A DNA stretch of 52,957 bases, counting the filler, from a bacterium (GTDB lineage Bacteria; CLD3; SB21): NCBI GenBank assembly GCA_013360215.1. It is 4 parts of 4 records of this genome, joined end to end, with 100 filler letters (N's around TTAATTAATTAA, not from the genome) between each part and the next. Parts side by side here need not be neighbours in the genome. Positions count along the whole stretch, not along the records: positions 12,065 to 23,456 come from JABWCP010000048.1; 3 more parts are not named here. One strand, given 5' to 3'. This document shows, piece by piece, positions 1 through 52,957 of the stretch. Each line of letters starts with the position of its first letter. Within the stretch, counting starts at the first letter, position 1. Below the pieces are notes generated by a model. That model ran no database searches and was not told the origin of the DNA. It worked only from the letters and a program-made list of their open reading frames with translations. The translations under genes and the position numbers were made by a program.

Positions 1-1
1 G

Positions 2-130
<129 letters not shown>

Positions 131-144
131 GAAGAAAAGATTGA

Positions 145-176
145 CCGCGGGTGTCGCCCAAAAGCAATGCCCGCGG
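145..176. other. GC-rich stem-loop between tuf and rpsJ
   Basis: CCGCGGGTGTCGC-ccaaaa-GCAATGCCCGCGG pairs with 2 G-U and 1 mismatch; followed by an A-run, not a U-run, on the + strand. Confidence 0.55.
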
Positions 177-205
177 AAAAATAAAATTAACGAGAGAATG
201 CAAAA

Positions 206-526
206 GTGACTGGACAAGGAATCCGAATCAAACTGAAAGCTTACGATCACAATCTGATTGATAAGTCGATTGATAAGATTATTCGCACAGCGAAAAGCTC
301 CGGCGCCGTGATTAGCGGCCCGATTCCGCTCCCTACCGACAAGACGATTTATACGGTTCTTCGTTCGCCGCACGTGGATAAAAAGTCCCGCGAACAGTTC
401 GAAACGCGTATTCACAAGCGTTTGATCTGCATCTTGAATGCGACGAATAAAACGATAGAAGCGTTGTCCAAACTCGAATTGCCGGCAGGCGTGGACATTG
501 AATTGAAGGTCACTGCCAATAGCTGA
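206..526 (+). CDS. rpsJ: 30S ribosomal protein S10
   Basis: [10 protein letters not shown]...GPIPLPT...[15 protein letters not shown] motifs; GTG start. Confidence 0.98.
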
Positions 527-614
527 TCACTTGATCAAGTTAATATTGGCTAAAGTTTAGATATCAATTTGGATGGAACAGGAAAACATCCTGTTTCTTA
601 CGAGGAGTATATAC

Positions 615-1253
615 ATGAGCAGCGGTATGATCGGAAGAAAAATCGGAATGAGCAATATCTTCGACGAGAGCGGGAACATTATCCCGGTGACGTTGATCGA
701 AGCGCTTCCGAACGTCGTGACGCAGATCAAGACCAAAGAAAAAGACGGTTATGAAGCGTTGCAGCTGGCCGTCGGCGACAAGCGCGGCAAGCGTACCAAC
801 AAAGCCATACAAGGCCACGCCAAAAAAGCCAACTACACGGAAAAATTTCCTGACGTGTTTCGTGAATTTGACGGCTTCAATGTCAACGATTTCACGCTCG
901 GCGCGGAAGTGAAATTGGACATTTTTGCCGAAGGCGAAAAAGTCACCGTGATCGGCATTTCCAAAGGTAAAGGTTTTCAGGGTGTTGTAAAACGCCATGG
1001 CTTCGGCGGTATCAATGAAACCACACACGGCGCCTCGGATCGCCCCCGTTCACCGGGTTCGATCGGCGGTAGCTCGGATCCTTCCCGTGTTTTCAAAGGC
1101 ATGCGCATGGCCGGCCGTATGGGTAGCGATCGCGTGACCATCAAAAACCTGAAGGTCGTTCGTCTGGATAAAGAATCCAACGTACTCTTTATCAAGGGTA
1201 GCGTGCCGGGTGCGACGAATTCGTACATTGAGATTCGCAAAAACGCGAAGTAA
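615..1253 (+). CDS. rplC: 50S ribosomal protein L3
   Basis: GRKIGM, SKGKGFQGVVKRHGF and PSRVFKGMRMAGRMG motifs; ATG 615 follows a GAGGAG RBS (ORF track starts at 573). Confidence 0.97.
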   Translation: MSSGMIGRKIGMSNIFDESGNIIPVTLIEALPNVVTQIKTKEKDGYEALQLAVGDKRGKRTNKAIQGHAKKANYTEKFPDVFREFDGFNVNDFTLGAEVKLDIFAEGEKVTVIGISKGKGFQGVVKRHGFGGINETTHGASDRPRSPGSIGGSSDPSRVFKGMRMAGRMGSDRVTIKNLKVVRLDKESNVLFIKGSVPGATNSYIEIRKNAK

Positions 1254-1285
1254 GAAGTTAACATTTTTGATAGAAGGCTCTGGCA

Positions 1286-2002
1286 ATGAAGATTGAAGTC
1301 AAAAATATCAAAGGCGAAGCGACCGGTCGCAGCGTCGAATTACCGAAAGATATTTTCGGAATCGAACCTAGCGAACATGCGGTGTATGTTGCCGTGACGC
1401 ACGAACTTTCGAATAAACGTCATGGTACACATAGCACGCTTGAAAAATCGGAAGTTTCCGGTACCACCAAAAAGCCGTGGAAACAAAAAGGTACGGGCGG
1501 CGCCCGCTCCGGTTCCGTCAAAACTCCGCTTTGGCCGGGCGGCGGTATCGTATTCGGTCCGCATCCGCACCTTTATAAAAAAGACACCAATGTCAAACTC
1601 AAACGTTTGGCTCGTAAGAGTGTATTGAGCATCAAAGCATCGGAAAACCGCATTGTGGTGGTTGAAGATTTTCACACCCTTTGTGCCGATCTTCCGAAGA
1701 CCAAAGAAGTCTATGGCGTTTTAAATAATCTGCAATTGACGGGTGAAGTGACCGTAGATAACGGTAAACGTACTAAACCGTTTCAAAAAGTACTCGTGCT
1801 TGTTGATAAAACAGGCCTTGTCAAAGATGAAAAAAGCGCTAAGGTGTACGAAAACTTCCGCAAATCATGCCGTAATATTCCCGGACTTAAAGTTGGCGTG
1901 GTGAACAATGTTTCGACGTACGAACTGATGAATGCGGATACCATTCTTTTTCACGAGAGTGCGATCAAAAATGTCAATGCCGCATTCGGCGCTGCAGAAT
2001 AA
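1286..2002 (+). CDS. rplD: 50S ribosomal protein L4 (with C-terminal-half insertions)
   Basis: KPWKQKGTGGARSGS and PLWPGGGIVFGP motifs; position in S10 operon. Confidence 0.97.
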   Translation: MKIEVKNIKGEATGRSVELPKDIFGIEPSEHAVYVAVTHELSNKRHGTHSTLEKSEVSGTTKKPWKQKGTGGARSGSVKTPLWPGGGIVFGPHPHLYKKDTNVKLKRLARKSVLSIKASENRIVVVEDFHTLCADLPKTKEVYGVLNNLQLTGEVTVDNGKRTKPFQKVLVLVDKTGLVKDEKSAKVYENFRKSCRNIPGLKVGVVNNVSTYELMNADTILFHESAIKNVNAAFGAAE

Positions 2003-2025
2003 ACGATAAGGACTAGAGACTGATC

Positions 2026-2355
2026 ATGAATATCACGCAAATCAACAAAATCCTGATTCGTCCGGTGATTACCGAGAAGATGACGATTCTGCAGGACAAA
2101 AAGAAACGTAACGGCGAACCGTTGAACCAATACGGCTTCATCGTCGAAAAAACCGCTACGAAAACCGATATCAAAAAAGCGATCGAAAAACATTTTAACG
2201 TCAAAGTGAAATCCGTTCGTACGGTCAACGTCGAAGGAAAGAGCAGCGTACGTTATACCAAACGCGGTTTTGTCCAAGGCAAACGTGCCGATCGTAAAAA
2301 AGCGATAGTAACATTGGCCAAAGACAACAAAATCGAATTTGTCGAAGGCGCGTAA
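2026..2355 (+). CDS. rplW: 50S ribosomal protein L23
   Basis: RPVITEK, IKKAIEKHFNVKV and KKAIVTL motifs; synteny. Confidence 0.97.
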   Translation: MNITQINKILIRPVITEKMTILQDKKKRNGEPLNQYGFIVEKTATKTDIKKAIEKHFNVKVKSVRTVNVEGKSSVRYTKRGFVQGKRADRKKAIVTLAKDNKIEFVEGA

Positions 2356-2416
2356 TTACAACGAAAAGTTTAAGAAACGCCAGGAAAACCTATCTGGCAT
2401 AAGTTGAGAGAAGAAC

Positions 2417-3244
2417 ATGGCAGTAAAAAATTTCAGACCGTACACGCCGAGCCGCCGTTATATTACGGTTGCGGACTTTGCGGAGATCACCAAAACGGAA
2501 CCGGAAAAATCGCTCGTCGAACCCAAAAAACGGGTTGGCGGTCGTAATAATATCGGTCACACGACATCGCGTTTTCGCGGTGGCGGCCATAAACGTATGT
2601 ACCGTGTCATTGACTTTAAACGTCATCGTACGGGCGTCGAAGCCAAAGTTGTTTCGATCGAATACGATCCGAACCGTAGCGCCAATATCGCATTGATCCA
2701 ATATGTGGATGGACAGAAGGCGTATATTCTTGCACCCAAAGGTTTGCAAGTCGGTGAAAAAGTAATGTCCGGCGCCGAAGCCGAAATCAAACTCGGTAAC
2801 GCCATGCCCCTCAAGGGAATTCCCGTGGGTACGGACGTACACAATGTCGAATTGAAGCTCGGCAAAGGCGGCCAGATGGCGCGTTCAGCCGGTGCGTTCG
2901 CCAATGTCGTCGGTCGTGAAGAAGGATATGTTCAGCTGCGTATGCCCTCGGGCGAAATACGCCGCGTTAATGAAAATTGTTTTGCTACCATCGGTCAGGT
3001 CGGCAATCTCGAACACGAAAATGTCACGCTCGGTAAAGCCGGTCGTAAACGTTGGCTCGGTCGCCGTCCTCACAACCGCGGCGTCGTTATGAATCCCGTG
3101 GATCACCCGCATGGTGGTGGTGAAGGTAAGAGCCCGCAAGGTAATCCGCACCCGGTAACGCCGTGGGGCCAACCGACGAAGGGTTATAAGACGCGTAAGA
3201 AAAATCACCCGACGAACCGGTATATCATCAAACGCCGCAAGTAA
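2417..3244 (+). CDS. rplB: 50S ribosomal protein L2
   Basis: [13 protein letters not shown] and [13 protein letters not shown] motifs. Confidence 0.99.
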
Positions 3245-3297
3245 TACGGCGGGATGACGCAACAACGAAGAATTTTTTGAATTAAGGAATATAAGAC

Positions 3298-3591
3298 ATG
3301 AGTCGTTCGATCAAAAAAGGTCCCTTTCTCGATGAAAATCTCATCGGCAAAGTGGAAGCTATGAATAAAAACAAAGATCGCAAAGTGATCAAGACCTGGG
3401 CCCGCGCCTGTACGATCGCGCCGGACTTTGTCGGCCATACCTTCGCCGTACATAACGGAAAAAACTTCATCCCGGTTTACGTGACGGAAAACATGGTCGG
3501 CCACAAACTTGGCGAATTCGCACCGACGCGTACATTTCGCGGTCACTCGGGCAGTAAATCCGCCGCGGCCGCCACTGCACCCAAAAAGTAA
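3298..3591 (+). CDS. rpsS: 30S ribosomal protein S19
   Basis: [10 protein letters not shown] and [13 protein letters not shown] motifs. Confidence 0.99.
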
Positions 3592-3621
3592 ACGCGCAAA
3601 TTTTAGAACTGGAGCCTGATC

Positions 3622-3960
3622 ATGGAAGCGAAAGCAATAACGAAATATTTGAGAATCTCGCCGCGTAAAGTGCGCCGCGTTGCGGAACTTGTGCGTGGAA
3701 AAAATACGGAAGAAGCGATCAGCATTTTACACTTCACCCGTAAAAATGCCTCAGAACATATTGAAAAAACCGTGCGTTCCGCTGTGGCCAATATCATGCA
3801 GGCCAAACCGGGTGCTGATACGCACAGCTTATTTGTCAAAGAAATTTTTGTAGATGGCGGGCCGATGCTCAAACGCGGCCGTGCGGGTTCGATGGGACGC
3901 CGCTCGATGATCCGCCGTCGTACCGCCCACATCACTGTGGTCGTCGCGGAAAAAGCGTAA
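3622..3960 (+). CDS. rplV: 50S ribosomal protein L22
   Basis: RISPRKVRRVAELVRGK and VDGGPMLKR motifs. Confidence 0.98.
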   Translation: MEAKAITKYLRISPRKVRRVAELVRGKNTEEAISILHFTRKNASEHIEKTVRSAVANIMQAKPGADTHSLFVKEIFVDGGPMLKRGRAGSMGRRSMIRRRTAHITVVVAEKA

Positions 3961-3998
3961 CAGATCGTTTAACGATACAAGTTTAACGGAGGAATACT

Positions 3999-4652
3999 TT
4001 GGGACAGAAAACGAATCCGATCGGTTTCCGGTTGGGAGTCATCAAAACTTGGAACTCGAGCTGGTTTGATGAAAAAAACTTTGCTGACAAACTTCAGGAA
4101 GATCTCACGTTGCGTAATTATCTGCGCAAACGTCTTCCCAAAGATGCGCGCGTGACGAAAATCGCCATTGACCGCATCAAAAAGGAAACCGAAGTCATCA
4201 CGATCACGATCCACACCGCACGCCCGGGTATTGTCATCGGTCGTAAAGGCAAAGATGTCGATCAACTTCGCGAAGAGCTTAAGAAAATCACCGGTAAAGA
4301 AATTCGTTTGAATATTTCCGAAATCAAAGTTCCCGAAGTGGATTCGTACCTTGTCGCGGCTGACATTGCACGTCAGATCGAAAGCCAGATTCCCTATCGC
4401 CGCGCTATGAAAAATGCGACACGCGCCGCGATGCGTATGGGCGCTGAAGGTATCCGTGTGGCTATGTCCGGTCGCCTTGGCGGCGCCGAAATGGCACGCG
4501 CCGACCGCTATGCCGAAGGCCGCGTACCGTTGCATACCTTACGTGCAGATATCGATTTTGCATATGGCACAGCTCAGACCACCTACGGCCAGATCGGCGT
4601 CAAAGTGTGGATCTGCAAAGGCGAAGTGCTGGACACGATGGAAACCAAGTAG
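3999..4652 (+). CDS. rpsC: 30S ribosomal protein S3
   Basis: [13 protein letters not shown] and [13 protein letters not shown] motifs; TTG start after GGAGG. Confidence 0.98.
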
Positions 4653-4690
4653 GCTCAATCAGAGAAATTTTGCTCCAGGAGAACTGATAC

Positions 4691-5110
4691 ATGTTACAAC
4701 CTAAGAAGGTTAAATTTAGAAGACATCACCGCGGCAAAATGCGCGGCAAAGCTACCCGCGGAGCGGATGTGAGCTTTGGTACCTACGGCCTCAAAGCTAT
4801 GGAATGCGGATGGATCACAAGCCGTCAGATCGAAGCGGCGCGTATCGCGATGACACGCTATATCAAACGCGGCGGTAAAATTTGGATTCGTATATTTCCC
4901 GATAAACCGGTTACGAAAAAACCTTTAGAAGTACGTATGGGATCCGGTAAAGGCGCGCCTGAGTTTTGGGTCTCGGTGATCAAACCCGGCCGTGTCATGT
5001 TCGAAATCGACGGTGTGACTGAAGAGCTTGCAAAAGAAGCGTTTCGTTTGGCGGCATTCAAACTTCCGCTCAAGTCGAAATTCGTCACCCGTGGTCAAGT
5101 TCACGCGTAA
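4691..5110 (+). CDS. rplP: 50S ribosomal protein L16
   Basis: [15 protein letters not shown] and RMGSGKG motifs. Confidence 0.99.
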
Positions 5111-5134
5111 TTATAACCGGAAGAGACAGATATC

Positions 5135-5524
5135 ATGAAAGCACATGAAGTACGAGGATTGCCCGTCGAAGAATTAAAGGGCATGATCAACGAAGCGGAA
5201 ACCAATCTGGTCAAGATGCGCTTTACCAATGCGGTAGGCCAGCTGGAAAAGAAAACGGATCTGCGTTCGACCAAAAAAGAAATTGCCATCGTTAAAACCG
5301 TCATGCGGGAAGAAACGTTGAAAACCGAATTGGCGGAAGCGGCGAAAATACTGGAAGCCGTGGTAAGTAAACATCAGATCAAAGGTATTCCGACGCTCAA
5401 GGGTGAAAAACTCAATACCGACAAAGCGGCTTTGCGTAAAGCGGTACGTCTTTTGGAGTCCAATCCCAAACGTTCCCTTTTTGTCAAGGAATACAAAGCG
5501 CTCAAAGAGATCGCGCACGGTTAA
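5135..5524 (+). CDS. rpmC: 50S ribosomal protein L29 with long C-terminal extension
   Basis: First ~62 aa match the L29 pattern (EELK...LVKMRF..AVGQL...LR..KKEIA.VKTV); lies between rplP and rpsQ; 129 aa in total. Confidence 0.93.
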   Translation: MKAHEVRGLPVEELKGMINEAETNLVKMRFTNAVGQLEKKTDLRSTKKEIAIVKTVMREETLKTELAEAAKILEAVVSKHQIKGIPTLKGEKLNTDKAALRKAVRLLESNPKRSLFVKEYKALKEIAHG

Positions 5525-5570
5525 GGAAAAACTTTAGATATAAGTATAAATCGTATTGGAGAAGCATTCC

Positions 5571-5852
5571 ATGTCCGAACAAGCGGAAAATAAGACCACG
5601 GAAAGAAATCGCCGCAAGGTGCGTATCGGTACCGTCGTCAGCGATAAGATGAGCAAAAGCATCGTTGTCGCAATTGAGCGCAAAGTATTGCACAAGACGT
5701 ACAAAAAGTATATCAAAAAGACGGCTAAGCTGATGGCGCATGACGAACAAGAGCAAGCCGGTATCGGCGATATCGTAAAAGTAATGGAAACCCGCCCGCT
5801 GAGCAAAAATAAACGTTGGCGCTTGGTGGAAGTTGTGAAAAAAGCGGATTAA
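5571..5852 (+). CDS. rpsQ: 30S ribosomal protein S17
   Basis: [14 protein letters not shown] and [14 protein letters not shown] motifs; ATG 5571 after GGAG. Confidence 0.98.
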
Positions 5853-5884
5853 TTCAGGTCATTTATTAACTGGCGAGATAAGTC

Positions 5885-6253
5885 ATGATTCAAGAGTTTA
5901 CCCGATTGACGGTTGCCGATAACTCCGGCGCAAAAAAAGTGATGTGTATCCGCGTATTGGGCGGTACCTCCAAACGCTATGCTTTCCTCGGCGATGAAAT
6001 CATCGTGTCTGTGAAAGATGCGATTCCCGGCGGCACAGTCAAAAAAGGCGCTGTCGCTCGCGCGGTAGTAGTCCGTGTACGCAAGGAAATGCGTCGCAAA
6101 GACGGTTCATACATCCGCTTTGACGAGAACGCAGCCGTGCTGATCAATAAAGATAAAGAACCCACCGGAACCCGTATTTTCGGGCCGGTCGCACGCGAAC
6201 TTCGTGAAAAACAATTCATGAAGATTGTGTCCCTCGCGCCGGAAGTAATCTAA
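5885..6253 (+). CDS. rplN: 50S ribosomal protein L14
   Basis: [16 protein letters not shown] and [12 protein letters not shown] motifs. Confidence 0.99.
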
Positions 6254-6291
6254 GCGCGAACGAATAAGCGAAACATCAAAGGTTTTACATC

Positions 6292-6597
6292 ATGCATATC
6301 AAAAAGAATGATCTTGTCGCCGTGATCTCCGGCGTGCACAAAGGCAAACAGGGTAAAGTCCTGAAGGTCCTCACGGATACCGGTAAGGTGATCGTCGAAG
6401 GTATTAATTTACGCAAGAAACACATTAAGCCGAATCCGAAAAATCCGCAAGGCGGCATTCAGGAAAAAGAAAATGCGATTCCGGCAAGCAAAGTCATGCT
6501 TGTACATGGCGGCAAGCCGACGCGTACGGGTGCGAAAAAACTGGAAGACGGATCCAAAGTGCGCATTGCCAAAAAATCCGGCGAAGTGATCAATTAA
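6292..6597 (+). CDS. rplX: 50S ribosomal protein L24
   Basis: KOW motif IKKND.V.VISG..KGKQGKV and VIVEGIN. Confidence 0.98.
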   Translation: MHIKKNDLVAVISGVHKGKQGKVLKVLTDTGKVIVEGINLRKKHIKPNPKNPQGGIQEKENAIPASKVMLVHGGKPTRTGAKKLEDGSKVRIAKKSGEVIN

Positions 6598-6630
6598 GAC
6601 GTATTATAATTTTAGAGGAACGTTAGAGCC

Positions 6631-7272
6631 ATGGCGAAGGAAGCGAAAGAGAAAAAAGGCAAAGATAAAGCGGCAGCAACCGGCGTAGAAATACCTTCCG
6701 GAAAACGTGCGGCCGTAGGTAAAGACTACAAAGCCCGCCTCGGTGAAGAATACCGTAAACGTGTGGTTCCTGCGCTGATGAAAAAATTCAGCTATAAGAA
6801 TATCATGCAAGTCCCTAAGATCGAAAAAGTCGTGATCAATATGGGCGTCGGTATGGCGACACAAGAGCCGAAACTTTTGGATGCGGCGGTCAATGATCTT
6901 TTGATCATCACGGGTCAGAAACCCACTATCCGCAAAGCGAAAAAAGCTATTTCCAATTTCAAATTACGCGAAGGCGTAGGTATCGCTTGCTTTGTCACCT
7001 TGCGTCGTGCCGCGATGTACGAATTTCTTGATCGGTTGATCAATATTGCCGTACCGCGTATTCGCGATTTCAAAGGCGTTCCTGATAAATCGTTTGACGG
7101 CCGCGGTAACTATACGTTAGGCGTCAAAGAACAGATTATTTTCCCGGAAATCGATGTTGATAAAATGGACCGCGTACGCGGTATGGACATCACCATCGTG
7201 ACGTCAGCTAAAACGGACGAAGAAGCATACGAACTGCTCAAAGAGTTCGGTATGCCGTTCAAAAAGAAATAA
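6631..7272 (+). CDS. rplE: 50S ribosomal protein L5 (N-terminal Lys/Ala-rich extension)
   Basis: [24 protein letters not shown] and EQIIFPEI motifs. Confidence 0.98.
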
Positions 7273-7306
7273 TATAACACGAACGATACTAACAGGAGTT
7301 TGAACC

Positions 7307-7492
7307 TTGGCTACGAAAGCATGGGTTGCTAAGACGAAGAAAACACCGAAATTTTCCACACGCACGCGCAATCGTTGCCGCCGCTGCGGCCGTCCGCGCG
7401 CTTATATGCGCAAGTTCGGCATTTGCCGTATATGCTTCCGTAATCTTTCGCTCAATGGTGAGATTCCGGGCATTCGTAAAGCTTCGTGGTAA
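7307..7492 (+). CDS. rpsN: 30S ribosomal protein S14, short zinc-binding (type Z) form
   Basis: 61 aa with RCRRCGR...CRICFR; TTG start after AGGAG. Confidence 0.97.
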
Positions 7493-7540
7493 TAATAGAG
7501 AATTTTTGAGTTTTTATTTTTTATCAAAGGAGACGATCCG

Positions 7541-7939
7541 ATGTCAATGACCGATCCGATCGCGGATTATTTGACGGCGATTCGCAACGCGATACAGGCC
7601 AAAAAGAAATTCGTGGATATCAAAGCTTCTAACCTGAAGCGCGATATTACGCAAATCCTGCTTGAACAGGGATATATCAAAGACTACGCTAACTATGATG
7701 ACGGCGTACAAGGCATCATTCGCATTTTCTTGAAATACGATGAGAAAAACCGCAATGCGATCAATCAGATTGACCGTGCCAGCACGCCGGGCCTCCGGAA
7801 GTATGCGGGTGTAGATAAGCTGCCGCGCGTAAAAAGCAATCTCGGCATTGCCATCATGTCCACATCCAAAGGTGTGATGACCAACAAACGCGCCAAAACG
7901 GAAAATGTCGGCGGCGAAGTATTGTGTTACGTATCGTAA
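7541..7939 (+). CDS. rpsH: 30S ribosomal protein S8
   Basis: TDPIADYLTAIRNA, STSKGVMT and VGGEVLC motifs. Confidence 0.98.
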   Translation: MSMTDPIADYLTAIRNAIQAKKKFVDIKASNLKRDITQILLEQGYIKDYANYDDGVQGIIRIFLKYDEKNRNAINQIDRASTPGLRKYAGVDKLPRVKSNLGIAIMSTSKGVMTNKRAKTENVGGEVLCYVS

Positions 7940-7973
7940 TCTGAACGAAATTTTATTCGCAGGAGTATAAGCA

Positions 7974-8516
7974 GTGTCACGTATTGGAAAAAAACCGGTA
8001 GCGATTCCCGATAAGGTCACAGTGACCGTCAAAGGCTCAGTCGTCACCGTTAAAGGCCCCAAGGGCGAACTGACCAAACAGTTTCACCCTGAAGCGATGG
8101 TCGAAGTCAAAGACAAAGAAGTCATCGTTTCGCGTAAAAACAACACCAATTTTCAGCGTGCGTTGCACGGCAGCGTTCGTGCGATCATTGCCGGCATGGT
8201 GACGGGCGTATCCGATGGATATGAACGTAAATTGGATATTATCGGCGTCGGTTTTAAAGCCGAAGCGAAAGGCAAAGTAATCCAGTTTAATCTCGGTTTT
8301 TCGCACCCGATTCTTTTTGCTCCTCCGACAGGTGTTGAAATTGCGATTCCTACGCCGACCAGCGTAAGCATCAAAGGTATCAATAAAGAATTGGTTGGCC
8401 AAGTGGCTCAGAAAATTCGTTCTTTCAAGATGCCGGAACCGTATAAGGGCAAAGGTATTAAATATTCGGATGAAACCATCCGTCGTAAAGCCGGTAAGGC
8501 CGCGACCAAGAAGTAA
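7974..8516 (+). CDS. rplF: 50S ribosomal protein L6
   Basis: MSRIGKKPV and PEPYKGKGIKY motifs; GTG start. Confidence 0.98.
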   Translation: MSRIGKKPVAIPDKVTVTVKGSVVTVKGPKGELTKQFHPEAMVEVKDKEVIVSRKNNTNFQRALHGSVRAIIAGMVTGVSDGYERKLDIIGVGFKAEAKGKVIQFNLGFSHPILFAPPTGVEIAIPTPTSVSIKGINKELVGQVAQKIRSFKMPEPYKGKGIKYSDETIRRKAGKAATKK

Positions 8517-8546
8517 TTTTTAAAACTATAAATTGTTAGAAGCACC

Positions 8547-8909
8547 ATGGCGGACAAAAACATAGTCAAAGCGGTAAAAAGACAACGTGTCAAATACCGT
8601 ATTCGTAAACGCATCATCGGCACGGCGGAAAAACCTCGGTTGTCGGTGTATCGCAGCCTCAATCACATTTACGCTCAGCTTATCAACGATGAAGCCGGTC
8701 ATACGATCGCACAAGTTTCGTCGAAGACCAAAGGCATTCAAAAAGAGAGCGGTAAAGTTTCGTTGAGCAAAGCGGTCGGTATGTCTATCGCCAAATTGGC
8801 CAAAGAAAAAGGTATTGAAGTCGCCGTATTTGATCGTAATGGATACAAATATCATGGCCGCATCAAAGCGGTAGCCGAAGGCGCTCGTGAAGCCGGATTG
8901 AAATTGTAA
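8547..8909 (+). CDS. rplR: 50S ribosomal protein L18
   Basis: PRLSVYRS..HIYAQ and FDRNGYKYHGRI motifs. Confidence 0.98.
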   Translation: MADKNIVKAVKRQRVKYRIRKRIIGTAEKPRLSVYRSLNHIYAQLINDEAGHTIAQVSSKTKGIQKESGKVSLSKAVGMSIAKLAKEKGIEVAVFDRNGYKYHGRIKAVAEGAREAGLKL

Positions 8910-8940
8910 TAAAAAACACATCTATAGATGGTGAGGCGTG

Positions 8941-9477
8941 ATGAATAATAGGAAACAAATCAAGAAAAAAGAAGCCCAGGATAATCCGGCCGACGTCGAA
9001 CTCAAAGAAGAACGCGTCGTACATATCAACCGTGTAGCGAAAGTAGTGAAAGGCGGACGTCGCTTCAGCTTTAACGCTATCGTGGTGGTTGGCGACGGTA
9101 AAGGCAAAGTCGGTATCGGATTAGGTAAAGCTAACGAAGTGCCGGATGCTATAGCCAAAGGCAAAGAAGACGCAAAAAAACGTATGATATTTGTACCGTT
9201 GCACGGTGGTACGCTTCCGCACGAAGTGTCGGCCAAATTTGGTGCCGGCAAAGTGTTGCTCAAACCGGCAACTAAAGGTACCGGTATTATAGCTGGCGCC
9301 GTGATCCGTGCCGTGGTCGAATCCGTCGGCATCACGGACATTCTTACCAAATGCAAAGGCTCTTCCAATCCGCACAATGTGGTCAAAGCCACAATGAAAG
9401 CGCTTAGTGAAGTGACCAATGCGCGCGAAGTCGGTGCCGTCCGCGGCATGACTGTCATGGATGTATTTACCAAGTAA
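8941..9477 (+). CDS. rpsE: 30S ribosomal protein S5
   Basis: [16 protein letters not shown] and GTGIIAG motifs (start at GTG 8938 or ATG 8941). Confidence 0.98.
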
Positions 9478-9500
9478 CGATAACCAGGCAAAGAGCGATC

Positions 9501-9749
9501 ATGAAATTTTTGAAGATTACCCAGGTTCGCAGTACCAACGGCGCCATTTTCGCACACCGCGATACCGTGCGCACGCTCGGACTACGTAAAATCGGCCAAA
9601 CCGTTTACCACAACGATACACCGCAGGTTCGCGGTATGGTTAATCTTGTGAAGTATATGGTTTCCTGTGAAGCCGTTGATAAAAAACCGGAAGCTGTGAA
9701 AAAAGAAAAAAAGACCGGTTATAAAGTTACCAAAGCGAAAAAAGCGTAA
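9501..9749 (+). CDS. rpmD: 50S ribosomal protein L30 with Lys-rich C-terminal tail
   Basis: LKITQVRS...TVRTLGLRKI..TV...DTPQVRGMV; lies between rpsE and rplO. Confidence 0.96.
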   Translation: MKFLKITQVRSTNGAIFAHRDTVRTLGLRKIGQTVYHNDTPQVRGMVNLVKYMVSCEAVDKKPEAVKKEKKTGYKVTKAKKA

Positions 9750-9774
9750 ACAATTTTAGTCAAAGAGGATTGCG

Positions 9775-10260
9775 ATGAATCTCAGTAATTTAACGCCCGC
9801 CAAAGGCTCCCGCCGTAAAATGAAACGTATCGGTCGTGGTGAAGGCTCCGGCCACGGCGGCACATCCACACGCGGTAACAAAGGGCAAAAGTCGCGTTCC
9901 GGTCTTAACCGCCTTGCCGGTTTTGAAGGCGGACAGATGCCTTTGCAACGTCGTCTCCCTAAATATGGTTTTACCAATATTTTCCGTGTCGAATTTCAGA
10001 CTGTTAATTTGACCGATCTTGCCGAATTGGATAACAAACGCGTAGACGGCGCAACGTTGCAAGCGGCAGGCTTGATCAAAAAGAAAAGCGCTCCGGTAAA
10101 ACTTTTAGGAACCGGTGAAGTGACCAAAGCGTTTGAAGTCGAAGTGCATGCGATCAGTGCAACGGCAAAAGAAAAAATCGAAAAAGCCGGCGGCAAAGTG
10201 ACGGTGCTTGGCATCAAAAAAACAGTGTTGGAAAAACGCAAGAAAAAAGCGTCGAAATAG
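9775..10260 (+). CDS. rplO: 50S ribosomal protein L15
   Basis: RIGRGEGSGHG and GFEGGQMPLQRRLPKYGF motifs. Confidence 0.98.
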   Translation: MNLSNLTPAKGSRRKMKRIGRGEGSGHGGTSTRGNKGQKSRSGLNRLAGFEGGQMPLQRRLPKYGFTNIFRVEFQTVNLTDLAELDNKRVDGATLQAAGLIKKKSAPVKLLGTGEVTKAFEVEVHAISATAKEKIEKAGGKVTVLGIKKTVLEKRKKKASK

Positions 10261-10295
10261 CGGTTACTCTTACATAAGCCCAAGAGAATTTCACA

Positions 10296-11627
10296 ATGCT
10301 ACAAACATTTGCGAATGTATTTAAAATTCCGGAATTGCGGAAACGTATCCTCTTTACGCTCGGCGTTTTGCTGATTGAGCGTATTGCGGCGCACATTCCC
10401 GCGCCGGGTATTTATGCGGAAGCGCTCGGACAGTATTTCCGACAGGCGGAAAATACGCTGTTGAGTTTTTATGATTTATTTGCCGGCGGCGGGTTGTCCC
10501 AAGCGACCATCGCAGCGCTTGGCATCATGCCGTACATTAGTACATCCATTATCATCCAACTTCTCGGTACGACCGTGCCTTACCTTCAGCGTTTACAACG
10601 TGAAGGTGAAGAAGGCCGCAAAAAGATCAACCAGCTTACACGCTACGGTACGGTAGCGCTTGCCGCCGTTCAGGCGATCGGCGTTGCAACCTGGCTTTGC
10701 AGCCTCAGTGTAGTGATCGGCAGTCAGGAAGTCAAAGTAGTGCCGGATCAAGGGTTCACTTTTTATCTGATGACGATGGTCACCATGACTACATGTACGA
10801 TGTTTATCATGTGGCTCGGCGAGCAAATCACCGAACGCGGCATCGGAAACGGTATTTCATTGATTATTGCGATCGGTATTTTGGCACGATTCCCTACGGC
10901 GATTATTGACGAAATTACTCAGATTTCGACGGGCAACCGTAATATTATTCTCGAATTGATTTTGGTTACGATTTTACTCGGCATTGTTGCGGCGATTATT
11001 TTTATCACGCAAGGTATCCGTAAAATCCCGGTACAATATGCACGCCGCGTGATCGGTCGTAAGGTATATGGCGGTCAATCCACACATATCCCGATGCGTA
11101 TCAATATTGCGGGTGTTATGCCTATCATCTTTGCGCAGTCCATCATGTTTGTTCCGAATACGGTAGCCACTTTTTTCCCGGGCGATTTTTCGGAGTGGAT
11201 CACAGCGCATTTTTCGATTGATTCGATTACGTACAATTTGTTCTTTCTCATTTTAATTGTCATCTTCACGTATTTCTACACTGCGATTGCGATGAATCCT
11301 GTCGAAGTGGCGGATAATCTCAAGAAGCAAGGTGCGTTTATACCGGGTGTTCGTCCCGGCAAAAAAACGTCGGATTTTATTGATAATATCCTGACGCGCG
11401 TCACCCTTCCGAGTGCCATTTTCCTTGGTGTCATTGCGATATTGCCGTTTTTCGTACGCCATGCAACGGATGTGAGCTATAGCTTCGCGTCGTTTTTTGG
11501 CGGTACGTCGCTTTTGATCGTGGTGGGTGTCGGATTGGATACGATTCAGCAAATCGAATCGCATCTTGTCATGCGCCACTATGACGGTTTCCTTAAATCC
11601 GGTCGTATCCGCGGCCGTCGGGGATAA
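10296..11627 (+). CDS. secY: Preprotein translocase subunit SecY
   Basis: LGIMPYI, WLGEQITERGIGNGISL, FIPGVRPG and GGTSLLIVVGV motifs; multiple TM segments. Confidence 0.99.
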   Translation: MLQTFANVFKIPELRKRILFTLGVLLIERIAAHIPAPGIYAEALGQYFRQAENTLLSFYDLFAGGGLSQATIAALGIMPYISTSIIIQLLGTTVPYLQRLQREGEEGRKKINQLTRYGTVALAAVQAIGVATWLCSLSVVIGSQEVKVVPDQGFTFYLMTMVTMTTCTMFIMWLGEQITERGIGNGISLIIAIGILARFPTAIIDEITQISTGNRNIILELILVTILLGIVAAIIFITQGIRKIPVQYARRVIGRKVYGGQSTHIPMRINIAGVMPIIFAQSIMFVPNTVATFFPGDFSEWITAHFSIDSITYNLFFLILIVIFTYFYTAIAMNPVEVADNLKKQGAFIPGVRPGKKTSDFIDNILTRVTLPSAIFLGVIAILPFFVRHATDVSYSFASFFGGTSLLIVVGVGLDTIQQIESHLVMRHYDGFLKSGRIRGRRG

Positions 11628-11632
11628 TCTGA

Positions 11633-11964
11633 ATGATCCGGCTCAAGTCGGGTGCGGAGATTGATAAAATCCGCGAGAGTTGCCGCATTATCGTAGAAGC
11701 TATGATGGTAGCGGCCAAGATGGTGAAACCCGGATTGCGTTTGATGGATTTGGATGCGGCTATCGAATCGGCTATCAAATCGCGCGGCGGGAAACCGGCG
11801 TTCAAAGGTTATCATGGTTTTCCCAATAATGCTTGCCTTTCGACCGATGATATTGTTGTTCACGGTATAGCCAAACCCGGGGACGTACTGCAGGAAGGTC
11901 AGATACTCGGGGTGGATATCGGTGTTCTCAAAAACGGATTTTACGGTGATTCTGCCGTAACATT
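11633..11964 (+). CDS. map: Type I methionine aminopeptidase, 5' part (cut by contig end)
   Basis: PAFKGYHGFP..AC.S....VVHGI and DIGV..NGFYGDSA motifs; follows secY. Confidence 0.95.
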
Positions 11965-12064
11965 NNNNNNNNNNNNNNNNNNNNNNNNNNNNNNNNNNNN
12001 NNNNNNNNTTAATTAATTAANNNNNNNNNNNNNNNNNNNNNNNNNNNNNNNNNNNNNNNNNNNN
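11965..12064. other. Artificial contig linker
   Basis: N44-TTAATTAATTAA-N44 with stops in all six frames; same structure at three positions. Confidence 0.98.
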
Positions 12065-12147
12065 TACGATCGGTCCGGTGGTCGTCGAACATCTCCGTAA
12101 AATCACCAAACTTCCGCTGGATGTTCATCTTATGATCGTCGAACCCG
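12065..12147 (+). repeat. 83-bp direct repeat, left copy (internal rpe sequence)
   Basis: TACGATCGGTCCGG...ATCGTCGAACCCG is identical to 23374-23456. Confidence 0.97.
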
Positions 12148-12194
12148 AAAAATATATCACCGCATTTCGTGATGCCGACGTAGATTTTCTCTGA
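12065..12194 (+). pseudogene. rpe: Truncated ribulose-phosphate 3-epimerase remnant
   Basis: Reads [42 protein letters not shown] then TGA at 12192-12194, where Rpe normally continues with a GAD..(S/T).H motif. Confidence 0.8.
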
Positions 12195-12308
12195 TTCCAT
12201 CATTGAGATTTCGAAACAGAAGATGCGGGTATGCTGATTAAGAGAATATTCTCAAAGATTTCACTGCTTGCAAACAAATTTGTTCGCAGGTCAAGATAGA
12301 AATTTTAG

Positions 12309-12339
12309 AAAAAAGGCTGTGGAAAATTCCACAGCCTTT
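12309..12339 (-). terminator. Rho-independent terminator for the minus-strand gene cluster
   Basis: Minus strand AAAGGCTGTGGA-attt-TCCACAGCCTTTTTT, about 57 nt downstream of the stop at 12396. Confidence 0.85.
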
Positions 12340-12395
12340 GGTCATCATCACACGGAAGTCCACACCGGAGTTCCCGTGGTACTTTTTTTATCTAA

Positions 12396-14228
12396 CTATT
12401 TAAAAGCATTCTCACATAAAACTTCATAGGGATCCATCACCATGCCGCGTGAACTGCGATACAGCACGCCATATGAGTTTCCCGCATAATCTTGGGTAAA
12501 ATTCATATACTCTACAATACATTTTCCTTCTTCATTTTTGAAAATAACAGCGGCTTGTATGGTGCGGTTCAAAACGATACCCGTGATTTCATTTCTCTGG
12601 ACATACCAGGTTGGATCGGTTTGGATAACTCTGACGACATGGAAACCTTCTGATTTAAGAACGGCCGTCATATTTTGTTCAATCCCTTTATCAGCAGCCT
12701 TTGCTTTGGGTGGAAGTGCATTTTGAATTTTAGATTTCGCGAGAGCGCCTGATAAAGTTTTGTAATTATCCTGACCTTCGGAACAGTCAAGCTCAAACGT
12801 GCCCCATGCAACCTCCTGATCGTTTGCAAAAAGGCCAACTTTGATAGTGTGGTTTCTTGGTGACAATTCACTGAATAATTTTGCAAACTCTGCTGCCACT
12901 TCCGGCCTCTCTGTCTGCTGAGGATCGGGCGTCATTTCAACTTCTAATGTAGTTTCTTGCATCTTGGGATGATCCGACTTGACAATATATTCCCCAGTTT
13001 TGTTTGCCGTCCAAGGCGTTAAAATCCCACCTTCCGCAGGATCGACGTAAACCGCTATGGTAATTTTCGGGCTCATACTACCATATTTGGATAGTTCCTT
13101 GATTGTGCTCTTGAAATACGCCATGGCATAGATATTTTCTCCGGCTGTAAAGGAACTTTGAGCGGTCGCAGATGTTTCTTTTTTCAGCACGATACGTGTT
13201 TTTGAAAACACAATTTTACCACGATTAGTTTTATGAAAGTCGCTAGTGTATAAAACTGAACCCGGTTCTGCGTTGATTTTATCATACGCAGACTGTGCAT
13301 CCTTTCGCAGTTTTTGAATATTGATCTCATCTGGAGTTACCAAAAGCACCGCTTCCGCCATCAACACGGCAATTTCTGCCTCCTGGACAGCCGTTGAAAG
13401 CCCGGTCTTTCCTTTTGCTTTTTCTGCATAAGCCTTTTCAATGTGCGCATTCACATCAGCGATATAATATGTTTTCAGAAATACCTGAAATTTCGGCACA
13501 AATTCTTTGGTCAAAAATGTCACATACGTATCATTTCTAACCTCTTCATCCGTTACCTCTTTTTGAATCCGTCTTAGAATCGAAGGATAATTTAATTTTT
13601 TACATCTATCGTAAAATTCCTGCGCTTCCTCAAGCGTCAGATACGTTGCTTTTCCGTATTGGACCAATTCATCTCCGGTCATCCATGCTGTGTACAAGGC
13701 GTCGGACAGCCCCATATTGGCCTTGCCATCCTCCTCAAGCGACGAAAACTGCTTTTCAAAACCAGCCAGCCGTTTGGTATATGAAGTCAGATTTAAATCG
13801 GGGAATTTTATTTTCGTCTCATCGATTAGAGCCCGCGCCGATTCGATTTTTTCTTTTGCTTTTGAAGCCTGTTGATCAAATGTGGCGCTTGCCAGACGAT
13901 CCTTAAGTAAAGAAAGTTCATTTTCAATTAACTTCAAGCTACGTCCTATCTTCGCAGCAGCCAGAGAATCGTCGCTAATACCGGTTTGATTGTCATCTTT
14001 TTCCGGGTTACTCGACTGGACAGTTTCTACAGTTCCCGAAGCGCCTTTAACCTCTTTTACTACTTCCTTCGCATCTTTTTTTTTCTCCGGTTTCTTTTTT
14101 ATGGCGGCGCCTTCGATTTTCTTTTTGGATAATTGTAAAGACAAGACATGAACTCCGGCTCTTCTAAACACAGGTCTTTCTGCCGCTAAAAGCGAGCTTG
14201 TTAAACACAAGATGATGACCCATTTCAT
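12396..14228 (-). CDS. Hypothetical secreted protein (signal peptide, helical middle, beta-rich C-terminal domains)
   Basis: 610-aa ORF with MKWVIILCLTSSLLA signal peptide; no recognised catalytic motif. Confidence 0.85.
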   Translation of the reverse strand: MKWVIILCLTSSLLAAERPVFRRAGVHVLSLQLSKKKIEGAAIKKKPEKKKDAKEVVKEVKGASGTVETVQSSNPEKDDNQTGISDDSLAAAKIGRSLKLIENELSLLKDRLASATFDQQASKAKEKIESARALIDETKIKFPDLNLTSYTKRLAGFEKQFSSLEEDGKANMGLSDALYTAWMTGDELVQYGKATYLTLEEAQEFYDRCKKLNYPSILRRIQKEVTDEEVRNDTYVTFLTKEFVPKFQVFLKTYYIADVNAHIEKAYAEKAKGKTGLSTAVQEAEIAVLMAEAVLLVTPDEINIQKLRKDAQSAYDKINAEPGSVLYTSDFHKTNRGKIVFSKTRIVLKKETSATAQSSFTAGENIYAMAYFKSTIKELSKYGSMSPKITIAVYVDPAEGGILTPWTANKTGEYIVKSDHPKMQETTLEVEMTPDPQQTERPEVAAEFAKLFSELSPRNHTIKVGLFANDQEVAWGTFELDCSEGQDNYKTLSGALAKSKIQNALPPKAKAADKGIEQNMTAVLKSEGFHVVRVIQTDPTWYVQRNEITGIVLNRTIQAAVIFKNEEGKCIVEYMNFTQDYAGNSYGVLYRSSRGMVMDPYEVLCENAFK

Positions 14229-14269
14229 TTGACTTTTCCTTTCTATGGTGTTTTTAGATAAGAAACCGA

Positions 14270-14860
14270 TTAACGATATTGTGCGTAGAGCATTTCCAAT
14301 CTTACCAAAATAAGCGCAGGATCATTGGAGGGTATCCATATCGGATCCAATTCATGAATCACATCATTACAAGCGTTATAATTTCTCAGGTGAAACAAGC
14401 TATAAGCCTGATGAAGTTTGATATCTGATATGTTTATAGACTTGTCATGCGAAAAAATATACTCAGGATCCCTCCTTCTGACGAATTGCGAAGCTTCAAT
14501 GGCTTGGGTAAAATGATCCTGCCGCCACTTCACAAATACGCTGCCTGCGTAACCGTCCGTTAGCGAATCCGCAGCGACAGATTCAAAAAAGGCCTCAGCC
14601 TCGGGAAAACTATCCATTCGCAACGCCGTCCATCCGAGTCCAACAACGGCCTCTGGCCTTTCTATTTCACTAAAAAGCGCATAGGCTTCACTATATGCTC
14701 TCTTCTCATATTTTTCCCACGCCTCTTCCAACGGACTGATCGGATCCTCACAAGAAAGTATTAACATCAAAAGGATCAGGGCCATGATCGACATAAACGT
14801 TGTGAAGATTAGCCCATCGATGAATGCAGCTTTGTTTTTCGAATCGAAATGAAACGACAT
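14270..14860 (-). CDS. TPR-containing putative lipoprotein
   Basis: Hydrophobic stretch ending LILS-C; AWEKY...YSEAYALF and A..GLGW..LR....EA..FF TPR-like helices; exact start uncertain. Confidence 0.75.
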   Translation of the reverse strand: MSFHFDSKNKAAFIDGLIFTTFMSIMALILLMLILSCEDPISPLEEAWEKYEKRAYSEAYALFSEIERPEAVVGLGWTALRMDSFPEAEAFFESVAADSLTDGYAGSVFVKWRQDHFTQAIEASQFVRRRDPEYIFSHDKSINISDIKLHQAYSLFHLRNYNACNDVIHELDPIWIPSNDPALILVRLEMLYAQYR

Positions 14861-14878
14861 AAGTTTTTCCTTTTTATG

Positions 14879-17800
14879 CTATTTGATGAGTAGCATTTTT
14901 TTGGATATCGTACCCTTGCCGGTTTCCAATCGGTAAAGATAAATTCCACTGCTCACTGGCTCTCCCCGGTTGTTTTTTCCATCCCAAAAAACTTCATGAT
15001 ACCCTGCAGGTTTGTTCTCACTGATCAACGTGGTGATTGTTTGTCCCAGTATATTATATATGACGAGACGTGTTTTCCCGTCTTCAGGCAGACCAAACCG
15101 TATGGTCGTCGAAGGGTTGAATGGATTGGGATAGTTTTGAGTCAATTCGAGTTTTTGAGGTATGATTACTTCAACGGGATCATATACCAGTGCGTACAAA
15201 CCTGATCGATAGATTGTCGCTGCAATTTTTTCATGCTCTGTACTTACATTCATACCGGCATGGACGGATGAGATTTCCTGTATGGATAATTTTTGTGCGT
15301 CAAAACACCCAAACTCCTGCTGTATGAATTGTATGTCTTCCTTGTAATAATTCATCGCCAGCTTCAAGGACACGGCTTCGGTCATGATCACTTCTACCGA
15401 TCGTATATACCGCTTATCCGATTTTATTTCGCGGGATTCCTGAGTCGATAAAAACACATAACCGCCTGATCCGGTGTAATTTTTTAACTGCCTCAATTCA
15501 ACTGACGATGACGTTAGAGTCATCCATCGGTTTTTGGTCAACTCACCAACATCGTAATTTTTAGACACTTCTCCGCGATTCCCGGCAGAATCAGTTCCCG
15601 CAAAATTCAGAGAAAGCACTCCTGCCGATAACATCTTGTGGTCCGTTGAAAAAATCCGGGTACTTCCGGATACGGCCGTTGTTGCTTTATTTGAATTATT
15701 GACTCTAATAACTACAAATGAGAGTCCCTCGTTGCTGGTTCCGTAAATCTCCACCTGATCTTTCAAAATTGTACTTCTCAAAACTCCGATGGACAAGATC
15801 GGCGATATATTTTCGAGCCCAATACCCGACAACGGCAGGCGTATCGGGGAGCCCGCTCCATTATGGAAGATGTTCACTGTGTCGGTCAGAATACCCTCTA
15901 CAAGCGGTTTAAATCTGATAGTGAGTATGAGTGAATCGGAAGTAATCGTGACAGGAAGAACCCATGGAAGAATTTTAAAATGTGTCCCTTTCTCCAAAGA
16001 AATTGCGGTTACGGACACAGGACTCTGCGGCGCTTTGATCGTAACGGATGCAGATGAACTGTCTCCGATACGAGCATCGCTAAAACTGCCAATCGCTCCG
16101 GTTGAAAGAACTCGGTTTACTCCGGTGCCGGTGATATAAACATCCAGTTTCCTCACATCGTAGGTTGCGCGTATCGTATCAATGAAATTTCCGATAGCCG
16201 TAGGCTTAAACTTGATGAAACCTAACAGAGTATCAGGATGTAAAATATCCAGTGTATCGATGGACGGTCCGATAAATTGAAAGGGCGTACTATGCAAAAC
16301 TGAAAAACCCGAAATCAGACTGCCACCTTCCGAATAAAAACGTATCGGCAAAATCAGGCTGTCCCCGATATGAACATTTCCCATCGGAAAAAACGCATCC
16401 GGCGAATGATGTTTTGCAAATAAATCAGCCGTTGCCGTGACGTCGATCCGGTTTGAAAAAACGGACGAGTTCGCTGCACTGTCTTGTATCGCCGTAAACG
16501 TATGGCCAACGTGCACTTCGCCTGTATGAAAAGCCCAATCACCGGAAGGCGTGGCCGTGGTCGCACCAGCATAATATCTCGCCTGTGTCAGACCTGTACT
16601 ATCCCTGAAAACTTCGATTTTAGCATTAGGCGCCGACTTACCCCAGATTGTTCCTGAAGTCAGGCCACCCCAAATTCTGGGAGGTTGAATCCCTTTTTGA
16701 GAACCTGCATCTACTTTGAGGATACCGCCGTTGACATTTTTAAAAATTAAATTCTGACTCCAGCGGATGCTGTCTGATTCAGCATCTTCCAAATACATTC
16801 CGTAAAACCCGTTATACGCGATCGTGTTATTATTGACCGTAACACGGGAGCATCTAAAGTTTATTAAAACACCAGCTCCATCATTGCTTTGCGCACCGAT
16901 TCCGTTTGAGTCTGTACCTATTAAATTATTCTGAATCAAAACTCCCGATGACCGGTTTATCGTGATCCCATGCCCGCTACTTCCGCCTATGACGTTGTTG
17001 GTGAGTACAGTATTCTTAGACGAATCAATAAACACGCCTGTACCCCCGAAAGCGGCACTGCGAATAGCATTTCCATTTTTCCCAAGCCCTATATAATTGC
17101 CGGATACCCAATTGGTGTCAGAATGGGCGAAGAACCCAAGTTGAATATTGATGAGGCCTCCGACGATATAATTTCTACCATTCGGACTACCATTCCCGAT
17201 TCTATTATGCCTGCCGTAGATATTGATTCCTCGATCGAAACCATAAGAAGCCGTTCCGTTGATATCCGTTCCGATCAAATTGGATTCGATGATATTGGAG
17301 TCAGCGTTTAATGAAATGCCTGATCCCAGTGTAACTTGACCTGCAAATACGTTATTTCGAATGATCCCACCGGATCCGGATTGGAATAGGCCACTTGCGT
17401 TGGCTTTCAATGTCGTTCCGTCGGCAGCCAGGCCGATCACGTTGCAATTTAACGTAAAGTTTTTTCCTGAATTGACAATCGCAGAACTCATCATGCCCGT
17501 AAAATAATTAACGCCTGACGCTGTCCCGTCGCCGACGGTGAGGTTATCGGAGGAATTGGAAATTCCCGAATTCCCTGCAAACGAAGTACTTCCGTTGGCG
17601 CCTAATCCAAAATAATTTCCATAAATCATATTGTTTGCAGACGTGGATGTTATGTTGACTCCGTCCGTGCTTGCCCAAAAGATATTCCGCCCTCCGGGCG
17701 TTCCGTTACCGATTTGAGTAAATGATCCACCGGTTATCCCTATGCCAAAGCTCACATTGCCAGGAGCATTACCTGTGGAATCCGTACCAAAATAGTTTCC

Positions 17801-18796
17801 AAGAAAGCTACAGTGATGAGAAAACATCATATCAACTGCATTTGCAGCATATCCGAAAATATTTCGCCCGGCCGTTGTGCCATTACCAATCTGAGTATAA
17901 TTGCCGGGATCAATCGTAATTGCACCGAATGGCGGTTTAGCGGGTGTTTTTCCGTCCGGATAGAGGCCAAAAAAATTTCCGGCAACAAACGTGCTGTCTC
18001 CAATTAAATACACCGGTGTTGTATAAGAACCAATCACATTCCTTCCGGCGTAGGTTCCATCACCGATTTTGTTGGCATTCCCATATACGAACAAGGCCGA
18101 GTTACCATAAACGGTATCGATTATTGCAGCGTTTGCCGAATTGAAACCAAATTTGTTTCCGACGATCAGACTCCCCCTACCGGTATTTTCTGCAAAACCT
18201 GTTCCTAACCTGATGTCGGTGAACTGGCTTGCGGCAAAACGATTGCCGCGAATCGTATGATAACCAGCCGAAGCGTCATCAACCCCCATAAAATTCGTCA
18301 CAACATCGTCACCGGAAGTCACACCAAATTGGTTATTGAGGATAGATGCCCCGGATTGAAGCAGGAAGATGGCAATATTACATCCGGTAAAAATATTGGC
18401 AGAGATGATAACATTTGGCGCTTGTACACAGACTGCAAACCGAGCCGCTGTAAAATTAAAACGGGTTATCGTGGTGTTTGCTGCTTTTACGGTAAAAATC
18501 GTATCTAATGACGGTTGATCGGATGTAAGCGTTATCGCATATCCATACCCGTCTATAAAAACTTCATCCGTTATGGAGATCGCACCTGCAGTGAGTTTCA
18601 AAGTATCCCCAACCGCAAAAAGAATATTATCTGGTCCCGGGTTGATATTGGCCAGATAAACAGCTTTTCGCAGAGAACCGATCGAACCGGGTGCAAGACT
18701 ATCACCGAAATTGGTGACAAAAAACGTGTCGGCATAAATCCCAGAATGCCCGGCTACAAAAAGAATAAAAATGTACAGCCGCCCTAAACAATTCAT
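14879..18796 (-). CDS. Large secreted right-handed parallel beta-helix protein with Ig-like domains and C-terminal FlgD-Ig/T9SS-type sorting domain
   Basis: N-terminal VTNFGDS..GSLRKAV..AN..PGPD.I.F; repeated GN.(F/I)G...DG / IG.GT..GRN units; two F.P...G...DT Ig-like segments; C-terminal QNYPNPFNPSTTIRFGLP...WDGKN..G..VSSGIYLYRL...KMLLIK; ATG 18796 follows GGAGG. Confidence 0.9.
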   Translation of the reverse strand: MNCLGRLYIFILFVAGHSGIYADTFFVTNFGDSLAPGSIGSLRKAVYLANINPGPDNILFAVGDTLKLTAGAISITDEVFIDGYGYAITLTSDQPSLDTIFTVKAANTTITRFNFTAARFAVCVQAPNVIISANIFTGCNIAIFLLQSGASILNNQFGVTSGDDVVTNFMGVDDASAGYHTIRGNRFAASQFTDIRLGTGFAENTGRGSLIVGNKFGFNSANAAIIDTVYGNSALFVYGNANKIGDGTYAGRNVIGSYTTPVYLIGDSTFVAGNFFGLYPDGKTPAKPPFGAITIDPGNYTQIGNGTTAGRNIFGYAANAVDMMFSHHCSFLGNYFGTDSTGNAPGNVSFGIGITGGSFTQIGNGTPGGRNIFWASTDGVNITSTSANNMIYGNYFGLGANGSTSFAGNSGISNSSDNLTVGDGTASGVNYFTGMMSSAIVNSGKNFTLNCNVIGLAADGTTLKANASGLFQSGSGGIIRNNVFAGQVTLGSGISLNADSNIIESNLIGTDINGTASYGFDRGINIYGRHNRIGNGSPNGRNYIVGGLINIQLGFFAHSDTNWVSGNYIGLGKNGNAIRSAAFGGTGVFIDSSKNTVLTNNVIGGSSGHGITINRSSGVLIQNNLIGTDSNGIGAQSNDGAGVLINFRCSRVTVNNNTIAYNGFYGMYLEDAESDSIRWSQNLIFKNVNGGILKVDAGSQKGIQPPRIWGGLTSGTIWGKSAPNAKIEVFRDSTGLTQARYYAGATTATPSGDWAFHTGEVHVGHTFTAIQDSAANSSVFSNRIDVTATADLFAKHHSPDAFFPMGNVHIGDSLILPIRFYSEGGSLISGFSVLHSTPFQFIGPSIDTLDILHPDTLLGFIKFKPTAIGNFIDTIRATYDVRKLDVYITGTGVNRVLSTGAIGSFSDARIGDSSSASVTIKAPQSPVSVTAISLEKGTHFKILPWVLPVTITSDSLILTIRFKPLVEGILTDTVNIFHNGAGSPIRLPLSGIGLENISPILSIGVLRSTILKDQVEIYGTSNEGLSFVVIRVNNSNKATTAVSGSTRIFSTDHKMLSAGVLSLNFAGTDSAGNRGEVSKNYDVGELTKNRWMTLTSSSVELRQLKNYTGSGGYVFLSTQESREIKSDKRYIRSVEVIMTEAVSLKLAMNYYKEDIQFIQQEFGCFDAQKLSIQEISSVHAGMNVSTEHEKIAATIYRSGLYALVYDPVEVIIPQKLELTQNYPNPFNPSTTIRFGLPEDGKTRLVIYNILGQTITTLISENKPAGYHEVFWDGKNNRGEPVSSGIYLYRLETGKGTISKKMLLIK

Positions 18797-18944
18797 AACT
18801 TCCTCCACCTTGTGATGATATCAAACACATTCAAGGTAGATAGAAATCGAGATGAGCTCTAACAGCCAGCGTTCAAAAACTGACACTCTGGTTGCATCAT
18901 AGTGCAAACTGTTGTTTTATAAGAAAATTGTGGGGGCAGTAAGA

Positions 18945-21900
18945 TTAGAATTCTGAAGGATTTTTACCAAATTCCTCACGAAAACATTTGGTAAAGTAGG
19001 ATAAATTATTAAAACCGACGTCAAATGCCACTTGGGAAACGTTACCGGCGTTCTTTTCGAGCATAATTTTTGCCTTTTTGAGGCGCCACTTCCGGATAGT
19101 ATCGGTTGGGTTCATACCGGTCAGCGCGATCATTTTTCTGTAAAGTTGCGACCGGCTCATCAGGAGTTGTGCGGCCATATCCTCAACGTTAAAATCCGGA
19201 TCAGTAATATTTTCTTCCAAAACTTCCTGAACACGGCTCATAAACAAATCATTTACATTTTTTACATCATAGATCGCTTGTCCGGAAAAGAACGTTTTGC
19301 TGTATTTTTCGATGAGCGTCTCACGAAGGCGGATGCAATTATTGATCCGGGTCTTTAGTTCGCGCACATTGAATGGTTTGACAAGATAGTCATCGGCACC
19401 GGTTTCCAGTCCCTCTATTTTATTATCTTCAGACGCCTTAGCCGTCAATAAAATCACTGGAATATGATTGGTTCGCATATCCTTTTTGAGTTCACGCGAA
19501 AGCGCTACGCCGTCTTTTTTGGGCATCATAATATCACTGATGATCAGATCAGGCACGAGCGAAACAGCTTTATCAAACCCCTCGACGCCGTCACGAGCTT
19601 CGGAGATTTGAAATTCTCCGGAAAGATGTTCTTTGATGTAATCGCGGACGTCTGGATGATCCTCCACGATCAAAATAGTTTTCCCCCGATATTCAGAGTT
19701 CGTATCACTTACCACATTATCGTCCGACCAATCCGCCTCGGCGTCCCATTTGACGGTTCGATCTGCTTCGATTGATTTCTCTTCATCAGGCCATACTTCC
19801 GGATTCAACGGCAGGTGCAGCGTAAAAGTTGTGCCCCGATGCAACTGACTCACGACTGTCAGGCGACCGTGATGCAGTTCAGACAATTGCTTGGCAAGGG
19901 CCAGACCAATACCTGTTCCAGGATACTCGCGCATTTCTGAAGAATCCACCTGATAAAAACGGTCGAAAATTTTTGTTATATCAGATTCCGAAATTCCAAC
20001 GCCTGTATCGGAAACGTTGATCTGAATATGATCGGAGTCGCGCTGAACAGAGACACGTACTTCTCCTTTTTGAGTAAACTTGATCGCATTGGAAATCAAA
20101 TTAAATAAAATTTTTTCTAAAAATTCACGGTCACGGTAAAATTCCGGCAGATTGTCCTCAAGTTTTAATTTCAGTTCAATGCCTTTGCGGTCAGCCAGCG
20201 AAGAAAACGCATGTACCACTCCTTTCATAAAATTCAAGTCACCGAGGCACGCGTTGGGTTTCAGCTGATGATTTTCAATTTTAGATATGTCCAGCAGCTG
20301 ATTGACAAGCCGGAGCAATCTTTTGCCATTGCGCAAAACCATATCCGCCATGGGCCATGCGGAAGGTCCGGACCTGAGTTCCTCCAACGGCCCGAGAATC
20401 AGCGTCAAGGGGGTTCGAAATTCATGTGAAATATTAGCAAAGAATCTGGATTTGATCTCGTCCATTTCTTCCAGTTTTTTGGCTTGCTCCTGAAGTTGAC
20501 GTGTTCGCACCTCGACAATCCGTTCTAATTCTGCTTTTTCAGCAAGTATTTTTCTGGATCGAAATTGCACGCCACCCCACCAAGTTAAACCCAGCAAAGT
20601 CACATAAAGTAAATATGCCCACCACGTGCGATACCACGGAGGAAGCACTGTAAAACGGACGTGGCTATCCTGGCTAACGTGCCCTAATACATTGCGGCTG
20701 CGAACTGAAAAAACATACGTACCTTCGTAAAGATTGGAATATTCTTTTGTGTTTTCTTTTGACCAGATTGACCACCCTTTATCGGTGCTTAATTTATATT
20801 GAAATTCCGTTTCTTTTTCATCCACAAATGAAGTCGAACCATACTCAATACGAACCTGCGTCTGATCATATCCCAACGTGAGATTGTCGGGAATCGCATT
20901 CCCTTGAAATAAAACCGAGTCGCGCCCAATCCCAAAAAAAGAGATAACGGTCGAATGTGACGGAAAAACATGTTTCAGTTTTTGATCATATCGAATAACA
21001 CCACTCGTCGTTGAAAACCAAATGACGCTATCGCGATCCCTAAGCACATAGTTGAGGGCTGATCGTTTGGCCAGCAGGGCTATTCGACTAAATGTCTGAC
21101 TATCCCATTGCATTGTGGCGGCAACTTGTTTTCCACGAAATAACTTTGTCGGTGTGCTCACCCAAATATCGCCGAGCATATCCGTAATGGCATACGTGAT
21201 CGGCTCCGATTCATTCCAAAGCCGTGTATCACGTACAAAACTTGATTGAACAGTATCATAGCTGAAAATTCCTGCCCTGCAGGCAATCCAGGCGGATGCT
21301 CCCCCGCCGATAATTTCGAGATTTTTATTTTCCGACGAAAGATTTTGACCAACGGATACGATTGTTTCAGAATTCAAATCCATGTTTATGATTTCGTTTG
21401 CGCCCGATCTTATCCAAAATTTACCGGGAGTACCTTTGAAGATTTGAAAAATACGCCCTTTCAAAGCGGGAACGACATTTTTTATTTGCTTTGACTTGAT
21501 ATCAATAATACAAAGGCCGTTATTTTTTCCTAATAACCAGCGGCCATTCTCAAGCTCACAATAACTGTAAGCGTTGACTTCAGCATCCCACGTTGTAACT
21601 TTGTTTGAAGCATCGAAAATCTTAAGGCCATTTACAGTCCCCAATAAATGGATCTCACCGATCGGTACCGACCAATACACGGCACCGATCCCAAATGCTT
21701 GCGTATGATTTTTATGAAGTTCATAGAGGTCATTACCGGTGCCGATAAATAAATTATCGCCTTTACGAAAAATGCAATTGACCCCGCTTTTGAGTCCTTG
21801 TTCTTTTTGTAAAAAACGAAAAGACGACAATTCAATTTTATTGACCCCATCCTCCGTCATCACCCACAAATTCCCTTCTTGATCTTCCAAAACACCATTA

Positions 21901-22757
21901 CATGCGTTTGCAGAAAGGCCCTCTTTTTCTGTGATTTCATCGACGACTTGCAGTTGATCATTCAGAATAACCAATCCGCTTGTAAACGAGCAGAAAGCAA
22001 ATCCGCCATGTTTCAACCGGATACCGCTGTGAATATACTTAAGAGGATAAATCGGCCGGATATCGCCTTTATCCCATAAAATTAACCCTTTTTCGTGCGA
22101 GCCAATCAGGGCACGGTTACTGTCGAACCGGAAAACGCCATAAGTGCCGTCTTTTTTCGAATATTTTGAAAATGGAGCTTCGACGATGGAGTCGCCCGCT
22201 AGTTCAAAAATCGCATATTGCTTCTGTTCGTCCCTTCCTGTGATTGTTATTTTCCCGCCGTTATAATACAAAACGCCAAAACTTTTTTTACCAGCTGCGA
22301 TAGTAGTAAACGTTTGATTTTTCCATCGGTAGATACCCGACCGGCATACAAAATATACCGCTGAATCTATAACTGCGACTGAACGTACGCCCCCTGCAAT
22401 AGCACCTGAAGGAAGTTTATCGAGTAAAGACACCCTTCGGGGTTTTCCATTGGTAAATTCGATATATCCCAAATCGTTCGGTCCATCGTAATATAATTTA
22501 CCCTGAGCATCAAATTCCGTCGCACGAATCGGACCGCCGCTGATTTCAAATTCGTAACGCCATGTCACACCATCATAGGAATAGAATGCATTTCCATTGG
22601 AAAGGTATAAAATACCTGACGGGGCTTGTACGATTTGCCAGTTTTGGGGATGAGTGCCTGGATGGTAAACTGTGATCTTTGGAGCTATGGTCTGACCTGA
22701 TACTAATCCGAAACGAACTAGTAAAAAAAGTAAAAATGTTTTTTTGAGATTTTTCAA
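18945..22757 (-). CDS. Hybrid two-component sensor kinase/response regulator/AraC HTH (HTCS)
   Basis: Signal peptide, beta-propeller repeats (ED.EGNLWV), Y_Y_Y (YSNLYEGTYVFSVR), TM (PPWYRTWWAY), HisKA (FFANISHEFRTPL), HATPase (NLISNAIKFT, GTGIGL), REC (IISDIMMP, LLTAK, KPF) and AraC HTH (MSRSQLYRK, VGFNNLSYFTKCF). Confidence 0.95.
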   Translation of the reverse strand: MKNLKKTFLLFLLVRFGLVSGQTIAPKITVYHPGTHPQNWQIVQAPSGILYLSNGNAFYSYDGVTWRYEFEISGGPIRATEFDAQGKLYYDGPNDLGYIEFTNGKPRRVSLLDKLPSGAIAGGVRSVAVIDSAVYFVCRSGIYRWKNQTFTTIAAGKKSFGVLYYNGGKITITGRDEQKQYAIFELAGDSIVEAPFSKYSKKDGTYGVFRFDSNRALIGSHEKGLILWDKGDIRPIYPLKYIHSGIRLKHGGFAFCSFTSGLVILNDQLQVVDEITEKEGLSANACNGVLEDQEGNLWVMTEDGVNKIELSSFRFLQKEQGLKSGVNCIFRKGDNLFIGTGNDLYELHKNHTQAFGIGAVYWSVPIGEIHLLGTVNGLKIFDASNKVTTWDAEVNAYSYCELENGRWLLGKNNGLCIIDIKSKQIKNVVPALKGRIFQIFKGTPGKFWIRSGANEIINMDLNSETIVSVGQNLSSENKNLEIIGGGASAWIACRAGIFSYDTVQSSFVRDTRLWNESEPITYAITDMLGDIWVSTPTKLFRGKQVAATMQWDSQTFSRIALLAKRSALNYVLRDRDSVIWFSTTSGVIRYDQKLKHVFPSHSTVISFFGIGRDSVLFQGNAIPDNLTLGYDQTQVRIEYGSTSFVDEKETEFQYKLSTDKGWSIWSKENTKEYSNLYEGTYVFSVRSRNVLGHVSQDSHVRFTVLPPWYRTWWAYLLYVTLLGLTWWGGVQFRSRKILAEKAELERIVEVRTRQLQEQAKKLEEMDEIKSRFFANISHEFRTPLTLILGPLEELRSGPSAWPMADMVLRNGKRLLRLVNQLLDISKIENHQLKPNACLGDLNFMKGVVHAFSSLADRKGIELKLKLEDNLPEFYRDREFLEKILFNLISNAIKFTQKGEVRVSVQRDSDHIQINVSDTGVGISESDITKIFDRFYQVDSSEMREYPGTGIGLALAKQLSELHHGRLTVVSQLHRGTTFTLHLPLNPEVWPDEEKSIEADRTVKWDAEADWSDDNVVSDTNSEYRGKTILIVEDHPDVRDYIKEHLSGEFQISEARDGVEGFDKAVSLVPDLIISDIMMPKKDGVALSRELKKDMRTNHIPVILLTAKASEDNKIEGLETGADDYLVKPFNVRELKTRINNCIRLRETLIEKYSKTFFSGQAIYDVKNVNDLFMSRVQEVLEENITDPDFNVEDMAAQLLMSRSQLYRKMIALTGMNPTDTIRKWRLKKAKIMLEKNAGNVSQVAFDVGFNNLSYFTKCFREEFGKNPSEF

Positions 22758-23183
22758 TAGAGGAGGTTTTCAAATTCAAAAAATTTTTTCATATATAAAT
22801 ACAAATCGATCGCAAAGCAAAATAATTTTCGATGTCCAAATCGGAAAACCCGGATTTTATTGCAACCCCGAATTTTGTGGAATGCTTTGGAGAGGAAAGA
22901 ATTCGAAATTGGACTTAGGTGATGCAGATTAATTTATCGCTTTTTTTTTACTAATCTTTCACCACGTCGGGCGCCAGAGATAACCATTAAGACCAAATTG
23001 ATCCTCAGGCGTTAGCTCAGGGATTTACATACAAATCATCTTTTATAAAGCAGAGGAAGCTCAGAAATCGATCCTACGATCTACTACAATAATGCAATTG
23101 AAAATATCTTGTCGGTATTTACAGCCAAATTTAACCTTCAAACTCTCATCTTTTTTTAGGAAGTTTGGAACACCACTTCCCCG

Positions 23184-23212
23184 TTGCTTATCCCGCGCAA
23201 TATTCATAAAAT
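23184..23212 (+). promoter_or_regulatory. Putative sigma70-type promoter for rpe
   Basis: TTGCTT-17 nt-TAAAAT, ending 30 nt before the rpe ATG. Confidence 0.5.
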
Positions 23213-23242
23213 AGCTTCTGAATAATTAACTGTTTTATATTT

Positions 23243-23456
23243 ATGCCCATCATTGCACCTTCTATTTTATCGGCCGATTTTGCCAATCTTTCGCGGGATA
23301 TTCGCATCGCCGAAGAATCCGGTGCGGATTGGATTCACGTCGATGTGATGGACGGAAGTTTTGTACCTAATATTACGATCGGTCCGGTGGTCGTCGAACA
23401 TCTCCGTAAAATCACCAAACTTCCGCTGGATGTTCATCTTATGATCGTCGAACCCG
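23243..23456 (+). CDS. rpe: Ribulose-phosphate 3-epimerase, 5' part (cut by contig end)
   Basis: [10 protein letters not shown]...[17 protein letters not shown]...PLDVHLMI motifs. Confidence 0.96.
23374..23456 (+). repeat. 83-bp direct repeat, right copy
   Basis: Identical to 12065-12147. Confidence 0.97.
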
Positions 23457-23556
23457 NNNNNNNNNNNNNNNNNNNNNNNNNNNNNNNNNNNNNNNNNNNN
23501 TTAATTAATTAANNNNNNNNNNNNNNNNNNNNNNNNNNNNNNNNNNNNNNNNNNNN
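23457..23556. other. Artificial contig linker
   Basis: N44-TTAATTAATTAA-N44. Confidence 0.98.
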
Positions 23557-24018
23557 ATCACGATCGTGTCTGATAAAAAATGGAATATCAAAAAATATCA
23601 ATGCATTCAATGGCGTTGGCGCGTCAATCAATTTCCTACCGGCGCCAATGAATATGCCAAAGGTAAAACCGATAACGCGGCCAGCCTGTATATCAGTTAT
23701 TACGTGAGTTTTATCGGCATACCGCGCAGTATCAAGTATATTTGGAGTAATACACTTCCGGAATGCGAAACTTTCCGAAAAGATGGTACAGGAAAGGCGA
23801 CGAATGTAGTCGTGGAAAGCGGCACCTCCAAAACCGGCCAATGGATCACGGAAACAATCAATATCTACGAACAATATAAACGCGTATTCGGTGAATATCC
23901 GCCGGATGAAGTCGCCGGTATAGCGATACGTACGGATGCCGATGGCACCAATTCGCGTGCGATCGCCGACTACGATGATATTATTGCCATTCCGTATTGC
24001 GATGGGCCTTGTAAATAA
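23557..24018 (+). CDS. DUF3047-family protein, 3' part
   Basis: W.W.V...P.GA.E....DNAASLY...IKYIWS...VVVESG...GQW.TE..N...GIAI.TDAD.T pattern; frame open to the contig edge. Confidence 0.75.
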   Translation: MTIVSDKKWNIKKYQCIQWRWRVNQFPTGANEYAKGKTDNAASLYISYYVSFIGIPRSIKYIWSNTLPECETFRKDGTGKATNVVVESGTSKTGQWITETINIYEQYKRVFGEYPPDEVAGIAIRTDADGTNSRAIADYDDIIAIPYCDGPCK

Positions 24019-24037
24019 GGACAGTGAAAAATAAAGA

Positions 24038-25084
24038 ATGTTTAAAATACTTAATAATATCACCCACCGGCGCCCTGTTAACTCCAGCACCGAAGTTCGG
24101 ATAACCTACAAGTGTACGCAGCGCTGTCGGCAGTGTGTGATTCCTTTCAAAAATACTCATACGATGACGGTGGACGAATTTGCTCACGTCATGGAAAATC
24201 TGCGCAGTTACGGAGCCTATGTCGGCTTCATATCGGGCGGGGAGACGACGGTCGTGGATGGTTTGCCGGAGATGCTGCTTGAAGCGCATAAAACTTTTCG
24301 TTTTGCGACGACACTTGTGACAGGGCTTTATAATAAATGGGAAAATATAGAGCCGGCTGCACGGATTTGTATGGAAAACGGAATGCATATTCAGACATCG
24401 TTTGACGGTTTGGGGGAGATTGGGGATCATTTGCGCGGATGCAAAGATTTCGAAAAAGTGATTTCCGAAAACATGCGCAGAATAAGTGAGTTGAGACGAG
24501 ATATCCAAAAGAAAAATAAAAAGAAATCTGTACTTTATGCCAATACGGTGATGAGTGATATCAATTTAGATCAGGTCCCCGATATCATCGCGCACGTCAA
24601 ATCTTTAGGATGGAAATCAACAGTCGGAATGTACCATACATTGACTTTTTCGACACGCTACAATGATGATATGGTTTTGCGTCCTGGCGAACGATTAAAT
24701 AAAACCATGGCGTTTTTAAAGCAAAATCCCGACGTGATGAATTTAGATGCTTGGATTGACGGCGTCATTCCTTATGTGGAAGATCCGAATTTAAATTGGT
24801 GCCCGTTTGTAAAAGCACCGTACTTAGCGACACGCACGACGATCATGGAAAACGGCGATGTGCATCTCTGCAAGGGTAATCCGATAGGAAATGTTTTTCG
24901 GCAATCGTTAGGGAAAATTTTCGAAAGTTATGAATACAAACAAAGATTAGATGAATACAGCCGATGCGAAGGTTGCTGGACTACCTGCTATACGCAGCGG
25001 TATCTGTCGGTGCGACCCAAGTCAATCAGTGAGGCTGTTTCAAATATTAAAAAAATCAAACGTAATACGACGGTGGAATTATGA
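24038..25084 (+). CDS. Radical SAM enzyme with C-terminal SPASM/twitch-like Cys cluster
   Basis: CTQRCRQC (CxxxCxxC), ISGGE, SFDG...DHLRG; C-terminal CPF...NGDVHLC...GN...CEGCWTTC. Confidence 0.9.
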   Translation: MFKILNNITHRRPVNSSTEVRITYKCTQRCRQCVIPFKNTHTMTVDEFAHVMENLRSYGAYVGFISGGETTVVDGLPEMLLEAHKTFRFATTLVTGLYNKWENIEPAARICMENGMHIQTSFDGLGEIGDHLRGCKDFEKVISENMRRISELRRDIQKKNKKKSVLYANTVMSDINLDQVPDIIAHVKSLGWKSTVGMYHTLTFSTRYNDDMVLRPGERLNKTMAFLKQNPDVMNLDAWIDGVIPYVEDPNLNWCPFVKAPYLATRTTIMENGDVHLCKGNPIGNVFRQSLGKIFESYEYKQRLDEYSRCEGCWTTCYTQRYLSVRPKSISEAVSNIKKIKRNTTVEL

Positions 25085-25275
25085 TACGTTTTACGAAGCG
25101 TTTTTATTTCGGTATGCCTTTGTCGCTCGCGGGCATACTGATCGCATTCAATTATATCAGTAACTACCGTACCTATGCCGTTGTTCTTTTCTGGACCGGT
25201 ATTATAACCGGTATCGTCGGATGTTACCTCATGTTTAAGGGCATCAAATCGAAAAAAATAAAAATCGAACCCTGA
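25081..25275 (+). CDS. Small two-TM membrane protein
   Basis: 64 aa, two hydrophobic segments; ATGA overlap with the radical SAM gene. Confidence 0.6.
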   Translation: MIRFTKRFYFGMPLSLAGILIAFNYISNYRTYAVVLFWTGIITGIVGCYLMFKGIKSKKIKIEP

Positions 25276-25281
25276 TACGAT

Positions 25282-25554
25282 TTACGATGTAGGTTCGACG
25301 AATCCTTCCGGGCGCGCTGCTGTACCGCTAAAAAGAAACTGCTGAACTTGTTGTTTGAATATTTCATCCGTACGCGGATCCATCAGATTGAGGCGGTATT
25401 CATTCATCACCATTTTGAAATGTTCTTCAAACATTTTCCATGCTTGTTTAGACACCTGCTCATATACCCGTTTGCCGATTTCACCCGGGATCGGCGCTTT
25501 ATCGAGACCTTCGAGTTCCTGATTGAGTTTTATACAGTACACCATGCGTGCCAT
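25282..25554 (-). CDS. yggX: Fe(II)-trafficking / oxidative damage protection protein
   Basis: MARMVYCIKL..E.EGLD..P.PGE.GKR.YE.VSK.AW......M..NEYRL pattern. Confidence 0.9.
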   Translation of the reverse strand: MARMVYCIKLNQELEGLDKAPIPGEIGKRVYEQVSKQAWKMFEEHFKMVMNEYRLNLMDPRTDEIFKQQVQQFLFSGTAARPEGFVEPTS

Positions 25555-25643
25555 AGATCATACTCCGAATTGTTGTTGATATATAAACCAAACGCGCTGA
25601 AGATAGCGGATTTGATAAAAAAAACAAATACTATCGCACGCTT

Positions 25644-26750
25644 ATGAAATCAGTTTCAACCTATGTAAAAAAAACAACCCGGTGGTATACGCGATACCAA
25701 AACGTGATTTCTCCGGTTTCGTTTTTACTCGGATTCGTATGGGATGCTTTTTCTTCCAAACGCATTGATGCCATGGATCAAAATTACCTGCTAATGGGTT
25801 ATTTGCTCATTGCTGGTATTCTATTGCTGTTATTGCACGCCGTAAAAGCTGAAAAAATCAAAACGGGTTTTTGGGTGACGTATCAAAAGCTTCTTCCCTT
25901 GGGTTTTCATTTTTGTTTGGGCAATCTCTACAGCAACCATGTTTATTTTTATTTTCAAAGTGCCGCCGGATTCAAATCATTGGTCTTTATAGCCGGACTC
26001 ATGGTTCTATTGTTAGCCAATGAGTTTTATAAAGAGCGCATCCATCAGTTTTATCTTCAATTTGTGATGTTTTTTTTGGCGGCATTCTCTTTTTTCATTT
26101 TTTTTGTTCCGCTGTTTACTCGTGAATTGGGTTATCGGTCTTTTTTGATCGGAGGATGTATCAGTTTGGCATTTACCATGATGCTAATTTCCGCCGTCGC
26201 GCTTATAGCGAGGGCGCGATACCGTAAGCTCTTGATCAAAAGCGCCGGACTGATGATCGTGATCTATGGGGTTATGAATATATTCTATTTCGCCCGGTGG
26301 ATTCCGCCGGTTCCGCTTGCACTGCGTCATGTGGGTATTTATCACACGATGAAAAAAAAGGACCAACGGTATGAATTGCAATATGAAAAAGCGGAGGCAT
26401 GGGAGTTTTGGCGCACATCGGGGGATGTGTATCATTGGCAACCCGGTGACACGGTAATTTGTTTTGCAGCGATTTTTGCCCCAACCGAAATTCACACCAC
26501 GATACATTACCAGTGGGAGCAATATTTAGAAGACCGTAACGCGTGGGTAATGCAGGATCATCAGAGTCATACTTTGCAAGGCGGGCGTGATGCGGGTTAT
26601 CGTGGCTACTCTCGTAAGGGCGTGATTTCTCCGGGAGCATGGCGCGTCGAAATAACTACGGAGGAAGGACTGTTGATGGGATCTCTCAACTTTCGGGTTG
26701 AACAAGTAACAAAAGAATTTGAAAGAAAATTAGAAACCATTGAATGGTAA
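25644..26750 (+). CDS. Multi-TM membrane protein with C-terminal DUF2914-like domain
   Basis: About 8 hydrophobic segments, then FAAIFAPT...W...GGRD.GYRGYS.K....PG.WRVE..TE.G. Confidence 0.8.
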   Translation: MKSVSTYVKKTTRWYTRYQNVISPVSFLLGFVWDAFSSKRIDAMDQNYLLMGYLLIAGILLLLLHAVKAEKIKTGFWVTYQKLLPLGFHFCLGNLYSNHVYFYFQSAAGFKSLVFIAGLMVLLLANEFYKERIHQFYLQFVMFFLAAFSFFIFFVPLFTRELGYRSFLIGGCISLAFTMMLISAVALIARARYRKLLIKSAGLMIVIYGVMNIFYFARWIPPVPLALRHVGIYHTMKKKDQRYELQYEKAEAWEFWRTSGDVYHWQPGDTVICFAAIFAPTEIHTTIHYQWEQYLEDRNAWVMQDHQSHTLQGGRDAGYRGYSRKGVISPGAWRVEITTEEGLLMGSLNFRVEQVTKEFERKLETIEW

Positions 26751-26770
26751 TATCCATTGAATGGTAATAT
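26737..26770. repeat. Perfect 17-bp tandem duplication
   Basis: CCATTGAATGGTAATAT twice (26737-26753, 26754-26770); the first copy spans the stop codon of the upstream gene. Confidence 0.9.
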
Positions 26771-26896
26771 AATATGTTTGTTTCTTAATGAATACGGTTG
26801 CCATGATTGAAGTTGAAAATGTGAAACCGATGATTTAACTTGCCACAATTTATTTATTGTATGCATCGTAGTCATCTTAACAATAGGGGTTTTTGT

Positions 26897-28285
26897 ATGA
26901 GATTAAAGACGTTTCGTTCATTCAAATTGATTTTATTAAAAGCTTTCTTATTTGGGATCATATGTTGGCCGTTGTATGGTCAAAAAAGCAATGATGTTTT
27001 GATTGATTCATTTCAAGTATTGATTGACAAGGAGGGGGTGGTAGAATACTTAAAAATCAGTGACTCAAAAAATTTGGATTATTTTTTATCCCGCTATCAG
27101 GCACAACCTCGGCGTATAGCTCTAACTGGAATTGAACTTATCGGTTTATCCCGCGGCTCGAATGCTCATGATCGCATGAATAGGCTGGTGTCCTTCCTTA
27201 AAGAGCATGCCGGTAATTTATCTTATTTTGAGATTCGGGGGCCGTTGGAAAGTAAATTTGAGGCAGAGGAAATAAGAAAACTGGTTGGGGTACTCTCAAT
27301 ACTTCCTATTAAGCAGCTTAAGTGGGAGAATATGCCGCAATCTTATTTTAAAGGTAAAGAGTCTGTTTGGAAAGAGTTCCAAATCATGGCGGCGAAAATA
27401 CCGATAGTATCGCTTGAAAGAACGGAGTTAGATGATGTGCAATCTTTGATAACTCAAACGGTGTGGGACTCAGTACAGGAGTTGAATCTTAACTATACGA
27501 ACCTCAATTCGAATTTATTTCATCTCATGAATGATTCATGTTTTCCGCATCTCGTGAATTTGAGTACATCCGAAATCAGAGTAACCCCAAAAACCAAGCT
27601 TAATCCGAATTTTCCAAAATTGAAAACGTGGACATTAACTCAAATAAAATATGATTTGGATACTTATTGCAGTGATTTTTACAAAGCCTACGAATCTACG
27701 ATGAGATCATGTTCTAATTTGTTTTTACAGCTTCGATCCGATGGCGGTTTTTTTTCTATGACTAATGATCGCGATGTTATTCCTTTTGTTGTAGCGCGTC
27801 GAGATACTTTGCTGTGGCATAATGCCATATCAAAAATTAACCATCTTAATGGGTCAAAACTAGCCAAAACCGGTTATTTTTCGAGGGCTTATAAATTGCA
27901 GCGTGGTATGCAAGTGCCGAATACAGGGACATTCGGGTGGATACTTTTGAATGATGATGATATTAAAGCTTTTTTGTCTATACCGGATTTTGGTCTAATC
28001 ACTGAAATTACATTATCAGGAAAACTTGGAGTATGTGATGCCGAAATTCTGCTAAGTAAAGCGGCGCATATCACAAGGCTTTATATATTAAATGCTGACA
28101 TCCAGTCAACAGAAATCGAGATACTTCGCCGTTCTTATCCTATGGTTCAGATTATACTTATACAATCTGAATTACTTTCTCCCGAGAATGCTCTGTATAA
28201 TCCTGGGATGGATTGGTATATGCAGCAACAAATGAAACAATTGATGACTCCCAATATCCCAAATATGCCCAAAATACACCGTTAA
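26897..28285 (+). CDS. Secreted protein with degenerate leucine-rich repeats
   Basis: Signal-like N-terminus; LxxLxL-type units (VQELNLNYTNL, FPHLVNLST, FPKLKTWTL, ITEITL, ITRLYI); AT-rich; ATG 26897 follows AGGGG. Confidence 0.7.
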   Translation: MRLKTFRSFKLILLKAFLFGIICWPLYGQKSNDVLIDSFQVLIDKEGVVEYLKISDSKNLDYFLSRYQAQPRRIALTGIELIGLSRGSNAHDRMNRLVSFLKEHAGNLSYFEIRGPLESKFEAEEIRKLVGVLSILPIKQLKWENMPQSYFKGKESVWKEFQIMAAKIPIVSLERTELDDVQSLITQTVWDSVQELNLNYTNLNSNLFHLMNDSCFPHLVNLSTSEIRVTPKTKLNPNFPKLKTWTLTQIKYDLDTYCSDFYKAYESTMRSCSNLFLQLRSDGGFFSMTNDRDVIPFVVARRDTLLWHNAISKINHLNGSKLAKTGYFSRAYKLQRGMQVPNTGTFGWILLNDDDIKAFLSIPDFGLITEITLSGKLGVCDAEILLSKAAHITRLYILNADIQSTEIEILRRSYPMVQIILIQSELLSPENALYNPGMDWYMQQQMKQLMTPNIPNMPKIHR

Positions 28286-28311
28286 CAAATAACATTCAGG
28301 ATATATCAAGC

Positions 28312-29649
28312 ATGAAAAAGAAATTCATATACATGATCTGTGTGCTTGCTGGTTTGTTTCAAAATTTGATTCAAGCTCAAAGTTTAACCTATGATATGCT
28401 TGCGATTGAATCGCTTAACGATATGAAAGCTGTTGAGTTAATAACAAACCCCACCATTCTTAGCGTTCGGTATACTGATGGAATGTCACAAGCTCTTGCC
28501 GAAAAACTCATCCAGATACCCGGTTATCATGATCAAATTAAGCGTATCGAAATTTTTGAAGCCAATATGGCGTCAGATGCACTTATAACGCTGATCAGCG
28601 GTGCGTCTGCGCTTGAAGAATTAGAAATGAGAGTCCTTCATGTTAAGCCTGAAGCAAAAATAAAAAATAATACTCCGCTACCTCGGCAACTACGAGTAAT
28701 TTCACTTGTTAAATCAGAAGTTCCAACCAATGTTCTATCGTATCTGCTAACAGATAGTTCTAATATACAAGAGCTTACGTTGGTTGATATGAAACTTCAA
28801 ACTGGGCAATTAATGTTTTTACGAGACAAAGCTTTTGTGAAGAAACTTACTTATATGGATCTCAGTAATAATCCGCTAGGTAGTAGTTTTTTTCGAATCC
28901 TTCCCGTCAATGAAAATTCAAACCTCAAAACGTTGAAACTCAATAACTGTGAGTTCACACAGGAATTCAGACTGTCATATCGAAACACGTATGATAAAAA
29001 TGAACCGGCTTTGAGTTATATGATTGCTCCGTGGCAACCGCATGTCAATTGGGGAGGGCTTTTTTTCTCTAAACTTGAGCACTTAGAGCTGCAATGGGAA
29101 GATAAGAAATCGTCTATGAAGTCAGATACGAACGCAATTCGAAAAAAAATCAAACAAGAATCAAGTAGCAATAAAAGTAAGTTTGTGTATTATGTTCCCG
29201 AACATCCTGAGATGTACTCATTGTACCTGGATACCAATCTTCAAAAGATTCACTATTTTCGCGGCCCCTTTAGTCGTGAAAAATCAGATGAATTTTTGCG
29301 CAACTATTTTAATATTCAATCTCAAAGTCGAGTTCTTCCTGTAAGCTTACATTCGCTGAATACGTTGACCTATTTACTAAGCAAGCCTGATCGCAAACAA
29401 ACCTTAGAAGAACTCGGATTTGCTGGAGAAGTTTGGAACTATAGCAGTCTGACAACAGTTCTCAATGGTGGACATTTCCCTAAATTACGTAGAGTGATAC
29501 TTGAGTATACGGCATGCACCGAAATGGAAATCAATCGCATTATTGAAAATTATCCAACACTCGCTTTTGATGTGCATCTGTTTTTTACATCAGAACAAAC
29601 ATCACCTCGTATTTGGCCATATGTAAAGAAAGAAGTACCTAAAAAATGA
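28312..29649 (+). CDS. Secreted leucine-rich repeat (RNI-like) protein
   Basis: MKKKFIYMICVLAG signal; LEELEM, IQELTL, LTYMDLSNNPLG, LKTLKLNNC, LEHLEL, FPKLRRV units; AT-rich. Confidence 0.78.
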   Translation: MKKKFIYMICVLAGLFQNLIQAQSLTYDMLAIESLNDMKAVELITNPTILSVRYTDGMSQALAEKLIQIPGYHDQIKRIEIFEANMASDALITLISGASALEELEMRVLHVKPEAKIKNNTPLPRQLRVISLVKSEVPTNVLSYLLTDSSNIQELTLVDMKLQTGQLMFLRDKAFVKKLTYMDLSNNPLGSSFFRILPVNENSNLKTLKLNNCEFTQEFRLSYRNTYDKNEPALSYMIAPWQPHVNWGGLFFSKLEHLELQWEDKKSSMKSDTNAIRKKIKQESSSNKSKFVYYVPEHPEMYSLYLDTNLQKIHYFRGPFSREKSDEFLRNYFNIQSQSRVLPVSLHSLNTLTYLLSKPDRKQTLEELGFAGEVWNYSSLTTVLNGGHFPKLRRVILEYTACTEMEINRIIENYPTLAFDVHLFFTSEQTSPRIWPYVKKEVPKK

Positions 29650-29683
29650 AAATATAGCATTTGCAAGGGGCCTAAAAAAATCC

Positions 29684-29712
29684 TTGCGTTCCTATAGTTC
29701 GTCGCCTATATT
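29684..29712 (+). promoter_or_regulatory. Putative sigma70-type promoter of rplU-rpmA
   Basis: TTGCGT-17 nt-TATATT upstream of AGGAGG and the GTG start. Confidence 0.6.
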
Positions 29713-29747
29713 GGCGTCCCTAATTAACTAACGTCCAGGAGGACACA

Positions 29748-30062
29748 GTGTACGCAGTCGTTGATATCAAAGGTTTTCAGTATAAGTGCGAAGCCGGCAA
29801 ATCGCTGGTCATTCCGCGCGTAGCTGAAGCGGAGGTTGGCGACAAGATCGTTTTTGAAAACGTTCTTTTAATCTCCGAAAATGGCGCGGCCCAAGTCGGT
29901 CAGCCTACCGTAAAAGGTGCAAAAGTCGAAACGACGGTGATTGCGCACGGCAAAGGTGACAAAGTCATCCATTACCGCAAGTATCGCCGTAAAGGCTTCC
30001 AGAAAAAGAAAGGCCATCGCCAGCCCTTCACGGAAGTCGAAGTAACCGCTATTACGAAGTAA
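29748..30062 (+). CDS. rplU: 50S ribosomal protein L21
   Basis: MYAVV...G.QYK and [10 protein letters not shown] motifs. Confidence 0.97.
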
Positions 30063-30072
30063 GGAGAGTTCC

Positions 30073-30339
30073 ATGGCACACAAAAAAGGTCTTGGAAGTA
30101 CGAAAAACGGCCGCGACAGCCATGGCCAACGCCTCGGTGTGAAGCGCTACGCCGGACAAACGGTTCTCGCCGGTAACATTCTGGTTCGCCAGCGTGGTAC
30201 CAAATTCCATCCCGGCCGCAATGTCGGTATCGGAAGCGATGATACTCTGTTTGCGCTCATTGACGGCGTCGTGAAGTTTGAACACAAAGACAAAACGCGT
30301 TTACGCGTGAGCGTCTATCCGCAGGAAGCCAAAGCCTAA
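30073..30339 (+). CDS. rpmA: 50S ribosomal protein L27
   Basis: [15 protein letters not shown] and [13 protein letters not shown] motifs. Confidence 0.99.
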
Positions 30340-30365
30340 GCCGAGGTACCTGTGCAGAGCTGTAT

Positions 30366-30407
30366 AACGGACAACGTCGTCTTCGGACACGCTGTCCGTT
30401 TTTTTTT
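30366..30407 (+). terminator. Rho-independent terminator after rpmA
   Basis: AACGGACA...GTC-TTCG-GAC...TGTCCGTT stem with cUUCGg loop, followed by a T-run. Confidence 0.85.
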
Positions 30408-30452
30408 GTTTTCTTGGATGAATTGTGTATCATACGTGCGTTCATCTTTTAA

Positions 30453-31400
<948 letters not shown>

Positions 31401-31420
31401 TAAACACTTGCGACATTTTC

Positions 31421-31453
31421 ATTGAGCCGATAATGTCTCGTTATCGGCTCAAT
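31421..31453 (+). terminator. Terminator-like hairpin after mdh
   Basis: ATTGAGCCGATAA-7 nt-TTATCGGCTCAAT perfect 13-bp stem; weak U-tail. Confidence 0.7.
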
Positions 31454-31534
31454 TCTATAACAGTGCAAAACGATTTTTAGAAACTGATCACTCATATGTG
31501 AGTGAAGTATTTATTAATAAACAAGAGGGAAGGT

Positions 31535-32095
31535 ATGAAAAATCTAATAGTACTAGTCATATTACTGCTTGGTCCGAAAACGACTTTGTCGTTAGCTCAA
31601 TCTAATATCAAAGTAAGTGCAGACATGGCGGGTAAATCAAAAATATCCTATCAGGGAGAAAGTGTCTCTGTTACTACCAAAACGGGTTTTACTGTAGGTG
31701 GTGAAATTATGAGACCTATGAATAACAATGTAGCTATTGGCGGCGGTCTTCAGTTTCAGATACCCCGGGGTGGCAAAGACGCTGATGGGAATTTTAATTT
31801 TGTTCCTATCTATGCAGTAGGGACCTTCTTTTCTGAATATGGCAATGGAATTTATGGAAAAGGAATGTTAGGCTATAACCTGCATTATGGAGATTCAGAT
31901 TATAAAGGAGATGCGGAATTAGGAGGTGGGTTGTGTTATGGTTTTGGTGGTGGTTTTGGCATTGGACGTAAATTTCTGATTGAGGGTATGTATATGATCA
32001 ATAACGGCACATTTAACATTTTTGGGGAAGAGTTGGATGTAGCATATAGCAGATTCACGGTTTCATTGGGTATTATTATAAACAAAACAAACTGA
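31535..32095 (+). CDS. Small outer-membrane beta-barrel protein
   Basis: Signal peptide, alternating Gly/aromatic amphipathic strands (GFTVGGE, FVPIYAVG, GGLCYGFGGGF, YSRFTVSLG); AT-rich. Confidence 0.75.
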   Translation: MKNLIVLVILLLGPKTTLSLAQSNIKVSADMAGKSKISYQGESVSVTTKTGFTVGGEIMRPMNNNVAIGGGLQFQIPRGGKDADGNFNFVPIYAVGTFFSEYGNGIYGKGMLGYNLHYGDSDYKGDAELGGGLCYGFGGGFGIGRKFLIEGMYMINNGTFNIFGEELDVAYSRFTVSLGIIINKTN

Positions 32096-32119
32096 TTGTG
32101 GATTATTACTGATCAAGTT

Positions 32120-32153
32120 AAAAACCCTGTTTGATTTTACCAGACAGGGTTTT
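32120..32153. terminator. Bidirectional rho-independent terminator
   Basis: AAAAACCCTGTTTG-atttac-CAGACAGGGTTTT-type stem flanked by A and T runs. Confidence 0.8.
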
Positions 32154-32957
32154 CTGTTTCATCTTGTTATGACAATTTGATTGACGCGTAATAACATCCT
32201 GTTTGCATTCATTCCTTATTGCTCAATCGTATAATTGATTTCATATAATTTGAGCTTGTACATGATGTTAACTAAGAGGAAAGTGAAGATTTTGTTTATA
32301 CTCCGCCATCATTACGGCATCAAAATATAAATACAGTATTGATTTTTTGTGGTTACTTTAAGTATTGAGCTTGTCAAAGGAATAGCATTGTGCATCTTAA
32401 AAAAGATATCCAGAAAACAGATATATCTTTCAATAAACATGATAACAGGCGCGGTATAAAAAAAATGAATAAAGAGGTTGTTGAACTCGTTGCTATTAAT
32501 GTTGCTGAGTCAGTAAAACCCAGAAATACTAACTGTAGCTATTGATTTTCTGATATATCCAAACCCTCCAGCGACTTGAGTGGTTCACCTGATTCCAAGA
32601 TGCAATGTATCATCTGCAGTGATTGTATTAAGCCGATGATCAAAAATTATTGGTCTTGGTGGAGGATATATCCCGAAAAAGAAAACTCTCGTTGAGACTA
32701 TGTATTTGGTTATCTAAAAGCAGTATTGAATACGGATGCGATAATATGCATATTGATATTACTTACTTTCGAAACCTGATTGGCCAATTCTTATAAAGAA
32801 CTAAGCAACTTGTTTTATCTTTTAGTTTTATATGCCATGTCATTCATACCTCAGGGAGTTTAGGGATACTGAATAAGATCATACCCCCTTTGGCTGTTGT
32901 TTTCAAGTTTGAATTTCCAGAGCAGGTCAAGATTGAATGTAGGAAGCGTAGCAATTT

Positions 32958-33057
32958 NNNNNNNNNNNNNNNNNNNNNNNNNNNNNNNNNNNNNNNNNNN
33001 NTTAATTAATTAANNNNNNNNNNNNNNNNNNNNNNNNNNNNNNNNNNNNNNNNNNNN
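32958..33057. other. Artificial contig linker
   Basis: N44-TTAATTAATTAA-N44. Confidence 0.98.
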
Positions 33058-33301
33058 TAAATGCAATAGGATCCACGTTTTTGGAGGTATTCCCGGGCAA
33101 TGTCGCCATCACATAACCATACTCGTCCATGTGCGCATCGGCCAATCCCATCGCTTTCAATTCAGCGGCAAGATCGCGGGATAAATTTTTTTGTTTTTCG
33201 GTACTCGGAAAAGAAGTGGACTCTTCATCCGACTGGGTATCGTATTTGACGTATTTCAAAAAACGATCCACGCAGGTAAATGTATACTTGGGATCAAACA
33301 T
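33058..33301 (-). CDS. pepT: Peptidase T, 5' part (cut by contig end)
   Basis: VDRFLKYVKYDTQSD....FPST..Q..L...L..EL..MGL......GYVMATLP pattern. Confidence 0.9.
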
Positions 33302-33481
33302 AGTTTTGCCCTTAATGGAGTTGTAAATAGTATTGATAAACAATGGTAACTTTTTTTTTGTAAAACATCAAGACACGGCTTACGATTGTACCTATCATTC
33401 TATCCGATTATGTTTTACCGCTTGATGTTCATCGCGGGAAATTTTATACTGTGCCCCCACGTAACGAAACTGCAAGGAATT

Positions 33482-35587
33482 ATGGATCAACGATTAAACG
33501 ATCTTACGGCTTTGGCATACAACCTCTGGTGGTCATGGAATCAAAACGCACAATCAGTTTTCCGCGAATTATCCCCGCAAATCTGGGAGGAAAGCAATCA
33601 TAACGCAGTTGCGGTTTTGCACGGAACGAGCCACCAAGAATTGCGTGCACGTCTCAACGATTCACATTTTCGTGAAAAGGTGGATCGTGTTATTACGCAG
33701 TTTCGCAGCTATATGCAGCACGAAAACACCTGGGGATCGCATCACGCTCAAACGTTTCGTGATAAGCCGGTCGCCTATTTCAGTCCTGAATTTGCATTGC
33801 ATGAATGTTTACCGATTTATTCGGGCGGGCTCGGCGTCCTATCCGGCGATCATATCAAGTCGGCCAGCGATTTGGATATTCCATTTGTCGGTGTCGGTTT
33901 GTTTTATCGTCAGGGTTATTTTCAGCAACATATCGCCATTGACGGTACACAGCAGGAACTCTACCCGCTCAATGATACGACGCACTTGCCTTTGTCACTT
34001 CTTTCCGACCGTACCGGAAAACCTGTAGTAACTGTAGTTGAAATCGGACACAGTCTGGTCAGCTTATACTGCTGGCAAGTCAAGGTCGGTCGCGCTCAAC
34101 TGTATTTGCTCGATAGCAATCATCCGGATAACGAAGAACATTATCGCGAACTGACATCACGCACCTACGGCGGCGATATCATGACGCGCATTTGCCAGGA
34201 AATCGTGATGGGAATTGGCGGTGTTCGATTGCTCCGTTCTATCGGAATTCGTCCGTCCGTATATCACATGAATGAAGGCCATAGCGCATTTCTCACACTG
34301 GAACTGCTCCGTGAACGTATGCTTGAAGGCCAGCCGATGGATACGGCGCGGGCATGGGTTCGTGAACATTGTGTTTTTACCACGCATACGCCGGTTCCTG
34401 CGGGCCATGATCGTTTTAGCCGCGACCTGATGACGTTTGCATTAGCCAACTATTGCGCGATTCTTGGCTTAACGATTGATCAGGTTATGGGCCTGGGACG
34501 CGTGCATCCGGACGATGAAAAAGAAACATTTTGTATGACCGTACTGGCGCTCAAAATGTCTCGCGCATCCAATGCCGTCAGCGCGTTGCACGGTAATGTC
34601 AGCCGCAATATGTGGAAAGAACTTTTTCCGGATCGTCCTGTTGAGCAAGTGCCGATTTCACATATTACCAACGGCATCCACATCTTAAGCTGGATGAATA
34701 AGCGCACCCGTAATTTTTGGCGCAAATTTCTCGGTGAAAACTGGGAACAACATATCAAACAACCGGATTTCTGGCAACGCGTAGCCGACCCTTCGTTTAT
34801 TTCCGATGAAGAAATCTGGGCGCTGCGTTATGATCTCCGGCGCATGCTCATCGAGTTTATGCGTGTACGCCTCAAAGAACAACAACGTCGTGCGGGCGGA
34901 GACGGTGTGCGCGTGTTCTCAAACTTTTTTTCACCAGACATATTAACCATCGGCTTCGCGCGCCGTTTTGCTACCTATAAACGCGCACCTATGATTGTTC
35001 AAAACCTCGAACGGGCGATTCAATTTTTCAATGACCAGGATCAACCGATTCAGGTTGTGTTTTCAGGTAAAGCCCACCCCAAAGACGACAGCGGAAAAGC
35101 GTTCATCAAACGCATTGTCGAATTGAGCAAACATCCCCAACTTTTTGGCAAACTGGCCTTTATTGAAAATTACGATCTTTATGTTGCCCGGTTTCTTACA
35201 TCCGGCTGCGACGTTTGGCTTAATAATCCCCGTCGTCCTCTTGAAGCCAGCGGTACCAGTGGGCAAAAAATCGGCATACACGGCGGACTCAATTTATCCA
35301 TTCTTGACGGATGGTGGCGTGAAGGTTATGACGGGACTAACGGATTTGCTATCGGTAAGGATGAGTCGCTGGGCAATGAAGCGGAACAGGATCGCTTAGA
35401 CGAAGAAAATCTTTATCTGACACTCAAAAATGAAGTGATACCCGCATTCTACAATCGCGATGCCAACGGTATTCCCCGCGTGTGGATCCAAAAAATTCGC
35501 CGCGCCATGCAAACCTTGATTCCGGTGTTTAATACGGATCGCATGGTCGCCGAATATTTTGAAACCATGTATCGCCGCAATTCATAA
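33482..35587 (+). CDS. glgP: Alpha-glucan (glycogen/maltodextrin) phosphorylase
   Basis: NLWWSW, PIYSGGLGVLSGDH, HMNEGH, FARRFATYKR and PLP-site EASGTSGQK motifs; ATG 33482 follows AAGGA. Confidence 0.95.
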   Translation: MDQRLNDLTALAYNLWWSWNQNAQSVFRELSPQIWEESNHNAVAVLHGTSHQELRARLNDSHFREKVDRVITQFRSYMQHENTWGSHHAQTFRDKPVAYFSPEFALHECLPIYSGGLGVLSGDHIKSASDLDIPFVGVGLFYRQGYFQQHIAIDGTQQELYPLNDTTHLPLSLLSDRTGKPVVTVVEIGHSLVSLYCWQVKVGRAQLYLLDSNHPDNEEHYRELTSRTYGGDIMTRICQEIVMGIGGVRLLRSIGIRPSVYHMNEGHSAFLTLELLRERMLEGQPMDTARAWVREHCVFTTHTPVPAGHDRFSRDLMTFALANYCAILGLTIDQVMGLGRVHPDDEKETFCMTVLALKMSRASNAVSALHGNVSRNMWKELFPDRPVEQVPISHITNGIHILSWMNKRTRNFWRKFLGENWEQHIKQPDFWQRVADPSFISDEEIWALRYDLRRMLIEFMRVRLKEQQRRAGGDGVRVFSNFFSPDILTIGFARRFATYKRAPMIVQNLERAIQFFNDQDQPIQVVFSGKAHPKDDSGKAFIKRIVELSKHPQLFGKLAFIENYDLYVARFLTSGCDVWLNNPRRPLEASGTSGQKIGIHGGLNLSILDGWWREGYDGTNGFAIGKDESLGNEAEQDRLDEENLYLTLKNEVIPAFYNRDANGIPRVWIQKIRRAMQTLIPVFNTDRMVAEYFETMYRRNS

Positions 35588-36043
35588 CGACGACGTACGA
35601 AGATATGCGAGTACACGATCCGCGTGAACTTGCGCATCCCTTTCGGCATGAATCACGTCCATAATTTTTCCATCCGACGGACGAATGATATACGTGACTC
35701 TTTTATTGCGCCAGAGTCCCCACAACCATAGTGTACCAAACTTTTTGCTCAATGCTCGATCATGGTCGTAAATGAGTGCGTACGGTAACCGATGATGTGT
35801 GCGAAATTTTTCATGGGTCGCGTCGTCATCCAAACTGACGCCAAAAACCACACCGCCTTGTGCCGCGATTTCGCCATATACATCGCGAAAGTAACACGCT
35901 TGCCCGGTACAAACGCGTGTAAAATCCATCGGATAAAAGAAGAAAACTACAGCTTTGTGCCGGCTATATTGCGCAAGCGTATGTTCCTGACCGCCCGAAT
36001 CCCGCCAAGTTAATTCAGAAATAATAGCATTTTTTTTAAGCAT
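35582..36043 (-). CDS. bcp: Peroxiredoxin, BCP/PrxQ family
   Basis: FFYPMDFTRVCTGQAC.FRD (PxxxTxxC plus resolving Cys), GVS.D and RVTYII motifs. Confidence 0.88.
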   Translation of the reverse strand: MLKKNAIISELTWRDSGGQEHTLAQYSRHKAVVFFFYPMDFTRVCTGQACYFRDVYGEIAAQGGVVFGVSLDDDATHEKFRTHHRLPYALIYDHDRALSKKFGTLWLWGLWRNKRVTYIIRPSDGKIMDVIHAERDAQVHADRVLAYLRTSSL

Positions 36044-36050
36044 AGAGAGA

Positions 36051-37388
36051 TTAACTCCTTTTGTTTTTTTCGTCTTGCAACACGGCCTCCGCGCATCGGA
36101 TACCGCTAAGTACCGCGCTTTCGATCGTCGAAGGTAATTCATCGGCGATCCAGTCTCCGGCTAAATACAACCCTTGAATTCCAGTGCGACTATGAAAACG
36201 ATACGAATCTTTCGCATGATTGTTCGAGGTGGCGCGCACCGACTTGATAATTTCAATACGACGAACCGAACTAGGTTTAAAATTTTTAAACAGAAGTGTC
36301 ATGTCATCTGTTATTCTCTTTTCCCAAATTGACGCCGCATCAAAAACAGACGCGCCGGGGTGGCTGATCGTAATCTGAATACATTCTGAGTTTTTTTTGA
36401 ATACCCATTGTACGTGCGTTCCTATACATGCGGCCATAGGTCCGTCGAATAACGCATCCGGATGCATCTCATTTAACCATATATAGGCCGATAATATCGG
36501 TGCCGATGAAAAATTTTGGAAACGTGATGTCCATTCGTTTTCTACAGGTAAAAGCTTGCCGGCACTCCACGGCGGTACGGCCATAATGACTTTATCAGCC
36601 CGAATGATTTCGCCGTTTCGCAACGTGATTCCATCTACCCGGCCATTAGAAACGGTGATATGGCGTACAAATGAATGAAAATGCAACGAACAACTTTTTT
36701 GTTTTAAAAACCTTACAGCCGGTTCGACCAATACGGCGTCGAGTGATTTTTCCGGAATAATAAAACGTCCATCGTCGCGTGAACCGAAAAAAATTCGTCG
36801 CATAGCCTCGCCAAACTGAACCACATCGGCATCTTCGGGATGCTGATTCATAATCGCTAAACAAATCGGGTTCCAAAACCATCGTCGTGTGTCCTGCGTA
36901 AATCGCCAGGCGTCCAACCAATCGGATACAAACCGTCCCCTTATTAACGGTTTACGCATTGATAAACCCGCCCTCAAAATACGCCAGCGTTCGCTCAATG
37001 GGATCGCATCGTATCGCATAATACCGTACAGGGCATACCACGGCGCAGGCCAATCCGGTAAATTCAAACAGGCTATCCGGCCATCGACGGAATAAAAATT
37101 CAAAGGAAACGATTTTTTGGGAATATCCAATGAGGCATTTAATGAATCAAGCCACGCACGGGTAGCATGATAACACCCCATCAGGAGATGCTGGCCGTTG
37201 TCGAGTGTCGATCGTGATGCAACATCGGTAAACGAAAAAGTACGCCCTCCGGCATAGGCATTTTTTTCATATAAACTTACATCATGCCCCGCCTGTGCAA
37301 GCGTCGTCGCGGCAGCCAGTCCGGCTGTACCGGCGCCGATGATGATTATTTGAGAGGGAGATTTAGCCACGGTAAGGGCGATCATCAA
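36051..37388 (-). CDS. hpnE: Hydroxysqualene dehydroxylase
   Basis: GAGTAGLAAA FAD site, GGRTFSF, DNGQHLLMGCY and AGDW...LPSTIESAVLSG motifs; follows hpnCD. Confidence 0.88.
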   Translation of the reverse strand: MMIALTVAKSPSQIIIIGAGTAGLAAATTLAQAGHDVSLYEKNAYAGGRTFSFTDVASRSTLDNGQHLLMGCYHATRAWLDSLNASLDIPKKSFPLNFYSVDGRIACLNLPDWPAPWYALYGIMRYDAIPLSERWRILRAGLSMRKPLIRGRFVSDWLDAWRFTQDTRRWFWNPICLAIMNQHPEDADVVQFGEAMRRIFFGSRDDGRFIIPEKSLDAVLVEPAVRFLKQKSCSLHFHSFVRHITVSNGRVDGITLRNGEIIRADKVIMAVPPWSAGKLLPVENEWTSRFQNFSSAPILSAYIWLNEMHPDALFDGPMAACIGTHVQWVFKKNSECIQITISHPGASVFDAASIWEKRITDDMTLLFKNFKPSSVRRIEIIKSVRATSNNHAKDSYRFHSRTGIQGLYLAGDWIADELPSTIESAVLSGIRCAEAVLQDEKNKRS

Positions 37389-38211
37389 ACCAAGTTCGGC
37401 CTGCGGTTTGTATTTTTTCCGATAAAGTAAGGCTTACCCGATGAGCGGTCGGTGTAAAGCCGGTTTGTTCGATTTTATCAAGCAATAACCGATACATGTT
37501 TTCCATGACCCGTGCCGGAAAAAGCGCCAACGACGGATACGCACGAAACGCTTCATCGGCCAATTGGAATTGTTTTCTCGCTTCGGCACATTGCAGCCTC
37601 AACGCATCCTGAACGGCTGACGGATTATCAAAAAACGCACGCCGATCCGTCACCGGAAAATAGATCCGGCCGTCCGCTATATCAGATGCTGCATCACGAA
37701 TCGTATTGGTCAATTGTAAAGCTAAACCGGCATGCAACGCAAACCGTTCACTGGCCGTATGATGCGCTCCCAAAATCCTAATGATCATCAATCCAACGGC
37801 TGACGCAACGCAATAGCAATATTCATACAATTCATCAAACGTGCGGTATTCTCTGCGCTCTAAATCCATTTCCATCCCGCGAATAACGTCATGAAACAAT
37901 TGAACAGGAATCGAAAAATCACGCGCAACCCGCATCACCCGATTGAGCAAATAATATGACGAATGACCGCGCTCGGCGGCAATCAATTCTTTTTTCCATA
38001 CAGACAAATGCGTCGCGGCATCGGAACCATTTTGATCCACGATATCATCCGTGATCCGGCAAAATGCATATACCGTAAAAATAGCTTCGCGTTTCCCTCC
38101 CGGAAAGAGCATCATCGGATAATAAAAGCTGCTGCCGGAGCGTCGCGTAATACTTCGGGCATCCTCTTGCAATATCGTTTCTATATCCATAAAACGCGCC
38201 ATAGTATCCAA
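37363..38211 (-). CDS. hpnD: Presqualene diphosphate synthase
   Basis: SGSSFYY, VYAFCRITDDIVD, YCYCVASAVG and ALQLTNTIRD...D...GRIYFP motifs; start may be 38202 or 38190. Confidence 0.85.
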   Translation of the reverse strand: MDTMARFMDIETILQEDARSITRRSGSSFYYPMMLFPGGKREAIFTVYAFCRITDDIVDQNGSDAATHLSVWKKELIAAERGHSSYYLLNRVMRVARDFSIPVQLFHDVIRGMEMDLERREYRTFDELYEYCYCVASAVGLMIIRILGAHHTASERFALHAGLALQLTNTIRDAASDIADGRIYFPVTDRRAFFDNPSAVQDALRLQCAEARKQFQLADEAFRAYPSLALFPARVMENMYRLLLDKIEQTGFTPTAHRVSLTLSEKIQTAGRTWFDDRPYRG

Positions 38212-39074
38212 AATTTGTCTTTTAAACCAATCGTCGGACGATGATTCAGCGTATCACCGCCCGTTTTTTCCATTTTCATAAGCACACGTAATCCGCTCAA
38301 CCATATCATACCGATGATTTTGCGATCTTTGAAACGCAGGTAACCCAACAACGCATGCCCTTGATCAAACAAATCACGTGTTTTTTTTAAACAGACCGCC
38401 ATCGTCTTTGAAAACGACGTATTTACCGTTTTATTTTTCCAGTCTTCTTCGGTATAGCCGCATTCTTTCATCAGTTCCAGCGGTATATACAGCCGGTTTT
38501 TCTGAAGATCAATGAATACATCCTGCCAATGATTGGTGAGCTGGAGCGCCGAACAAATGGCATCCGACAAAGGGGTCATTTTTTCCCACATAGTCGAGTT
38601 ATGTGTGTAACCAAGGATATGCAGTACGATGAGGCCGACCGGATTGGCCGAATAACGACAATACCCCATGAGTTGCTCTTCGTCGGTATATCTATTTTTG
38701 AGAAGATCTACTTTGAAGGCGCTCAGGACATCATCCAACCATTGACGGGGAATACCGCCCTTTTGCAACGTCACGGACAGCGCCGCAAACATCGGATCTT
38801 TGGCGCGTCCTTCTTCGCTGGCTTTGAGCGCAGCCTGCATCCATAAAAGTCCGTGCATACGTTGTTCGATAGTGCCGGTGCCTTCGTCAGCTACATCATC
38901 GGCGCGGCGTAAAAAGGTATAAACCGCCGCAAGGTGACGGCGTTGAGCGGCATTAAAAATCCATGAAATAACAGGGAAATTTTCGTAATGCGAAGCGGCA
39001 AAATCCCGGCACATCGCATAGGCCGCGTCTATTTCATCGTCGGAATACGAACCGATCGCCCGCTCCTCATTCAT
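38181..39074 (-). CDS. hpnC: Hydroxysqualene synthase
   Basis: HYENFPV, VY.F.R.ADDVADEG, YCRYSANPVG and SDAICSALQLTNHWQD motifs. Confidence 0.9.
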   Translation of the reverse strand: MNEERAIGSYSDDEIDAAYAMCRDFAASHYENFPVISWIFNAAQRRHLAAVYTFLRRADDVADEGTGTIEQRMHGLLWMQAALKASEEGRAKDPMFAALSVTLQKGGIPRQWLDDVLSAFKVDLLKNRYTDEEQLMGYCRYSANPVGLIVLHILGYTHNSTMWEKMTPLSDAICSALQLTNHWQDVFIDLQKNRLYIPLELMKECGYTEEDWKNKTVNTSFSKTMAVCLKKTRDLFDQGHALLGYLRFKDRKIIGMIWLSGLRVLMKMEKTGGDTLNHRPTIGLKDKFWILWRVLWI

Positions 39075-39561
39075 CGCGTTCTCGCAGGGTTAGGCCGACT
39101 ACCAAAAGCGCGAGTACGATATTGAATCCTACGAGTGCAGAATACCGGCGATGCCATGCGTCGAATTCCTTACGCTCGGGGCGCGGATCGTTTTCTTTGG
39201 CGTATTGATCGAAGTCTACGATTTTTTCTTTGAGCATCGTCATCTGCGGCGTGATAAAATCCGCGTAGAAAAAAAGATTGATCAGCATCACACCGGACAC
39301 GATCCCACGTACACGCGACCATAGTGATTTTTGACGCCTATACAGAACAAAGGACGATACAACGATCAACGCCGCACACACGTATTCCAGATGATTCATT
39401 CGAACAAGAATCAATCCGTTGATATATCCGGCGATGGTTTTGGAATCAAGGTTTCTAAAAATAGTACCGGCGACACCGTATGCCAAAAACACGAGAATGC
39501 CGATCCATGCACCGGCAAACAATAATATCGCTCCGCGCCATGTATAATTTCGGATACTCAT
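39067..39561 (-). CDS. DUF4149/TMEM205-like membrane protein
   Basis: Four TM segments; W.G......VA..IF..L....AG...G, ITPQM..L and F...HRRY..L pattern. Confidence 0.7.
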   Translation of the reverse strand: MSIRNYTWRGAILLFAGAWIGILVFLAYGVAGTIFRNLDSKTIAGYINGLILVRMNHLEYVCAALIVVSSFVLYRRQKSLWSRVRGIVSGVMLINLFFYADFITPQMTMLKEKIVDFDQYAKENDPRPERKEFDAWHRRYSALVGFNIVLALLVVGLTLRERDE

Positions 39562-40694
39562 GCGTTGGTACTCCCGTTAAATCGCGAGGGTGAAAAGGGT
39601 GCCAACATCGGCGAAGGTTTGCCTGTGATGATCATATCGGCTATAAGTTTGGCCGTTATCGGCATAAGAAGAATGCCATTGCGAAAATGCCCTGTTGCTA
39701 CGACGAGGTTGGTCAAGCGTGTTTCACCAAGCAACGGAAGGCGATCCGCACTACAGGGACGCAAACCGGCCCACCGCTCTACCGATTCGAAAGTTTTGGA
39801 CTGCGGGATCAATGCTCTTAGTTTTTCGATAAATCCGACAATCACCGAGGGCGTCACGGCTTTATCAAAGCCGGCATCTTCGACCGTTGAGCCGATAAGC
39901 AGCCGACCGCTATTGCGCGGTACGTAATAAAAATCTTCAAGGTATGCCGGGTATCGAATAAAATCAGGTTTCGGCATTTGCATCGCGACGATCTGCCCCC
40001 GTATCGGTTTGATCTCCGGTATCGTTTGTGTCAATCCGGGAATCTGTGATGACCATGCACCGGCGGCCAATACATATCGTGCCGCAGATACCGTCCCGGT
40101 TTTGGTTTGAAGATGATCAATCGCTTCATTATTGAGTATGATGGATTCGACCGCAGAATACTCCAAGATATCCACGCCGAGATTTTTGCAGCATTCGGCC
40201 AGCGCGGCGCTCAATTTGCGGTTTTCCACCTGATGGTTATCCGGCAAATGAATCGCCGCCATGCCTTCGCGCAATGCAGGCTCCGCTTCGCCGGTTTGTT
40301 CGACGCTCCAAAAATGCGCATGCATCCCGAGCCCGACATACCACGACAACCATGGCTTCGGATCCATTTCAGGTGAGATAAGTTTGAGAATGCCTTCTTT
40401 GCGGTATTCGCAATCCATACGGCTGTGGTATTCGATACGCCGAATGGTCTCTTCATACATGTTTTGACTTTCCCTGCACAATCGAAAAAAAGCTTTTTCG
40501 CGATCCGACAAATTTTGACGCGGCATGATCAACTGCGGTTCGAGCATGCCTGCGGATGCGTGGGAAGCCTCATATCCCGTTTGTGTTTTTTCTAAAATGG
40601 CTACTTTTATTTTGCTGTGACGAAATTTGATTTCATACGCGATCGAAAGCCCGATCACACCCCCGCCGATCACAACGACATCATATATTTTCAA
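39558..40694 (-). CDS. thiO: Glycine oxidase ThiO-like FAD-dependent D-amino-acid oxidase
   Basis: GGGVIGLSIA, ASHASAGML, AAGAWS, PIRGQ, WAGLRP and ATGHFRNGILL.P motifs; no thiS/thiG adjacent. Confidence 0.75.
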   Translation of the reverse strand: MKIYDVVVIGGGVIGLSIAYEIKFRHSKIKVAILEKTQTGYEASHASAGMLEPQLIMPRQNLSDREKAFFRLCRESQNMYEETIRRIEYHSRMDCEYRKEGILKLISPEMDPKPWLSWYVGLGMHAHFWSVEQTGEAEPALREGMAAIHLPDNHQVENRKLSAALAECCKNLGVDILEYSAVESIILNNEAIDHLQTKTGTVSAARYVLAAGAWSSQIPGLTQTIPEIKPIRGQIVAMQMPKPDFIRYPAYLEDFYYVPRNSGRLLIGSTVEDAGFDKAVTPSVIVGFIEKLRALIPQSKTFESVERWAGLRPCSADRLPLLGETRLTNLVVATGHFRNGILLMPITAKLIADMIITGKPSPMLAPFSPSRFNGSTNA

Positions 40695-40807
40695 AACTAA
40701 CTCCTGGTTGATGCTGACAATTCAATATAGAAGCGTTGTCTTAAAAAATCAAGCTTGGGCACGTACTGAAACGCTTAATTTTCAATGGTTTTAGGCGTTT
40801 TTTATGC

Positions 40808-40836
40808 TTGATATTGGCTTAGCCAAGAAATATATT
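40808..40836 (+). promoter_or_regulatory. Putative sigma70 promoter of the kinase operon, with a palindrome in the spacer
   Basis: TTGATA-17 nt-TATATT; spacer contains TTGGCT-T-AGCCAA (40814-40826). Confidence 0.55.
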
Positions 40837-40907
40837 GCCGCGTTGTAATCCGCAATTCTTTTATCTATTTATTGTAATTTTAAATATACAATTCCGGGAG
40901 TTTTTTA

Positions 40908-43118
40908 GTGGAACCGAAAAAGCTTGGCCGTTATGAAATCGTACAAGTCCTGGGTCAGGGCGCGATGGGCATTGTGTACAAAGGCGTTGATCCGATGATC
41001 GGACGCACAGTCGCTCTCAAAACACTTAAGTCCGGGAGCGAAATTCCAGAACAGCAGCTTACAGAATTTAAGCGCCGTTTTGCGCAAGAAGCACAGTCCG
41101 CGGGCCGTCTCAATCACCGCAATATTGTGACCGTATATGACGTCGGCGAAGAAGAAGGTTTGGCCTACATCGCGATGGAATTTATTAAAGGCCGTCCTTT
41201 GGATGACCTGATCGCCGAAAAGCATCCCTTTACCATAGAGCAAATCGTTGACATCATGATACAGATTTGCGAAGGGCTCGGATACGCGCATAAAAACGGC
41301 GTTATCCACCGCGACATCAAACCGGCGAATATAGTTCTCACCGACGATCAGATCGCCAAAGTAACCGATTTCGGCATCGCCAAACTCACTTCCACCAGTG
41401 CGACACAAACCGGCATGGTCGTCGGTACACCGAGCTACATGTCGCCTGAACAAATCACCGGGCGCGGCGTGGATAATCGTTCCGATATTTTCAGCATCGG
41501 CGCGGTGTTTTATGAATTACTCACTTATGAAAAAGCCTTTCCCGGCGATAATATTACCACGGTCATGTATCGTGTCGTGCACGAAAATCCTGCGCCGCTA
41601 TCCATCAGCAATGCGATGGTGCCGCCGCAATTTCAGGCGATCATCGAACGGGCGATGGCTAAAAATCCGGCGGATCGTTATCCTGACGCCGAAACCATGG
41701 CCAACGATATACGCAACTACAAAACAGCTACGGCCAACATGGGCGCGACGCAAGTGATCAATCCTGCTAACTATGCCGGCGCAACCGTTGTTATGTCCGC
41801 TCCGGATTTTTCTGCGATGTCACCTACCGGCACAGGATCCATGCCGTCCCCTGCTGCGGCGCAGACGCAGTCCATACCTGCCGCATCACCGGCTCCAAAA
41901 AAATCACCGGTAGCACTTATCGCCGGCGGTGCAGTCGCTGCGATCTTGATTGTGCTATACATGATGTTTGGCGGCTCCGGTGATAAATCATCGGCTTCTT
42001 CAGCTAAATCTTCCGGGACAGGGAATGCATCGCTTACGCTAACACTCAACGCGGCGGAAGGCACGGCCATGCTGGACTCCGTGCATGTGCCGATCAAAGA
42101 TGCCAAAATTTCCGCAGAAAAAATCACCGCCGGTGAGCATGAACTAGTTATTCAATCCGACGGTTACGAAACGTATCGTTCTAAACTTCTTTTTGCCGAC
42201 GGAGAAACCAAGCAGTTTGCCGTAGAACTCAAACTCGCACCGGTAAAATTTCCGGCCGGTGTAGATACGGCATATATCACCGTTTCTTCGAAGGACATGA
42301 TCAAAGTGATGACCAATACGGGAACGATGTTAGGCTATTCGCCGATTCAACGTTTGCCGTTTCCGTCCGGAAAACACACGCTCGTTTTTTCCAAGCCATT
42401 TTATACCAATCAGGTTTCAGAAATTGATGCCCGCAAAGGCAAAGAAATTAAACTGACACCCAAACTGCAAGCCAAACGCGTCAAAGCCAATCTTGCCGGG
42501 GTAGAGCCTAAAAAAATTCAGGTGTATCTGAATTCCGTAGCCTCTGAAAGCCAGTTGAAGCCGGAGAAAGACGGTGTGACGTATTCCCTACCACTGGGTG
42601 CTAATAAACTAATCGTTACTGCCGACGGCTACAAAAGTTACGAACAGGAACTTAATCTCGGCGACGATGCAATACCCTTTGAGGTCAAAGCCACGCTGGT
42701 ACAAGGTTTCGGATCGCTCGCGATCACTTCCAAACCGGACGGCGCGGATGTATATGTTGACGGAAAAAAAGAAGGGGTTACCCCATTCAAAATGGATAAA
42801 ATTCCTGCCGGACCGCGTGATATCAAAGTTCAAAAAGGCTCACTGCTCAGTATCAAAAAAATGAATATCGAAGCCGATAAAGAAAATGCGGCCGAATTTA
42901 CACTCGCCGCATCCACGGGCATTTTGAAAATCTTAATCAATCCCTGGGGCAATATATCGGTGGACGGTAAACCGATGGGCGCTTCCCCGCCGCTCGAACG
43001 TCTTGAATTGAGTCCGGGTAATCATACGATCAAAATCGAAAACCCGGCGTACAAAGCCGTCACTAAACAAGTAAAAATCACCGTAGGCCAAACCACTACG
43101 TTACAATATGATTTCTAA
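40908..43118 (+). CDS. Hanks-type Ser/Thr protein kinase, single TM, with extracytoplasmic PEGA-like repeats
   Basis: LGQGAMG, VALK, HRDIKPAN, DFG and GTPSYMSPEQ motifs; Pro/Ala linker; TM; about 5 PEGA-like units (e.g. GSLAITSKPDGADVYVDG...G.TP; INPWGNISVDG...G.SPPL). Confidence 0.95.
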   Translation: MEPKKLGRYEIVQVLGQGAMGIVYKGVDPMIGRTVALKTLKSGSEIPEQQLTEFKRRFAQEAQSAGRLNHRNIVTVYDVGEEEGLAYIAMEFIKGRPLDDLIAEKHPFTIEQIVDIMIQICEGLGYAHKNGVIHRDIKPANIVLTDDQIAKVTDFGIAKLTSTSATQTGMVVGTPSYMSPEQITGRGVDNRSDIFSIGAVFYELLTYEKAFPGDNITTVMYRVVHENPAPLSISNAMVPPQFQAIIERAMAKNPADRYPDAETMANDIRNYKTATANMGATQVINPANYAGATVVMSAPDFSAMSPTGTGSMPSPAAAQTQSIPAASPAPKKSPVALIAGGAVAAILIVLYMMFGGSGDKSSASSAKSSGTGNASLTLTLNAAEGTAMLDSVHVPIKDAKISAEKITAGEHELVIQSDGYETYRSKLLFADGETKQFAVELKLAPVKFPAGVDTAYITVSSKDMIKVMTNTGTMLGYSPIQRLPFPSGKHTLVFSKPFYTNQVSEIDARKGKEIKLTPKLQAKRVKANLAGVEPKKIQVYLNSVASESQLKPEKDGVTYSLPLGANKLIVTADGYKSYEQELNLGDDAIPFEVKATLVQGFGSLAITSKPDGADVYVDGKKEGVTPFKMDKIPAGPRDIKVQKGSLLSIKKMNIEADKENAAEFTLAASTGILKILINPWGNISVDGKPMGASPPLERLELSPGNHTIKIENPAYKAVTKQVKITVGQTTTLQYDF

Positions 43119-43119
43119 T

Positions 43120-43839
43120 ATGAAAAAACATTCTAGCCTCATCACACTCCTTTTCGCCGGAATAATATTTTTTTCCGGTTGCGGCGGAGCAAAAAGCACG
43201 ACGAAAGAAAAACCCGAAACACCGGTCGTTCCCAAAAAACCCAGCGGTAAGCCACAGTTGGAAAAAGGAATGGAACTATACAAAGCCCGGGATTACGAAG
43301 GCGCTAAAAAAAATCTGCGTAGCGCTACCGATCTTGATTTATCCAAAAGCGAGCGTACCCAGGCGTATAAACATCTCGGTTTCATATTTGCGATGCAAAA
43401 AAATCAAACGGAAGCCACTAAAGCGTTCTTCGACGCATTTACGAGCGATGACGGATTTGAACTGGAATCCGCTGAAATGGGTAATCCGGCCTGGACACCT
43501 GCTTACGAAGCGGCCCAAAAACAATTTACGTTAGCGAGCGCCTCGGGCAGCGATCTGCTGAGTAAAGGCAAAGATGCTTATTCTAAACGTAACTACGATG
43601 AAGCGTTATCGTATCTGGAAACAGCGGTTAAAAAAACCGATCTCGAAGGCAACAAACGAGCGGACGCTTACAAACTATTGGCTTTTGCCTATGCTCTGCG
43701 TAAGCGCCCTGTGGATGCTAAAAATGCATTTCGCAAAGCCTTTGAAGTCAATAAAAATTTCGAACTGGATAAATCCGAATACGGAAACCCGGTTTGGACG
43801 CCGCTTTATGATGAAGTAAAAAACACAATTAAAAAATAA
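43120..43839 (+). CDS. Lipoprotein with two tandem TPR/TssQ-like domains
   Basis: Lipobox FSG-C; two ~90-aa repeats, each ending FEL...E.GNP.WTP.Y. Confidence 0.8.
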   Translation: MKKHSSLITLLFAGIIFFSGCGGAKSTTKEKPETPVVPKKPSGKPQLEKGMELYKARDYEGAKKNLRSATDLDLSKSERTQAYKHLGFIFAMQKNQTEATKAFFDAFTSDDGFELESAEMGNPAWTPAYEAAQKQFTLASASGSDLLSKGKDAYSKRNYDEALSYLETAVKKTDLEGNKRADAYKLLAFAYALRKRPVDAKNAFRKAFEVNKNFELDKSEYGNPVWTPLYDEVKNTIKK

Positions 43840-43845
43840 TACAGA

Positions 43846-45552
43846 TTGGACGTACGGGTGGCTTCTCTCGTTCTCATCGAAAATAATACAACCGCAACAC
43901 GCTTTCGTATCGAAAAAGACGATGCGATCATAGGACGGAGACCGGAAAACGATATCATGATCGCCAACGTGATGATTTCCGGCAAACATGCGCGTGTTGA
44001 AAAAAAGAACGGCTTGTATCAAATCACCGATCTCGGTTCCACGAACGGCACATTTGTCAACGGAACACGGGTTACCGGTTCCGCTGAAATCAAAAATCAG
44101 GACCATATCAATTTCGGCGCCGTCGAGCTCATCTTTATGACGGATGAAAATGCGATGGTCAATATTGACCGAGCACGTTTTTACTCCCGGGATAAAGCTG
44201 TCGCACCGCCGCAAAAACCGCACGACACGGGCTATGCCGCCAATCCCAATGCGGACAAAATCGTGCAACTTTTCCAGCAGCTCAAAAATACCGTGCTTAG
44301 CGGTTCGGCGGATCGTACGGCGATCATGACTCAGTTTATGGAGGTCGAACACCAACTGCAGATCATGAATATGCAGTTCAAAGAATCCGAAAAATCGCAG
44401 CAAAAACTCAATGTGCTCTACGAGATCGGGAAAGTCATCAACCACATTCTCGTTGAAGAAGAATTGCTGAAAACGATCATTGATTTAGCCCTCAAAGTGA
44501 TGAACGGCGACTGCGGATTTATCATGTTGTACGATGATAAAAACAATCTTGTCCCACGCGTTTCGCGCAAAATGCAGGCCGACGAAATTTCCCAATCCGG
44601 TTCGACGTTCAGTTCGACGATCGCCAAACAAGTGGTCGAAAGCAATCAATCCATTCTTACTTCCGATGCCAAAAGCGATTCACGCTTTCAAAGCGGCGCC
44701 AGTATTATATCCAACAACATTCGCTCCGTTATCTGTTCACCGATGCGCAATAAAGATCAGGCTGTCATCGGCGTGATCTACGTCGGCTCCAACGTCATGA
44801 CCAACGTATTTTCAAAAAGCGACGTGGAATTGCTTGAGGCTTTCGCCAATCACGCGGCCATCTCCATCGAAAACGCCAAAATGCATGAAGAACGCCGTCG
44901 CAAAGAGCACCTCAAAAGCGCGTTGGAGCGTTATGTATCCAAACAAATCGCCGAACGTATCATGAGTAATGACGGCAGCTCCATTCGCTTTATGCCCGAA
45001 CGCCGCGAAGTCACGCTCATTTTTTCCGACGTACGGGGTTTCACTACCCTCTCTGAAAAACTATCCGCCGAAGAAATGGTTGAAATACTTAATCGGTATT
45101 TTTCGCGTATGATTGATGTGATTTTCAAATACGGCGGCACGTTGGATAAATTTATCGGCGACTCCATTATGGCGCTTTTCGGAGCACCGGCCACTTCCGG
45201 CGATGATGCGTGGAATGCCGTGCAGGCTGCGATAGAGATGCAACGCGGGTTGGAGGCATTTAACGACGAACAGCGTCAATTGGGCAAACCCGAAATTCAA
45301 GTTGGCATCGGAATCAACACCGGCCACGTCGTCGTCGGCAATATCGGATCCGATCAGCGCATGGAATACACGGCTATCGGCGATAATGTCAATCTGGCAT
45401 CACGTCTTCAAGGCAAAGCGGCCGGAGGAAAAATAATCATCAGCAAAGCTACTTATGATTTTGTCAAAGATAAGGTGCAAGCCACTCTTCTCGGAACAAC
45501 CGAAGTCAAAGGCAAAACCATACCCGTCGAAATTTACGAAGTGGTCTATTGA
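43846..45552 (+). CDS. FHA-GAF-class III adenylate cyclase
   Basis: FHA (IGRR.END....ISGKHA....DLGSTNGT.VN), coiled coil, GAF (DSRF...SI....IRSVICSP...IGVIYV), cyclase (FSDVRGFT, DKFIGD, GIGINTG, YTAIGDNVNLASRL); TTG start. Confidence 0.93.
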   Translation: MDVRVASLVLIENNTTATRFRIEKDDAIIGRRPENDIMIANVMISGKHARVEKKNGLYQITDLGSTNGTFVNGTRVTGSAEIKNQDHINFGAVELIFMTDENAMVNIDRARFYSRDKAVAPPQKPHDTGYAANPNADKIVQLFQQLKNTVLSGSADRTAIMTQFMEVEHQLQIMNMQFKESEKSQQKLNVLYEIGKVINHILVEEELLKTIIDLALKVMNGDCGFIMLYDDKNNLVPRVSRKMQADEISQSGSTFSSTIAKQVVESNQSILTSDAKSDSRFQSGASIISNNIRSVICSPMRNKDQAVIGVIYVGSNVMTNVFSKSDVELLEAFANHAAISIENAKMHEERRRKEHLKSALERYVSKQIAERIMSNDGSSIRFMPERREVTLIFSDVRGFTTLSEKLSAEEMVEILNRYFSRMIDVIFKYGGTLDKFIGDSIMALFGAPATSGDDAWNAVQAAIEMQRGLEAFNDEQRQLGKPEIQVGIGINTGHVVVGNIGSDQRMEYTAIGDNVNLASRLQGKAAGGKIIISKATYDFVKDKVQATLLGTTEVKGKTIPVEIYEVVY

Positions 45553-45605
45553 TCGCTTCGTGAAATGTACGTACACATCGGACATCTATTGGAAAGAAAT
45601 TATAT

Positions 45606-46823
45606 ATGGATCTTAATACGCTGATCTACGATTGGAATCAAGAAGTCAACGGCGAAGAAAAACCAGCGCATACTTTCGAACTCAATGATGAAACTTTGCG
45701 TGACGGTTTACAATCCCCCTCCGTAAAAACGCCTACACTTGAGCAAAAAATTGAAATCCTGCACCTCATGGAGGGGCTTGGTATTCATGCCGCCGACATC
45801 GGTTTGCCCGGCGCCGGTCCTCACGTACTCCAACACGTGGTTGCTTTGGCCGCCGAAATCGCAAAAAATAAATTTAAGATTCAGCCTAATTGTGCAGCAC
45901 GTACACTCAAAGTTGATATTGATCCGATCATCGAGGCGTCTCAGCGCACCGGAATCCCCATTCAGGCATGTACGTTTATCGGCTCAAGCCCCATTCGCCA
46001 GTACGCCGAAGGTTGGGGCATGGATCAACTTTTGAAATTCACAGAAGAGGCCGTTTCATACGCTGTGAAAAACAATCTCGATGTGATGTATGTTACGGAA
46101 GACACGACCCGCGCGCATCCCAACGATGTTAAACGCCTGTATCTTGCCGCGATACGAAGCGGTGCACGGCGCGTTTGCATCTCCGATACCGTCGGCAATG
46201 CGACCCCTGAAGGTGTACAGCGCCTTGTACGTTTTATGGTGGAAGTAATCAAAGAAAGCGGTGAAGATGTAAAAATAGATTGGCATGGTCACAATGACCG
46301 CGGGCTTGCCGTCGCCAACGCAATCATCGCATTACAAGCCGGAGCCCATCGCGTCCACGGAACGGGCATCGGTGTCGGCGAACGCGTCGGCAATGTGCAA
46401 ATGGATCAGCTCATGGTCAATCTCAAGTTGAAAAACTGGATAACCAACGATCTTACTACTCTGCCGCAATATTGCCGTAAAATTTCGGAATACACGGGCA
46501 TACCGATTCCCATCAATTATCCCGTTTTTGGTCACGACGCATTTCGTACCGGTACGGGAGTTCATGCCGCGGCCATCCTGAAATCCTTGAATAAAGGTGA
46601 CATGGAATTGGTGGATCGCGTTTACTCCAGCGTACCGGCGGCTATGTTTGGTCTCGAACAAGTCGTAGAAATCGGCCCGTTGAGCGGTGAGTCCAATGTG
46701 GTTTTTTGGCTCAAACGTCGCAAGATCGAACCGCGCGAAGAATTGGTAAAAAAAATATTCGCTGCGGCAAAACAATCGCAAACCGTTTTGAGTGACGAAC
46801 AGATTTTTTCGCTTTGCCGATAA
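45606..46823 (+). CDS. 2-isopropylmalate/homocitrate-synthase-like DRE-TIM enzyme lacking C-terminal regulatory domain
   Basis: DETLRDGLQ, EDTTR, DTVG, HGHND.GLA.AN and GVGERVGN motifs; 405 aa. Confidence 0.85.
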   Translation: MDLNTLIYDWNQEVNGEEKPAHTFELNDETLRDGLQSPSVKTPTLEQKIEILHLMEGLGIHAADIGLPGAGPHVLQHVVALAAEIAKNKFKIQPNCAARTLKVDIDPIIEASQRTGIPIQACTFIGSSPIRQYAEGWGMDQLLKFTEEAVSYAVKNNLDVMYVTEDTTRAHPNDVKRLYLAAIRSGARRVCISDTVGNATPEGVQRLVRFMVEVIKESGEDVKIDWHGHNDRGLAVANAIIALQAGAHRVHGTGIGVGERVGNVQMDQLMVNLKLKNWITNDLTTLPQYCRKISEYTGIPIPINYPVFGHDAFRTGTGVHAAAILKSLNKGDMELVDRVYSSVPAAMFGLEQVVEIGPLSGESNVVFWLKRRKIEPREELVKKIFAAAKQSQTVLSDEQIFSLCR

Positions 46824-46832
46824 AGGTTGGGG

Positions 46833-48515
46833 ATGATTTTGTCTCGCGTAAGTCTTTTTATTCTTTTGATAAGCAACACGCTTTGGGGTCAAACGACCGA
46901 AAAGACGTATTGGATCTTTTTTAAAGATAAACCAGACTACCTGCACGCCACGGTTATACCGGATATTTCGCCACGGGCTTTGGAACGGCGGCTAAAACAA
47001 AATCCGCATACGTCCGCGCTGATTGACGAATCCGATTACCCTGTTTCTTCGGATTACCTTGCGGCTTTATCCTCTCATCTTGTATTAATTCATAACACAT
47101 CACGTTGGCTCAATGCGGCTTGTGTGCAAATCAATGAAAGAAACATCCCCCTTATTCAATCGCTTCCGTTTATCCGTGAAATTCGTCCGGCTAAAGCCCG
47201 ATCGGTGATAGCGTCAACTACTTCACATGCATCTTTTTTTTCGCCTATCACTGCCTCGTTTAGTCGCTTTTCGTATGGCGCGTCATTACGGCAAAATTCA
47301 TTTGTCAATGCCGTGACCGCTCATGACTCCGGTTATTCAGGGAAAGGAATTCGCATCGGCATGATTGATACGGGTTTTAATCTTACCCACACGGCTTTTT
47401 CAGGAATTCACGTCGTAGCAGATTCCGATTTTGTGGATCACGACGGTAACGTGAGCGAAATCGGTTCCAAATTTACCAGCAGCCATGGAACATTTGTACT
47501 TTCTGCAATTGCAAGTTTTCACGAAAGTTTTTTGATCGGTACGGCTTTCGGTGCGGATTATATTTTAGCTCGTACCGAAAATAACAGTGATGCGATCTAT
47601 GAATTGGCGGATGAATCACGCTGGATTGCGGCTTTGGAATGGATGGAACAAATCGGTGCAGATTTAGTGTCCAGCTCTACCAGTTTTTTTGATGAATTCC
47701 CCGGCACCTCACATGACTATAACATTCGCGATTTGGACGGGAAAACCGGATTAACTACACTTGCCACCGATATTGCATTCCAAAAAGGACTGCTCGTATT
47801 TAATAGTTCCGGGAATAATGGCGCTGAAGATCAAGATCAATATCGTATCAGTACACCTTCTGACGGAAAACATATGATCGCTGTCGGCGCAACGATCGGT
47901 GACAGTACGGTGGCTAGCTTTAGTTCGCGAGGGCCTACGGCTGATGGCCGAAAAAAACCAGATGTTGCAGCGTTAGGCTACGAGATACGCGTAGTTTCCA
48001 GCGGAACAACGGGTTACCAAAATTTTTCGGGCACTTCGCTATCAACCCCTATTGTTGCCGGAATTGCCGCCTTAGCTTTGGAAGCAAACCCGGCCTGGTC
48101 CGGTTCGGAATTATATGATGCCGTCCGAAAAACGGCCAGTTTATCAAAAAAACCTAACCATACTATCGGCTATGGTGTGCCTGATGCGATGAAGATAATT
48201 CGTTATAACCCCGCTTCGTCCGATGATTTTAATCCGATACGCGATGTCGTCAATTATCCCAATCCGGCCAACCCATCCACTACTATACGTTTTCGATCCG
48301 TTATAAGCGGACGTTATTCTGTACATATCTATAATACGCTTGGCGGATTGGTGCGCACGATACGAGACAATGCGTCTATCGCGGCGGGCGAAACGGTAGC
48401 GGCGTTATGGGACTTAAAAAATGATCACGGACGGAGGGTCAGTTCGGGAGTATATATTTACCGCATTGCAATGGATGACAAATCAGAAACACGAAAAATT
48501 CTTATTATAAAATAG
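46833..48515 (+). CDS. Secreted S8 subtilisin-like serine peptidase with FlgD-Ig/T9SS-type C-terminal domain
   Basis: Catalytic IDTG, HGT and GTSLSTP motifs; FSSRGPTADGRKKPD; C-terminal NYPNPANPSTTIRF...VSSGVYIYRI...KILIIK. Confidence 0.93.
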   Translation: MILSRVSLFILLISNTLWGQTTEKTYWIFFKDKPDYLHATVIPDISPRALERRLKQNPHTSALIDESDYPVSSDYLAALSSHLVLIHNTSRWLNAACVQINERNIPLIQSLPFIREIRPAKARSVIASTTSHASFFSPITASFSRFSYGASLRQNSFVNAVTAHDSGYSGKGIRIGMIDTGFNLTHTAFSGIHVVADSDFVDHDGNVSEIGSKFTSSHGTFVLSAIASFHESFLIGTAFGADYILARTENNSDAIYELADESRWIAALEWMEQIGADLVSSSTSFFDEFPGTSHDYNIRDLDGKTGLTTLATDIAFQKGLLVFNSSGNNGAEDQDQYRISTPSDGKHMIAVGATIGDSTVASFSSRGPTADGRKKPDVAALGYEIRVVSSGTTGYQNFSGTSLSTPIVAGIAALALEANPAWSGSELYDAVRKTASLSKKPNHTIGYGVPDAMKIIRYNPASSDDFNPIRDVVNYPNPANPSTTIRFRSVISGRYSVHIYNTLGGLVRTIRDNASIAAGETVAALWDLKNDHGRRVSSGVYIYRIAMDDKSETRKILIIK

Positions 48516-49668
48516 AAGCATTTTTGTTTTTTTCTACTATCCGCTGAAGCGCCTTCATCACTGATGGAATATCTTGTTCAGAATTCAAACGCCCGAATGT
48601 GAAACGCACCGCACTCCCGTAAAATTCAGGACCTAACCCCATCGCCTTGAGCACATGCGACCCGCTTACGGCACCGGATGTGCAAGCCGATCCCGTAGAA
48701 ACGGAAATACCTTCCAAATCCAACATCATAGCTATTTCATCCCCTCCGATCCCGGGAAACGAAATATTAAAATGCCCCGGCAATCGTTTTTCAGGATGAC
48801 CGTTCAATCGGGCTTGCGGTGCAATATCTTGCAGAGTTTTCCAAAATACTGTCATTAGTTTGTTCAGACGTTCTGATTCACCGGACATACTGTCTTTACA
48901 GATCTCTGCGGCTTTGCCAAATCCGACGATACCCGGCACATTTTCCGTGCCTGCACGTTGCCCACGCTCTTGTGAACCACCTTCGATAAATGAAGGTATT
49001 TTTATGCCACGCCGGATATAAAGACAGCCCACACCTTTGGGGCCGTATATTTTATGCGCGGAGACAGATAACAAATCCACAGGTAAATTTTTTACATCGA
49101 ACGGTATTTTTCCAAAACTTTGCACCGCATCGGTATGGAAAAGAATTTGATGCGATTTGGCTAATGCGCTTATTTCTTCGATCGGATTGATCGTACCTAC
49201 TTCATTATTGATGTGGATGACAGATATGAATACGGTATCGGGACGAATGGCCTGTGCTATAGTTTCTGCGGACACGTATCCGAACTGATCGCATGGAACA
49301 TAGGACACAGCATAACCCGATTTTTCCAACGATTCGAACGTATGCAGGACGGCATGGTGTTCCGTTCGTGTCGTAATAATATGTTTACCCTTGGCGCTCA
49401 TTGACTTTACTGCGCCGACAATGGCCATATTGTCGGATTCGGAGCCGCCGCCGGTAAAAACAATCTCTGAAGGTTGTGCCTTTATTACCGACGCAACTTT
49501 TTCGCGGGCGTCTTCGATAGCCACTTTTGCCGAACGTCCTAGTCCGTAAATACTGGATGGATTACCGAATTCTTCGGTGAAAAAAGGGAGCATCGCATCA
49601 ACGACCCGCTTGTCTACCGGTGTTGTCGCGCTGTGATCCAGATAGATACGTGCGTTGGTTTTTTGCAT
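48505..49668 (-). CDS. iscS: Cysteine desulfurase (IscS/NifS group I)
   Basis: YLDHSATTP, GNPSS, HTDAVQ, SAHK.YGPKG and STGSAC motifs. Confidence 0.93.
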   Translation of the reverse strand: MQKTNARIYLDHSATTPVDKRVVDAMLPFFTEEFGNPSSIYGLGRSAKVAIEDAREKVASVIKAQPSEIVFTGGGSESDNMAIVGAVKSMSAKGKHIITTRTEHHAVLHTFESLEKSGYAVSYVPCDQFGYVSAETIAQAIRPDTVFISVIHINNEVGTINPIEEISALAKSHQILFHTDAVQSFGKIPFDVKNLPVDLLSVSAHKIYGPKGVGCLYIRRGIKIPSFIEGGSQERGQRAGTENVPGIVGFGKAAEICKDSMSGESERLNKLMTVFWKTLQDIAPQARLNGHPEKRLPGHFNISFPGIGGDEIAMMLDLEGISVSTGSACTSGAVSGSHVLKAMGLGPEFYGSAVRFTFGRLNSEQDIPSVMKALQRIVEKNKNASIL

Positions 49669-49669
49669 A

Positions 49670-50806
49670 TTATTTGTGAATGTGAATACGCGGTACACGC
49701 GCGTTGATCATACAGGTAATTTCGTAAGGAATCGAACCGATTTTTTCAGCTAACTCCATCGCCGTAATTTCTTCATTGCCCGAACGCCCGATCAGAATGA
49801 CTTCATCCCCTATTTCAACACGATCATCGCCGATATTGACCATCAACTGATCCATGCACACCGCACCGACCACAGGATACCTTTTACCGCGAATCAACAC
49901 ATCGGCTTTATTCGTCAAAAGACGTGTATATCCGTCGCCGTATCCGATCGGAACCGTAACGATATTGCAATCCTGAGGCGTTATATACTTGTGGCCGTAG
50001 CTGATGCCCGTACCGGCCGGCACACGTTTGATAAAAACAACTTTAGATTTTAAAGAAAGCGCCGGCTGAAGCTGTATATCGCGACGAACAAAACGCGAAG
50101 GATACATGCCGTATAACGAAATGCCCGGACGCACCATGTCCACGTACGTAGAATCAAGGTTCATCACGGCCCCGCTATTGGCAATGTGCTTGATTGGGAT
50201 TTCAATACCTAATTTTTTCAATGCATCTATGATTTCGCAATATCGTTCAAACTGCGTATGCGCAAAAGAAAGGTTTTCTTCATCCGCCGTCGCAAAATGA
50301 GAATAGAGACCTACAATCTCAATATTCGGAAGCATGGCCACACGTCGTACGAACTCTACCGCTTGTTTGTATGTCACACCGATTCGTTCCATGCCGGTAT
50401 CTATTTTAAGATGAACCCGCGCTTTTTGATTTTTAATTTCGTCGTTGATATGATACGCCAGTTCCAAAGAAGAAACAGTGATTTCGAGATCGTTTTGAAC
50501 AAATTTTTTCACCTGGTAACCTAGAATACCGCCCATCACCAGGATAGGCGCTTCAATATCTTCTTGCCGTAAAAAAAGCGCCTCCTCGAGAAAGCCCACA
50601 CCTATGTAGTCCGCCCCGCTCCGCACGGCTTTTTGCGTCACTTCGCAGATACCGTGACCGTAAGCGTTAGCCTTGACGATAGCCATGATTTTTCGGCTGC
50701 CGACCCGGGTTCTGATCTGTGCCATATTGTGTGCGATCGCTGCCAAATCAATCACCGCATGGGTCGGGCGAATTTCTTTTAGTATATTGTGGTATATCGT
50801 ATCCAT
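49670..50806 (-). CDS. alr: Alanine racemase
   Basis: AIVKANAYGHG, HLKIDTGM.R.G, SHFATAD and GYGDGY motifs. Confidence 0.96.
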   Translation of the reverse strand: MDTIYHNILKEIRPTHAVIDLAAIAHNMAQIRTRVGSRKIMAIVKANAYGHGICEVTQKAVRSGADYIGVGFLEEALFLRQEDIEAPILVMGGILGYQVKKFVQNDLEITVSSLELAYHINDEIKNQKARVHLKIDTGMERIGVTYKQAVEFVRRVAMLPNIEIVGLYSHFATADEENLSFAHTQFERYCEIIDALKKLGIEIPIKHIANSGAVMNLDSTYVDMVRPGISLYGMYPSRFVRRDIQLQPALSLKSKVVFIKRVPAGTGISYGHKYITPQDCNIVTVPIGYGDGYTRLLTNKADVLIRGKRYPVVGAVCMDQLMVNIGDDRVEIGDEVILIGRSGNEEITAMELAEKIGSIPYEITCMINARVPRIHIHK

Positions 50807-50809
50807 TGT

Positions 50810-51634
50810 TTAACCGATCTGGCCGACTACATCCGTTATCAATTGCTGAAACTGTGTTTTGACACGGTTGGCCGTTTCCGTCACTTCTTCATGACTCAGT
50901 TTGGTCTGACTGATACCCGTACCCAGATTGGTAATACAACTGATACCCAGCACGCGCATATTCTGATGTTTTGCGACGATCACTTCCGGCACCGTGGACA
51001 TACCGACAGCATCGGCTCCGATTTTTTGGAACATTTTCACTTCCGCTCGTGTTTCGTATGTCGGCCCGGACCCCGCACAATAGACACCGCGTTGGGTACG
51101 AACACCCAACTTCAACGCTGTTTTTTCGGCTATAGATATATATTCACGATCGTATTCGCTCTCCATATCCGGAAATCGCGGCCCTATCGTTTCATCGTTG
51201 GGGCCTTGAAGCGGATTGGCAAAGAAAAAATTGATATGACTTGTAATGAACATCAGATCACCCGGCTGAAAAAGCGGATTGACTCCGCCGGCCGCATTGG
51301 TAACGATCAGCGAACGAATTCCCAGCATTCCCATCAAACGCACGACATACGTTACTTGCGCCATCGTGTAACCTTCGTAATAATGCACGCGTCCCTTTAC
51401 GGCTAATACGTGTTTACCGTTTAATGTGCCGAAAACCAATTTCCCGTCGTGCCCCTCGACTGTGGATTTGGCATAGTGCGGTATGTCGGCCGTTGAAATC
51501 ACCGTTTTATTTTCAAAACGATCCGCCAGATCACCGAGACCGGAGCCGAGAATAATGCCGATCGTCGGTTGCATCGTCGTTTTTGAACGAATCATGGCGA
51601 TGGACTCTTCCATCATTTTTTTTAATTCATGCAT
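50810..51634 (-). CDS. punA: Purine-nucleoside phosphorylase (trimeric type)
   Basis: ILGSGLG, GRVHYYEG, TNAAGG, GPTYET and GADAVGMSTVPE motifs. Confidence 0.93.
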   Translation of the reverse strand: MHELKKMMEESIAMIRSKTTMQPTIGIILGSGLGDLADRFENKTVISTADIPHYAKSTVEGHDGKLVFGTLNGKHVLAVKGRVHYYEGYTMAQVTYVVRLMGMLGIRSLIVTNAAGGVNPLFQPGDLMFITSHINFFFANPLQGPNDETIGPRFPDMESEYDREYISIAEKTALKLGVRTQRGVYCAGSGPTYETRAEVKMFQKIGADAVGMSTVPEVIVAKHQNMRVLGISCITNLGTGISQTKLSHEEVTETANRVKTQFQQLITDVVGQIG

Positions 51635-51684
51635 ACGAACCTCTTTTGCAATCGTGGTACGCCATCATTTAACAAACCTATTAT

Positions 51685-52281
51685 TTATACCGATACCCGT
51701 CCCTCGAGCGCACGCGTCAATGTCGTCATATCGGCAAATTCCAAATCGCTACCGATCGGTATTCCTCGGGCAATCCGCGTCAACCGCACAGATTTACCCT
51801 GCATCTTTTCGGCCACAAACATCACCGTCGCATCGCCGGGTACGGTCGGATTGATCGCTAATATCATTTCACGCACTTCGTTTTCGGAGCGCTGTATCAG
51901 TTCGCGAATGCGTAAATCATCAGGGCCGACACCTTCTAAGGGATTGAGCAAGCCGCCCAATACATGATACACACCACGAAACATATCCGTTCGTTCGATA
52001 GCCAATACATCATTGGCTTCTTCGACGACACAGATCACACCGTGATCACGGCGCGGATTGGCACAAATCGGGCAAGGGTTGTGTTCCGTTACATTGAAGC
52101 ATGTCGTGCAGCGGCCGATCTTTTCTTTCATGTCCAGCAAGGCCTGCGAGAGCATAACCACTTCGTCTTTAGGTTGTTTGAGCAGATGAAAAACCAGGCG
52201 TTGCGCGGTTTTACGACCGATACCGGGCAACTTGGAAAATTCTTTGATCAAACGTTCGATGGTTTCTGACGTGTATTGCAT
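51685..52281 (-). CDS. recR: Recombination mediator RecR
   Basis: LPGIGRKTAQRL, C..C...C..C zinc finger, YHVLGG and Toprim domain. Confidence 0.97.
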   Translation of the reverse strand: MQYTSETIERLIKEFSKLPGIGRKTAQRLVFHLLKQPKDEVVMLSQALLDMKEKIGRCTTCFNVTEHNPCPICANPRRDHGVICVVEEANDVLAIERTDMFRGVYHVLGGLLNPLEGVGPDDLRIRELIQRSENEVREMILAINPTVPGDATVMFVAEKMQGKSVRLTRIARGIPIGSDLEFADMTTLTRALEGRVSV

Positions 52282-52287
52282 GATCTT

Positions 52288-52614
52288 TTATTTTTTTGGC
52301 ATTTTCATGCCCGGCATCATGCCACCGGTGATTTTGCTGATTTCCGCATTGGACATCTCGTCGGCTTTTTGTACCGCATTATGAATCGCCGATAAAATCA
52401 TATCTTCGAGGAGCCCTACATCATCGGGATTGACGGCCTCTTTTTGTATTTTTACGGACAATACTTTGCCGTTTCCGTTGACGGTCACCGTAACCATACC
52501 GCCGCCGGAAGTACCCTCGACATTAACCTGTTCGAGTTCCGATTGGCGGCTTTCCAATTGTTTTTGCATTTTCTGCGCTTCTTTCATCAGACTCTGCATA
52601 TCAAATCCACGCAT
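52288..52614 (-). CDS. ybaB: YbaB/EbfC nucleoid-associated protein
   Basis: MKEAQKMQ...GTSGGGMVTV...DD..LLEDMI..A pattern; upstream of recR. Confidence 0.95.
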   Translation of the reverse strand: MRGFDMQSLMKEAQKMQKQLESRQSELEQVNVEGTSGGGMVTVTVNGNGKVLSVKIQKEAVNPDDVGLLEDMILSAIHNAVQKADEMSNAEISKITGGMMPGMKMPKK

Positions 52615-52631
52615 ACGATCTCCATAAATGA

Positions 52632-52957
52632 TTAAGATGTAGTAAGGGTGTCTTTATTGGTTATGTCTATCAATTCGCAATCCAAAAGTTCGATCATGCG
52701 TTTGAGCGGCATTTCCGCTTCTTTATCACGCACATATTTGAATAAATCCGAGCGCACCTGCACACTGATCTGTGCTTCGTTGCCGTCCGGTTTTACATCG
52801 GTCTCGGCAAACGCTTCGTGTGCCGCATCCAACGTCGGATAATGATCAAAGAAATTTTCGGCGGGCGACGGCTCAGGTACCGGCTCATCTTGATAGGCTA
52901 CGCGCTCTACCGGGCGAATGATTTTTTCCGGCTCGAGAACCAAACGAACACGTTTTG
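52632..52957 (-). CDS. dnaX: Probable C-terminus of DNA polymerase III subunit gamma/tau (runs off window end)
   Basis: Frame open to the window end; Pro/acidic linker then LKRMIELLDCELI; call rests mainly on conserved dnaX-ybaB-recR synteny. Confidence 0.6.
   Translation of the reverse strand, partial: KRVRLVLEPEKIIRPVERVAYQDEPVPEPSPAENFFDHYPTLDAAHEAFAETDVKPDGNEAQISVQVRSDLFKYVRDKEAEMPLKRMIELLDCELIDITNKDTLTTS

Follow-up and report, generated by a model that had tools for sequence, protein, structure and literature searches.

The window (the whole stretch of DNA analysed, 52,957 nucleotides) consists of four contigs separated by linkers of the form N...TTAATTAATTAA...N. The second of these, a contig of 11,392 bp (positions 12065 to 23456), contains four genes, all on the minus strand, located between two partial copies of rpe (Table 1). 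The start of the beta-helix gene was assigned to the ATG at 18796 and not the GTG at 18808; the protein collection contains the 1,305-aa form of this protein and no 1,309-aa form. Pfam and NCBIfam scans of the four cargo proteins, supplemented by Atlas searches for the two proteins without a name, detected no recombinase family, bearing out the preliminary description. The Pfam and NCBIfam scans similarly detected no excisionase, transposase, relaxase, replication, or transfer/mobilisation family among the proteins of the segment, and no tRNA was present within it. The composition of the segment is ordinary and not foreign, with a GC content of 43.1% (41.1 to 47.8% for the other contigs) and tetranucleotide correlations (r) of 0.75 to 0.92 with the other three contigs, which exhibited values of 0.72 to 0.92 among themselves. 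The hairpin located between the rpe remnant and the 610-aa gene is probably a two-way terminator.

Table 1. Features of the 11,392-bp contig, in window positions
Feature	Position	Strand	Description
Left (R'1-type) rpe copy, codons 44-82	12065..12177	+	Identical to functional gene up to branch point
Decayed tail of truncated rpe copy, DVDFL*FHH*DFETED	12178..12224	+	In-frame TGA at 12192-12194 and 12204-12206
Strong GC-rich hairpin between rpe remnant and stop codon of converging 610-aa gene	12312..12339	.	Fold energy -22.4 kcal/mol; flanked by A run and T run
610-aa exported protein, unknown function	12396..14228	-	No Pfam/NCBIfam family; Atlas, hypothetical-protein clusters only
196-aa TPR-like membrane or lipoprotein	14270..14860	-	Atlas structural match to TPR clusters, TM 0.76
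1305-aa right-handed beta-helix protein, type IX secretion sorting tail	14879..18796	-	Beta_helix, NosD, Por_Secre_tail
1270-aa hybrid two-component regulator: propeller sensor, histidine kinase, receiver, AraC-type DNA-binding domain	18945..22757	-	Domain matches
Unique spacer, regulator gene to right repeat copy	22758..23172	.	Repeat starts sharply at 23173
Right (R'2) repeat copy: 70 bp upstream of rpe plus codons 1-71	23173..23456	+	Double depth; continues into intact gene in genome
Base distinguishing the copies: A (Ser39) beside cargo, C (Arg39) on A contig	23357..23357	+	Logan graph, protein alleles

The right copy was confirmed to carry an intact rpe 5′ end, with an ATG at 23243 followed by 71 codons within the contig (PF00834, E = 2.7e-29). 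A plausible promoter had also been proposed for this copy but was not confirmed, as a scan whose reach is sigma-70-type promoters listed none on the plus strand between 22758 and 23242. The left copy translates as TIGPVVV...EKYITAFRDADVDFL and then meets a TGA after codon 86, as anticipated, with a second TGA four codons further on. As a full-length 220-aa Rpe is present in the collection, the earlier view that there is one truncated and one intact rpe was right. A weak likeness to Rpe runs beyond both TGA codons to about 12224. The PF00834 match to the left copy reaches residue 53 (profile position 95) with a score of 47.6 bits, while the first 42 residues alone score 40.5 bits; joining the tail to the rest adds 7 bits. 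Relative to the true continuation of rpe, the tail has 16 of 30 nucleotides identical (binomial p of 8e-4 to 6e-3). The tail after 12177 gave no Pfam match when scanned alone, and in local alignments to the Rpe of this species in three frames 1,894 to 1,974 of 2,000 shuffles scored at least as high as the tail. Homology beyond 12177 would, on this evidence, amount to a weak, position-dependent likeness. Divergence jumps from 0% to ∼47% at 12177/12178, a sharper change than simple edge erosion predicts. The 86-codon copy is probably a non-functional relic, and its 86-aa product was absent from the protein collection (68 short Rpe-like proteins plus the two closest clusters).

The preliminary description was correct in stating that the contig ends share the same 83 bp from inside rpe: positions 12065 to 12147 and 23374 to 23456 are 100% identical, and both copies lie within the gene. 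Among the four contigs of the window, only this one exhibits a terminal overlap with itself. The left end is located 99 nt before 12164, the first base to split two branches of the graph, and the right end 99 nt after 23357, the last base to split them. The exact stretch common to both copies in the window's assembly is 115 nt, and cuts made 99 nt into this stretch at both ends result in ends that overlap by 83 nt (2 × 99 − 115 = 83). The 83-bp overlap is, hence, set by the word length of the assembler and is a product of arithmetic rather than biology. A word length (k) of 99 is a common assembler setting; the value used here was deduced arithmetically from the distances to the branch points.

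Graph evidence was obtained from the Logan contigs (k = 31) of four of 24 listed metagenome runs, X1, X5, X10, and X13, originating from four studies. While the duplication itself was real, the underlying repeat was longer than the 83 bp first described, reaching up to 314 bp (23173 to 23456 plus 12148 to 12177), starting 70 bp before rpe and ending at codon 82. Depths in the repeat were approximately twice those of the interior in three runs: X10 (223.7 versus 122.8), X1 (43.5 to 47.1 versus 22.4), and X13 (46 versus 22.5). At the end of the repeat, the graph branches into either the interior or the true rpe continuation, after 12163 in X1 and after 12177 in X10. At its beginning, the other in-edge (contig A) diverges directly before 23173 in X1, X5, and X10. 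These further edges lead to a 45-kb or 35-kb contig upstream and a 12.7-kb or 60-kb contig downstream (contig B), and the downstream contig opens with GADIISVHQE, the true continuation of Rpe. The long flanking contigs had depths of 23.9 and 24.2 in X1 and of 118.2 and 115.2 in X10, matching the interior; comparison of coverage, which had been suggested at the outset, gave interior/flank ratios of 0.93, 1.05, ∼1.2, and 0.95 for the four studies. The repeat is, thus, represented by two copies, with four edges at single depth into single-copy chromosomal sequence. The same left junction (repeat, decayed tail, and 610-aa gene) was independently assembled in all four runs. The segment was present in every strain seen, both at flank depth in the four runs and in other public contigs, and such contigs break at the same place (P0145 of 11,283 bp, P0213 of 7,781 bp, P0127, and P0128). 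The two 30-nt loose ends of the Logan graph were not found in the window when 3 or fewer mismatches were allowed, indicating that none of the window's four contigs is one of the flanking contigs.

The length of the part that is identical between the two copies varied: 314 bp in X10, 185 bp in X1, and 33 bp in X13, with 115 bp in the window's assembly. Both copies were identical throughout the 314 bp in X10 but differed between about 23215 and 23287 in X1. In X13, the cargo-leading copy exhibited 6 differences in 66 nt, and the interior 112 differences in ∼11,270 nt (∼1%). This mosaic pattern was read from the contigs of the four runs.

Protein alleles provided a second source of evidence on the placement of the segment. 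The partial Rpe of the window (P0144) has a serine at residue 39, while P0212, a 71-aa partial Rpe at the end of a 174,888-bp contig, has an arginine, and its contig breaks off at the codon where the window contig ends. A further partial protein, P0124 (176 aa, from a 12,662-bp contig), begins at the starting codon of the window contig. A search for contigs carrying the other rpe 5′ end and the rpe 3′ part had been recommended, and P0212 (an A-type end) and P0124 (a B-type start) supply these. The 220-aa Rpe cluster of this species has 12 members, and full-length Rpe with Ser39 was found in P0126 (913,449-bp contig) and P0133 (115,399-bp contig). For each of the exact 610-, 196-, 1,305-, and 1,270-aa proteins, the longest contig was also 913,449 bp. 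The segment is therefore chromosomal, and from this shared size and the shared allele, we infer that the cargo and an intact Ser39 rpe are adjacent on this contig. Position 23357 was a C in all four Logan runs, and the A of the window was absent from all of them; the detection of C alone in X1 despite the double depth of the repeat was attributed to bubble popping.

Loci related to the 610-aa protein were present on at least one genome contig and at least one metagenome contig among the matches listed (599 and 595 stretches). One relative, G001, retains the order regulator, beta-helix protein, 196-aa protein, and 610-aa protein, at 51 to 71% protein identity. In G001, the only cluster-bearing relative among the matches listed, the cluster and rpe are located apart, and the genes next to them (downstream of the cluster and upstream of rpe) are different from those found here. 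None of the 10 rpe loci examined in relatives had the regulator upstream, the upstream neighbour being variable, and none of 19 relatives had a second 5′ fragment of rpe. The location of the cluster away from rpe in G001 and its absence from the relatives' rpe loci indicate that there was a real past insertion or rearrangement at rpe in this lineage. Within the family, order, class, and phylum of G001 (14, 17, 19, and 19 genomes, respectively), the best identities were 77% for Rpe and 60% for the 610-aa protein, and none of the genomes searched belonged to the species of the window. The neighbours of rpe in G001 had no match elsewhere in the window, nor did the genes that follow the cluster on its downstream side in two related loci (L001 and L003). 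Similarly, the non-coding DNA beside the remnant and the spacer between the regulator and rpe exhibited no similarity to the relatives' loci except for one 36-nt match to rpe.

These observations are best explained by an old duplication of part of the gene, which gene conversion has homogenised in patches, combined with an assembly break, such that the contig represents a linear piece of the chromosome (probability of about 0.85). The third of the initial readings, a loop in the assembly graph due to a simple partial duplication, is supported by the double depth of the repeat, the four edges, and the chromosomal cargo. The order in the genome would be A-R'1-pseudo-rpe-cargo-R'2-rpe-B, with contig A followed by R'1, the decayed tail with its two stops, the terminator, the four minus-strand genes, R'2, the rest of rpe, and contig B. 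The direct duplication would comprise the 70 bp upstream of rpe and the first ∼82 codons and would bound the segment on both sides, while a de Bruijn assembler with a word of 99 would be unable to cross the 115-nt identical stretch and would cut 99 nt into it from each end. The duplication appears to be old, as R'1 and R'2 differ by ∼9% across 66 nt in one strain and the divergence of the tail is ∼47%, and R'1 seems to have been kept partly identical through gene conversion from the functional copy. Mosaic identity that varies from strain to strain is as would be expected from gene conversion between old copies. The arrangement probably had a single origin, in which a duplicative insertion or rearrangement brought the cluster next to rpe; the route may have been one crossover or an illegitimate join anchored by homology. 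The locus would then illustrate, on a small scale, how an essential gene can survive an insertion close by through duplication of its 5′ part, with the dead copy kept partly identical by gene conversion. It opens no new question.

The first of the initial readings was that of an integrase-less island inserted in rpe that supplies a replacement promoter and 5′ end, with the two pieces of rpe as attL and attR and with movement in trans or by homologous recombination. We consider this very unlikely. Direct repeats do flank the segment of 11 kb, and rpe is present in a truncated and an intact copy; the different location of the cluster in G001, together with the relatives' rpe loci, would also fit an arrival at this site. 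Against this, the families that would mark a mobile element (integrase, excisionase, transposase, relaxase, or replication) were lacking in the scans described above, the unnamed proteins being a TPR-like and an exported hypothetical protein, and there was neither a tRNA nor an unusual composition. The repeat, up to 314 bp and mosaic between strains, is unlike a short fixed att core: the identical part ranges from 33 to 314 bp by strain, and the left copy is followed by a decayed rpe tail. A residual likeness to rpe is, hence, present 3′ of the left copy, where an element replacing the 5′ end would have element DNA. The segment had a depth of ∼1:1 with its flanks in all four runs, and no empty site was seen, though contigs with a k of 31 cannot show one. 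Gene order is kept in G001 at the protein identities given above, and a literature search found no report of rpe as an integration site. The island reading was not supported, with only the flanking direct repeats in its favor.

A related possibility is that the cluster entered rpe as circular or one-end-anchored DNA carrying its own rpe 5′ fragment, solely via homologous recombination by the host that regenerated the essential gene, and that RecA could loop the segment out and allow it to re-enter the rpe of relatives. We regard this as improbable; if true, the segment would be an island that lacks a recombinase and is "addressed" by a housekeeping gene's start, with direct repeats of 115 to 314 bp.

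A closed circle, either an excised element or a small plasmid, that contains an 86-codon truncated rpe and coexists with a chromosome having its own intact rpe is very improbable. The ends of the contig overlap exactly, and in X5, X10, and X13 there are contigs in which the repeat leads into the interior at its left end ("goes back 11309/11310"). Taken by itself, the k = 31 graph permits such a pairing of edges, and equal depth is formally compatible with a one-copy circle. The overlap of 83 nt is, however, 2k − L (L being the repeat length) for a k of 99 and not the overlap of k expected at closure, and the location of both ends exactly 99 nt from variant bases is the mark of a unitig that was cut at a repeat rather than of a closed loop. 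All four cargo proteins are found on the 913,449-bp contig, where the full-length, intact gene carries the same Ser39 as the right end of the cargo. The interior/flank ratios near unity, the two additional edges into long contigs at the same depth, and the lack of replication genes in the Pfam and NCBIfam scans also argue against this interpretation. The excised circle proposed initially is, thus, contradicted by the extra graph edges, the 913,449-bp contig, and the form of the overlap. A caution follows for other data, as a contig with overlapping ends is usually read as circular: here an overlap shorter than the word length, and equal to twice this length minus a short repeat, revealed a linear unitig with a duplicated gene fragment at its borders. 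When metagenome bins are screened for circular elements, an overlap of k should be demanded, and a check should be made for other contigs cut at the same place.

A pure misassembly or strain chimera, with a single rpe copy and an artefactual left fragment, might be suspected for a metagenome bin whose A at 23357 is absent from the Logan runs but is highly improbable, being refuted by the left junction in four of four independent runs, the double depth in X1, X10, and X13, the recurrent breaks in P0145, P0213, P0127, and P0128, and the recurrence of Ser39 in P0126 and P0133.

Among known systems, SXT/R391 elements, inserted at the 5′ end of prfC, resemble this locus in that a housekeeping gene has received an insertion in its 5′ part and is present in intact form on one side of it. 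The defining feature of these elements is Int, a tyrosine recombinase acting on attP and attB sites that are nearly identical (PMC2791158). Unlike SXT/R391, the segment described here has no integrase or transfer genes, a variable repeat of hundreds of base pairs, and a cargo whose synteny extends to a distant relative. Homology-facilitated illegitimate recombination (HFIR), defined in PMC3240628, or a Campbell-type single crossover is a candidate for the origin of the arrangement, as a homologous end in rpe combined with an illegitimate join at the other end could insert DNA beside an anchor and duplicate the target. Such processes are candidates for a past event only, with no readable microhomology at the joints with the visible 30 nt of contig A. 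With respect to the assembly, the contig does not differ in kind from usual repeat-induced de Bruijn breaks: both ends are exactly 99 nt inside a stretch common to other contigs, sister contigs (P0212 and P0124) are cut at the same codons, and the overlap equals 2k − L. The only oddity is that the 115-nt repeat is shorter than 2k, so that the ends overlap and mimic a circular contig. The locus as a whole resembles a partial duplication with a truncated pseudogene, having two promoter-proximal copies of an essential gene, one of which contains stops, with mosaic identity between them. It differs from a typical partial duplication in that the copies are not in tandem but 11.3 kb apart around a conserved four-gene cluster and in that identity drops sharply at 12177/12178.

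The second of the four contigs in the window, which coincides exactly with the feature noted in the preliminary description, begins and ends with an identical stretch inside rpe, the gene for ribulose-phosphate 3-epimerase. The preliminary description was correct as to these ends, with the left copy stopping at a TGA and the right copy following an rpe start, and four genes lie between the copies, none of them with a match to a recombinase family. Comparison of the ends of all four contigs detected no overlap for the others. As these are separate contigs joined by linkers, any feature crossing a linker is artificial.

Coordinates and properties of the contigs, linkers, rpe copies and interior genes
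Feature	Position	Strand	Remarks
First contig	1-11964		
Second contig	12065-23456		11,392 bp, 43.1% GC
Third contig	23557-32957		
Fourth contig	33058-52957		
Linkers	11965-12064, 23457-23556, 32958-33057		TTAATTAATTAA flanked by runs of N, with a stop codon in every one of the six frames
Terminal identity	12065-12147 = 23374-23456		83 bases each
Left rpe copy	TGA at 12192		42 Rpe-like residues before the TGA
Right rpe copy	ATG at 23243		71 codons up to contig end; PF00834, E 2.7e-29
610-aa exported protein		-	no family
196-aa protein		-	grouped with TPR proteins by Atlas, TM 0.76
1305-aa beta-helix protein		-	type IX secretion tail
1270-aa hybrid two-component regulator		-	AraC-type output

The interior of the contig was present in 20 runs from nine studies, mostly of activated sludge. 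Logan contigs (k = 31) of four public metagenome runs from four studies (X1, X5, X10 and X13) were placed on the contig, and an identical graph was obtained in 4/4 runs. The stretch that begins at 23173 and, across the contig junction, reaches 12177, a single 314-bp contig in X10, had approximately twice the depth of the interior (223.7 versus 122.8 in X10, 43.5 to 47.1 versus 22.4 in X1, and 46 versus 22.5 in X13). Two paths entered this repeat, one from the interior's right end and the other from a long contig, of 45 kb in X1, 35 kb in X10 and 2.3 kb in X5, which does not resemble the window ahead of 23173. There were also two exits, one to the interior's left end and the other to a further long contig, of 12.7 kb in X1 and 60 kb in X10, whose translation after 12177, GADIISVHQE, is the normal continuation of Rpe. 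Depths of the long contigs were close to those of the interior (23.9 and 24.2 in X1, 118.2 and 115.2 in X10, and 5.9 versus 7.1 to 7.4 in X5). A repeat of double depth joined to four single-depth paths is, therefore, a real duplication, comprising 70 bp upstream of rpe and codons 1 to 82, with single-copy sequence on the outer side of each copy. Thus, the alternative offered in the preliminary description, a graph loop caused by partial duplication, was right: the rpe start is duplicated and the assembly breaks at the repeat.

In X1, the outgoing paths first diverge at 12164, the shared 185-bp contig stopping at 12163 and both successors beginning at 12134. From the diverging base back to the first base of the window contig, 12065, is a distance of 99 nt. 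Base 23357 is A in the window and C in 4/4 runs, and the contig end at 23456 lies 99 nt beyond it. We infer an assembler word length of k = 99, a de Bruijn unitig retaining the k letters of every branching node. Under this value, the stretch common to both copies is 115 nt (23358 to 23456 plus 12148 to 12163) and, hence, the end overlap must be 2 × 99 − 115 = 83. Two public partial Rpe proteins fit this reading: P0212 (71 aa, ending a 174,888-bp contig) is cut at the window contig's codon and has Arg39 (C at 23357), while P0124 (176 aa, 12,662-bp contig) begins at the window contig's codon (TIGPVVV) and goes on as the intact gene. They correspond to the second entry path and the second exit path of the repeat. 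A closed loop would overlap by k at an arbitrary place, unlike the 83 nt seen.

The k = 31 graph permits two pairings of the outside flanks A and B, either A-R′1-cargo-R′2-B, with the four genes between the truncated left copy (R′1) and the right copy (R′2), or A-R′-B plus a circle. Interior-to-flank depth ratios were 0.93, 1.05, about 1.2 and 0.95 in the four studies. The longest contig with each of the exact 610-, 196-, 1305- and 1270-aa proteins was 913,449 bp, and a full-length Rpe (P0126) is on a contig of equal size. Ser39 is present in P0126 and in P0133 (115,399-bp contig); this allele is physically tied by the window to the cargo's right end, Arg39 being the allele of the A-type contig's copy. 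The occurrence of Ser39 in both the full-length Rpe and the cargo-side copy indicates that it is the copy adjoining the cargo that continues into the intact gene. The roughly 1:1 depth, the 913,449-bp contig and the shared allele favour A-R′1-cargo-R′2-B, and the excised circle of the preliminary description is rejected. Cargo and rpe would then be adjacent on the 913-kb contig, and R′1 may be there as well, although the 86-aa truncated product was not found in the public protein collection. At 23357, the copies differ by one coding base, giving Ser39 in the intact gene's copy and, in the truncated one, Arg39. Residue 39 is His or Arg in relatives (P0002, P0003, P0010 and the Rpe of G001, a relative genome), so the functional rpe of the window's strain has an unusual residue.

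Past the point of branching, likeness to Rpe persists in the left copy for ∼15 codons and spans two in-frame TGA codons. The HMMER match to PF00834 reaches profile position 95 with this tail (+7 bits), and 16/30 nt agree with those of the true continuation (p 8e-4 to 6e-3); the likeness of the tail alone to Rpe was not significant. In X13, 6/66 nt differ between the copy that runs into the cargo and the other copy, against a difference of only about 1% between this strain's cargo and the window. No difference separates the two copies along the 314 bp in X10, and in X1 the differing part lies between about 23215 and 23287, a second 1x path being deduced from depths. Such a strain mosaic is the expected outcome of gene conversion between old direct repeats, and explains why some assemblies break at the repeat and others pass. 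Single-base insertions in X13 at 12258 and 12276, in the stretch that separates the rpe remnant from the probable terminator, fit the non-coding nature of this stretch.

The longest-ORF start of the beta-helix gene, GTG 18808, is probably wrong and ATG 18796 is preferred; the 1305-aa form starting there (MNCLGRLYIF..., signal-peptide-like) is that found in public collections. Family scans of the segment's proteins detected no recombinase, replication or transfer families, and no tRNA was present within the window. Tetranucleotide correlations (r) of the second contig with the others (0.75 to 0.92) fell inside the span of those of the others among themselves (0.72 to 0.92); nothing suggests mobility. 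Among the matches listed, G001 was the sole relative with the cluster, in the order regulator, beta-helix protein (split), 196-aa and 610-aa proteins (identities of 71, 45 to 52, 51 and 60%), indicative of an inherited unit rather than a recent import. The island proposed at rpe is, on these grounds, unsupported. The beta-helix counterpart in G001 (locus L001, 864-5406) consists of two adjacent ORFs of 1094 and 408 aa, the second containing the C-terminal part, and may reflect gene splitting, a frameshift or a genuine two-gene arrangement.

After the cluster in G001 come SnoaL-like, SGL-like and hydrolase genes, and the rpe of this genome lies on a different contig, preceded by a 278-aa gene. 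In a metagenome fragment, a 610-aa homologue is followed not by rpe but by ORFs of 182 and 353 aa, whose translations resemble, by eye, the products of genes for aromatic amino acid synthesis. A conserved same-strand gene of ∼340 aa, in G001 encoding a molybdopterin or CO dehydrogenase FAD-binding subunit, lies directly downstream of rpe in 10/10 relatives' loci (L023-L032). The upstream neighbour varies among these ten and is the window's regulator in none. In this small phylum (19 genomes examined), the 5′ flank of rpe looks like a boundary prone to rearrangement. As the cluster's position differs between lineages and a second rpe 5′ piece was present in 0/19 relatives, the cluster came to lie beside rpe in a single event in the window's lineage, in which the gene start was duplicated; a past insertion at rpe is likely. 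The feature is ordinary, and its main worth is as a trap for circularity calls.

No report of rpe as an island integration site was found in ∼8.4 million texts, a collection with subscription journals outside its scope. SXT/R391 elements are defined by the integrase Int and its attP × attB recombination at the 5′ end of prfC (PMC2791158), whereas the second contig's segment encodes no integrase. In homology-facilitated illegitimate recombination (PMC3240628), one end is joined by homology and the other illegitimately; this process or single-crossover integration could plausibly have given rise to the arrangement at rpe.
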